A stretch of DNA of 34,621 nucleotides from IMG/VR virus record IMGVR_UViG_2778261697_000003. The stretch is one strand, 5' to 3'. Source of the DNA: a virus (lineage: Duplodnaviria; Heunggongvirae; Uroviricota; Caudoviricetes). How positions within the stretch are numbered: position 1 is the first letter of the stretch; every line of letters starts with the position of its first letter. Below are positions 1 through 34,621 of this stretch, piece after piece. The notes under the pieces were generated by a model. It was not told where the DNA came from. It saw only the letters and a list, made by a program, of their open reading frames with translations, and searched no databases. The position numbers were made by a program, and so were the translations under genes.

Positions 1-1164
1 GCTGTAGCGGAACGGCGCGCCATCATCCGGCATCACCACATTACTGCGGTTATAGGTCCACACCTTATCTGATGGCCGGTCCTGCACGAACGTCAGCGTC
101 TGCCCGTTCCATACCGGCATACAGCGCATCGCCGAGCAGAAATCACTGAGAACATCCCACACCTTACGCTGTGTGGTCAGCCAGGCATTACAGGTGATGC
201 GCGGCTCCGTGCCGCCAAAACCGTCCGGCACCGACTGGTCGCAACACTGGCCGATGACATACAGCGCCCATTTATCCACATCTGCCGCACCAAGACGTTT
301 ACCCATGCCGTAACGCGGGTGGGTCAGCATATCCCACAGACACCAGGCCATGTTGTTGCTGTATGCTGGCTTAAACGTTCCGTCCCAGATACCGCTGTAT
401 TGCCGCGTCTGCGGGTTATAGTTCGACGGCACCTGCAGAATGCGTCCGCGAAGATGATAATTACGGCTCACCTGCTGGCTGCCGAACTGCTCCGAGTCCA
501 CCTGCACGCCGACCAGTGCCGTGTTCGGGTAGCACTGTTTCACATCGATGATTTCGGTGTATGACGACCAGAGCGTTTTGTTCTGCAGCTGGTCTGTGGT
601 GCTGTCCGGCGTCATCCTGCGCATCCGGATATTGAACGGGCGCGGCGGCAGGTTACCCACCACCACCGAGGCCAGATACTGCGAGGTGGTTTTGCCTTTA
701 ATGGTGATGTCTTTTTCCGTCACCCAGCCACCATTACGCTGTATCTGAACCAGCAGGCGGACTTCCGACGGATTCCGGTCCCCCTTTGAGGTGGTTTCCA
801 CCAGTGCCTGCACACCGAAGGTAAAGCGCAGTCGGTCGATGTTTGCCGACGTGATGGCGCGGGTGATCGGCGTGTCGTATTTCACTTCCGTACCCAACAC
901 CGTCTCGGAGCCGGAGGATTCAAATCCCTCCGGCGGAGTCTGCTCCTGCTCACCGGCCCGGAACACCACCGTGACACCGGCGATGTTGGTATTCCCATCA
1001 CTGTCCAGCACCGGCGTACTGTTCAGCAGCACGCTTTTTAATCCATCCACCGGACCTTCAATCGGCCCTTCACTGATGGCATCAATCACACTCAGCAACT
1101 GCGTGGACTTCAGGTTGTCCTTCGCTTCGCGCGGGGTATGCCCCTTACTGCTTCCTTTACCCAT
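1..1164 (-). CDS. J: Tail tip / host specificity protein J, N-terminal 388 codons; the C-terminal part lies beyond the window start
   Basis: Reverse-complement translation from the ATG at 1162-1164 reads MGKGSSKGHTPREAKDNLKSTQLL..., matching lambda gpJ as recalled; GAGG Shine-Dalgarno upstream; follows I in lambda gene order. Not listed in the ORF track because it has no stop inside the window. Confidence 0.85.
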   Translation of the reverse strand, partial: MGKGSSKGHTPREAKDNLKSTQLLSVIDAISEGPIEGPVDGLKSVLLNSTPVLDSDGNTNIAGVTVVFRAGEQEQTPPEGFESSGSETVLGTEVKYDTPITRAITSANIDRLRFTFGVQALVETTSKGDRNPSEVRLLVQIQRNGGWVTEKDITIKGKTTSQYLASVVVGNLPPRPFNIRMRRMTPDSTTDQLQNKTLWSSYTEIIDVKQCYPNTALVGVQVDSEQFGSQQVSRNYHLRGRILQVPSNYNPQTRQYSGIWDGTFKPAYSNNMAWCLWDMLTHPRYGMGKRLGAADVDKWALYVIGQCCDQSVPDGFGGTEPRITCNAWLTTQRKVWDVLSDFCSAMRCMPVWNGQTLTFVQDRPSDKVWTYNRSNVVMPDDGAPFRYS

Positions 1165-1224
1165 TCCTCACGCTCCATAAACGACAAAACCGCCCGCAGG
1201 CGGTTTCACATAAAACATTTTGCA

Positions 1225-1866
1225 TCAGCGACCAATCACCACAACCTGACCACCATCCCCTTCGTCTGCCGTGCTGATCTCCTGAGAAACCACGCGTGAC
1301 CCCACGCGCATTTCACCGTACAGAACAGGCAGAACATTGCCCTGGGCAACCATGTTATCCAGTGAAGAAAAATAGGTGTTCTGTTTGCCGTTATCCGTTG
1401 TCTGTGTGCGGGGGGTTTTGGGTTTAGGGGCCAGCATCTGTGCAACACCGCCAAGCGTCATACTGGCACCGAGAGAAAACAGCAGATTACTCGCCATAAT
1501 TCCTACCCCCGGCATCCATATAGCAACCGCCATAACAGCCGCCCCCAGCACAGCCTGAAACACACCGCCACTTTTGGCTCCCGCCAGACGCGGCACGATA
1601 TGGATCACAGCACCATTTGCCAGCGGTTCATTAAGACGGGCTGATAATTCCGTTTCACCTGTATCACGCCCGGCAATGCGTACCTGATACCAGCCGTCGC
1701 TCAGCTTCTGACGAAACGCCGGGATCTGCATGGCCAGCGCCCGGATGGCTTCGGCCCCCGTTTTCACACGCAGATCGATGCGGCGGCCAAATCGTTGTAA
1801 ATCCCCGTAAAGGCAGATGCGCGCCATGCCCGGTGACGCCAGAGGGAGTGTGTGCGTCGCTGCCAT
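1225..1866 (-). CDS. I: Tail tip assembly protein I
   Basis: 213-aa ORF starting MAATHTLPLASPGMARICLYGDLQRFGRRIDLRV and ending ...EGDGGQVVVIGR, near-identical to lambda gpI as recalled; position between K and J. Confidence 0.85.
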   Translation of the reverse strand: MAATHTLPLASPGMARICLYGDLQRFGRRIDLRVKTGAEAIRALAMQIPAFRQKLSDGWYQVRIAGRDTGETELSARLNEPLANGAVIHIVPRLAGAKSGGVFQAVLGAAVMAVAIWMPGVGIMASNLLFSLGASMTLGGVAQMLAPKPKTPRTQTTDNGKQNTYFSSLDNMVAQGNVLPVLYGEMRVGSRVVSQEISTADEGDGGQVVVIGR

Positions 1867-2516
1867 TTGTCGGTATACCTCTCTCGTTTGCTCAGTTGTT
1901 CAGGAATATGGTGCAGCAGCTCGCCGTCACCACAGTAAATGGCGGCATGATTCGGCACCGATGAACCAAAGCAGCACAGCAGCACATCGCCCGGTTGTGC
2001 TGATGACAACGGCACCTGATACAGCCCTGTGGCCTCCAGATTATCCAGATAGAGATTCTGACCGTGACGCCACCAGTCATCCCCGCGATGAAAATCCGGC
2101 ATCTCAATCCCCGCCAGATGGTAAGCGTCCCGGAACAGCGTGTAACAGTCCGTCACCCCGTGCTCAAAGCGCCGCCCGGTGAGATGCGGCACACAGCGGA
2201 ATTTATGAATCGCCCCCCGGCAGACCAGCCACCACGGCAAATCACTCTGCACCTGCAGCCGCCGGTCGGCCTCACTCAGCCAGGGCAGACCACCGGGGTG
2301 GCTGTGGACCAGCGCCACAATCTCTCCCTGCATTTCTGCACTCAGCCAGTCCTCCGGCGACATCCGGAAATACTCCTCCGGCTCACCGGATATATTCACG
2401 CAGGGAAAATATCTTTCCCCCTCCGGTGTTCTCACCACGAAGCCGCACGACTCCGCTGGCGCACATCGCCGGGCGTGCGCCAGAATCGCTGATTCTGTCT
2501 CTGTCATGGGATTCAC
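1764..2516 (-). CDS. K: Tail tip assembly protein K (NlpC/P60-like plus JAB/MPN-like)
   Basis: 250-aa ORF MNPMTETESAILAHARRCAPAESCGFVV...HSHPGG..., lambda gpK-like; the HSHPGG motif is typical of JAB/MPN. Its 3' end overlaps the I start by about 100 nt in another frame. Confidence 0.8.
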   Translation of the reverse strand: MNPMTETESAILAHARRCAPAESCGFVVRTPEGERYFPCVNISGEPEEYFRMSPEDWLSAEMQGEIVALVHSHPGGLPWLSEADRRLQVQSDLPWWLVCRGAIHKFRCVPHLTGRRFEHGVTDCYTLFRDAYHLAGIEMPDFHRGDDWWRHGQNLYLDNLEATGLYQVPLSSAQPGDVLLCCFGSSVPNHAAIYCGDGELLHHIPEQLSKRERYTDKWQRRTHSLWRHRAWRASAFTGIYNDLAAASICV

Positions 2517-3211
2517 TGCGAAAGTTTGTTAATGGAAAGGAAGCCGCCAAAGTTGCCGACGTTATTGCGAAACTTACAGCCGCTCAGGCATTTGCTGCAT
2601 TTATCCTTCGTGATATCGGACGTCAGCTGATCATATTCATCCGCGACCGCCGGACCGTGATAACCGCACTCATCACCGCGATAGGTCCAGGTGCAGATGT
2701 TGGCCAGCATGATACGTCCCGGAAAAACGGCACCGTCCGTTTCCGTCGGCGTGGACAGTACAAAAGAGGCACTCACCGCGCTCAGTTCACTGCACTGCTC
2801 GATGCGCCAGCGGCTGATCACCTCCTGCTCCGGATCGGCGTCACTGTTTCCGTTGACGAAGTTCACCGCATCCAGAAAACGGGCGTAAACCTTACGCCGG
2901 ACCACCGTTCCTCCGACCAGACTCTGCAGGTCTTCCGCCATCCCGGTGACCATGCCGTGCAGGTTAGAAACCGTCAGTGTCGGACGGGCAGCACTGCCTT
3001 TGCCGTTCAGTTCAAATCCCGTCCCCTGAATGGGATACGCCTGATACTGTCGCCCCTGCCAGGTGACCGGCTCACCTTTATCGTTCTGCTCATTACAGAA
3101 AAAATAACGTTCACCACCGACCACTGTCAGATCGATTTCCCAGAGCACCACCTGGGCTGACTGAGTGAGGCGTGTCGTCTCATGATGTGTTTCCTGTGAA
3201 ATATCCTGCAT
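2513..3211 (-). CDS. L: Minor tail protein L
   Basis: 232 aa, the same length as lambda gpL; conserved Cys cluster near the C-terminus; position between M and K. Confidence 0.85.
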   Translation of the reverse strand: MQDISQETHHETTRLTQSAQVVLWEIDLTVVGGERYFFCNEQNDKGEPVTWQGRQYQAYPIQGTGFELNGKGSAARPTLTVSNLHGMVTGMAEDLQSLVGGTVVRRKVYARFLDAVNFVNGNSDADPEQEVISRWRIEQCSELSAVSASFVLSTPTETDGAVFPGRIMLANICTWTYRGDECGYHGPAVADEYDQLTSDITKDKCSKCLSGCKFRNNVGNFGGFLSINKLSQ

Positions 3212-3220
3212 CAGGGCCTC

Positions 3221-3550
3221 CTATGCCACGACCTGTTCAAAATCTGCCGTTATGGTTACCCACAGCGCCCCCACGCTTGCCGACCATTTACGACAAACCA
3301 CCCTGATCGGCTTCCAGTCATAAGGTGGCGTCCACTGAAATGCGCGGACGCCACCGTGCCGTTCCAGAAAGGCTTTTAAAGATGGGTGTTCACATTTACG
3401 AACACGTATCGTCACGCTGTAAGTCGACAACTGGTTATTCAGTCCCGCCGCACGACGCTGTTCATAACCATCGCCCAGCTTCACTGTCACCACTTTCGGC
3501 TCTGATACCACATTCATATCCGGGCGCACTTTCCAGTGAAACGTCTCCAT
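3221..3550 (-). CDS. M: Minor tail protein M
   Basis: 109 aa, METFHWKVRPDMNVVSEPKVV...FEQVVA, aligns along its length with lambda gpM (109 aa) as recalled. Confidence 0.85.
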   Translation of the reverse strand: METFHWKVRPDMNVVSEPKVVTVKLGDGYEQRRAAGLNNQLSTYSVTIRVRKCEHPSLKAFLERHGGVRAFQWTPPYDWKPIRVVCRKWSASVGALWVTITADFEQVVA

Positions 3551-6500
3551 TACCGATATGCTCCACTTAACCGACCACCATCACGGGACTGCTGTTGCAT
3601 AAAGTCCGCTGCCGCTTTTTTCCCGAGGTCATAAACCACCTTCAGGGCAGCCGGACCTATCTGCCCGTTCGTGCCATCGTTATTGATCTCGATGTTGTAC
3701 TGCGGGGCAAACATCGCCATACCTGAACCACCAATATCCGCCACAACCCCCAGCTTACCGTCAGCACCACGACGCAGAGGCAGAATGGCTTCAGGCCCAG
3801 CTTCCCCCATCACACCTGCACCTTTTGCAAAAGCAAAAAACGTCGGACGGTTAACCACCGTGCCACTGTAGCGACTCAAATCAGCAGACTGATAAACACC
3901 ACCATCAGCATTGGGCGTCACACTGGCAGTTGCTGCACTCCCCCAGCCAAACGCCGAACCAATCCCCTTAACTGCCTGCATCATGGACATCTGGGCCATG
4001 ATTTTTGCCAGATCAGAAAGGAGCGAGGCGGTAAAAGATTTGAAGTTCAGTTTTCCGGTAGTACAGAACGTTGCCAGTGCATTACCTGCACTGTTAAATG
4101 CCGCTGTAAGCATCTGCTCAGCAGTGCCTGCCGCATTATCCGCATCTGCCGTGAAATTCTGAAACGCCCGCATAGCACCGTTTTTCCAGTTACCCTGAGC
4201 AATTTCAAGCTGTTGCCAGTAACGGCGATTCTCATTCAGTTGTCGGTTCAGGCTCTCCGTCAGCGCCTGCTCGGCCTTTCTGTAGTCATCCGTGTTATAT
4301 GTCCCTTTCTGCTCACTATCCCGCCTCAACTGCTCCAGCTGTTGCTGGTATTTCTGGCGAAGACTCAGTTGTACCTGATATCGCTGCCTCTGCTGATCAC
4401 CCATACCCACCGTGGCGATATCCAGGTCATGTTGCTGACGCTGAGCGCGCTCTTCTTCAGCCAGTTGACTGGTCAGCTGAATTGTTTTTTTCTTCAGCTC
4501 GTTGAGTGCCGTCTGTTTCTGAAGCTCCTGCTGTTTTACATCCAGCAGCGTCAGTGCCTGAATCAGTTCATCTTTACGGGCCAGCACACTCTTTTCATCT
4601 GCCGTCAGTTTTTTCCCGTCCAGGTCGCTGATGCGCTGCTGCAGAGCCAGAAGCTGTTTATGCGCTTCTGTCATCTTTTCAGTGGCAATGCCTGCTGACT
4701 GTCTTGCAGCAGCAATCTGCCCTTCCACCTGTGCCTGTTGCTGACTGTACTGCAGCAATAACCGGGTGGCCTCATCATTACGGGTTTCGCGTGTTTTTTT
4801 CTTACCGGATGCCAGGGCTTTCTCGTAACGTTCATTTTCACGTTGTATCGCCGCATCCCTGACAGCCTGGTCGGCGTACTGCATGGCATTAATACGCGCA
4901 ATTTCACGCTGATGTCGTGCTGCTTCCGTTTCATTCATCCGGTTCAGTGCAGCATTTTCAGCATTACGTCGTTTCTGTTGCTCCTGATAATTCCGCTCTG
5001 CCTGCTCTTTTGCATCCTGCAAATCCTTCTGGCGTTTTTTCTCCTGAAGATCGTTAAGACGCTGCTGATCGTATTCAACCTGAGAAGATGATGCCGTCCA
5101 GGGGAGTCTTTTCGCCCGCGACACTTTCTCCTGTAAAGCGGCAATCTGTTCATCCAGCGAGTCTTCACGACCAATATTCATGGCCGCATCCCAGAAACGA
5201 CTCCACAAATCAGACAGATACTTCAGCGTACTGCCAAGCGCATTGAGGTTATTATCAATATCCGCAGTACGCCGACCGGTTTCCTCTGCCAGTGCAGACA
5301 TGGCTATCCGTGCAGCATCACTGGACCGTCCCTGATCCCCAAGGACACGTATCTGCTCAAGCTGAGTGGCAGTAAGAAAATGCAGCTCATTGTCCAGAGC
5401 CTTCGCGGCATTTACAGGATCATCCTTCAGCCGCTTAAACTGATTTATGGTATCGCTGACCGACTGGCCAACCGATCGCTCCATCTGTGCGGCAGCTCTC
5501 GCCACCATACCGATATCGTTTCCACGAAATGCACCACTCCCCACCACCTGAGCCAGCGCACCGGCTGCAGCATGTTGCGTGATACCATTCCCGGAAATAG
5601 CACGACTAAGCGTCCACAGCTGCCCGGCAGTGACTCCGGCATAATGCCCCGTCAGCGACAACTGGCGGTTAAATTCTTCCCCCTCCTTCTGACCGTCATA
5701 CCAGGCTTTACCCAGACCATAGACGGCCGCGGCAATACCGCCAATAACCCCGCCCAGCATCATGCCTTTCGGTGACATCAGTGTGTCTATCCATCCGGCA
5801 CGGTTAGCCAGCGTTATCCCGGATCCCCTCAGCGCACCTAAATTGCCGCGAGCCAGTTCACCTATCAGAACGCCTATCTCCTGGCGGGCCGCTGCACTTT
5901 TCAGACCCAGCGAATGCGTGGCTTTTCCTGCCTGCTCCATTTTGCGGATATACACTTCTGCAGCACTGCTTACCCCCAGCTGGGCAGCCTTAGCACGAAG
6001 CAACTCAGAAGAAGAAAGATTCTGGCGGGTTGCCTGCTCTTTAAGCTGACGGATAAACGCCACTTTCTGTCGGGTAGCCTCTTCCTCAGCCTGTGTAAGA
6101 ACACGGGTTTTCGCCGTAACCTCAGAAATCAGCGCCAGATAATCCTGCTGACCAATCCCGCCACTGTTTCTGGCCTGTCGGATCTGCTGCTGAATACGCT
6201 GTAATTCCTGCAGCCCCGCACTGGCCTGTTTCACACTGTCAATCTGACGATAAAACGCAGCAGCCGCTTTATCCTGAGCCTCCGCCAGAGCCATGGCCTG
6301 CGCCTGTTCCTCGCGCATTTTCTGGCCCAGCGCCTCCATGCGCTGGCAGGTTTTCTCCACCTCGCGGGCCATGCGTTCATGAGCCTGTGCGTTCTTCTCC
6401 ACCGTCTGCGCATGGACGGAGGCGGCTGTTGCAGCCGAAGAAGCCGCCTGCGTTGTCTGCCGGGCGGCCTGAGTCTGACGCTCCATAAAACGCTGCATAC

Positions 6501-6624
6501 GGGCAGAAGACCGTTCTGCATCGCTGGCGGCACCATTCAGAAGGTTTTTGATACGGGGAATTTCATTTTTAAACTCTGCCGCATCAATCCCCAAATCAAT
6601 GACCAGGTTGGCTATCTGGTCCAT
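3550..6624 (-). CDS. H: Tail tape measure protein H
   Basis: About 1024 aa, long coiled-coil and Gln/Ala-rich; C-terminus ...INNDGTNGQIGPAALKVVYD... resembles the lambda gpH C-terminus. Start chosen at MDQIANLVIDLGIDAAEF (6622-6624), which aligns with the lambda gpH N-terminus; the ORF track's upstream Met at 6654 is the alternative. Confidence 0.85.
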   Translation of the reverse strand: MDQIANLVIDLGIDAAEFKNEIPRIKNLLNGAASDAERSSARMQRFMERQTQAARQTTQAASSAATAASVHAQTVEKNAQAHERMAREVEKTCQRMEALGQKMREEQAQAMALAEAQDKAAAAFYRQIDSVKQASAGLQELQRIQQQIRQARNSGGIGQQDYLALISEVTAKTRVLTQAEEEATRQKVAFIRQLKEQATRQNLSSSELLRAKAAQLGVSSAAEVYIRKMEQAGKATHSLGLKSAAARQEIGVLIGELARGNLGALRGSGITLANRAGWIDTLMSPKGMMLGGVIGGIAAAVYGLGKAWYDGQKEGEEFNRQLSLTGHYAGVTAGQLWTLSRAISGNGITQHAAAGALAQVVGSGAFRGNDIGMVARAAAQMERSVGQSVSDTINQFKRLKDDPVNAAKALDNELHFLTATQLEQIRVLGDQGRSSDAARIAMSALAEETGRRTADIDNNLNALGSTLKYLSDLWSRFWDAAMNIGREDSLDEQIAALQEKVSRAKRLPWTASSSQVEYDQQRLNDLQEKKRQKDLQDAKEQAERNYQEQQKRRNAENAALNRMNETEAARHQREIARINAMQYADQAVRDAAIQRENERYEKALASGKKKTRETRNDEATRLLLQYSQQQAQVEGQIAAARQSAGIATEKMTEAHKQLLALQQRISDLDGKKLTADEKSVLARKDELIQALTLLDVKQQELQKQTALNELKKKTIQLTSQLAEEERAQRQQHDLDIATVGMGDQQRQRYQVQLSLRQKYQQQLEQLRRDSEQKGTYNTDDYRKAEQALTESLNRQLNENRRYWQQLEIAQGNWKNGAMRAFQNFTADADNAAGTAEQMLTAAFNSAGNALATFCTTGKLNFKSFTASLLSDLAKIMAQMSMMQAVKGIGSAFGWGSAATASVTPNADGGVYQSADLSRYSGTVVNRPTFFAFAKGAGVMGEAGPEAILPLRRGADGKLGVVADIGGSGMAMFAPQYNIEINNDGTNGQIGPAALKVVYDLGKKAAADFMQQQSRDGGRLSGAYR

Positions 6625-6946
6625 AACGCACACCTCCGGAAATACCTTCCCCAAGATGCATCAGTTCTTCGTCCGTTCGCTCCGGTATCCCGTTCTCTTC
6701 CGGTAAAAGGCTGAAATCAGCCACCGCAGCATCACTGCTGCCGGACACCATTCTCACGATCAATGCCTTCAGCGAGGCAAACTGCGCATCCATCCACACA
6801 TCACTGAAGCTCTGCATCCGGAAATAATCGCCCCACTCACCAAGCTCAGTGGCCGACATTTCCGACAGCATCCGCCGCCAGTCTGCCCGCCGGAACTCCC
6901 GGGCAAGCCGCATGACAAACTGCATTTCCCGCGTCAGGACTTTTCC
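6596..6946 (-). CDS. T: T portion of the G-T tail assembly chaperone, expected to be made only as a G-T fusion by -1 ribosomal frameshift
   Basis: -1 frame relative to G, open through the G 3' end and continuing to a stop at 6596-6598; candidate slip heptamer GGAAAAG at 6940-6946 (minus strand); conserved G-T arrangement upstream of the tape measure gene. Confidence 0.6.
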   Translation of the reverse strand, partial: GKVLTREMQFVMRLAREFRRADWRRMLSEMSATELGEWGDYFRMQSFSDVWMDAQFASLKALIVRMVSGSSDAAVADFSLLPEENGIPERTDEELMHLGEGISGGVRYGPDSQPGH

Positions 6947-7362
6947 GGCGTCAGCACCTCATGCTCCAAATCCCCGGCATTCTCAATGACTCCCATACCG
7001 CTCAGCGACAGAACCATCTCCGCCCCCGCTCCCAGGGCATCATACGACCATGTTGTAATAACGGATGCGCAAAGCGTCTCAACATCCTGAGACTGTTCCG
7101 CATTCCACAGTGAGCGGGAAACCAGCCAGGCATTGATATCCATCCCCATCCGCAGAAAAGCAATCTGTCGTTCAGCCTCCGGCAGTTCTCCCTCTTCGGC
7201 ATCAAACTTTGCCGTTCGCTGCTGAACAAACGCCAGATATTCAATTCTCTGCAGCCCGGACAGCTCACTGAGCACCACGGACTGCTTTTCATAATTAAAC
7301 GTGCCCTGTTTCAGAAACATCATGTTCTCCACCTGCAAAAAAGCCCCGGATAACCGGGGCAA
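6934..7362 (-). CDS. G: Tail assembly chaperone G
   Basis: 142-aa acidic protein between V and H; followed by an overlapping -1 frame ORF (T). Confidence 0.75.
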   Translation of the reverse strand: MPRLSGAFLQVENMMFLKQGTFNYEKQSVVLSELSGLQRIEYLAFVQQRTAKFDAEEGELPEAERQIAFLRMGMDINAWLVSRSLWNAEQSQDVETLCASVITTWSYDALGAGAEMVLSLSGMGVIENAGDLEHEVLTPEKS

Positions 7363-7380
7363 ATGATGAGTATCGTCCTG

Positions 7381-8130
7381 TTAACCTGCGGCGCTGACAG
7401 CCACCGCAGCCACTGCCACAAAATCGCCGTCAGAAGTCATGCCCACAATGCTGACACTGCCCTGCTTCACGCCTTTCACCGTGGCCACAAGCCCGTTCAG
7501 GGTCACCGTGGCAGTCTGTGGATCTGTCGAATGCACACTGATCGCTTTGTCACTGGCTCCGTCAGGTTTTACTGTAAAGGTCAGCGTGGTGGTTGCTCCC
7601 ACTTTTACACTGGCAGATGCCGGTGCCACCGTCAGCCCGGTAACGCTCACTGTTTCAGTGCCTTCCTCTGCCAGATACGGACGCCCCACACCGCTGATTT
7701 TCACTGTGCGGGTCATCACGTCTTTTGAGGCAATGGTTTTACCCAGTGAGCTCAGCCAGCCACGGAAAACATCAACAGTGCCGTTGGGATATTTGATACG
7801 AAACGCGCAGACTTCACCGGAGTCGAACAACTGAACCAGTTTTTTCTGCCCGCTGTCACCCGGACGCCAGGCCAGCGTCGCCGAAGTATCACCGACGGAT
7901 TTCTGCCCCTGGGTTGTCGTTTTCCAGTCTGCATCTTCATCATCGAGATAAGTGTCATCTTCTGCATCAGCGGTCATTTCGCCAGGTTGCAGATCCTTCA
8001 CCATCGCAAGACGCAGCCAGTCAGTGTCCGATAAAGGGTTCGCAAACGCATCGCCCTTGCCGGTGTACATCCAGAACGTCGTTCCCGCACCTTTCGTTTT
8101 TGCCAGTGGATTTGGTGTGGTCATTGCCAC
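7381..8130 (-). CDS. V: Major tail tube protein V with a C-terminal Ig-like (Big_2-type) domain
   Basis: 249 aa; ...KGAGTTFWMYTGKGDAFANPLSDTDWLRLAMVKDL... lambda gpV-like; C-terminal Thr/Val-rich Ig-like segment. Confidence 0.85.
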   Translation of the reverse strand: MAMTTPNPLAKTKGAGTTFWMYTGKGDAFANPLSDTDWLRLAMVKDLQPGEMTADAEDDTYLDDEDADWKTTTQGQKSVGDTSATLAWRPGDSGQKKLVQLFDSGEVCAFRIKYPNGTVDVFRGWLSSLGKTIASKDVMTRTVKISGVGRPYLAEEGTETVSVTGLTVAPASASVKVGATTTLTFTVKPDGASDKAISVHSTDPQTATVTLNGLVATVKGVKQGSVSIVGMTSDGDFVAVAAVAVSAAG

Positions 8131-8135
8131 CTCCT

Positions 8136-8549
8136 TTAATTCGTGTACGTGATCTGGTACGTGATTTCCGCCATCGCCCAGGTGGCCATCTCATTATCAC
8201 GTTGATAGTTAAAACCGAGAGGGATCAGGGTGTCGATGAGTCCGGAAAGTGCTGGTACATCATTCAGGGCCGGGAAAATGGTGCTCTCCATCCACATATC
8301 CAGCTCTGAATCCGGTGCCTGTGCCCGGATGAAGACAGCAATATGCAGAACAGCCTGCCAGTCATCTTCATCCGTCATTTTTCCGGTGTACTGAGCATCA
8401 CTCAGCCACACCGCCACGGCAGGCAGTTCCTGCGCATCAATAAATGCCGGAAGCCCGTCAAAAAACGTGGCGCTGTCTCTACACTGTTCCCGAAGGCGTG
8501 CCAGTACGACCTGGCGGATTTGTGTATGTCGGTTCATCGGGTCAGCCAT
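8136..8549 (-). CDS. U: Tail terminator protein U
   Basis: Lambda gpU-like (...ATFFDG.PA..D....PAVAV.L....YTG...); an alternative start at 8535-8537 forms an ATGA overlap with the Z stop. Confidence 0.75.
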   Translation of the reverse strand: MADPMNRHTQIRQVVLARLREQCRDSATFFDGLPAFIDAQELPAVAVWLSDAQYTGKMTDEDDWQAVLHIAVFIRAQAPDSELDMWMESTIFPALNDVPALSGLIDTLIPLGFNYQRDNEMATWAMAEITYQITYTN

Positions 8550-9112
8550 AACCTCAGTTGTTGTTTCAGTGCATACCCCAGCTGTTTCGGCATTTCCGCA
8601 GCAATGATGCGGTCGCGGGCATCTTCAAATGCCTGTGTCAGCTGTCCGGACAGCGGGATTTTCACCACATCAATGGGGTAACGATTTTTGCCATCAATAC
8701 GCCGCATCACATGCCAGCGACCATTCGCCAGTTGCTGAATAAACGCATCCCGGAAAAGATATTTACCCACCTTCAGCACACTGCCACGGTACTGCAGTTT
8801 TCCACCACGCCGGGCCAGTCTGACCCGGGCTGTCCCCAGCTTAATGGCAGGCAGATTGCCCCGGTTAACGCGGATCCTGGCCGTCATTTTTCCTGACGGA
8901 CTGGCTTTAAACACCCGGACACGCTGACGTACCAGTTTCAGGGGGATCCCTTTCACCTGGTTATCTCCCGCAACGGTATTCCCGGCAACCTGCCGGGTGG
9001 TAACCGAGACCGCTTTCTGTGCCACACGGTTTATCGCCCATGCGCTGGCCTGTGGCACCATACGGGTATCAAGGCTGTTCAGATTGCGGATGGCATTCTC
9101 AAGCCCCTTCAT
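8534..9112 (-). CDS. Z: Tail completion protein Z
   Basis: 192 aa, the same length as lambda gpZ; conserved ...NGRWHVMRR..GKNRYPIDVVKIP... segment. Confidence 0.8.
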   Translation of the reverse strand: MKGLENAIRNLNSLDTRMVPQASAWAINRVAQKAVSVTTRQVAGNTVAGDNQVKGIPLKLVRQRVRVFKASPSGKMTARIRVNRGNLPAIKLGTARVRLARRGGKLQYRGSVLKVGKYLFRDAFIQQLANGRWHVMRRIDGKNRYPIDVVKIPLSGQLTQAFEDARDRIIAAEMPKQLGYALKQQLRLWLTR

Positions 9113-9123
9113 CCCACACCTCT

Positions 9124-9399
9124 TTACTCAATAAAGATCATTGGCTTACCGTTAAAGCGTTCATGCCGTGTGACCGTCCATTGTTGTCCGTCATAAACAA
9201 CGCGATCCCCGCGCCGTGGGCGGTATCCCGAAGAAAACACCACCAGAGAGACCGCAGGTCCGGACAGAGCATTCAGCTCTGCCAGTGTTTCTCCCGGGAT
9301 CACAGTCATATCGACATCATTAATCGAGGCTGTCTTTCCCATCTTTCTGACCGTGATAGCATCCATACGCGCTGCCAGCCGGGAAAAGGGATCAGACAT
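9124..9399 (-). CDS. Head-tail connector protein (in the lambda FII position)
   Basis: 91-aa ORF immediately upstream of Z in the late operon; the call is positional, no strong motif. Confidence 0.45.
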   Translation of the reverse strand: MSDPFSRLAARMDAITVRKMGKTASINDVDMTVIPGETLAELNALSGPAVSLVVFSSGYRPRRGDRVVYDGQQWTVTRHERFNGKPMIFIE

Positions 9400-9715
9400 T
9401 GAGTTTTACCGGCACTTCTTCTGCACTGGTTCCGGCATCTGCCCAGACAACCCCGACCAGCGGATCAGAGCCGCTGTTAGTCAGCTGAACTTTTCCGGAC
9501 TTCAGATAAACCTTCTTACCCGTTTTCATGTCATCCGTTTTCAGCTTAGGCAGCATAAACACACCTTCGGTCATGCCGTCGCCTGTTTCACCCTGTGGAA
9601 TATCGGTCAGCGCCACCGCAAAAACATCGCCCACCTGCACCAGATCTCCGCTGCTGATGGCTGCACTGGCAACAATCGCCACCGCTTTTCCTTCTTCTAC
9701 AAAATTCTTTGCCAT
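9392..9715 (-). CDS. Small head-associated protein (DUF2190-like, in the lambda FI/decoration position)
   Basis: Start at MAKNFVEEGK (9713-9715) with a GGAG Shine-Dalgarno upstream; about 107 aa, Gly/Val-rich, directly downstream of the major capsid gene. Confidence 0.45.
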   Translation of the reverse strand: MAKNFVEEGKAVAIVASAAISSGDLVQVGDVFAVALTDIPQGETGDGMTEGVFMLPKLKTDDMKTGKKVYLKSGKVQLTNSGSDPLVGVVWADAGTSAEEVPVKLNV

Positions 9716-9758
9716 AACTGTCTCCGCACAGCCCCGTTCAGGGGCTGATTTCAGGTAC

Positions 9759-9777
9759 AAAAAAAGCCCTTACGGGC
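9759..9777 (-). terminator. Candidate partial intrinsic terminator downstream of the major capsid gene
   Basis: Minus strand GCCCGTAAGGGC followed by TTTTTTT; a second 7-bp hairpin (9729-9747) lies just before the next gene's RBS. The first stem is only 4 bp, so it is weak. Confidence 0.35.
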
Positions 9778-9801
9778 CATCAGAGTTGTTGTCTGCGACG
9801 T

Positions 9802-11760
9802 TTACGCCGTACATTTCACCAGACCGCGGTGATCAACTGGCGCGACACCGGCGTCAATACGCACTTTCGTTGTCACGCCATCCACACTGAAGCCCTCCAT
9901 CTGATCAATATATGGCGTATCCACACCGTTGAGATAAGCCACTTCAATCGTATCGGAGCCTTTTGACGCAGCCAGGTAGAAGGTGGTCTGGCTGTTATCA
10001 TCAAGACGAGGCTCTGCAATAACGGTCGCAAAATCTTTCACCGGGTTAATAATACCGGCGTTAATGTCAGCCCCCTTGACACTTGAGGAGCGAATGACCT
10101 GGTTAGCAACAGATTCCATCGCCGTCGGTACCAGTACGAACGCAGGACGAATATTCAGATGACGCTCCCCCTCTTTCTGAACGCGCATCAACTGGCGGGC
10201 TTTATCCAGCGATGCCACGTCCATTGCAGCGCTCTCCAGTACGTTTGCATGTTTCGCTTTATCGAACAGGCTTACATTATCTGTGGAGATTTTCGGGTTA
10301 GACGTCAGAATGGCATAAACCAGATCGGCAATAGTGGATTTCGCCGCACGGCCCAGCTTCATCGGGACATCGGTCAGCATATTCAGATCATCATTGATAA
10401 TGGCCTGACGGGTGATACTGAACAGCTCGCCATAGGTCGCCAGTGCAATAGTGGCCTGTTTATCTCCGGTGGTGACGTATTTATATTCCGCCCCTTCACG
10501 CACCTGACGCAGAGCACTGAAGCCCCCCATACCCACACGATGGGCAATTTTAAAATCAGACAACTGGCCTTTCCGCGTCCACTGTTCATAGGTTTCAGGG
10601 GCATCTTCCCAGCCCTGCAGAATGGCTTTGTTCGCAACATCCAGCAGAATATTACCGAAGTCAGACGTACTGTGTGTGAACGCCGCACCGACCATCTGCA
10701 TCGGGTTATAACTGGAAACCCCAATACCCCGTTCAATCAGTGACATACGGGCATATTCACGCAGGGTCATCCCGTTGTAGACATTATCACGTTCGGTTTT
10801 TTCAAATCCGGCACGCGCCATCAGCGCCTGGCGGATCCCGTCCCCCACAAAATTACCGTTACCGGCATAAATATGAGCCGGGGTATTTTTATTGGATGGC
10901 GTGGACTCTCGCCCCATCTCGTTCAACAGCTTCTCGCGGGCCTGCTCCAGCGAACACTCAGGATCGGCAAGGCACTGAGCCTGCAGCGCCTGATAACGCC
11001 CGCCAAACATGGCAAACAGATCATTAATACCGTTTACACGCGCTTTTTGCTCTGCCAGTACCTGCGCACGGATGCTGTTTTCATCCACCACGGGTGCTGC
11101 TGCCTGCACTGGCGTCCGGGGGGCTGCTGGTTCATCATCCGGTACGCGTGGAGCACTGTTGCGTGGCGGAGTAATCATGTTTCGAATAGATTCCGGCATC
11201 TTTTTAAATTCCTCTGTACGTTTTGACTGAATACATGCCATTGCCTTAACGGCTGGCGTTACCTGGTCAGCAAATCCATGAGCCAGACATTCGGCTCCGG
11301 ACATCCAGGTCTCATCCGCCAGCATGGCAGCAATTTCATCGGTGGTTTTCCCGGTTTTCTGTGCATAAGCGGGTAAGAGAACCGCCTCAACTTTATCGAG
11401 CAGGTCGGCATAGGTGCGCATGTCCTCCGCATCACCGCCCGTAAAGCCAAATGGTTTATGAATCATCATGAAAGTGTTTTCCGGCATAATGACCGGGTTT
11501 CCCACCATCGCAATGACCGACGCCATTGATGCCGCCACTCCGTCGACATAAACGGTAATGGACGCACCATGTGTTTTCAGTGCATTAAAAATGGCGATGC
11601 CTTCAAAGACATCGCCACCCGGTGAATTGATATGGAGATTAATGTGGGTGATATCGCCCAGTGCATTCAGATCACTGATAAACTGCTTCGCCGTAACACC
11701 CCAGAAACCAATCTCGTCATAAATATAAATATCCGCGTCACTCTGATGACCAGCCTGCAT
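9802..11760 (-). CDS. Fused prohead protease (ClpP/S49-like), scaffold and major capsid protein
   Basis: Start at MQAGHQSDADIYIYDEIGFWG (11758-11760), 14 nt after the portal stop; N-terminal ClpP-like motifs (INSPGGDVFEG, GVAASMASVIA); Ala/Pro/Gln-rich linker; C-terminal about 300 aa HK97-fold-like capsid region. Confidence 0.7.
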   Translation of the reverse strand: MQAGHQSDADIYIYDEIGFWGVTAKQFISDLNALGDITHINLHINSPGGDVFEGIAIFNALKTHGASITVYVDGVAASMASVIAMVGNPVIMPENTFMMIHKPFGFTGGDAEDMRTYADLLDKVEAVLLPAYAQKTGKTTDEIAAMLADETWMSGAECLAHGFADQVTPAVKAMACIQSKRTEEFKKMPESIRNMITPPRNSAPRVPDDEPAAPRTPVQAAAPVVDENSIRAQVLAEQKARVNGINDLFAMFGGRYQALQAQCLADPECSLEQAREKLLNEMGRESTPSNKNTPAHIYAGNGNFVGDGIRQALMARAGFEKTERDNVYNGMTLREYARMSLIERGIGVSSYNPMQMVGAAFTHSTSDFGNILLDVANKAILQGWEDAPETYEQWTRKGQLSDFKIAHRVGMGGFSALRQVREGAEYKYVTTGDKQATIALATYGELFSITRQAIINDDLNMLTDVPMKLGRAAKSTIADLVYAILTSNPKISTDNVSLFDKAKHANVLESAAMDVASLDKARQLMRVQKEGERHLNIRPAFVLVPTAMESVANQVIRSSSVKGADINAGIINPVKDFATVIAEPRLDDNSQTTFYLAASKGSDTIEVAYLNGVDTPYIDQMEGFSVDGVTTKVRIDAGVAPVDHRGLVKCTA

Positions 11761-11773
11761 CCTGAACCAGGAA

Positions 11774-13282
11774 TTATTCTTCGGACTGGTTGTTGGTGTG
11801 CTGCGGCTCCTGTCGTTTCGTTGCGGCACTGCTACCTCCTTTATCACTGGCCGGATCGGTATCAAATACCAGATCCAGCTTGCGGTTTTCATCAATTTCG
11901 GCCTTGCGCCGACGTTTGACATCATCCGGATTACGACCACCAGCACGTACCCAGTCTGATTCTGTCGCCGCTCCACCACGAATCTGGATTTTCCAGGCCT
12001 CAGCCTCCTTAACAGGGTCAATCCACGGCATCACCGGTCCGGAATACACCGCGGTATACAGTGAAGAACGGTCAAGATCGCGGGGTAGCCTGATAACACC
12101 GGATGCCACAGCCTGTTTCAGCCAGGCACGGTACATCGGGCGGGTGACGGCACCAATAAACCAGTCCTGCAGGATCAGGTAGCCATCAGTGGATTCAACC
12201 AGCTCCTGACGCTGGGCGCTGTAAGTGCCGTTATAGTTGCGCGCAGTACTGGAAAAACTCAGACGACTGCCAGCCGCCACTGCACGCAACTGACCATTAC
12301 GAAAAGTTTCAAGATTAGGATTGGGGCGATCCGACTTCACCATTCCGATTTCTTCGCCGGGTTTCAGATCGTCGTAAATAATGCCTGGCTGAATGGTAAG
12401 CTCGCGTTCCTTATCCTTGCTGCCATTACCATCCGGTTCATAGCTCTGTCCGTCGCCTTTGCGGATGTACATCCCCAGAGCAGCGGCGATCCTTGCTGCA
12501 GTCAGCTCAGAATCTTCATACTCTTTCAGGGCACTGAGGCGGATCAACACACCGGACAACAAAGACGTCCCGCGCATCTGGTGCAGACGGCGAACAAATT
12601 TAAGATGCAGCATTCGCTCTGCATCCACTTCTTTGGTTTCCATCTGCCGTCCGGATACGGGACGGCTTTTATACACCAGATATTTTTCGGGACGCCCCCA
12701 GTCATCAACAAACACGCCCTGATTCAGCCTGTTGCTCTCATCACTGGTCATGGGAATAAAGTCCGGCTCGAGCGCCTCCAGCCAGAAATGAACACCGGCA
12801 GAAGGCGTCAGGCTGTTTATGCGCCCGGAAACCATCTGGGCAAACACCTCACCATCGCGCAGCCAGGTACGCAGCATCAGACGTTCCAGCATCGGACGGG
12901 TAAACTGCCCGGTGACTTCCGGGCTGACAGACCATTCACTCCATCGGGTGCGAATCTCCGCAGCCAGGTCACGGGCAATGGCTCCATTGCGTAATACCGG
13001 ATGTGGCTCGACAATAATGCCGTTTTTCCCCACCACCCGTTCTTCCAGCTTGTCAAATACACCAATAACCAGATCGTGGTTGTTATCAAGGTAACGGGCC
13101 TGCTCACGTAACGACACGGCCCCGTACTGGCTTAACTGGTCGGCAGTTCGGTTTTCCCGCCGGGCTTTGTGTGTCCGCGTCGTTTTTACGGCCTCATAAG
13201 CCTGGATCACCGCACGGGAACGCAGCCTTGCCGCTTTCCATCCTGGTGAAAAAACGCCAATCACATCATCAAGAATTGCCAT
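11774..13282 (-). CDS. Portal protein (lambda gpB family)
   Basis: About 502 aa from MAILDDVIGVFSPGWK (13280-13282, TGATG overlap with the preceding gene); follows the terminase and W-like gene as in lambda. Confidence 0.8.
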   Translation of the reverse strand: MAILDDVIGVFSPGWKAARLRSRAVIQAYEAVKTTRTHKARRENRTADQLSQYGAVSLREQARYLDNNHDLVIGVFDKLEERVVGKNGIIVEPHPVLRNGAIARDLAAEIRTRWSEWSVSPEVTGQFTRPMLERLMLRTWLRDGEVFAQMVSGRINSLTPSAGVHFWLEALEPDFIPMTSDESNRLNQGVFVDDWGRPEKYLVYKSRPVSGRQMETKEVDAERMLHLKFVRRLHQMRGTSLLSGVLIRLSALKEYEDSELTAARIAAALGMYIRKGDGQSYEPDGNGSKDKERELTIQPGIIYDDLKPGEEIGMVKSDRPNPNLETFRNGQLRAVAAGSRLSFSSTARNYNGTYSAQRQELVESTDGYLILQDWFIGAVTRPMYRAWLKQAVASGVIRLPRDLDRSSLYTAVYSGPVMPWIDPVKEAEAWKIQIRGGAATESDWVRAGGRNPDDVKRRRKAEIDENRKLDLVFDTDPASDKGGSSAATKRQEPQHTNNQSEE

Positions 13283-13500
13283 CAGAACCTCGCCAGCCGG
13301 TACCCGGGATGCCCCCGTCGTCGTGTAATCAGAGCCGCAAGGCGGCGCTCCCACTCCTGCCGTCCCTGCCGGATCTCAGATAAGTTTTCCATGGTCATCT
13401 GCTGACCATTAAAGGTGACGGATTTTCCGTCCAGCACCGCCATTTCAGCTTCCGTATAACGCTGAATCATGGCTTCGATATCATTCTGGTTCATAACCAT
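13282..13500 (-). CDS. W: Head-tail joining / head completion protein (gpW-like)
   Basis: 72 aa; lies between the terminase large subunit and portal as lambda W does; C-terminal ...RRRGHPGY resembles the lambda gpW C-terminus. Confidence 0.6.
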   Translation of the reverse strand: MVMNQNDIEAMIQRYTEAEMAVLDGKSVTFNGQQMTMENLSEIRQGRQEWERRLAALITRRRGHPGYRLARF

Positions 13501-15593
13501 CCTCCGGAAGTCAGCCAGGGGTTAACATCGTCAGTTACTGTTTTCTTCCGTTTTTGTTTTTTAACAGGCGTGGATACCGGTTCCGGTGTGGGTGACGGTT
13601 CGGTACTGTCCGGGACACACTCCAGCCAGGTTTCCCGGCTCGCCCACTCCGGTGCATCCGGCCAGCGGATCTTTTCGTATCCATGCAGAATGACCAGAGC
13701 CTCGGCATACACCATCAGGTCAAAAGCTTCGTTGGCACCGCGACCCGGCTTACTCCATTTCCCGTCACTGCTCCGCTCTTCATACGTCAGTTCGTCGTAA
13801 AACCAGCTCCCCAGCCAGTCAGGGAAATGCACATAGCCTGGACCTGGCGAGTCACGCCATAACGCGTTATTCACCCGGTCTTTCAGGGCATCCGTCTGAA
13901 GAAGCCAGAGCGGCACATCACCTGCGGCCTGCGCCCGGCGGCCCGTTCGTCCGGTGTTATCAGGGAATGTACGGCTGATCAGTTTTGCGCGCCGGATGCT
14001 GTCACCCTTAAACAGGTAAATACGTTTACCAAGGCCATCACGACGGCAACGACGCCAGAATTTATAGGCATTATCAGTGACCCCGTCTTCACCGCCGGAG
14101 TCCACCGCCATTGCCATCAGTCGCATTTGTTGAGAAGGATCGGAGGCCAGCGGCCAGCTTTTATGAAAAACATCCGTCAGCAGGACATCCCAGTCTTCCG
14201 GATAGCTGGCCGGATCAATTCGCTGGCTCTCCCCGTCTCTGTCACCGCGCAATGACTGCGTGATGTTGTAACGATCAATAATCCAGCGTTCGCCACGGCT
14301 GCCATAGCCCGTTACCTGAACCACAAAACGGCGATGACGTCCCGCCTGCACATCCACTGTCGCCACAAGGAAATTAACGCCATCCGGCACACTGCGGGAA
14401 GGAACTGGCTCTGCCCGCTGCTCAAGCAGTTCACTTTTTCGTTGCTCCATGCTGGCGCGGGGAAGATAAGGTAATCCCCAGTCGGTATTGATAACCGTCT
14501 TGAGTGTTTCTTCACTTCCGGTTGTCTCGTATTCCTGTTCTGCAGTAAGCAGTTTGTAAACGAGTTGCGAGAGTGTCTGGTAAGCAGCTGCCGGACCCTC
14601 CATCCAGAATGACGCAATACGTGAGCGTCGGGGATCACCATAACGACTGCCATCCGCATTGATGGATTCACCATCCCGCAACCAGACCCCACGTCCGTTC
14701 AGCTCACGTTTTTGTTCAGGCATAATCCGTCCTGAACAGGAAGGACACTGAATATAAGCCGCCTCACTTGCCAGCACGGGATCGGCAATATCACGGAAAC
14801 CAGCAACCACATCGCCGCAGGGCTGAAAATACTCACCACAGTGTGGACAGGGCCAGTACCAGCGACGGCGATCGCCACGGTTATAGAGCGACAGTATCCC
14901 CGTGGTTGGTGGAGCCTCATGCGGTGAAGTCCGTCGCCATTTCACATCCTTCACATCCCTGCCGGGGGAACTCTCCACCAGCGTCATACCACTGGACATA
15001 AATGTTGTGGTACGTTTTGAGGCAAGAGAGAAAGCATCCCCCTCGCCATCAATATCTTCCGGAAAACGGTCATAATCCGTCAGCGCGACGCATTTATAAT
15101 CTGATGAGGACATGATATTGACTGACGGCCAGCCGATTTTCAGGTAGTTACCAGCAAGGAATGTTCTGTCATAAACGTTGTTGTCATTTTTGTTCGGACT
15201 CAGGCGACTGACCACTTCCGGGCTGACGCGAAACGTTCTGGCAAGTCGTTTTTTGGAGTGTTCGCGGGCTTTTTCCTCCGTCATCTGAATGATCAGCATA
15301 TCCGCAGGATCGCAAATCACGTTGTAAATCACCCAGCCGTCAATCAGGCCGATAGTCTTGCCGGTTCGTGCCGGGCCAACAAATATCACTGCGTCGTATT
15401 CACGCGAGGCCAGGCAGTTCATCGGCTCAATAACATACGGTGCCACCAGCGGATCCCACGGGACTGAGTTCCCGGCCCCCATGGGCACCCGCATATATTG
15501 AGCAACGGCATCAGCAACCTGCATTCGTCTCGGTGCGCGAAGGATATAACCTGAATCGGTTCGTGCTGCCTTTGCGGTTTCCTGATTCAGCAT
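13491..15593 (-). CDS. Terminase large subunit (lambda gpA family)
   Basis: 700 aa; Walker A-like VGPARTGKT; CPHCGEYFQP zinc-ribbon-like motif as in lambda gpA (CPHCGEE); position after Nu1. Confidence 0.9.
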   Translation of the reverse strand: MLNQETAKAARTDSGYILRAPRRMQVADAVAQYMRVPMGAGNSVPWDPLVAPYVIEPMNCLASREYDAVIFVGPARTGKTIGLIDGWVIYNVICDPADMLIIQMTEEKAREHSKKRLARTFRVSPEVVSRLSPNKNDNNVYDRTFLAGNYLKIGWPSVNIMSSSDYKCVALTDYDRFPEDIDGEGDAFSLASKRTTTFMSSGMTLVESSPGRDVKDVKWRRTSPHEAPPTTGILSLYNRGDRRRWYWPCPHCGEYFQPCGDVVAGFRDIADPVLASEAAYIQCPSCSGRIMPEQKRELNGRGVWLRDGESINADGSRYGDPRRSRIASFWMEGPAAAYQTLSQLVYKLLTAEQEYETTGSEETLKTVINTDWGLPYLPRASMEQRKSELLEQRAEPVPSRSVPDGVNFLVATVDVQAGRHRRFVVQVTGYGSRGERWIIDRYNITQSLRGDRDGESQRIDPASYPEDWDVLLTDVFHKSWPLASDPSQQMRLMAMAVDSGGEDGVTDNAYKFWRRCRRDGLGKRIYLFKGDSIRRAKLISRTFPDNTGRTGRRAQAAGDVPLWLLQTDALKDRVNNALWRDSPGPGYVHFPDWLGSWFYDELTYEERSSDGKWSKPGRGANEAFDLMVYAEALVILHGYEKIRWPDAPEWASRETWLECVPDSTEPSPTPEPVSTPVKKQKRKKTVTDDVNPWLTSGGWL

Positions 15594-16087
15594 TACTCCT
15601 CCTGCTGTAATTCCTCCTCATCATCCGCACCTGCTTCGGTCACCCGCAGGGCTATCTGATCGCGCAGATCATCAATAATGGACTGAACACGGCTCACAGC
15701 GGCAGGCTGCAGACCGCAGTCACGTTCCAGAATATCCGGTAATGTCTCCAGCACCTGCACGACCGCTTTTGCCCAGATGGCAAACTCCCGTCTGACATCA
15801 CTGGCCGGAATGAGTTGCGCCGTTTCCTGTTCGAACTTAAGACGCTCACGTTCAGACTGATACCAGGCTTTGCGCTCATGCGCGTCCATTTCGCCTTCTG
15901 CAACCGGCGGTGGTAATGCCAGAAATGCCGACACAATATCAACCACCCGATAAAGCTTGAGGTTGCTTTCATGCCCCCCTGCAACGGGTAGATTTTGCAG
16001 CCTTGCCGCAGCAGTCTGGCGATGTACACCTGACAGTGCCGCCAGTTGACTGATATTCAGCGTCAGATTTTTCAACTCTCGATCCAT
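15593..16087 (-). CDS. Terminase small subunit (Nu1-like)
   Basis: 164 aa; N-terminal HTH (LNISQLAALSGVHRQTAAARL); acidic C-terminus; first gene downstream of the cos-like site; overlaps the large subunit start. Confidence 0.75.
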   Translation of the reverse strand: MDRELKNLTLNISQLAALSGVHRQTAAARLQNLPVAGGHESNLKLYRVVDIVSAFLALPPPVAEGEMDAHERKAWYQSERERLKFEQETAQLIPASDVRREFAIWAKAVVQVLETLPDILERDCGLQPAAVSRVQSIIDDLRDQIALRVTEAGADDEEELQQEE

Positions 16088-16261
16088 ACCCGCTCCAGAA
16101 TGTTTTAAACATGCATCTTGCGAACAACTTTAGGCAAACGGTGTTAGTGATGAACAAAAAACAATCAAAATCGACACCATAAAAATAAAACCACTGTAAT
16201 ATCAATATATTAAAGTAGTGGTGATGACGAATGAAATTTCAAAAACTAGCCTTTTTCCGCG

Positions 16262-16273
16262 ACGCTCCCGCCC
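16262..16273 (-). other. Candidate cosN (cohesive-end site); cosB-like AT-rich region 16088..16261
   Basis: Minus strand ...CACG GGGCGGGAGCGT CGCGGAAAAAGGC... resembles the lambda left end GGGCGGCGACCT CGCGGGTTTTCGC (9 of 12 in the overhang, as recalled); about 175 bp upstream of Nu1 as in lambda. Confidence 0.45.
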
Positions 16274-16769
16274 CGTGGCAGGCCACCCCACCGGGAGGAC
16301 CCGTCAGCCTGACAGCTCTGACGAACGTCTGATACAACGCCTTGCATGAATGGCATCGGGATAATCCAGAAAGGCATAGCATCGTGCCCACAAGAATCTG
16401 TGTAAGTGTCCTGTTTCTTCCACCCCCGCACAGGACTGGCGAGCATGAGGGACAAACCCGCGAACCATAAACGCGGTAAAAACCCAGTGTGCATCGTTTT
16501 TGATTATTCCCTCACACTCGCGCAGAAGGAGTTCCCCGTCGGGCTACGGTCTCTGTTAATACGGGAATACGGCGACGATACAGCGCAGTTAAAAGGGTAA
16601 AGGACAGATAGAGCGGTTTATTTCATTCCACAGGATTCTGAGTGTCCCCAACTTCCTCCAATAGTCTGAGCGTACACCTATATAGTTTTAATTTTCATCA
16701 ATCCATTTAACTATCGTTTAATTGTTGTCACATAGGATTCTGCCGTTTTTAACAATGCAGGATAATAAG

Positions 16770-17063
16770 ATGAAAAAAATGTTGTTTTCTGCCGCGCTGG
16801 CAATGCTTATTACAGGATGTGCTCAACAGACGTTTACTGTTGGAAACAAACCGACAGCAGTAACACCAAAGGAAACCATCACCCATCATTTCTTCGTTTC
16901 GGGAATTGGGCAGAAGAAAACTGTCGATGCAGCAAAAATTTGTGGTGGTGCAGAAAATGTGGTTAAAACAGAAACCCAGCAAACATTCGTAAATGGATTG
17001 CTCGGTTTCATCACTTTTGGCATTTATACTCCGCTGGAAGCACGGGTATATTGCTCACAATAA
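16770..17063 (+). CDS. bor: Bor outer-membrane lipoprotein (serum-resistance-associated)
   Basis: MKKMLFSAALAMLITGCAQQTFTV...LEARVYCSQ, near-identical to lambda Bor as recalled; lipobox LITGC; antisense to late genes next to Rz as in lambda. Confidence 0.9.
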   Translation: MKKMLFSAALAMLITGCAQQTFTVGNKPTAVTPKETITHHFFVSGIGQKKTVDAAKICGGAENVVKTETQQTFVNGLLGFITFGIYTPLEARVYCSQ

Positions 17064-17094
17064 TTGCATGAGTTGCCCATCAATATGGTCAACT

Positions 17095-17556
17095 TTATCT
17101 GCACTGTTCCTTAATATACTGCTGAGTCCCTTCTAGTTGTTTCTGCATTATTATCAGTCTATCTCTGAGGGTGAAATAATTCCGTTCAGCGGTGTCTGCC
17201 AGTCGGGGGGAGGCTGCATTATCCACGCCGGAGGCGGTGGTGGCTTCACGCACTGACTGACAGACTGCTTTGATGTGCAACCGACGACGACCAGCGGCAA
17301 CATCATCACGCAGAGCATCATTTTCAGCTTTCGCATCAGCTAACTCCTTCGTGTATTTTGCATCGAGCGCAGCAACATCACGCTGGCGAAGCTGCATATC
17401 AGTAATTGTCGAGTTCGCCAGCTTCAGTTCTCTGGCGTTTTTGTCGCGCTGCTCTTTATAGGTAATGGCGTTATCACGATAATGATTAACAGCCCATGAC
17501 AGGCAGACGATGATGCAGATTATCAGAGCGGAGATAATCGCGGTGACTCTGCTCAT
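17095..17556 (-). CDS. Rz: Spanin, inner-membrane subunit Rz
   Basis: 153 aa, N-terminal TM segment, coiled-coil; near-identical to lambda Rz as recalled. Confidence 0.9.
17154..17336 (-). CDS. Rz1: Spanin, outer-membrane lipoprotein subunit Rz1 (embedded in Rz, +1 frame)
   Basis: 60 aa, ...[44 protein letters not shown]..., lambda Rz1-like; lipobox VVGC; Pro-rich. Confidence 0.85.
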
Positions 17557-18029
17557 GCCTCAATCTCTCTGACCGTTCCGCCTGCTTCTTTGAATTTTGA
17601 AATCAGACTGTCAGCCTTATGCTCGAACTGACCATAACCAGCGCCCGGCAATGAGGCCCAGATATTGCTGCAACGGTCGATTGCCTGACGGATGTCACCG
17701 CGATCAATCATTAGTAAAGCGCCACGCTCCTTAATCTGCTGCAATGCAACAGCGTCCTGGCTTTTAGGAGAGAAGTCTGTCAGCCCTAACTGCTTGCGGT
17801 AAGCATCCCACCAGCGTGAAAGAAGTTGATAACGGCCTGCGGCTGTTGATTTGAGTTTCGGGTTTAGCGTGACAAGTTTTCGAGGGTGATCGGAGTAATC
17901 AGTGAAGAGTTCGCCACCGACAATAACGTCATAACCGTGGTTACGTGTCGGTTGTCGCCCGTTATCCGTTCCTTCTGACCATGCCACCATATCCAGGAAA
18001 GCTTTACGCTGGGAATTTAGTACCTGCAT
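17553..18029 (-). CDS. R: Endolysin R (lytic transglycosylase, lambda R family)
   Basis: 158 aa; ...[43 protein letters not shown]..., near-identical to lambda R as recalled. Confidence 0.9.
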
Positions 18030-18032
18030 AAA

Positions 18033-18359
18033 TTACTCCTTAGAGCCACCAAACTTATTACCGATTACTCTCATTGCAGCCCCACGAATAGCATCGACCC
18101 CGATCAGCCCAACGCCGCCACCAATGGCAACAGAAAGAGATTTAGGCCATCCGACATACTCAAGAGCGGATGCAAAAGTCAGCGTCAGAGCACCACAGAG
18201 CAAAATCTCGAGCGTTTTTCGTTTCCAGCCACCACCACCGCCAAAATAGGCAATGCGCAAGCCAGCCATAACGATCGACATAATCACTGCGCCCAGCGGT
18301 GTGTCTCCACGCCACCAGCTCTGGACCAACTCCAGCCAGGTATTTGGGTTATGAGGCAT
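18033..18359 (-). CDS. Holin (not the lambda S family)
   Basis: 108 aa with 2-3 predicted hydrophobic helices, immediately upstream of the endolysin; an upstream hairpin CACCTC...GAGGTG could sequester the RBS. Confidence 0.6.
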   Translation of the reverse strand: MPHNPNTWLELVQSWWRGDTPLGAVIMSIVMAGLRIAYFGGGGGWKRKTLEILLCGALTLTFASALEYVGWPKSLSVAIGGGVGLIGVDAIRGAAMRVIGNKFGGSKE

Positions 18360-18813
18360 TTGTAGTTATCTCTCACCTCGCCGATACAGGAGGTGCAAAT
18401 TGAGGGAGTACCACGAACCGCAAACCAGAAGCGGAAACGTAAAAGAAGCCGAGCCAATGGATAAGTGCTAGATAGACCAAGCCCAACGAATACCAAGGCC
18501 CAGAAATGACAAAACCCGCTCGACGGCAGGTTTAAGCTGTGTGGCGAAGTAACCACTCTTAACAGATTACACGATAAAATGCGGACCGCGTGAGGAAAAC
18601 TATGGTTTTTTTGAAGCGAATGAGTAAAATCAACGCCACTTTGCACATAAGTTATCCACACTGTACGTTTGCAAAATCTCATTGCTCTCTTTGAGTTTTG
18701 TAAATGCGCTAATTTTTGGACTTTTTTTGCCGATAGAATCTAACCACTTGTGTGGTAAGTTCTGAATGAATGTTACCTCTTGGTTTGAAAATTCTTAACA
18801 TAAGGACATCTGA

Positions 18814-19809
18814 ATGTTTGAGCAGCGTAAAGCCCTGTATGCGCAACTGGAACAAGCACGCAATTCAAAAGTATTATGCTATGTAACAGGTGATAGACCA
18901 AACCAAGAAGCTCAAATCAGCGCTGATGTATTCGATCTGTTCGTCAATCATCTTGATGTGATAGGTGATGTTCAAAAAATTAGCCTCGTGCTCTATACGC
19001 GAGGCGGCGACACTTTAACAGCATGGAGCCTTGTAAACCTGCTTCGTCAGTTTTGTAAAGAACTCGAAATCATAATCCCATCAAAATGCCATAGTTCTGG
19101 GACGATAATGTGCCTTGGCGCGAACAACTTGGTTATGACCAAGCAGGCAACCTTAGGGCCAATCGATCCAAGTGTGAATACACCACTTAACCCTTCGGTC
19201 ATAATCAATGGGCAGCCACTTCAACTTCCAGTCAGTGTTGAAGAAATCAATGGCTATCTTGAAGTAGTTAAGCATGATTTGAGTATCAAAGATGATGCCT
19301 CACTTGCACAGATCCTCCTTGCATTAAGTGAAAAGGTTCATCCCTTGGTACTTGGAAAAGTCTATCGAGCTAAAGCGCAGATTCAAATGCTCGCAAGAAA
19401 ACTACTGTCTCACCAACTCACTGATAGTGAAAGCATTGAGAAAATTGTAAGTTTCCTTTGTAGTGATTCTGGTAGCCATGACTACACTATAAATAGGATT
19501 GAAGCGGTAAACGATTTAGGTCTTACGGTGGAAAAACCAGATGAGCACCTTTACGGTCTGATCAAAGAAATTTATGAAGATTTCAAAACTGAGATGCATC
19601 TGGGTGAACCTTTTGACCCAAATGCTATCTTAGGAACAGTTAACCAGGCATCGTACGTATCTGTCAGAAGCATTTTAGAGGCTCCAGACACGTTTTCATA
19701 TCAATTCCGCACTGAGGGGATGTTACAGCGTTTGCAAGTTCCAGGCGTCCCAGGTCAGTTCGGCATAAATCATAACCTTATCTCAGAGGGGTGGGCTCGA
19801 CATGGATAA
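18814..19809 (+). CDS. ClpP/crotonase-fold serine-peptidase-like protein (SDH/S49-like) of unknown function; moron antisense to the late operon
   Basis: 331 aa; AAGGA Shine-Dalgarno 7 nt upstream; N-terminal ...KVLCYVTGDRP...ISLVLYTRGGDTLTAWSLVNLLRQF...IIPSKCHSSGTIMCLGANNLVM...LGPIDPS... resembles the ClpP/SppA core (GG oxyanion region, candidate Ser nucleophile in HSSGT); C-terminal about 200 aa unassigned. Lies between S and Q. Confidence 0.5.
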   Translation: MFEQRKALYAQLEQARNSKVLCYVTGDRPNQEAQISADVFDLFVNHLDVIGDVQKISLVLYTRGGDTLTAWSLVNLLRQFCKELEIIIPSKCHSSGTIMCLGANNLVMTKQATLGPIDPSVNTPLNPSVIINGQPLQLPVSVEEINGYLEVVKHDLSIKDDASLAQILLALSEKVHPLVLGKVYRAKAQIQMLARKLLSHQLTDSESIEKIVSFLCSDSGSHDYTINRIEAVNDLGLTVEKPDEHLYGLIKEIYEDFKTEMHLGEPFDPNAILGTVNQASYVSVRSILEAPDTFSYQFRTEGMLQRLQVPGVPGQFGINHNLISEGWARHG

Positions 19810-19981
19810 CAAATCATCTACAGGTAACTTTGTAGTCTATACTAACAGGCATACAACTACAGCTGCGCCTAAGCCAGCAAGCATTCCATCCACTGCTCAA
19901 AAAACAAGCAACAATGGCGTCAATGGCTACAGTAACTTTTTAAGTTGCACCACAGGTTCAGTCATAAAAAACAGTTTCTAA
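19802..19981 (+). CDS. Small hypothetical protein (59 aa), possibly translationally coupled to the upstream peptidase-like gene
   Basis: ATG at 19802 overlaps the upstream stop (cATGGATAA); encodes MDNKSSTGNFVVYTNRHTTTAAPKPASIPSTAQKTSNNGVNGYSNFLSCTTGSVIKNSF (Thr/Ser/Asn-rich); followed immediately by a hairpin; absent from the ORF track (below its apparent length cutoff). Confidence 0.25.
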   Translation: MDNKSSTGNFVVYTNRHTTTAAPKPASIPSTAQKTSNNGVNGYSNFLSCTTGSVIKNSF

Positions 19982-19982
19982 A

Positions 19983-20009
19983 AACAACGGCTCTCTAAGA
20001 GCCGTTGTT
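19983..20009. terminator. Hairpin between the convergent moron and Q genes; candidate intrinsic terminator
   Basis: AACAACGGCTC-tctaa-GAGCCGTTGTT (11-bp perfect stem); on the minus strand it is followed by TTTTAGAAACTGTTTTTT and starts 4 nt after the Q stop. Confidence 0.45.
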
Positions 20010-20013
20010 GTAT

Positions 20014-20376
20014 CTATTCACATTCTAAACGTATATCGAGCATACTAAGGCAACCATCGATAAATCCCTCAGCCATCTGTATCTCAATGCGTATTAATTT
20101 CTCATCCTTTTTACGAGCCTTGGCGAGCTTTCTTTTAGAGATACCGAATAGGTAATGGGCAACAAGAAGCGAATGTTCGTCCGGCCTTTTTTGCTTTAGA
20201 CGAGCAAGACAACCTTCAAGAATTAATGCATCACTATCTGAACAAGCCTGACGTGTTTTGCTTGTATAGGGAAGAAGCCCTTTAAACCCAGCAGCTATAG
20301 GAGAATAGTCAACTCCTGAACTATCACTCGCCGCCCATGCTCCCCAACGATCCAGAACCATTTGAATATCACGCAT
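20014..20376 (-). CDS. Late-gene antiterminator Q (Q family of the E. coli DLP12/Qin prophage type, not lambda Q)
   Basis: MRDIQMVLDRWGAWAA...SIAAGFKGLL...DIRLE resembles QuuD-type antitermination proteins as recalled; position upstream of the lysis cassette. The alternative start at 20391 gives 125 aa. Confidence 0.7.
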   Translation of the reverse strand: MRDIQMVLDRWGAWAASDSSGVDYSPIAAGFKGLLPYTSKTRQACSDSDALILEGCLARLKQKRPDEHSLLVAHYLFGISKRKLAKARKKDEKLIRIEIQMAEGFIDGCLSMLDIRLECE

Positions 20377-20393
20377 CAACTTTCTCCACAAAA

Positions 20394-21389
20394 TCAGGCC
20401 AGTACGCCAATTGCCAGCACACGATCGATAAAACGAAATATCAGCTCCAGTTGGGAGCCATACTTCTCTTCAAATGCCACGGTATCTGCATGCAGCTCGT
20501 CGTGATGCTTTCTGCACAAAGGCAACACAAAAAGGTCATGCGCTTTTGTTCCCATTCCACCCTGACCGTGACCTATCAGGTGGTGGGGATCATCAGCGGG
20601 CTTTCCACAACATGCACACGGCTGTGTCTTAACCCAGCGCGTGTACTTTTCATTAACCCAGCGGCGACGTTTTGGGCGTAACATAAAAGACTCCGGCGAC
20701 TCCGGATCCACTTTCAGCGCCAGCACCTTTTTCGCCTTATCCTGGATGATGCTGGTGGCAGGAACCGAAGGCACAAGGTCACTTTCCCGGGTGACAGACG
20801 GCACAACAGGCTTTGGTAATCTCAGTGCCTTACGGGCTGCACTTTCCGGTAAGGCATCCGCCAGGTCATTACGAATCAGCCACCAGCACAGTTCCGGCAT
20901 TGTCACAACGTGACTGTCATCAAAACCGAGATCCCGACGCACAACAGACAACACCCAGCGGGCACAGTTATCCGTTGCCATTGATTCCAGCCGTTCCGTG
21001 AACTGATCGCGCAGCTGGTTATCGCAGTGCCAGCACAGACGGATTGCGCCCGGCGCGTGTCGCATTGTGGTCATGTTCTCGCTGTGCCAGTCGGAATGAG
21101 GCCACTGGCAGCCTTTTTCACGAAGTAACCAGCTTTCAAGACATTCCACGCCACCAGCACGACGGATCACTGCCTCATTGCGGAACACGGCCCGAACGGC
21201 AGGATCATCCGCCAGCGGTTGTGATGCCGCCGGAACGGCACCACTGGCGAAAGATGAATAACGTTCCGGCTCAGGCTCCAGCAGGACACGCCCCTGCATA
21301 AACAGGGGCATCAGCTCTGAACCTGGCCTGAACAATACGATCCCCATACGCGGGGCAATTTCAGGGGTCAGTAGTGCTCTCACGGTCAC
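20394..21389 (-). CDS. DUF968-like protein with a C-terminal HNH-like Cys/His motif
   Basis: 331 aa; C-terminal ...QPCACCGKPADDPHHLIGHGQGGMGTKAHDLFVLPLCRKHHDELHAD...; nin-region position between RusA/KilA-N and Q. Confidence 0.55.
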   Translation of the reverse strand: MTVRALLTPEIAPRMGIVLFRPGSELMPLFMQGRVLLEPEPERYSSFASGAVPAASQPLADDPAVRAVFRNEAVIRRAGGVECLESWLLREKGCQWPHSDWHSENMTTMRHAPGAIRLCWHCDNQLRDQFTERLESMATDNCARWVLSVVRRDLGFDDSHVVTMPELCWWLIRNDLADALPESAARKALRLPKPVVPSVTRESDLVPSVPATSIIQDKAKKVLALKVDPESPESFMLRPKRRRWVNEKYTRWVKTQPCACCGKPADDPHHLIGHGQGGMGTKAHDLFVLPLCRKHHDELHADTVAFEEKYGSQLELIFRFIDRVLAIGVLA

Positions 21390-21390
21390 C

Positions 21391-22200
21391 TCAATGAACG
21401 GTATCGAGCAGCTTTAACAGCTCAGGGAATCGGGATTCGAAGAAATGCGGCTGCGTCTCGCGCGGATTTGCGGGACTGGTGATGTTCTTGCCGAACATGC
21501 AGCCTTTCGCTGTCAGCGACCAGAATTTTTTGATGTTGTTAATCGCTGTACGGCTGTATCGTTCGCGCTGTTCGACGATCCCCAGCTTCGCCATCTGGTG
21601 ATATGCCTGATTAGCCGTCAGGCGGATACCATACTGCTTCAGCAGTGCACTCAGTGACAGCGTGGGGCGGCTTGAGCCATCAGGCGCGTCAGCAGGAGCA
21701 TCAATGGCATAACGCGGTGCCAGATTCGGTAAGCCAACAGCCTCCTGGAGTTTCTGACAGGCCCCAAGCACAGATGAGTTAGACAGGTTTAACTCCCTGC
21801 GCATAAAGTCCAGCAGAATCACTCCAGCCTGCATCTTGTCAGCAGCCTGCCCGGATAATTTTTCCGGTGCGCTGGTTACCATATCGAAAGTACGGATCAC
21901 CTTCAGATGGAATGACGGGCTGATCCACATTGCATAGGCATACACCAGTTCCTTACAGACATACGTTCCCCGTTCATTTCCCCCATGAATCACACTCACC
22001 GGGTCAACACCCAAATTCTGGGTGTTGGTCAATTCATGAACAAGCTCAACAGTTTGTTGGCTGGAAAGAAACTTTCCTGGCTCCTTGGTTCTGGCATTTG
22101 CACCAGATGCTACTGCTGCGCGATGCAGATCGTTCAGGCTATAACGTCCATAAGCATCACGACGAACTTCAATACCATCAATGACCATCAGATTATTCAT
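21391..22200 (-). CDS. KilA-N domain protein
   Basis: N-terminal ...IDGIEVRRDAYGRYSLNDLHRAA...GGNERGTYVCKELVYAYAMWISPSFHLKVIRTFD... fits the KilA-N (APSES-like) pattern. Confidence 0.65.
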   Translation of the reverse strand: MNNLMVIDGIEVRRDAYGRYSLNDLHRAAVASGANARTKEPGKFLSSQQTVELVHELTNTQNLGVDPVSVIHGGNERGTYVCKELVYAYAMWISPSFHLKVIRTFDMVTSAPEKLSGQAADKMQAGVILLDFMRRELNLSNSSVLGACQKLQEAVGLPNLAPRYAIDAPADAPDGSSRPTLSLSALLKQYGIRLTANQAYHQMAKLGIVEQRERYSRTAINNIKKFWSLTAKGCMFGKNITSPANPRETQPHFFESRFPELLKLLDTVH

Positions 22201-22219
22201 ACTTCGTTTCTCCTCTTAA

Positions 22220-22609
22220 TCAGGCGGCTGCACCCGCCGTTTTCTCGTACTTACTGATAGTGATCTCGACCTTCCCTTCCGGGATAACCGGTCCCCACTC
22301 CACCAGCATTCTTTTCACCTGACTGTCGTCTTCCCACACACCCGCGTGGGTCAGGGCGTCAAACAGTGCCTTGTTATAGTTGTCCAGATCGCGGATCCGG
22401 TTATCCGGAGGAAACAACACGATCTCCACTGAAGCAGGTGCCGACGTTGGTTTCGGCAGACGACGTAACTGCTCAACTATTGCTGCGCACGCCGCGCTCT
22501 GGAATTTGCGCCCCGCCGTGCTTATCAGGCTTTTACCAGCAAACGCCCCTTTGTTAGGGTGTCGCCAGTACGTATTCACGCTGGGCGGGAAAGGCAGGAT
22601 CAGTTTCAT
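22220..22609 (-). CDS. rusA: Holliday junction resolvase RusA
   Basis: 129 aa; ...LPFPPSVNTYWRH...RDLDNYNKALFDALTHAGVWEDDSQV... matches the RusA family (catalytic Asp cluster). Confidence 0.85.
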   Translation of the reverse strand: MKLILPFPPSVNTYWRHPNKGAFAGKSLISTAGRKFQSAACAAIVEQLRRLPKPTSAPASVEIVLFPPDNRIRDLDNYNKALFDALTHAGVWEDDSQVKRMLVEWGPVIPEGKVEITISKYEKTAGAAA

Positions 22610-22932
22610 ACTTTCAGGCCTCTCTCATGTAGCCAGTGGGTTGCACGCAGCCTTGCGTTTTCCTCACCGGCAAGCAGTGAGCGGATAATCCCGACAGCCT
22701 CGCTGTCGTCGTCCTTCACCGCGGTATGAAGCGTTATCCCCCGGGCCACGCCACGCTTTATCGTGATGACGCCTTTTTTCTCCAGTGCGCGAAGATGCTC
22801 CACCGCTGAATTCACCGAACGGTATCCCAGCATGGTTGCCACCTCCTGATTGGTTGGCGGGAAGCCACGTTCTTTCTGGTAAGAAATCAGCATATCCAGC
22901 ACCTGCTGCTGGCATTGAGTTAACGTCGTCAT
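22606..22932 (-). CDS. LexA N-terminal DNA-binding-domain-like protein (no peptidase domain)
   Basis: From MTTLTQCQQQVLDMLISYQKERGFPPTNQEVATMLGYRSVNSAVEHLRALEKKGVITI..., which resembles the LexA winged-helix domain; about 108 aa; start overlaps the upstream gene's stop. Confidence 0.5.
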   Translation of the reverse strand: MTTLTQCQQQVLDMLISYQKERGFPPTNQEVATMLGYRSVNSAVEHLRALEKKGVITIKRGVARGITLHTAVKDDDSEAVGIIRSLLAGEENARLRATHWLHERGLKV

Positions 22933-23426
22933 TAAGCCCCCACGTAATTCCCTGACAGATACCACTCTTCACCTGATGCAGCCCGCTTACTGCTTTTCCG
23001 TAAACACCGTTCACGACGCGCCAGAAAATTGTTTCGTTCTGGCTGGGAGTAGCTTTCACGGAATGCCGCCATCCACACCGTTGCAGCACGACGGTATAAG
23101 CCCCTGGACTCCAGTTCTTCCGCCTGGCGGGTCAGGCACAAAATCACCCGGGGATCGTTAGTGCCGACATAGAAATTGCGCACAGGTCTGGTTTCACGAA
23201 CTGGTTGTGGTTCCGGCTCCTGCGCTCTCTCAGTCAGGCGCGGGAAATGTCTGCGTGTATCTCCTTCACAACGGTGAGCCACACGCCCACTCTGACGTAA
23301 CTTGCTTGCAGACTGCAGAACGCGCTGCCGTGAGTAACCTGCAAAAGCATCCGCAATGTCTCCGGAAGTACACCCAGGATGGGCTTCAATGAATTTCTGA
23401 ACGTCATTTAACAGACTCATGATCAC
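22932..23426 (-). CDS. Regulator with a PerC/Pch-like C-terminal region
   Basis: C-terminal ...AEELESRGLYRRAATVWMAAFRESYSQPERNNFLARRERCL resembles the PerC/Pch family as recalled; the true start is uncertain (ORF is 164 aa). Confidence 0.4.
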   Translation of the reverse strand: MIMSLLNDVQKFIEAHPGCTSGDIADAFAGYSRQRVLQSASKLRQSGRVAHRCEGDTRRHFPRLTERAQEPEPQPVRETRPVRNFYVGTNDPRVILCLTRQAEELESRGLYRRAATVWMAAFRESYSQPERNNFLARRERCLRKSSKRAASGEEWYLSGNYVGA

Positions 23427-24364
23427 CCCCTGAATCCTGCCGGGATCTGGCTGTAGTCCACGTTGTCGTAACTGGATTTGAAGTACGGGTCTTCGCGTTT
23501 TTCGGTGTACGTGCTGACGGACGGCGATAAGCGCAGGGAAAGCTCATCCCATTTTTCCCGCAGCTTCGACGGGCTGAGCACGTTACGGCACCAGAACGGA
23601 TCGCGACTGACGCGGCTGTACATCTCGCAGATTTGTTTATGATTACGACCATCCTGCACACACATCAGGCGAATTTCGTTTGCCCAGGCTGTCCAGTTCG
23701 GTTCTTTGGGACGAACCACCTCGCCGTCACATTCGGCGGCCTGCTCGTACAGGGCGATGATTTTTTTCCAGAGCCACTGTGCGCAGGTCAAATCATCCTG
23801 CGTTCCCCACTGGCGCTTTTTAGGGCTGAATACAACCGCATCAGGATGACGAGTTAAAAAATCCTGTTCAGCCGTCTTCGTGTCCGGTTGCGGAGCGTCC
23901 GGACGAGAATGTTTTTTATCTGACGGATCATGTTTTGATTTTACTGACGGATCCCCGCCAGATTCTGACGGGTGAAAACCCGCTTTTTTGCCAGATTTCG
24001 ACGCATCAAATTTTGACGGGTCAGATTTTGATGCGTCAGATTTTGACGGGTCAGAATCTGACAGTTGAGAAAATGCCGCTGCCTGAAGCTTCGCAACGTT
24101 AAGCTGATAAACATTCGACGCATTGCGGTTACCCTGGCGACGCGCCTTACGCGTTAACCAGCCTTCTGCTTCCAGCCGTGCGATAGCCGTTCTGACGGTA
24201 CTCATCCCCGCGCCAATCTGACGGGCAATGGTTTCAATTGATGGCCAGCACACACCTTCGTCATTACTGAAATCAGCCAGGCGGGCCATAATTGCCACGC
24301 TGGATAACTTCATGCCTGATGCAGCGCAACCATCCCATACATAGCCGGTTAATTTAGTGCTCAT
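23423..24364 (-). CDS. Replication initiation protein (N-terminal winged-helix HTH) containing origin iterons
   Basis: 313 aa; N-terminal HTH (...CWPSIETIARQIGAGMSTVRTAIARLEAEGWL...); internal SDSDPSKSDASKSDPSKFDASKS repeat encoded by DNA iterons; position after the cro/CII-like genes. Confidence 0.6.
   Translation of the reverse strand: MSTKLTGYVWDGCAASGMKLSSVAIMARLADFSNDEGVCWPSIETIARQIGAGMSTVRTAIARLEAEGWLTRKARRQGNRNASNVYQLNVAKLQAAAFSQLSDSDPSKSDASKSDPSKFDASKSGKKAGFHPSESGGDPSVKSKHDPSDKKHSRPDAPQPDTKTAEQDFLTRHPDAVVFSPKKRQWGTQDDLTCAQWLWKKIIALYEQAAECDGEVVRPKEPNWTAWANEIRLMCVQDGRNHKQICEMYSRVSRDPFWCRNVLSPSKLREKWDELSLRLSPSVSTYTEKREDPYFKSSYDNVDYSQIPAGFRG
23915..24066. repeat. Iteron array (candidate origin of replication) inside the replication initiator gene
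   Basis: At least 6 tandem roughly 15-bp units with a TGACGG core (for example TCAAATTTTGACGGG, TCAGATTTTGATGCG, TCAGATTTTGACGGG, TCAGAATCTGACAGT; further copies at 23921, 23945, 23966). Confidence 0.55.
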
Positions 24365-24373
24365 GACCGACCT

Positions 24374-24712
24374 CTATTTCCCTGAATTTACGACGAAACT
24401 GTTCGAGCGGACTGAAGCATTCATGCTCATAACCTTCGCGGAGGTAGATAACCCGTTGTGTTTCCGGCTCCCAACGAATGACTCTGACGGGCACTCCGTA
24501 GTGATCTTTGAACCAGCGGTTAACTTGTCGCAAAGGACCGTCTCCTTCTGCCGGTTGAAATCACCCACAGCCCACTCTGCAAAGCTGTGGGTTACAATTT
24601 CCCTGTCACCTGGTACATTCACTGCATAGCAATATTCCACCTTCGCTTTTCCACCCGGTACAGGAAGCGCAATCAGTTGCGAGCGACGGTAGTGTGTTGT
24701 TAAACTGTTCAT
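24374..24712 (-). CDS. Hypothetical protein
   Basis: 112-aa ORF filling the gap between the CII-like and replication genes on the transcribed strand; no recognised motif; the C-terminal part is low-complexity, so the true extent is uncertain. Confidence 0.3.
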
Positions 24713-25266
24713 GCGTTAGTTTCTCCACAACCAGAAGCAATCGACGCCACGACGCCCGGAGCTGCACACTCGCGGGCGTCATTACTTTCTGAAATGCAAA
24801 AAATTTTGTAGACAAGTGCTGCATGCTCCTGCAGCTTCGAAATTGAGAGATACAGCTCGTCGTTAATTGCTGTCTTCTCATGCGGTTCCACTACACCGTC
24901 TTCGATTGCTGAACGAATCTGTTTTGAATAACTGCCGATCTGTTCAATGACTTCCAGCAGACGCTGGTTAATATCGGCGTTGTCCACATCCTCGACGTCA
25001 GGAAGCGACACAAAGACGCCATTTGCAGACTGCGCCACAGCATCAGCAATGAAGTGAGTGCCACCAGCACGCTGTAAAACCATTGCCCATCCCAGCGGGA
25101 AAATCTGATCGCCATCTGCACGAAGGCGGTTGAATAAAGCGTTTTCTGTTACATCGAGCCAGTCAGCCGCTTCAGCGTAACCACCCGGCAACGCCGCGAT
25201 AGTTTTTCTGACAGCTTTCACGTACCACTCAGGCTGTTTTTCCACTTTCCAGTGATGCTTACCCAC
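24709..25266 (-). CDS. CII-like phage regulatory protein (CP76-type)
   Basis: 185 aa directly downstream of the Cro-like gene; sequence ...[20 protein letters not shown]... recalled as typical of the enterobacterial prophage regulatory protein CII family. Confidence 0.45.
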
Positions 25267-25519
25267 GGCTTATCTCCTGTTCCTGTGGTTTAAACCCATT
25301 CTGGTTTTGGCTAGATTGAAAACGTGCCGGATAAAGAATCTGCATTTCGCTGATTTCACCCTTAAAAAAATTGGCCAGACGTTCTGCAAGCTCGATAGAT
25401 GGAATTTGTTCCAGTCTTTCAATACGACTCAGCGTCGCTGGATTGACCTGAACGCCAGCAGCAACATGCTGCAAAGTAAATCCGTGCGCCTTACGCACAT
25501 TCCGTAATGGTGATTGCAT
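25259..25519 (-). CDS. Cro-like HTH (XRE family) repressor
   Basis: 86 aa; HTH ...HGFTLQHVAAGVQVNPATLSRIERLEQIPS...; first gene transcribed rightward from the operator region, divergent from cI. Confidence 0.65.
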   Translation of the reverse strand: MQSPLRNVRKAHGFTLQHVAAGVQVNPATLSRIERLEQIPSIELAERLANFFKGEISEMQILYPARFQSSQNQNGFKPQEQEISRG

Positions 25520-25616
25520 ATAACCTCCACATATTGCGTGATAAGCATATTATTTCACGCAAATATTTTGCGCAAGTTGATTTGCTTAACGCGCAATAAA
25601 GAAATGTAATAAACGC
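25520..25616. promoter_or_regulatory. Rightward operator/promoter region (OR with divergent PR and PRM)
   Basis: 97-bp AT-rich region between divergent cro-like and cI starts with repeated dyad sites of the TTGCN-N5-NGCAA type (TTGCTTAACGCGCAA, TTGCGTGATAAGCAT) and the palindrome CGCAAATATTTTGCG. Confidence 0.55.
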
Positions 25617-26309
25617 ATGAACATAGGAAATCGAGTCAGACAACTTCGCCAAGCGAAGAACATGAAAATCGCCGATCTCGCTGAAGCAATAGGAGTGGAT
25701 GCGGCAAATATCTCGCGCCTGGAAACAGGTAAGCAGAAACAATTCACTGAACAAGCCCTGAGTAATATTGCCAGGAGCTTAGGTGTTGATATTGCTGATC
25801 TCTTTACCTCAGACTTCAAAAGTAATACTGTATGTAAAAACAGTATTAGTGAGGATGTTGCGCAGGTGAAGGATGTATTCCGTATTGAAATGCTGGATAT
25901 CAGTGCCAGTGCGGGAAATGGCCTTATCCAGGGCGGTGATGTCATTGATGTGATTCATGCCATTGAATACAGAACTGATAATGCTGTATCGATGTTTGGC
26001 GGACGGCCAGCAAATCACATTAAAGTTATCAACGTTCGTGGGGACAGTATGTGTCCAACCATTGAGCCAGGAGATCTCATCTTCGTTGATGTCAGTATCA
26101 ATCAGTTTGATGGAGATGGTATCTATGTATTTGGTTTTGATGATAAAATTTATGTCAAACGACTGCAAATGATACCTGACAAACTACTGGTGATTTCTGA
26201 TAACCAGATTTACCGTGAATGGGGAATTACCAGCGAAAATGAACACCGGTTTATGGTCTTTGGAAAGGTCTTAATCAGCCAGTCACAAACCCTTAAGCGA
26301 CACAATTAA
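25617..26309 (+). CDS. cI: CI-type prophage repressor (HTH plus S24 LexA-like autopeptidase domain)
   Basis: 230 aa; N-terminal HTH (RVRQLRQAKNMKIADLAEAIGVDAANISRLETGKQ); C-terminal ...RGDSMCPTIEPGDLIFVD...KRL... with candidate Ser and Lys of the S24 dyad. Confidence 0.85.
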   Translation: MNIGNRVRQLRQAKNMKIADLAEAIGVDAANISRLETGKQKQFTEQALSNIARSLGVDIADLFTSDFKSNTVCKNSISEDVAQVKDVFRIEMLDISASAGNGLIQGGDVIDVIHAIEYRTDNAVSMFGGRPANHIKVINVRGDSMCPTIEPGDLIFVDVSINQFDGDGIYVFGFDDKIYVKRLQMIPDKLLVISDNQIYREWGITSENEHRFMVFGKVLISQSQTLKRHN

Positions 26310-26329
26310 CCCTTACCTCCTCATCAATT

Positions 26330-26350
26330 AGCCACCCGAAGGTGGCTTTT
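26330..26350 (+). terminator. Intrinsic terminator after cI
   Basis: AGCCACC-cgaa-GGTGGCT followed by TTTTCATT, 20 nt after the cI stop. Confidence 0.55.
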
Positions 26351-26364
26351 CATTACCCATCAAA

Positions 26365-26403
26365 TTGCATATCTCGCAACAAAAACACTTGCATAATGCG
26401 CAA
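26365..26403. promoter_or_regulatory. Candidate leftward operator (OL) and PL region
   Basis: Two 15-bp sites TTGCATATCTCGCAA and TTGCATAATGCGCAA of the same dyad type as the OR sites, 9 bp apart, with a CATAAT -10-like hexamer; downstream of the cI terminator and upstream of the plus-strand early-left genes. Confidence 0.4.
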
Positions 26404-26892
26404 CATCATTTTATCTTTCTTTCCAGACCAACAAACAAGGTACTAACAAAATTTGGTTGTAACACGGCGTATGGCACATGCGTCGTTAGCGGTCTGGGGA
26501 CGTTAAAGGGGACAATCCACTCCTTGCTCGGGCAAACAAACCAGGTAGCCGGAATGTGCAAGTCAATGATGATGCTGATAAGACGCCTAACCAGCGTGGC
26601 GGTTCGGTTTGACACCTGGGAAGAGACCAGGGTGCAACGATGAGGGCATTTATGGAACCGCGACAAAGTGTGGTGCCGTAACTGGCTAAGTGCTCTCAGC
26701 GTTGTGGTGAATGCGCAGGCTGATGCGCGAAAGACATTGCAGCTATTGCGGAAAAGAGCTGTTCGGCGGGGCAATTAAACGCCCGTGAGAGTCTGAAATA
26801 ACCGCAAGCCGGAGATCAGCACCGGTCACCACAACAGCCACTGCTTTGGCGGTACCAGTTTGTACACTTGCTTCCGGCTGGTACCGCTCTTT

Positions 26893-26985
26893 TTACAAAA
26901 CAGAGAAGAACATCATCGGACGACGGGCTCATAACCCAATCCATCCGGGCGGCTGCCACCGCAGGTGTTCTTCTCTGTTTTGTGG
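26893..26985 (+). other. Long hairpin in the 5' leader of the early-left operon
   Basis: Perfect 17-bp inverted repeat CAAAACAGAGAAGAACA (26896-26912) and TGTTCTTCTCTGTTTTG (26966-26982), extendable with GU pairs, enclosing about 53 nt; about 50 nt upstream of the first early-left gene. Confidence 0.4.
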
Positions 26986-27031
26986 AGAAACTAATCGGCC
27001 TTGCAGGGTCGATATGATGAGGAGCAGCAAA

Positions 27032-27394
27032 ATGGCTAGCGAACGCAGTACTGATGTGCAGGCATTTATCGGGGAGCTGGACGGCGGCGTATTTGAAACC
27101 AAAATCGGCGCAGTTCTCAGTGAAGTCGCTTCCGGTGTGATGAACACGAAAACCAAAGGTAAGGTCTCACTCAACCTGGAAATCGAACCATTTGATGAGA
27201 ACCGTGTGAAAATCAAACACAAACTCTCATATGTTCGCCCGACTAACCGTGGGAAAATTTCCGAAGAAGACACCACCGAAACGCCGATGTATGTCAATCG
27301 CGGTGGTCGCCTGACTATTCTGCAGGAAGACCAGGGACAATTACTGACTCTTGCCGGTGATCCTGACGGAAAACTCCGCGCAGCAGGTCATTAA
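27032..27394 (+). CDS. Hypothetical early-left protein (possibly YfdP-like)
   Basis: 120 aa from ATG 27032 with a GAGGAG Shine-Dalgarno 7 nt upstream (the ORF track's longer 182-aa ORF includes the leader hairpin); acidic, not Arg-rich; precedes a YfdQ-like gene. Confidence 0.4.
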   Translation: MASERSTDVQAFIGELDGGVFETKIGAVLSEVASGVMNTKTKGKVSLNLEIEPFDENRVKIKHKLSYVRPTNRGKISEEDTTETPMYVNRGGRLTILQEDQGQLLTLAGDPDGKLRAAGH

Positions 27395-27459
27395 TATCGT
27401 TCTTAATTAACTGATTATTTATCTCATCACTGAATATCTTTATATAGTGAGGACTTATT

Positions 27460-28284
27460 ATGTCTCAGAACTTAAACGCAACCGCAATTAATCAAATCCA
27501 TGCCCTTATTTCTGCTCAGGGTGTTAATGAAATTATCAGTAAGATTGGTGCAGATGCTGTGGCATTGCCTGAGAATTTCCGCATTCATGATCTGGAAAAA
27601 TTTAATTTAAATCGCTTCCGTTTCCGTGGTGCACTTTCCACTGCCAGCATCGATGACTTTACCCGTTATTCTAAAGATCTTGCAGATGAAGGCACCCGCT
27701 GCTTTATCGATGCCGATAATATGCGTGCCGTCAGTGTGCTTAACCTGGGTACTATTGATGAACCAGGTCACGCAGATAACACCGCCACTCTCAAACTGAA
27801 AAAGACAGCACCGTTCTCTGCTCTGTTGTCTGTTAACGGCGAGCGTAACTCCCAGAAGTCACTGGCAGAATGGATTGAAGACTGGGCCGACTATCTTGTG
27901 GGCTTTGATGCTAATGGTGACGCTATTCAGGCAACAAAAGCGGCTGCGGCTGTCCGTAAAATCACGATTGAAGCAAACCAGACCGCTGATTTTGAAGATA
28001 ATGACTTCAGCGGCAAACGCTCCCTGATGGAGTCTGTCGAAGCGAAGACCAAAGACATTATGCCAGTGGCATTTGAATTTAAATGCGTTCCGTTTGAAGG
28101 TCTGAAAGAACGTCCGTTTAAATTACGCCTCAGCATTATCACTGGCGATCGTCCTGTACTGGTTCTGCGCATTATTCAGCTGGAAGCGGTGCAGGAAGAA
28201 ATGGCTAACGAATTTCGTGATCTGCTTGTTGAGAAATTCAAGGACAGCAAAGTAGAAACCTTTATTGGTACTTTCACCGCCTGA
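27460..28284 (+). CDS. yfdQ: DUF2303-family protein (YfdQ-like)
   Basis: 274 aa, the same length as E. coli K-12 CPS-53 prophage YfdQ, and followed by a YfdR-like gene as in CPS-53; assignment from recalled length and synteny. Confidence 0.55.
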
Positions 28285-28411
28285 TTTCATTACTGCAAAT
28301 GCCCCTGCAGGGGCATTTATGGAAACATAATTTACTCAATAATCGCCGGGTGGTGAGGGCTTCCTTTTACCAGAATTCAGCGCGGTGCAGCGCATATACA
28401 TGGAGAACAAA

Positions 28412-28948
28412 ATGTCATTTATTAAAACTTTTTCCGGGAAGCATTTTTATTATGACAGGATAAATAAAGACGACATCGATATTAACGATATCGCGGTTTC
28501 CCTTTCAAATATCTGTCGCTTTGCCGGTCATCTTTCGCACTTCTACAGCGTCGCCCAACATGCGGTGCTTTGCAGCCAACTGGTACCGCAGGAATTTGCT
28601 TTTGAAGCGTTAATGCATGATGCAACAGAAGCGTATTGTCAGGACATCCCCGCTCCACTGAAACGCCTTCTTCCTGACTATAAACAGATGGAAGAAAAAA
28701 TAGACGCCGTAATCCGTGAGAAATACAGGTTACCCCCGGTTATGAGTACGCCCGTGAAATATGCCGATCTCATCATGCTGGCAACCGAACGCCGCGATCT
28801 CGGGCTTGATGATGGCTCTTTCTGGCCTGTACTGGAAGGCATCCCGGCAACAGAGATGTTCAGCGTGATTCCACTGGCACCGGGCCATGCCTACGGGATG
28901 TTTATGGAACGCTTTAACGAATTATCGGAGTTACGCAAATGCGCATGA
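28412..28948 (+). CDS. yfdR: HD-domain phosphohydrolase (YfdR-like 5'-deoxynucleotidase)
   Basis: 178 aa from MSFIKTFSGKHFYY...; HD-motif region ...AQHAVLCSQL...ALMHDATEAY...; same length as E. coli YfdR. Confidence 0.65.
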   Translation: MSFIKTFSGKHFYYDRINKDDIDINDIAVSLSNICRFAGHLSHFYSVAQHAVLCSQLVPQEFAFEALMHDATEAYCQDIPAPLKRLLPDYKQMEEKIDAVIREKYRLPPVMSTPVKYADLIMLATERRDLGLDDGSFWPVLEGIPATEMFSVIPLAPGHAYGMFMERFNELSELRKCA

Positions 28949-28982
28949 GTCTTTCAACCGAACAATCACTGGAGGGGCAGCA

Positions 28983-29177
28983 ATGAACAACTTAATGACA
29001 ACAAAACAAGTCGCCGAATTCTGTGGCGTTTCAATATCGACGGTGCTTCGCTGGAACAGCGTAAACAGGAGGACTGGCCAGAAATACAGACCAGATTTTC
29101 CAGATCCTGATATTAAATCCTGCCCAAATAAATGGGCATCACGCAAGATATACAGGTTTGCTGGAGTTATTGAGTAA
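28983..29177 (+). CDS. Excisionase / AlpA-family small DNA-binding protein
   Basis: 64 aa from MNNLMTTKQVAEFCGVSISTVLRW... (HTH); last gene of the early-left operon, adjacent to the int-proximal region. Confidence 0.5.
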   Translation: MNNLMTTKQVAEFCGVSISTVLRWNSVNRRTGQKYRPDFPDPDIKSCPNKWASRKIYRFAGVIE

Positions 29178-29210
29178 TGGGTATTATCTCACATATGAGC
29201 TAATACCCAT
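29177..29210. repeat. 34-bp near-perfect palindrome immediately after the xis-like stop
   Basis: ATGGGTATTA-tctcacatatgagc-TAATACCCAT (10-bp perfect arms; the loop is itself partly palindromic); no flanking T-run. Confidence 0.35.
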
Positions 29211-29389
29211 CTATGACACAGAGCCAAATCTAATGGGCTACCCATCCTGTGTCAGGGGCTGACTTTTAATGCCATAATTCACCGCCAGACAAAAACTGTA
29301 TTGCATTGCACGAGAGGCGCAGCCTTGTTAGTTCGAGTGTTTTTACCTTGCTAGCCTCCACAGCTCGCACGCCCCGACACTCGTCACTT

Positions 29390-32300
29390 TCACACGCAGC
29401 GCCTTCGAGAATATTCATTTAATCGCTGGTAACGAACATCTTGCTCCAGTTGTGGAGCAGCTTGAACAATTTGAAGCAAGCATTGCCCCAACTCTCGAGG
29501 CCCCCACTGTTGGTCGGCAATCACAGAACTCAGCAAGGATAGAGCGTCCGCAGGATATCGACTGCAAATATCCGATTTGAGCAAAAGGCGAACGTCGTAG
29601 CTCGGGTGTTCGAGCGGTTGCAGCCAGTCCCGCACCACAGCCAAAGCAGCCGGAAATTCACCTCGGGCAGCAATCACCATACGAGTCAACGATTCGGATA
29701 TGCGCGGGGTGGCCAAGTTACGGGACTTTGGCCAGACCTGTTGCCAGAATGGCTGGACACGATTTTTCCAATAGTCCTCGCGCTGATCGCCGGCACCTTC
29801 AAGTGCCTGGTATAACGCCTGCGCGGCCCCCTCCAGACCTTCTTGTGGAAGAGCACTAATTGCCGTTCTGAACTCCTCCACGGTATATCCATCAGTAGGG
29901 CCCAATGCTGCATAAGTCAGGAAAGTAGCGAATTGCTGCCGGTGCTCGCCAAGATCAGAATAGTGATTGGCGCTCTCCAAAAAATCTGACTTGAAAGCTA
30001 TCAGCAACGGTTCATACAGGCGTGGCGACCAGAGGAAGCCTTCCCACACAGCTTTTGCTTCGATGGGATTACTCCAAGCAAACAAGGGCAATAGGTACTG
30101 TTCGGTCCAAGGTCGATCTACACGAAAAAATGCGATCAGCCGCGACCCCAGCAACACCCGACCATGGCGGAATTGCTCTATCTGTACATTACACAATTTG
30201 GTGAAAAGTGGTTTCAATTCAGCAGTAAGCAAATCATTGTCATTCGGGTTCTGTTTGAACCATAGGGTGATCAGTGATTGCGTGACATGCCCAATTGGAT
30301 GATTGATCGCTGTAGAAACAGGATTATAGGTCTCAATTCCGTTTCGAATAGTGCTAGACTCTGGGCTTGTTTCTATCATCAGAAGCCGACTACAAAGGGC
30401 CAGTAGAATCTTCTCGTGGCAGAGGATGGACTTCGAAGCCTCCTCCATCCACCAAGTGACAGCGTGTGAAATCTCCTGAAGTACTGCGTCAGGCATGTCA
30501 AGCACCAACGGTGCGGCGTACCGCCACGAACGCAAAATCATCCCTGGTTCAGCCCAAGTCTGCAGAGCTTCACACCACCGACCAATAGGCCACACATCAT
30601 CTTGTGATAGTTTACGTAACGCATACAGACTGTGAAAAAAGCGCGTACGGCAAACATCACTCCAAGTGTCTTCATAGAAAGGCAGTCTTTCTGGCATAGG
30701 CTCTGCGAGCCATTGTACTAGTTCCTGCCACTTACGGGGCGCAATGTCGACATCTAGACTCTCCTCGAAGTCTGGATCACCGGTTCCGCTCATCCAGTGA
30801 GAGAATTCATCACGCTCGTTGGTAGCCAGTTGCCATTTTGGGTATGCTGTGGATATTTCCGTCAAACGTGTAGCCGCAGACTCTCCCAAAACGAGGCCCG
30901 CTCCCCTGAGCTTCGCTAGACACAACCAGACGGAATGAGCCACCAAATAATGCCACCTGTCTGCTTCCAAATTATCTTGGTACATCTCGCGCGGAGGCCC
31001 CGCCAAGATAGCAGTTTCCAGACGCTCTTGTGCAATTCCTGTCAGATGTCGCCCCTGCAAAACAAACAGTCTGAATACCTCTCGCCCAGTATCCGTGGCC
31101 CACAACCACCATGAACCGTCCTCCAACAACCAATTAACCCACCGCTCAGGTGGTATACAGTTGTCTTGGCTTGCGGCAAACAGGGCCAGACGTTTGAAGG
31201 TGGGATATGGCAACTCAAACCAATTCTGAGCAATGCGCATAGCCCGATCGCTGTCTTTAGCTCGAACGGCTAACCATGAATCTCGAAGTAATTCAATCAG
31301 GCTCACCCAATCGCGGAACCCCCGGTTCTGCCTGTGCGGAGTGATGGACGGCAAATCCCAATGCGAGCGGTCGTGACGATCGTCGGCCTCTCCCAACTCC
31401 CGCAACAAGTCCAGTGCATCACGCAACAACTGCTGAAAATCTTCCAACAGGTATGGCAAGGACGATTTCCATGAATCGTCAGCAAGGTCGAACAGGGTTG
31501 AATGTACGTAATCAGCAGTCAGCACCAGCTCCCAGTCCACCAATTGCTTGATTCGCAAGGGCTCATCAGTGCTGCTCGAATCGTCTTCACGATAGCGAAA
31601 CGGCCGCCTCAACATCACCTTGGGAGAAAGTAACTCACGTAACTCCAAGCGCAATGTAGTCGTCAAGCCTTCATTCTTTAAGCGGTTTTGCCAACGATAC
31701 AGATCTGGGTTCTGCAATGGCGATTTCACACGACCACTAAGCAGAAGCCGCCATAAAGTAAACATTGGTGGACTAGGAATAGCCTTGGGGGAATGCAAGA
31801 GAATTTCATCCAACTCAGAAGTCTTGCGCTCCCGCACCAGTGCTGCTAAGCGATCTAGTTCGCTCTCAATCAGAAGCATCCAACGGTCGTGTATCTGTCC
31901 GCCGCGTGCAGCAATCCATATGATCAACCTAGGGTCGCCCAGATAACGAACTAGCCAACGGGCTATATGGGACATTACGTCATCCCATTTGCTAACACTG
32001 ACACATCCAGAAGCCAGCGACATCTGCGGGGCTAGCTCATAGGGCGCAGGACGCTGAACCAGACTGAATCGGAGTTTCGGGTCAATTTCGGCATGCGGAG
32101 ATACACAAAAGCGTGGCAGATCGCTGTATTGAAATCGTTCGTCCGAGAAAGCTTTCAATAACCAATCCAGCGGCGGTGCAGGATTGAGTTCCGCAAAACA
32201 TTTTGCTGGTAAACCTGACTTATCTGATAATGCCCACATCATCCGACCAACGAAATCGTCCTGTCGTGTGCTATCCTGCGGGCGGGCCAGAGCATGTTTG

Positions 32301-33217
32301 ACGACAATGGCTTCTTTGCCCTGTATACCATCGCGATAAATATCTGCCCAAGCGCACAATGTATAGTGCATCGCTGAATGATCATTGGTGTCCGCCGGTA
32401 CGGTGTAAAGGATGGGTGTGACCCCCTTGGCCTCCCACTCAATAGATTTCCGGTGCTCCTGCCCCGGCTTACATTCTCCTAGTGCCCATACTTGCGGCGT
32501 GACTTCACCGAGCCTCCGATCTGCTGCCAGTGCGTCCATCATATAGCGTAGCACCGGGTCGTTGATGCTGTAGCCCACGAAGCAGACCACGTAGTTACGG
32601 AACAAGTCACTTACAAAACGGGCAGCCCAGCGTTCCGTGAGATAGGCTAAGCCAAAGTCGCCACTAGTGACAACCAGACGATTCAGAGCAGTATCGTCTG
32701 TCTTTTCCGGTAACAACCCATGCAGGTAGACTATTCCGTCCCAGCGACTGTTTTTTGGAATTGGCAACATCGGCGCTACATAAGCCTGAAACGCTTGAGT
32801 CGTGCGTTTAGCTGCCACATGAAATAAGCGGTCAAAGTTGGTAGTAACTAACCGAAGGGCACCATCGCGGCTACGCGCCAAACGCAACAGCGCCGTCTGA
32901 GTATCAGTTGCGCCCCTATTGTGAAGTTTTGGCTTAAGGGCTTGTTCCAGCGCGCGACGGACGGCTATACGCTGTCCCGGTAAGCGCCGTTCCAACAAAT
33001 CCAATGTGGCGTCGAACTGACCTCGATTGAAGGCCTCACGCTCAATTTCTGAAAGTGTTGTTCCGTTCAACTGGTAAATCCGCTCTACCAATCCCTCAAA
33101 ACCTGGCAAATCAGCAGGGTAGGAAATGCCAGCCCCGCAGAAGAACACCACGCGGCCTTCCTCGTGCGCCTGCAAAAGTTCATCCGGAATATCAGGGCCG
33201 TTGGTGATAAATTGCAT
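29390..33217 (-). CDS. Large SIR2-domain protein (N-terminal SIR2-like NAD-binding domain plus about 950-aa helical C-terminal region); candidate defence-associated sirtuin (DSR-like)
   Basis: 1275 aa; AGGAGG Shine-Dalgarno upstream of ATG 33217; SIR2-family motifs in order: VVFFCGAGISYPADLP (res 23-38), LVTTNFDRLFH (res 123-133), IVYLHGLL (res 162-169), VCFVGYSINDP (res 211-221); the remainder is Leu/Trp-rich and helical-looking; located between xis and int. Confidence 0.6.
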   Translation of the reverse strand: MQFITNGPDIPDELLQAHEEGRVVFFCGAGISYPADLPGFEGLVERIYQLNGTTLSEIEREAFNRGQFDATLDLLERRLPGQRIAVRRALEQALKPKLHNRGATDTQTALLRLARSRDGALRLVTTNFDRLFHVAAKRTTQAFQAYVAPMLPIPKNSRWDGIVYLHGLLPEKTDDTALNRLVVTSGDFGLAYLTERWAARFVSDLFRNYVVCFVGYSINDPVLRYMMDALAADRRLGEVTPQVWALGECKPGQEHRKSIEWEAKGVTPILYTVPADTNDHSAMHYTLCAWADIYRDGIQGKEAIVVKHALARPQDSTRQDDFVGRMMWALSDKSGLPAKCFAELNPAPPLDWLLKAFSDERFQYSDLPRFCVSPHAEIDPKLRFSLVQRPAPYELAPQMSLASGCVSVSKWDDVMSHIARWLVRYLGDPRLIIWIAARGGQIHDRWMLLIESELDRLAALVRERKTSELDEILLHSPKAIPSPPMFTLWRLLLSGRVKSPLQNPDLYRWQNRLKNEGLTTTLRLELRELLSPKVMLRRPFRYREDDSSSTDEPLRIKQLVDWELVLTADYVHSTLFDLADDSWKSSLPYLLEDFQQLLRDALDLLRELGEADDRHDRSHWDLPSITPHRQNRGFRDWVSLIELLRDSWLAVRAKDSDRAMRIAQNWFELPYPTFKRLALFAASQDNCIPPERWVNWLLEDGSWWLWATDTGREVFRLFVLQGRHLTGIAQERLETAILAGPPREMYQDNLEADRWHYLVAHSVWLCLAKLRGAGLVLGESAATRLTEISTAYPKWQLATNERDEFSHWMSGTGDPDFEESLDVDIAPRKWQELVQWLAEPMPERLPFYEDTWSDVCRTRFFHSLYALRKLSQDDVWPIGRWCEALQTWAEPGMILRSWRYAAPLVLDMPDAVLQEISHAVTWWMEEASKSILCHEKILLALCSRLLMIETSPESSTIRNGIETYNPVSTAINHPIGHVTQSLITLWFKQNPNDNDLLTAELKPLFTKLCNVQIEQFRHGRVLLGSRLIAFFRVDRPWTEQYLLPLFAWSNPIEAKAVWEGFLWSPRLYEPLLIAFKSDFLESANHYSDLGEHRQQFATFLTYAALGPTDGYTVEEFRTAISALPQEGLEGAAQALYQALEGAGDQREDYWKNRVQPFWQQVWPKSRNLATPRISESLTRMVIAARGEFPAALAVVRDWLQPLEHPSYDVRLLLKSDICSRYPADALSLLSSVIADQQWGPRELGQCLLQIVQAAPQLEQDVRYQRLNEYSRRRCV

Positions 33218-33403
33218 TCCTTTACCTCCTATCCAATGTGTATGTTCATTCGAGCAAATTAGGGGACAATGGGGCTATAGATGATTAGACCGACTATGCA
33301 AACACTGCTTCCTTGCAAGCTACCCTGATCTAGCCAAATCACAATGTCCGCTCTCCTATCAAAGCGAACGGCTAGATTTGATTGTATTATGGCTACTCAA
33401 GGC

Positions 33404-34621
33404 TCAGTTAGAGTCTGAGCAAGTAATTATCGATTCAATCCTCTCCCACCATGCCAGGTAAGCTTTACGCTGTTCTTCTAGATAATCGCTCTTATCATAA
33501 ACTTGCCATACCCCCGGCAGTTTATGACCGAGCATTATTTCTGCAATATGAGGCGCAGTAAGATCAGAAAAGTTTGTTCGTGCTGTGCGCCTCAAATCAT
33601 GAAGAGACCAATGAGGGAATTGATACCCCAAACGCCGCCATGCGTACTGCATTAAATTGTAAGGCAGCGACTGCAATGATGTCCGACCAACGGGTTCCCT
33701 GCTTCCTTCCTTAGTAAAAAGCATATCGGAACCATTGTTCATAGAGATAGCGTACTTTATAAGCTCTTCAACCGGTTCAATAATGGGCCGCTTTAGCGGT
33801 TCGCCTGTTATCTCCCCAGTCTTATGTCGTTCTGGTGGTACAGTCCATACTTTATTAATGAAATCAAAATCGTCCACCCGGGCGGTAATTAGCTCTGAAC
33901 TACGGCAACCAAAATGCAGCAATAGTTTAATGAAGGCCCGGTATTTAGGAACCATTCGAGAACCATCGATCGCAGCATAAAGGATTTTAATTTCATCATG
34001 TGTCAGAAACCGTTTCTTCTGACCTTTACGGATATCCATATCTTTACCCGTGATATCCGACAGCGGGCGAGTTTCAATGAGCTTTCTCTTATACGCCCAG
34101 ACATGGGCCTGCTTTGCGTTAATTAGCAATCGGTCTGCTATTGCTGGAGTCTTAGTGCTAAGAGGCTCCAGGACTTCTAACCAATCATGCAATGTAGCTG
34201 CATCGTGAGGGATATTCCCGATTTTAGAAAACAGGTGCAGCTCAAACGAGCGGAGTATCTGTTCAGAACCTTTTTTATTTTTTACACAATATGCTTCATA
34301 CCAGGCACGGATCACAGACTCTACCGTCATGGCTTCAGTAGCTTTTCGTTTTTCAGCCTGCTTGACCAATCGTGGATTACGGTTTGACTCGAGTTCACCA
34401 CGAAGACGGATAACTTCTTCTCTGGCCTCTTTTAATCCAGTTGCCGGGTAAGTCCCGATATCAAGACGCTCACCTTTCCCTGCCCATTGATAACGATATT
34501 GGAACACTACGCGACCTTTCGGTGATACTCTGACAGACAGACCATCACGATCGGATTTAACCAAAACCTTATCACGTTCCTTTCCAACGACTGAACGCAA
34601 CCACGCATCAGACAGCGCCAT
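33404..34621 (-). CDS. int: Tyrosine recombinase / integrase (P4-type)
   Basis: 405 aa with its ATG at the last 3 nt of the window (MALSDAWLRSV...); C-terminal catalytic region ...HDLRRTARTNFSDL...HKLPGVWQVYDKSDYLEEQ... Confidence 0.85.
   Translation of the reverse strand: MALSDAWLRSVVGKERDKVLVKSDRDGLSVRVSPKGRVVFQYRYQWAGKGERLDIGTYPATGLKEAREEVIRLRGELESNRNPRLVKQAEKRKATEAMTVESVIRAWYEAYCVKNKKGSEQILRSFELHLFSKIGNIPHDAATLHDWLEVLEPLSTKTPAIADRLLINAKQAHVWAYKRKLIETRPLSDITGKDMDIRKGQKKRFLTHDEIKILYAAIDGSRMVPKYRAFIKLLLHFGCRSSELITARVDDFDFINKVWTVPPERHKTGEITGEPLKRPIIEPVEELIKYAISMNNGSDMLFTKEGSREPVGRTSLQSLPYNLMQYAWRRLGYQFPHWSLHDLRRTARTNFSDLTAPHIAEIMLGHKLPGVWQVYDKSDYLEEQRKAYLAWWERIESIITCSDSN

Follow-up and report, generated by a model that had tools for sequence, protein, structure and literature searches.

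A ClpP-fold protease gene and a coupled small partner gene as a putative toxin-antitoxin-like or abortive-infection cassette on an E. coli prophage

The DNA analysed here (the window, 34,621 nt in its entirety) carries, antisense to the Q and lysis genes of a lambdoid E. coli prophage, two overlapping genes that encode an SDH-type ClpP-fold serine protease and a 59-aa protein. As judged from their distribution and genomic settings, they are a self-contained, horizontally mobile cassette that the prophage carries as cargo. We propose, with a probability of about 0.55, that the prophage expresses this protease and its degradable partner as a switch of the toxin-antitoxin-like or abortive-infection kind. 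The most likely function is that of a toxin-antitoxin (TA) or anti-phage switch built on a protease, because the cassette recurs across most bacterial phyla and because some of its relatives are tied to the toxins of TA systems. The protease gene already has a name in RefSeq, SDH family Clp-fold serine proteinase; the partner gene, which is unannotated, and the link to TA toxins in relatives are new.

Two overlapping genes opposite the Q and lysis genes

The protease gene (18814-19809, + strand, 331 aa) is preceded by the Shine-Dalgarno sequence AAGGA at 18802-18806. The partner gene (19802-19981, + strand) starts inside the last protease codons (CATGGATAA, 8-nt overlap), with GAGGGG 10 nt upstream of its start, in agreement with the coupled, overlapping Thr/Ser/Asn-rich ORF described in an earlier note on this DNA. 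Between the converging partner and Q genes (Q, 20014-20391, - strand) lies a GC-rich hairpin (19983-20009) with folding energies of -18.7 and -18.2 kcal/mol (z ~-7), which none of 200 shuffled sequences equalled. Its stem is 12 bp long, and not 11 bp as first read, and a U-run is present on the Q (-) strand only; it is probably a bidirectional terminator common to the partner and Q genes. In all relatives inspected (loci L002, L003 and L011), the two-gene unit is likewise closed by a stem followed by a T-run. The arrangement noticed at the outset, Shine-Dalgarno sequence, two genes and terminator on the strand opposite the late operon, is thus present, antisense to Q and to the holin, lysozyme and Rz genes (18359-17095, - strand).

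On the left side, similarity to other lambdoid phages ends at ~18594, at the edge of a block (18510..18594, - strand) that precedes the holin gene and presumably holds the late promoter, qut and tR'. This block is conserved in the SfIV, SfII and Stx2 phages and in phage 1720a-02, and also lies left of the cassette in loci L007, L011 and L014; the small hairpin that it contains (18533-18512) has an ordinary folding energy (z -0.7). On the right side, the match to the Q gene of phage cdtI begins only at position 20047, and the last ~33 nt of Q move together with the cassette. The same type of Q-cassette junction is found in Kluyvera, in Enterobacter and in another Enterobacteriaceae genome, with a different lysis gene set in each. 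The cassette, which the earlier note had placed at the Q-S junction, does adjoin Q, but it probably has Q on one side and the late promoter/tR' region on the other, rather than lying within the late transcript. Its GC content (42% versus 51% for the window) points to a foreign origin. No direct repeats of at least 9 nt, as would mark a satellite attachment, were found flanking the insertion, and Rfam gave no match in the window.

Since the cassette opposes the phage genes on either side and ends in a hairpin, it is probably transcribed in the lysogen from a promoter of its own. We presume this promoter to lie in the upstream region (18595..18813, + strand), which is divergent from the presumed late-promoter/tR' block on its left and in which a GCCGATAG block and the Shine-Dalgarno sequence are kept in the Kluyvera and Enterobacter copies. 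A consensus promoter scan returned no + strand site upstream of 18814; the candidate -10 element TAGAAT (18736-18741) was picked by eye.

A ClpP-fold protease of a distinct subfamily

The protease matches the Pfam family PF01972 (SDH_protease, formerly SDH_sah/DUF114) with 54.2 bits for a gathering threshold of 31.3, and has the ClpP-like fold expected of that family, which bears out its first description as a ClpP/SDH-fold serine-peptidase-like protein. Good alignment to the 286-position profile is limited to residues 53-129, and the score against the NCBIfam equivalog NF047768 (Clp_like_SDH), 69.5 bits, is below the curated cut-off of 250. Because of this partial alignment and this low score, the protein is, on sequence criteria, a distinct SDH subfamily of ~330 aa with its own C-terminal helical/beta region and an obligatory downstream partner gene. 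The best structural matches are ClpP, SppA (S49) and the NfeD/PH1510-N stomatin protease, at an identity of just 10-16% and with the nucleophile serine at the equivalent turn; a sequence search of the PDB also retrieved PH1510-N (E 5e-4). Among the profiles that had been suggested for a check, PF01972 alone gave a match, CLP_protease (PF00574) and Peptidase_S49 giving none, and the Pfam family NfeD1b_N scored 11.7 bits, below its cut-off of 40. The ClpP-like part covers ~170 residues and not only the first ~125 aa as initially thought. For residues ~200-331, a helical region followed by a three-stranded beta region, no structural match was found. The protein does not, however, divide into an N-terminal fold and a separate ~200-aa region, as the earlier note had it: its whole 331 aa belong to one conserved ~330-aa family that is present in most bacterial phyla.

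In an alignment of 24 sequences at 54-92% identity to the window protein, Ser94 (codon 19093-19095), Asp118 (19165-19167) and His176 (19339-19341) are invariant, as are His222 and Asp223. The motifs singled out at first sight, GG (residues 64-65), Ser94 and GPIDP (115-119), prove invariant across phyla. Of the two serines initially put forward, Ser94 is invariant and position 95 is Ala in most relatives; Ser94 is therefore the candidate nucleophile. Counted by sequence offset from this serine, Asp118 falls approximately at the place of the ClpP histidine, and the same alignment has no conserved Lys ~40 residues past Ser94, where the dyad lysine of PH1510-N is expected. With conserved Ser, Asp and His in that order, and a dN/dS of 0.02-0.03, the gene product is likely an active SDH-type ClpP-fold serine protease, for which we predict Ser94, Asp118 and His176 as the catalytic triad.

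Relatives, toxin genes and the nature of the partner

Protease relatives form 392 clusters at E<=1e-30, and proteins 50-65% identical to that of the window occur in Proteobacteria, Firmicutes, Bacteroidota, Spirochaetes, Chloroflexi, Planctomycetes, Patescibacteria and one archaeal metagenome-assembled genome. Among deposited phage genomes (INPHARED), no close copy of the protease was found, the best matches being 25-29% identical. The 113 flanking proteins collected from relatives include restriction enzymes, methylases, integrases and phage proteins, and no neighbour family appears more than three times, so there is no conserved third gene. The cassette often lies outside recognisable prophages, beside restriction-modification, mobile-element or housekeeping genes.

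In 13 of 80 loci, all from metagenome-assembled genomes, the partner has an extra C-terminal segment and is followed by a third gene. Pfam assigned this gene in four loci, to YafQ_toxin (91-104 bits), PemK_toxin (MazF/PemK; 92 bits) or Fic/Doc (71 bits). The extension of the partner is Panacea-like in four loci, and PF13274 was confirmed in both of those scanned (68-74 bits); in other loci, the extended partner ends in a C-terminal tail that has no family assignment and stands ahead of a YafQ, PemK/MazF or Fic/Doc gene. In these relatives, as their gene order and domain content indicate, the partner replaces the N-terminal part of the type II antitoxins that precede YafQ, MazF and Doc toxins. 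Such exchange of components with recognised TA domains is seen in the relatives and is absent from the window itself; we nevertheless take it as the strongest sequence-derived clue to the mechanism of the cassette. SocA, itself a Panacea protein, is known to serve ClpXP as an adaptor (PMC8832971), and neither the Panacea papers nor two recent screening or discovery papers (PMC8832971, PMC10440598 and PMC13069673 among them) mention an SDH or Clp-fold partner.

The pair could instead be a regulatory switch of the prophage life cycle, in which the target of the protease would be, for example, a repressor, a CII-like factor, Q or a lysis regulator, and the small protein would serve as adaptor or timer. 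Proteolysis of phage regulators by ClpP-type enzymes is well documented, SocA offers the precedent of a Panacea protein serving as a proteolytic adaptor, and the cassette adjoins Q and CI-like repressor genes in enterobacterial and Pseudomonas prophages. We consider this unlikely. A switch of the phage itself would hardly be expected as a highly conserved pair in dozens of phyla, with no constant neighbour and frequently away from prophages. Even within prophages the cassette occupies at least five different positions, all of a lysogeny type: the Q junction (the window, Kluyvera, Enterobacter and the other Enterobacteriaceae genome), directly behind a CI-like repressor (loci L099 and L002), the nin region in antisense, the prophage end, and beside HigBA (Mu-like remnant). 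It is also dispensable for the phage, since related phages lack it and, among 5426 complete E. coli genomes, it is present in just 47. The extended partners ahead of toxin genes, finally, point to the control of toxins.

It is quite unlikely, too, that the protease acts alone, as a single-gene superinfection exclusion factor or a housekeeping-like peptidase, next to an unrelated small ORF. RefSeq annotates only the protease, the 59-aa ORF being absent from every record inspected; one small protease subclade has no separate partner; and partner sequences diverge so fast that their homology is barely detectable. An HMM built from distant partners scores the window partner at 10.6 bits, for a maximum of 9.2 over 200 shuffles, and detects no similarity in the enterobacterial partners of loci L002, L003 and L016, which are linked to the others by position and composition only. 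The small ORF is, however, under strong purifying selection. It differs from the Kluyvera copy at 44 nucleotides in 56 compared codons, and 30 of these changes are at third positions (dN/dS 0.04); dN/dS ranges over 0.04-0.18 with an excess of third-position changes, and the five other reading frames across the ORF all contain stops. Both the codon-level constraint and the conservation that the earlier note had asked about are therefore observed: a coupled ORF of 45-130 aa lies 3' of the protease in 69 of 77 related loci (90%), compared with 79 of 336 control genes (24%). Start-stop overlaps between the two genes are conserved among relatives, the partner alignment reveals weak shared motifs, including an N-terminal strand motif and a central motif, and the terminator is always placed 3' of the second gene in the relatives inspected. 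By these sequence comparisons, the 59-aa ORF is a genuine, conserved and translationally coupled partner gene. Two further candidates for partner homology were rejected: the Thr/Asp-rich C-terminal tail of the partner-less subclade scores no better than shuffles, and the long protease homologues (370-501 aa), considered as natural protease-partner fusions, contain internal insertions and no fusion.

The partner itself is rich in Ser, Thr and Asn and predicted to be disordered (AF2 of the protein alone: pLDDT 58, no secondary structure), and has no match in Pfam, PHROG or PADLOC. A short, hypervariable, Ser/Thr-rich peptide gene beside a dedicated protease could suggest a precursor matured into a signalling or antimicrobial peptide, RiPP-like or arbitrium-like, and the Ser-rich C-termini of the partners of L002, L003 and L016 presumably bear a loose likeness to class IIb microcins. 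We find this improbable, since the small protein has neither a signal peptide nor a double-glycine leader nor any family signature, the flanking proteins include no conserved exporter or modification enzyme, and in relatives the partner module precedes genes for intracellular toxins and is fused to an antitoxin domain. That the protease serves virion assembly as a prohead or scaffold protease is extremely unlikely: the PHROG similarity to ClpP-related head maturation proteases is weak (E 0.004-0.4), the 28.3 bits against NCBIfam NF045542 are far below the cut-off of 120, the gene lies on the opposite strand between Q and the lysis genes and outside the structural module, the prophage already encodes a ClpP-like prohead protease/capsid fusion, and homologues also exist outside phages.

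A putative protease-partner switch and its place among known systems

Under the reading that we prefer, a TA-like or abortive-infection switch, the second gene, translated by coupling, would provide a short disordered protein that is the protease's own ligand. The partner would first use its conserved N-terminal strand motif and its central motif to dock on the protease, and would then act in an antitoxin-like manner, either as a slowly consumed pseudo-substrate or as an inhibitor. It would be degraded once its supply stops, through phage-induced shut-off or loss of the element, or once a phage product activates the protease. The freed protease would then cut cellular or phage proteins, leading to growth stop or aborted infection. 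In the three-gene relatives, protease-controlled decay of the extended partner would instead release YafQ, MazF or Doc. Note that the two-gene form has no separate toxin, so that this scheme presupposes a protease that is itself toxic; like this toxicity, the binding and cleavage of the partner and the anti-phage or addiction function are inferred.

More tentatively, and at something short of even odds, the pair may represent an undescribed pan-bacterial class of TA or abortive-infection systems, in which a dedicated ClpP-fold protease would act as sensor-executor and at the same time consume a disordered pseudo-substrate antitoxin of its own. In that case the partner would amount to a portable 'protease handle', set repeatedly in evolution before other antitoxin segments, so that a private protease would control YafQ, MazF, Doc and the Panacea-linked toxins in place of the host enzymes Lon or ClpXP.

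If the model holds, one of the two genes of such a system systematically escapes genome annotation, the 59-aa ORF family having neither a Pfam model nor a name. A protease strongly conserved across phyla (50-65% identity, ~400 clusters) would gain a testable role as the core of a mobile TA or anti-phage switch. The three-gene relatives would be a natural experiment on what triggers antitoxin degradation, a long-standing question in the TA field, since these operons would encode the degrading protease along with a presumed recognition module that could be defined. In E. coli, it would make the cassette a second defence candidate on the prophage, alongside Dsr1, which matters for host range in phage therapy against the clinical lineages concerned.

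Searches of a literature collection on SDH/Clp-fold proteases, antitoxins and defence returned no description of the protease family, and the PADLOC check of the two-gene unit that had been advised yielded nothing, neither the protease nor the partner matching any family of PADLOC-DB 2.0.0 (2023) at E<=1. The nearest defence system in name is FS_HP_SDH_sah, which Fillol-Salom et al. (Cell, 2022) reportedly found in PICI satellites as a hypothetical protein with an SDH_sah protein, and which is said to be anti-phage. As far as its name and description allow comparison, it would resemble the cassette in joining a small hypothetical protein to an SDH-domain protease on an Enterobacteria mobile element; it would differ in that the name suggests the small gene comes first, whereas the small gene of the window is downstream. 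A Klebsiella phage does carry a cassette in that order, with a 71-aa hypothetical protein gene overlapping the start of that for a 331-aa SppA-like protein; the latter is 25% identical to the window protease and scores 27.7 bits, below the Pfam PF01972 cut-off. The small genes that precede the SDH-like proteins of Klebsiella and Shewanella phages, considered as partner homologues, do no better than shuffles, and the Gifsy defence gene encodes an unrelated ATPase. The system name FS_HP_SDH_sah itself appears in DefenseFinder output, in a passage quoted in PMC13532340, in line with the statement of the earlier note that SDH-type Clp-fold proteases have been reported in phage-defence systems.

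The window protease shares with the SDH family (PF01972) a ClpP/crotonase-like fold and the order of conserved Ser, Asp and His, and differs from ClpP, SppA and NfeD/PH1510-N in having no membrane anchor and no ATPase partner. Proteases are already known as the core of small mobile TA or abortive-infection modules, namely IetAS (a subtilase toxin with an AAA ATPase antitoxin), RosmerTA (an ImmA-type protease antitoxin) and Lit (PMC13069673; PMC10440598), but their protease folds (subtilase or zinc metalloprotease) and partners are unrelated to the ClpP-fold pair described here. With type II TA systems, the cassette has in common two adjacent, co-oriented, overlapping and presumably co-transcribed genes on mobile DNA, a shared terminator and a short second product predicted to be disordered, although the window pair has no canonical toxin and no DNA-binding antitoxin domain. 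Three-component forms of type II systems include toxin-antitoxin-chaperone (TAC), Panacea/PanAT and SocAB with ClpXP. TAC systems are alike in that an extra antitoxin module would tie stability to a third protein, and SocAB with ClpXP in having a ClpP-fold protease as the counterpart of a Panacea protein. In TAC and SocAB, however, the third protein is a SecB-like chaperone or host ClpXP, whereas here it would be a dedicated protease.

A coupled protease and partner gene between Q and the holin

The window is an E. coli lambdoid prophage, a 2-kb test stretch of it being 100% identical to E. coli strain EJN001 and many others. Antiterminator Q (20014-20391) and the lysis genes, a lambda-family holin (18033-18359) with a GH104 lysozyme and Rz/Rz1, were called on the minus strand. 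The interval separating Q from the holin holds, on the plus strand, a 331-aa protease ORF (18814-19809) with AAGGA upstream and a 59-aa partner ORF (19802-19981) whose ATG falls inside the last codons of the protease gene (CATGGATAA), followed by a hairpin (19983-20009; -18.7 kcal/mol) 5 nt from the Q stop codon. The two ORFs and the hairpin that the earlier note had read from the sequence are thus recovered with minor corrections, the stem being of 12 bp instead of 11. None of 200 shuffles folded equally well, and since the U-run is on the Q side only, the hairpin is probably a terminator for the two converging transcripts. At 42% the cassette is lower in G+C than the window (51%); homology to other lambdoid phages stops on its left at ~18594 and restarts on its right at ~20047, within the 3' end of Q. 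All Q-linked copies have, to the left of the cassette, a block that is conserved in SfIV and Stx phages and has a small hairpin (18533-18512) at its end. Hence the cassette would have Q on one side and, on the other, the late promoter/tR' region, from which it diverges. Lambdoid phages carry a late leader RNA in the Q-to-holin region (6S RNA in lambda); no Rfam family reached its gathering score across the window (1-34621), this region included.

The Clp-fold assignment proposed earlier is borne out, the 331-aa protein scoring 54.2 bits against Pfam SDH_protease (PF01972; gathering threshold 31.3). It reaches just 69.5 bits against NCBIfam Clp_like_SDH, whose cut-off is 250, which on sequence scores makes it a divergent subfamily, within the Pfam family and outside the NCBI equivalog group. 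PHROG 11747 (function unknown) matches it at 1.5e-91. The ClpP-like fold spans ~170 residues, where the earlier note had recognized a Clp-like N-terminus but limited it to ~125; no structural match was obtained for the helical C-terminal part or for a beta region of three strands. Gly64-Gly65, Lys91, Ser94, GPIDP with Asp118, His176 and SGSHDY (219-224) are invariant among 24 sequences of 54-92% identity to the window protein, so that Ser94, and not the adjacent Ser95 also put forward, is the candidate nucleophile. Counted by sequence offset from this serine, Asp118 lies approximately where the His of ClpP does, a placement that fits the Ser-Asp-His order behind the SDH family name. The gene has a dN/dS of 0.02-0.03. 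It represents a known kind, and RefSeq already names it 'SDH family Clp fold serine proteinase' (WP_086714419.1).

The partner ORF is annotated in none of the RefSeq records inspected, and its product matched no family in Pfam, PADLOC, PHROG or NCBIfam; as for the suspected defence function, PADLOC matched neither protein of the pair. Compared with its Enterobacter, Kluyvera and another Enterobacteriaceae copy, the ORF is under clear coding constraint (dN/dS 0.04-0.18), one comparison giving 44 differences over 56 codons, 30 of them at third positions, for a dN/dS of 0.04; every other frame is closed. A coupled same-strand ORF of 45-130 aa, starting from 45 nt before to 35 nt after the protease stop, follows the protease in 69 of the 77 loci with sufficient downstream sequence (73 of 77 with ORFs up to 220 aa), against 79/336 for other long ORFs of the same loci. 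Conservation and codon-level constraint, on which the earlier note had made its case for the small ORF depend, are therefore both found. The partners are fast-evolving and rich in Ser/Thr/Asn (44% in the window's copy), and their alignment displays a hydrophobic-x-Tyr strand, an [ST]x[ST][AS] patch and the motif [ST][ST]A-xx-[DN][SN]L-xx-hydrophobic-hydrophobic-[KR]N. A profile built exclusively from non-enterobacterial partners gave the window ORF 10.6 bits versus 0.2 ± 2.0 for shuffles (maximum 9.2 of 200), and did not detect by sequence the enterobacterial partners at three loci (L002, L003, L016). In a database-wide profile search 'hypothetical proteins' were the only matches, none with a Pfam domain. 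Modeling of the 59-aa protein by itself predicts disorder (pLDDT 58, pTM 0.13) and no secondary structure. Taken together, these results make the small ORF a genuine conserved partner gene.

The prophage carries one recognized defence gene besides the cassette, 'anti-phage defense-associated sirtuin Dsr1' in RefSeq (1275 aa; 29390-33217, minus strand), at the integrase-proximal cargo site adjoining the integrase (33404-34621). Downstream of the lysis cassette, in the opposite orientation, comes an iss/bor-type serum-survival lipoprotein gene (16770-17063, plus strand), at the position classic for lambda bor. A ~10.6-kb element (about 4004-14600; coordinates here are RefSeq features of locus L001 shifted by +399) interrupts the large terminase gene, leaving two pseudogene fragments (2882-4003 and 14601-15593). 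The element encodes its own integrase (13198-14397), an HTH regulator, a Bro-N protein, a primase, an SSB, a DUF1441 small-terminase-like protein and a second ClpP-like prohead protease/major capsid fusion (5396-7309). This element looks like a capsid-forming satellite (cf-PICI-like) in the packaging gene of a potential helper; no direct repeat of at least 9 nt was found flanking it.

Spread and genomic contexts of the pair

A scan of one genome per species gave 364 loci encoding relatives. The best 80 of these, at 50-65% identity over the full length, come from Proteobacteria, Firmicutes, Bacteroidota, Spirochaetes, Verrucomicrobia, Chloroflexi, Planctomycetes, Patescibacteria and others, and include one Methanofastidiosum MAG; an exhaustive search of 1.84 billion representative proteins returned 392 protease clusters at E<=1e-30. 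Among 5426 complete E. coli genomes the cassette is rare, occurring in 47, all copies at least 99.7% identical, and deposited phage genomes (INPHARED) hold no close copy of the protease gene, only proteins 25-29% identical. Two of the 49 E. coli records with the cassette are 43.7-kb replicons filed as plasmids, NZ_CP081704.1 (strain AH02, 43,680 bp, with a second copy on the chromosome) and NZ_CP081794.1 (strain CT01, 43,671 bp). They may be excised circular phage genomes, in which case a satellite-free version of the window prophage would be inducible.

Among 113 proteins flanking 60 loci, no family occurred more than three times; the neighbors comprise EcoRII and Bpu10I restriction enzymes, several methylases, integrases, transposases, phage genes and housekeeping genes. 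The pair is self-contained. Prophages carry it at no fewer than five distinct sites. In E. coli, Kluyvera, Enterobacter and another Enterobacteriaceae genome it converges on Q, and the lysis cassette differs from one to the next; in Pseudomonas it lies directly behind a CI-like repressor on the same strand, and in Pectobacterium it adjoins the repressor; in Klebsiella prophages it is antisense in the nin region; in Raoultella it is at a prophage end; and in Nitrosomonas it is found beside higBA in a Mu-like remnant. These positions are typical of genes expressed from a resident prophage.

One protease subclade from Firmicutes and Bacteroidota MAGs (L022, L024, L033, L034, L086) bears a ~25-aa Thr/Asp/Asn-rich C-terminal tail, which did not score against the partner profile, and has no separate partner ORF except at L034 (a short 52-aa overlapping ORF). 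Four of its five loci adjoin restriction-modification genes: an EcoRII-like enzyme with Vsr (L024, L033), a C5 methylase (L086) and an N4/N6 methylase (L034).

Toxin-linked relatives and a proposed switch

At 13 of the best 80 loci, a C-terminal extension is added to the usual N-terminal module of the partner, with a third gene behind it. By Pfam, four of these third genes are toxins and two extensions an antitoxin domain, the rest of the extensions being unassigned. The toxins are of the YafQ family at L065 and L092 (91 and 104 bits), where the partner tail resembles by eye the toxin-binding DinJ C-terminus, of the PemK/MazF family at L094 (92 bits) and of the Fic/Doc family at L085 (71 bits). 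An extension resembling a SocA/Panacea antitoxin domain is present at four Firmicutes loci (L069, L082, L084, L093), with PF13274 matching both of those scanned (L069, L082; 68-74 bits); the conserved 105-110-aa protein that follows (YHY.VTE.FRIHVV.EAGYYK.IRLDP.HKVH) has no significant Pfam match and is a candidate new Panacea-associated toxin. The remaining five loci have other, unassigned extensions and third genes. Third genes of 183 aa (L044, L087) and 96 aa (L045, L051) recur; neither has a Pfam family, and their products may be uncharacterized toxins.

Type II antitoxins ordinarily bind DNA through their N-terminal half and wrap the toxin with their C-terminal half. Here, judged by position, the DNA-binding half would be replaced by the partner module, in an operon that starts with a ClpP-fold protease. 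Read most simply, the module would be a protease recognition element (degron, pseudo-substrate or inhibitor), and the protease would therefore set the lifetime of whatever carries it. SocA, the founding Panacea member, is an adaptor delivering a toxin to ClpXP (PMC8832971).

The two-gene form, which is that of the window, is by far the commonest. As it has no separate toxin, we propose the protease as effector and the partner as its antitoxin-like ligand, made through coupled translation. If partner supply failed, or a phage cue activated the protease, the partner would be consumed and the protease would attack cellular or phage targets, leading to addiction or abortive infection; the prophage would benefit through protection of its lysogen. 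A conserved target, or a tight oligomeric machine, would be in keeping with how extremely conserved the protease is across phyla. We give this switch as a whole a probability of about 0.55, each mechanistic step (partner binding, cleavage, toxicity, protection) being one that we infer. The variable contexts of the pair, the coding constraint on the partner and the toxin-linked relatives make it improbable that the protease is a private regulator of the prophage's own life cycle, and also quite unlikely that it acts alone with an unrelated ORF downstream. The same three observations leave little room for a peptide-maturation system, and a capsid-assembly protease can for practical purposes be set aside on them.

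Overall, the feature is real and more structured than could be seen from the sequence alone. Three findings appear to be new within the literature and databases searched: a partner gene that is conserved yet unannotated, the pan-bacterial distribution of the pair, and the way it has been recruited ahead of classic toxin genes. The main value of the feature is that protease-gated toxin release becomes directly testable.

Comparison with known systems

FS_HP_SDH_sah, a DefenseFinder system name for a hypothetical protein with an SDH_sah protein, is reportedly PICI-derived, with its origin in Fillol-Salom et al. 2022. The name occurs in DefenseFinder output quoted in PMC13532340. A different two-gene cassette, in Klebsiella phage ST13-OXA48phi12.4 (L096; MK422450.1, 30886-32083), may represent this layout. 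Unlike in the window, the small gene comes first, a 71-aa hypothetical ORF that at its end overlaps the beginning of the gene for a 331-aa SppA/SDH-like protease; this protease is 25% identical to ours and below the Pfam cut-off, and the 71-aa protein does not match the partner profile. Next to it, in divergent orientation, is a gene pair for an XRE regulator and an ImmA/IrrE metallopeptidase. In function, the nearest analogies to the window pair are three-component type II toxin-antitoxin systems (TAC chaperone systems, SocAB with ClpXP) and protease-containing modules such as IetAS and RosmerTA, which use unrelated folds.

What the first reader, a model, noticed from the sequence alone, without database searches (positions are those of the whole stretch)
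29390..33217. 1275-aa SIR2-domain protein inserted between xis and int: candidate single-gene NAD-depleting anti-phage system
The N-terminal roughly 300 aa carry the ordered SIR2-family motifs GAGIS, TTNFD, YLHG and FVGYS, with candidate catalytic Asn127 and His166. The remaining roughly 950 aa look helical and repeat-like. Established knowledge: SIR2 domains fused to large sensor regions form defence-associated sirtuins (DSR1/DSR2) and related systems that deplete NAD+ on infection. The gene has its own strong Shine-Dalgarno sequence and a 186-bp upstream region, and it sits in the int-xis junction where lambdoid phages carry cargo. Whether it belongs to DSR1, DSR2 or an undescribed family cannot be decided from the sequence alone.
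Basis: partly seen in the sequence, partly recalled or inferred. Interest (0 to 1): 0.8.

Follow-up and report, generated by a model that had tools for sequence, protein, structure and literature searches.

The report
Known prophage-borne Dsr1 anti-phage sirtuin

Summary
A 1275-aa ORF lies on the minus strand at 29390..33217. It carries GAGIS, TTNFD (N127), YLHG (H166) and FVGYS at the stated positions, a strong Shine-Dalgarno site and a 186-bp upstream spacer. It sits between an excisionase gene (28983..29177, +) and a tyrosine integrase gene (33404..34621, -) of a lambdoid prophage.

The open question (DSR1, DSR2 or new) is settled: it is Dsr1.
- It matches the NCBIfam equivalog NF041818 "Dsr1" end to end (2049.8 bits, cutoff 1400) and the PADLOC Dsr1 model (2682.8 bits). 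No Dsr2 model hits.
- The gene is 100% identical in DNA to PGAP-annotated dsr1 (WP_069067679.1) in three complete E. coli genomes.
- dsr1 is present in 76 of 5426 complete E. coli genomes.
- N127 and H166 are invariant in homologues down to 36% identity. H166 aligns with the His of KomC that was mutated in a solved SIR2 NADase structure.

Published work shows that Dsr1 proteins restrict phages and lower NAD+, and that E. coli Dsr1 is triggered by a phage major capsid protein through an Avs7-type helical sensor.

The only additions are contextual. The xis-int slot is a variable cargo site: dsr1, a dGTPase, an OLD/AriA-like ATPase or unknown genes. E. coli dsr1 alleles are mosaic in the promoter plus SIR2 half. 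Novelty: already known. Interest: low.

The parts
29390..33217 (-). dsr1 coding sequence (1275 aa plus stop)
   Evidence: ORF. NCBIfam NF041818 Dsr1 equivalog 2049.8 bits. PADLOC Dsr1 PDLC02183 2682.8 bits. 100% nt identity to PGAP-annotated dsr1 (WP_069067679.1) with the same gene ends.
32318..33217 (-). N-terminal SIR2 (NADase effector) domain, about aa 1-300. The N127 codon is 32837..32839 and the H166 codon is 32720..32722.
   Evidence: Pfam SIR2_2 matches aa 123-269. Motif positions. G28, G30, T125, T126, N127, D129, H166, G167, G215 and Y216 are invariant in 32 sequences at 36-55% identity. H166 aligns with KomC H146, the residue changed in PDB 9xvc 'KomC(H146N)'.
29393..32317 (-). C-terminal all-alpha sensor region, aa 301-1275
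   Evidence: No Pfam domain. The AF2 model is all helices, pLDDT 67.7. Foldseek against PDB gives only generic alpha-solenoids, TM<=0.23. 2719 representative proteins match it at E<=0.001, and nearly all of the best 150 are either ~1190-1340 aa with the match starting around residue 210-505 (mostly near 300) or shorter proteins that look truncated. The literature describes it as an Avs7-type bilobed sensor that detects phage major capsid protein.
33218..33403 (-). 186-bp int-dsr1 spacer. It holds the Shine-Dalgarno site AGGAGGT (33224..33230) and a terminator-like hairpin just after int (33346..33369). The dsr1 promoter presumably lies at 33231..33345.
   Evidence: Sequence. Hairpin. The consensus scan found no sigma-70 match in the spacer. 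Srikant et al. obtained defence from ECOR17 dsr1 cloned with 300 bp of upstream DNA.
28983..29177 (+). excisionase (xis), left border of the cargo slot
   Evidence: phrog_1553 excisionase, E 2.5e-35. 92-100% aa identity next to every cargo variant examined. Not annotated by PGAP in EJN001.
33404..34621 (-). tyrosine integrase (P4-type arm-binding N-terminus), right border of the cargo slot. The prophage sits next to yjjG in matching genomes.
   Evidence: Pfam domains; phrog_1. Genome context. Present in 700 of 5426 complete E. coli genomes.
29235..33403 (.). variable cargo slot between xis and int, occupied here by dsr1 alone
   Evidence: Homology to prophages with other cargo stops at window ~29228-29234 on the left and ~33347-33420 on the right. 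Other occupants are listed.

Best explanation
The gene is dsr1 (defence-associated sirtuin 1), a self-contained anti-phage protein carried as lysogenic-conversion cargo between xis and int of a lambdoid prophage.

Shown here:
- It is an intact, full-length member of the curated Dsr1 family.
- Its SIR2 NAD+-binding and catalytic motifs are conserved.
- It has an all-helical ~975-aa C-terminal region.
- It has no partner gene.
- It occupies a slot that holds other defence genes in sister prophages.

Inferred from published work on other Dsr1 proteins:
- In the lysogen the protein is made from its own promoter and stays inactive.
- When a sensitive phage infects, the C-terminal Avs7-type sensor binds a phage structural protein. 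For E. coli Dsr1 tested with the Drexlerviridae phage ZL19, this was the major capsid protein.
- Binding switches on the N-terminal SIR2 domain, which hydrolyses NAD+ to ADP-ribose and nicotinamide.
- The fall in NAD+ stops phage replication. The result is either growth arrest or death, or, as reported for the Dsr1 tested in Bacillus, a transient NAD+ dip without culture collapse.
- This protects the lysogen, and so the prophage, from superinfection.
- Phages can escape with NAD+-rebuilding pathways (NARP1, NARP3) or, for T4, with the early gene nrdC.5.
For: - Family identity: NCBIfam Dsr1 equivalog 2049.8 bits against a 1400 cutoff, covering 1-1271 of the protein and 1-1263/1263 of the model. 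PADLOC Dsr1 2682.8 bits, 1-1275/1275. The exact protein is in NCBI as 'MULTISPECIES: anti-phage defense-associated sirtuin Dsr1 [Enterobacteriaceae]' on 103 contigs. The DNA is 100% identical to annotated dsr1 in EJN001, EBJ001 and F5.
- Active site: N127 and H166 are invariant in 30 close homologues and in 32 distant ones. H166 aligns with the His of KomC that was mutated in PDB 9xvc.
- Selection: dN/dS is 0.15 overall, 0.08 in the SIR2 part and 0.23 in the sensor, against the O55:H7 allele. The gene is under purifying selection and is not decaying.
- Single-gene status: the slot between xis and int holds only this gene.
- Mechanism from papers: NAD+ depletion and defence by DSR1. ECOR17 dsr1 with its native promoter blocks T4 lacking nrdC.5. 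EcDsr1 has an Avs7-type sensor and the ZL19 major capsid protein is its unique trigger. NARP1 and NARP3 overcome DSR1.
Against: - Nothing in the sequence argues against it.
- No experiment exists for this exact allele as far as I could find.
- Its identity to the tested EcDsr1 (WP_029488749.1) and to the ECOR17 protein could not be measured, because those sequences were not retrievable here.
- The SIR2 half and the promoter of this allele differ from the commoner E. coli allele (84-88% and 72% nt), so expression and inhibitor sensitivity may differ.
- The consensus scan found no sigma-70 promoter in the spacer.
- The Avs7-type fold of the sensor was not confirmed here. The model is of medium confidence and matched only generic alpha-solenoids.
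- The outcome (abortive or non-abortive) and the trigger may vary between alleles and phages.
Confidence: 0.93

Rival explanations
1. It belongs to another SIR2 defence family (DSR2, Thoeris ThsA, SIR2-HerA, SIR2-pAgo, Avs5) and not to Dsr1.
For: Weak SIR2-only matches to ThsA (E 2.7e-4), LmuA (1.1e-4) and generic SIR2 models. All these families share the SIR2_2-type domain.
Against: These matches cover only aa ~13-230 and score under 20 bits, against 2682.8 bits for Dsr1. No Dsr2 model hits at E<=1. No HerA, ThsB/TIR, Argonaute or STAND NTPase domain is present in the protein or in a neighbouring gene. The NCBIfam equivalog cutoff is exceeded by about 650 bits.
Confidence: 0.01
2. It is a genuine Dsr1, but this allele responds to a different phage cue than the Drexlerviridae major capsid protein, or protects without killing the cell. 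The published trigger and outcome would then not transfer directly.
For: [quoted passage not shown] ECOR17 Dsr1 acts on a T4 mutant, a very different phage. The Dsr1 tested in Bacillus gave a transient NAD+ drop without culture collapse. This allele differs from the O55:H7 allele at 75 of 1275 residues, 48 of them in the sensor. A 2026 paper calls DSR1 'poorly characterized'.
Against: The sensor is 94-98% identical in DNA among E. coli alleles and 74-82% identical in protein across genera outside E. coli, which suggests a conserved ligand. The major capsid protein was the unique hit in the published screen.
Confidence: 0.2
3. It is a silent or decaying remnant with no current function, or a housekeeping protein deacetylase.
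For: No consensus promoter was found in the 186-bp spacer. The gene lies in prophages that are sometimes degraded.
Against: The 3828-nt frame is intact, dN/dS is 0.15, all catalytic motifs are retained, and the Shine-Dalgarno site is strong. The full-length gene is kept even where the surrounding prophage is degraded. SIR2_2-type domains of this clade act as NADases in the solved defence proteins.
Confidence: 0.03

Closest known systems
Dsr1 (defence-associated sirtuin 1): named by Gao et al. 2020 (not readable here; cited), with E. coli examples EcDsr1 WP_029488749.1 and ECOR17 Dsr1. NCBIfam NF041818; PADLOC PDLC02183.
   Same: Same length, same domain order (N-terminal SIR2, ~975-aa helical sensor) and same single-gene organisation. 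End-to-end match to the curated models. The identical protein is already named Dsr1 in RefSeq.
   Different: Nothing at family level. This allele group (window, EJN001, FDAARGOS_1287, S3) has a diverged promoter region and SIR2 half compared with the commoner O55/O157-type allele. Its identity to the experimentally tested proteins could not be measured.
DSR2 (Bacillus subtilis; senses the phage tail tube protein; cryo-EM structures published)
   Same: N-terminal SIR2 NADase fused to a large alpha-helical sensor. Single-gene NAD+-depleting defence (papers listed).
   Different: No sequence match to PADLOC Dsr2 models, and DSR2 chains were not found by the sequence searches of the PDB. The published trigger differs: tail tube protein for DSR2, major capsid protein for Dsr1.
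Avs7 (STAND NTPase defence protein; Nature 2026, PMC13581612)
   Same: According to the paper, Avs7 and Dsr1 share a homologous bilobed sensor that recognises phage major capsid protein.
   Different: Dsr1 has no STAND NTPase module, and its effector is SIR2 rather than the nuclease and other effectors of Avs7. The sensor homology was not reproduced here: the 150 best sensor homologues all have Dsr1 architecture or look like fragments of it.
KomC and other stand-alone SIR2 NADases with solved structures (PDB 8zsf, 9xvc, 9v0g)
   Same: The SIR2 core aligns over aa 12-245, with GAG, TTN-D and HG motifs matched. The His mutated in KomC(H146N) aligns with H166.
   Different: Only marginal sequence similarity (E 0.003-0.004). 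These are ~264-278-aa proteins without a fused sensor.

Membership tests
Dsr1 | Full-length match to the curated family model above its trusted cutoff | tested here: met
   NCBIfam NF041818 (equivalog) 2049.8 bits against a 1400 cutoff, model positions 1-1263/1263. PADLOC Dsr1 PDLC02183 2682.8 bits, 1-1275/1275.
Dsr1 | N-terminal SIR2 domain with the catalytic Asn and His and the NAD+-binding glycine motif | tested here: met
   Pfam SIR2_2, E 1.9e-22. GAGIS, TTNFD (N127) and YLHG (H166) are present and invariant in homologues at 36-55% identity. H166 aligns with KomC H146.
Dsr1 | Large C-terminal alpha-helical sensor with no STAND NTPase module | tested here: met
   No NTPase or any other Pfam domain in aa 270-1275. 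The AF2 model of aa 301-1275 is all-helical and resembles alpha-solenoids only generically.
Dsr1 | Sensor homologous to the Avs7 bilobed sensor | tested here: inconclusive
   The claim comes from PMC13581612. Here the model has pTM 0.44 with no specific PDB match, and the listed sensor homologues were all Dsr1-type or fragments. Avs7 sequences and structures were not available for comparison.
Dsr1 | Single-gene system with no obligatory partner gene | tested here: met
   dsr1 is the only gene in the xis-int slot. Its neighbours xis and int also occur with unrelated cargo.
Dsr1 | Phage restriction with NAD+ depletion that depends on the SIR2 active site | not testable with these tools
   Shown for other Dsr1 proteins. 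Not shown for this allele.
DSR2 | Match to DSR2 family models or sensor | tested here: not met
   No Dsr2 model among the PADLOC hits at E<=1. No DSR2 chain among the PDB sequence hits at E<=1.
Thoeris ThsA / SIR2-HerA / SIR2-pAgo | Partner gene (ThsB TIR protein, HerA ATPase or short Argonaute) or a SLOG domain | tested here: not met
   Only weak SIR2-core matches (ThsA E 2.7e-4). The neighbouring genes are xis, int and yfdR.

The most novel reading that the evidence does not exclude
The most novel reading left open concerns the context, not the gene. First, the xis-int junction of yjjG-integrating lambdoid prophages may be a defence-gene exchange slot whose uncharacterised occupants (the 413-aa protein of strain CE10, the pair of small proteins of strain 95-3192) are new defence systems. 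Second, the swap of the promoter plus SIR2 half between E. coli dsr1 alleles, with the sensor kept, may be effector-module replacement driven by phage inhibitors of the SIR2 domain. A related open point: a prophage carrying a capsid-sensing Dsr1 must keep its own major capsid protein from setting it off during induction.
Probability: 0.15. Interest if true: 0.4.

Novelty: already known. Interest (0 to 1): 0.1.

Why it matters
As a discovery it matters little. The gene is named by the standard NCBI annotation pipeline and by PADLOC, and it has published phenotypes and a published trigger. The value is practical: the window can be annotated as a lambdoid prophage with a Dsr1 superinfection-defence moron. 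It also gives a clean natural example of defence cargo in the xis-int slot. That slot could be mined in the ~620 other complete E. coli genomes that carry the same integrase but lack dsr1.

Tried and rejected
1. Structure check of the SIR2 domain. The model of aa 1-340, built on 45 close homologues, reached only pLDDT 44, so it was not used for fold search. I relied on sequence alignment to solved SIR2 NADases and on conservation instead.
2. Sensor model. pLDDT 67.7, pTM 0.44. Foldseek against PDB returned only karyopherin-like alpha-solenoids with TM 0.06-0.23, so there is no specific relative and the Avs7-type fold is not confirmed.
3. Profile search of the PDB sequences with the family alignment found only SIR2 cores.
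4. The exhaustive search with the sensor alone listed only Dsr1-architecture proteins and apparent fragments among the best 150. The link to Avs7 and to proteins with other effectors could therefore not be reproduced.
5. I tried to find the tested EcDsr1 accession WP_029488749.1 among the annotated E. coli alleles. It was not among the alleles inspected, so its identity to this protein is unknown.
6. Gao et al. 2020 is not held in the paper library under the PMC id I recalled, and the supplements of the 2026 paper are not held either.
7. The consensus scan found no sigma-70 promoter in the 186-bp spacer, so the promoter stays unassigned.
8. DSR2, ThsA, SIR2-HerA and Avs5 were considered and rejected.
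9. PADLOC found no other defence system among nine further ORFs from window 16.7-34.6 kb. The only hit among candidate cargo genes is a weak domain-level match of the KilA-N protein to PDC-S22.
Full report
**Observation.** The ORF exists exactly as described. It spans 29390..33217 on the minus strand, starts with ATG and encodes 1275 aa. The four motifs are at GAGIS 28-32, TTNFD 125-129, YLHG 164-167 and FVGYS 213-217; residue 127 is Asn and residue 166 is His. The gene starts 186 bp after the stop codon of the integrase gene. AGGAGGT lies six bases before the ATG. G+C content around the gene (0.50-0.53) does not stand out from the prophage.

**Domain content.** Pfam finds SIR2_2 at aa 123-269 (E 1.9e-22, 80.3 bits against a cutoff of 24.5) and nothing else in the protein. 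An AlphaFold2 model of aa 301-1275 consists only of helices (mean pLDDT 67.7, pTM 0.44).

**What it is.** Three independent libraries give the same answer.
- The NCBIfam equivalog model NF041818, "anti-phage defense-associated sirtuin Dsr1", matches residues 1-1271 over all 1263 model positions. The score is 2049.8 bits against a curated cutoff of 1400.
- The PADLOC Dsr1 model PDLC02183 matches 1-1275 of 1275 positions with 2682.8 bits. A second Dsr1 model gives 645 bits. The only other hits are SIR2-core matches below 20 bits (ThsA, LmuA, generic SIR2). No Dsr2 model appears at E<=1.
- PHROGs holds the family as phrog_15208, of unknown function, also matched end to end.

The DNA is 100% identical to genes annotated dsr1 (WP_069067679.1) in E. 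coli EJN001, EBJ001 and F5. dsr1 is found in 76 of 5426 complete E. coli genomes and never on a plasmid. The exact protein is in NCBI as [quoted passage not shown], seen on 103 contigs.

**Active site.** N127 and H166 are invariant in 30 homologues at 77-94% identity. The more telling test is a set of 32 proteins (the query plus 31 representatives) at only 36-55% identity to the query. There the invariant columns also include F25, F26, C27, G28, G30, I31, T125, T126, D129, G167, G215 and Y216. A sequence search of the PDB aligns aa 12-245 with the SIR2 NADase KomC (8zsf) and with a second SIR2 protein (9v0g). TTNFD falls on TTNYD and YLHG on KFHG. Counting along that alignment puts H166 opposite KomC H146. 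That residue is the one changed in the PDB entry named "KomC(H146N), a SIR2-domain NADase".

I could not add a structural superposition.

**The gene is maintained.** Against the O55:H7 CB9615 allele there are 235 nucleotide and 75 amino-acid differences. dN/dS is 0.15 overall, 0.08 in the SIR2 part and 0.23 in the sensor. Close homologues at 77-83% identity occur in Rahnella, Pectobacterium, Vibrio, Thauera, Ferrovum and others. An exhaustive search with the sensor alone finds 2719 representative proteins at E<=0.001. Nearly all of the best 150 are either ~1190-1340 aa with the sensor match starting around residue 210-505 (mostly near 300), or shorter proteins that look truncated. These fit the Dsr1 architecture.

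**Surroundings.** The window is a lambdoid siphovirus prophage.

| Feature | Window coordinates |
|---|---|
| Tape measure | 3550..6654 |
| Protease/major capsid fusion | 9802..12021 |
| Large terminase | 13491..15593 |
| bor/iss | 16722..17063 |
| Lysis genes, Q-type antiterminator, cI-like repressor | between these and the left arm |
| yfdP, yfdQ, yfdR | early-left arm, ending at 28948 |

Its structural and early genes are 96-98% identical to phages vB_EcoS-569R4, PhiR40_1 and mEp460.

The 64-aa product of 28983..29177 (+) matches phrog_1553 "excisionase" over its whole length (E 2.5e-35). Pfam gives it only sub-threshold helix-turn-helix hits, and PGAP leaves it unannotated. The 405-aa product of 33404..34621 (-) is a tyrosine integrase with a P4-type arm-binding domain. 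In every matching genome inspected the order is yfdR ... xis, dsr1, int, then the chromosomal gene yjjG. So dsr1 does lie between xis and int. It is on the same strand as int and convergent with xis.

A terminator-like hairpin follows int at 33369..33346. The consensus scan finds no sigma-70 site in the spacer, so the promoter is not assigned. Srikant et al. obtained defence from ECOR17 dsr1 cloned with 300 bp of its own upstream DNA.

**Is the position a cargo slot?** Yes.
- The same integrase (95-99% nt identity in 693 records, >=99% in 5) is present in 700 of 5426 complete genomes, but dsr1 in only 76.
- In four int-positive genomes without dsr1, the space between xis and int holds other genes:

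| Strain | Locus | Occupant of the slot | PADLOC result |
|---|---|---|---|
| CNR85I8 | L010 | dGTPase-family protein | dGTPase, E 3.5e-105 |
| ETEC1721 | L011 | 595-aa ATPase | AriA E 7.5e-57; OLD and GajA ~1e-23 |
| CE10 | L009 | 413-aa hypothetical protein | no hit |
| 95-3192 | L008 | two small hypothetical proteins | no hit |

- xis (92-100% aa identity) and int flank all of them. Homology to the window breaks at about 29228-29234 and 33347-33420.
- Sister prophages that use another integrase (at the tRNA-Thr/proA site) match the window only up to 28948-28954, the end of yfdR, and have no dsr1.

**How it most likely works.** What is shown here is family identity, intact catalytic motifs, an all-helical sensor, single-gene status and location in a defence-type cargo slot. 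The mechanism is taken from published work on other Dsr1 proteins.
- DSR1 cloned in B. subtilis protected against phage phi29 and lowered NAD+ transiently without culture collapse (Garb et al.).
- ECOR17 dsr1 blocks a T4 mutant, and the T4 gene nrdC.5 overcomes it (Srikant et al. 2022).
- The NAD+-rebuilding pathways NARP1 and NARP3 overcome DSR1.
- The C-terminal region of E. coli Dsr1 (WP_029488749.1) is homologous to the Avs7 sensor. In a screen of 73 genes of phage ZL19, the major capsid protein was the unique activator of EcDsr1-dependent cell death (Nature 2026, PMC13581612).

By inference, the window's protein waits inactive in the lysogen. It binds the capsid protein of a superinfecting phage through aa ~300-1275, and this switches on NAD+ hydrolysis at the N127/H166 site.

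Caveats:
- This exact allele is untested.
- I could not measure its identity to the tested proteins.
- A 2026 paper still calls DSR1 "poorly characterized".
- I could not reproduce the Avs7 link. Foldseek gave only generic alpha-solenoids with TM<=0.23.

**Comparison with known families.** The protein passes every sequence-level membership test for Dsr1 and fails those for DSR2, ThsA, SIR2-HerA and SIR2-pAgo. It works like DSR2 in outline (a SIR2 NADase fused to a helical sensor of a phage structural protein) but is not a member of that family.

**Additional finding.** E. coli dsr1 alleles are mosaic. Compared with the O55/O157-type allele, the window type is:
- only 72% identical in the int-dsr1 spacer;
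- 84-88% identical over the first ~1 kb of the gene (dS 0.61);
- 94-98% identical over the sensor (dS 0.10);
- 92-100% identical in int across 200-bp windows, about 96% overall.

A tract covering the promoter and the SIR2 domain has evidently been exchanged with a more distant Dsr1.

**Verdict.** The object is an already known, already annotated defence gene. Novelty: already known. Interest: about 0.1.

Noticed in passing
window 32229..33421, compared with L003, L006 and L007: E. coli dsr1 alleles are mosaic. The int-dsr1 spacer (72% nt) and the first ~1 kb of the gene (84-88% nt, dS 0.61) are much more diverged between the window-type and O55/O157-type alleles than the sensor part (94-98% nt, dS 0.10) or int (about 96%). 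This points to an exchanged promoter plus SIR2 module.
   Followed up: partly
window 29235..33403; L008 6900-7876, L009 6553-7794, L010 6381-7607, L011 5907-7694: The xis-int slot is a variable cargo site. The same integrase is in 700 of 5426 complete E. coli genomes, and dsr1 in 76. Other occupants seen are a dGTPase defence gene, an AriA/OLD/GajA-like ATPase, a 413-aa hypothetical protein (CE10) and two small hypothetical proteins (95-3192). The hypothetical proteins have no PADLOC hit and could be untested defence genes.
   Followed up: partly
window 28983..29177 (+): The excisionase gene is clear by PHROGs (phrog_1553, E 2.5e-35). It is below the Pfam thresholds and is left unannotated by PGAP in EJN001 and other RefSeq genomes.
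   Followed up: yes
window 18814..19809 (+): A 331-aa SDH-type Clp-fold serine proteinase gene (Pfam SDH_protease, E 1.5e-14) lies between the Q antiterminator and the lysis genes, on the opposite strand. It is in the lowest-GC part of the window (0.41-0.44). It looks like a moron of unknown role and has no PADLOC hit.
   Followed up: partly
window 16722..17063 (+): A bor/iss serum-resistance lipoprotein gene (Pfam Lambda_Bor, E 9.6e-31). This is a classical lambdoid moron, in a low-GC stretch.
   Followed up: yes
window 13491..15593 compared with L001 1-6204: In strains EJN001 and EBJ001, whose dsr1 is identical, the same prophage has its large terminase gene cut short. Next to the cut lies a second integrase followed by a helix-turn-helix regulator, Bro-N, Icd-like and primase genes, which looks like a P4-like satellite. 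In the window the terminase gene is intact, so the window comes from a strain with an uninterrupted prophage.
   Followed up: partly
P0016-P0134 (homologues of window 29393..33217): Dsr1 is unusually well conserved for a defence protein: 77-83% identity over the full length between E. coli and Rahnella, Vibrio, Thauera, Ferrovum, Halothiobacillus and others. This implies recent horizontal spread, strong constraint on the sensor, or both.
   Followed up: no
window 29245..29263 (+): A short GC-rich hairpin followed by a T-run on the + strand, about 70 bp after xis and inside the dsr1 3' flank. It looks like the terminator of the early-left (yfdPQR-xis) transcript. No matching terminator was found for dsr1 on the minus strand.
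   Followed up: no
phage record LC727881.1 (H1) 2049-5876: Only one of 50,697 deposited phage records carries dsr1: Stx2c-converting phage Stx2c_JNE082796, at 93.9% nt identity. No feature is annotated under the match.
   Followed up: no
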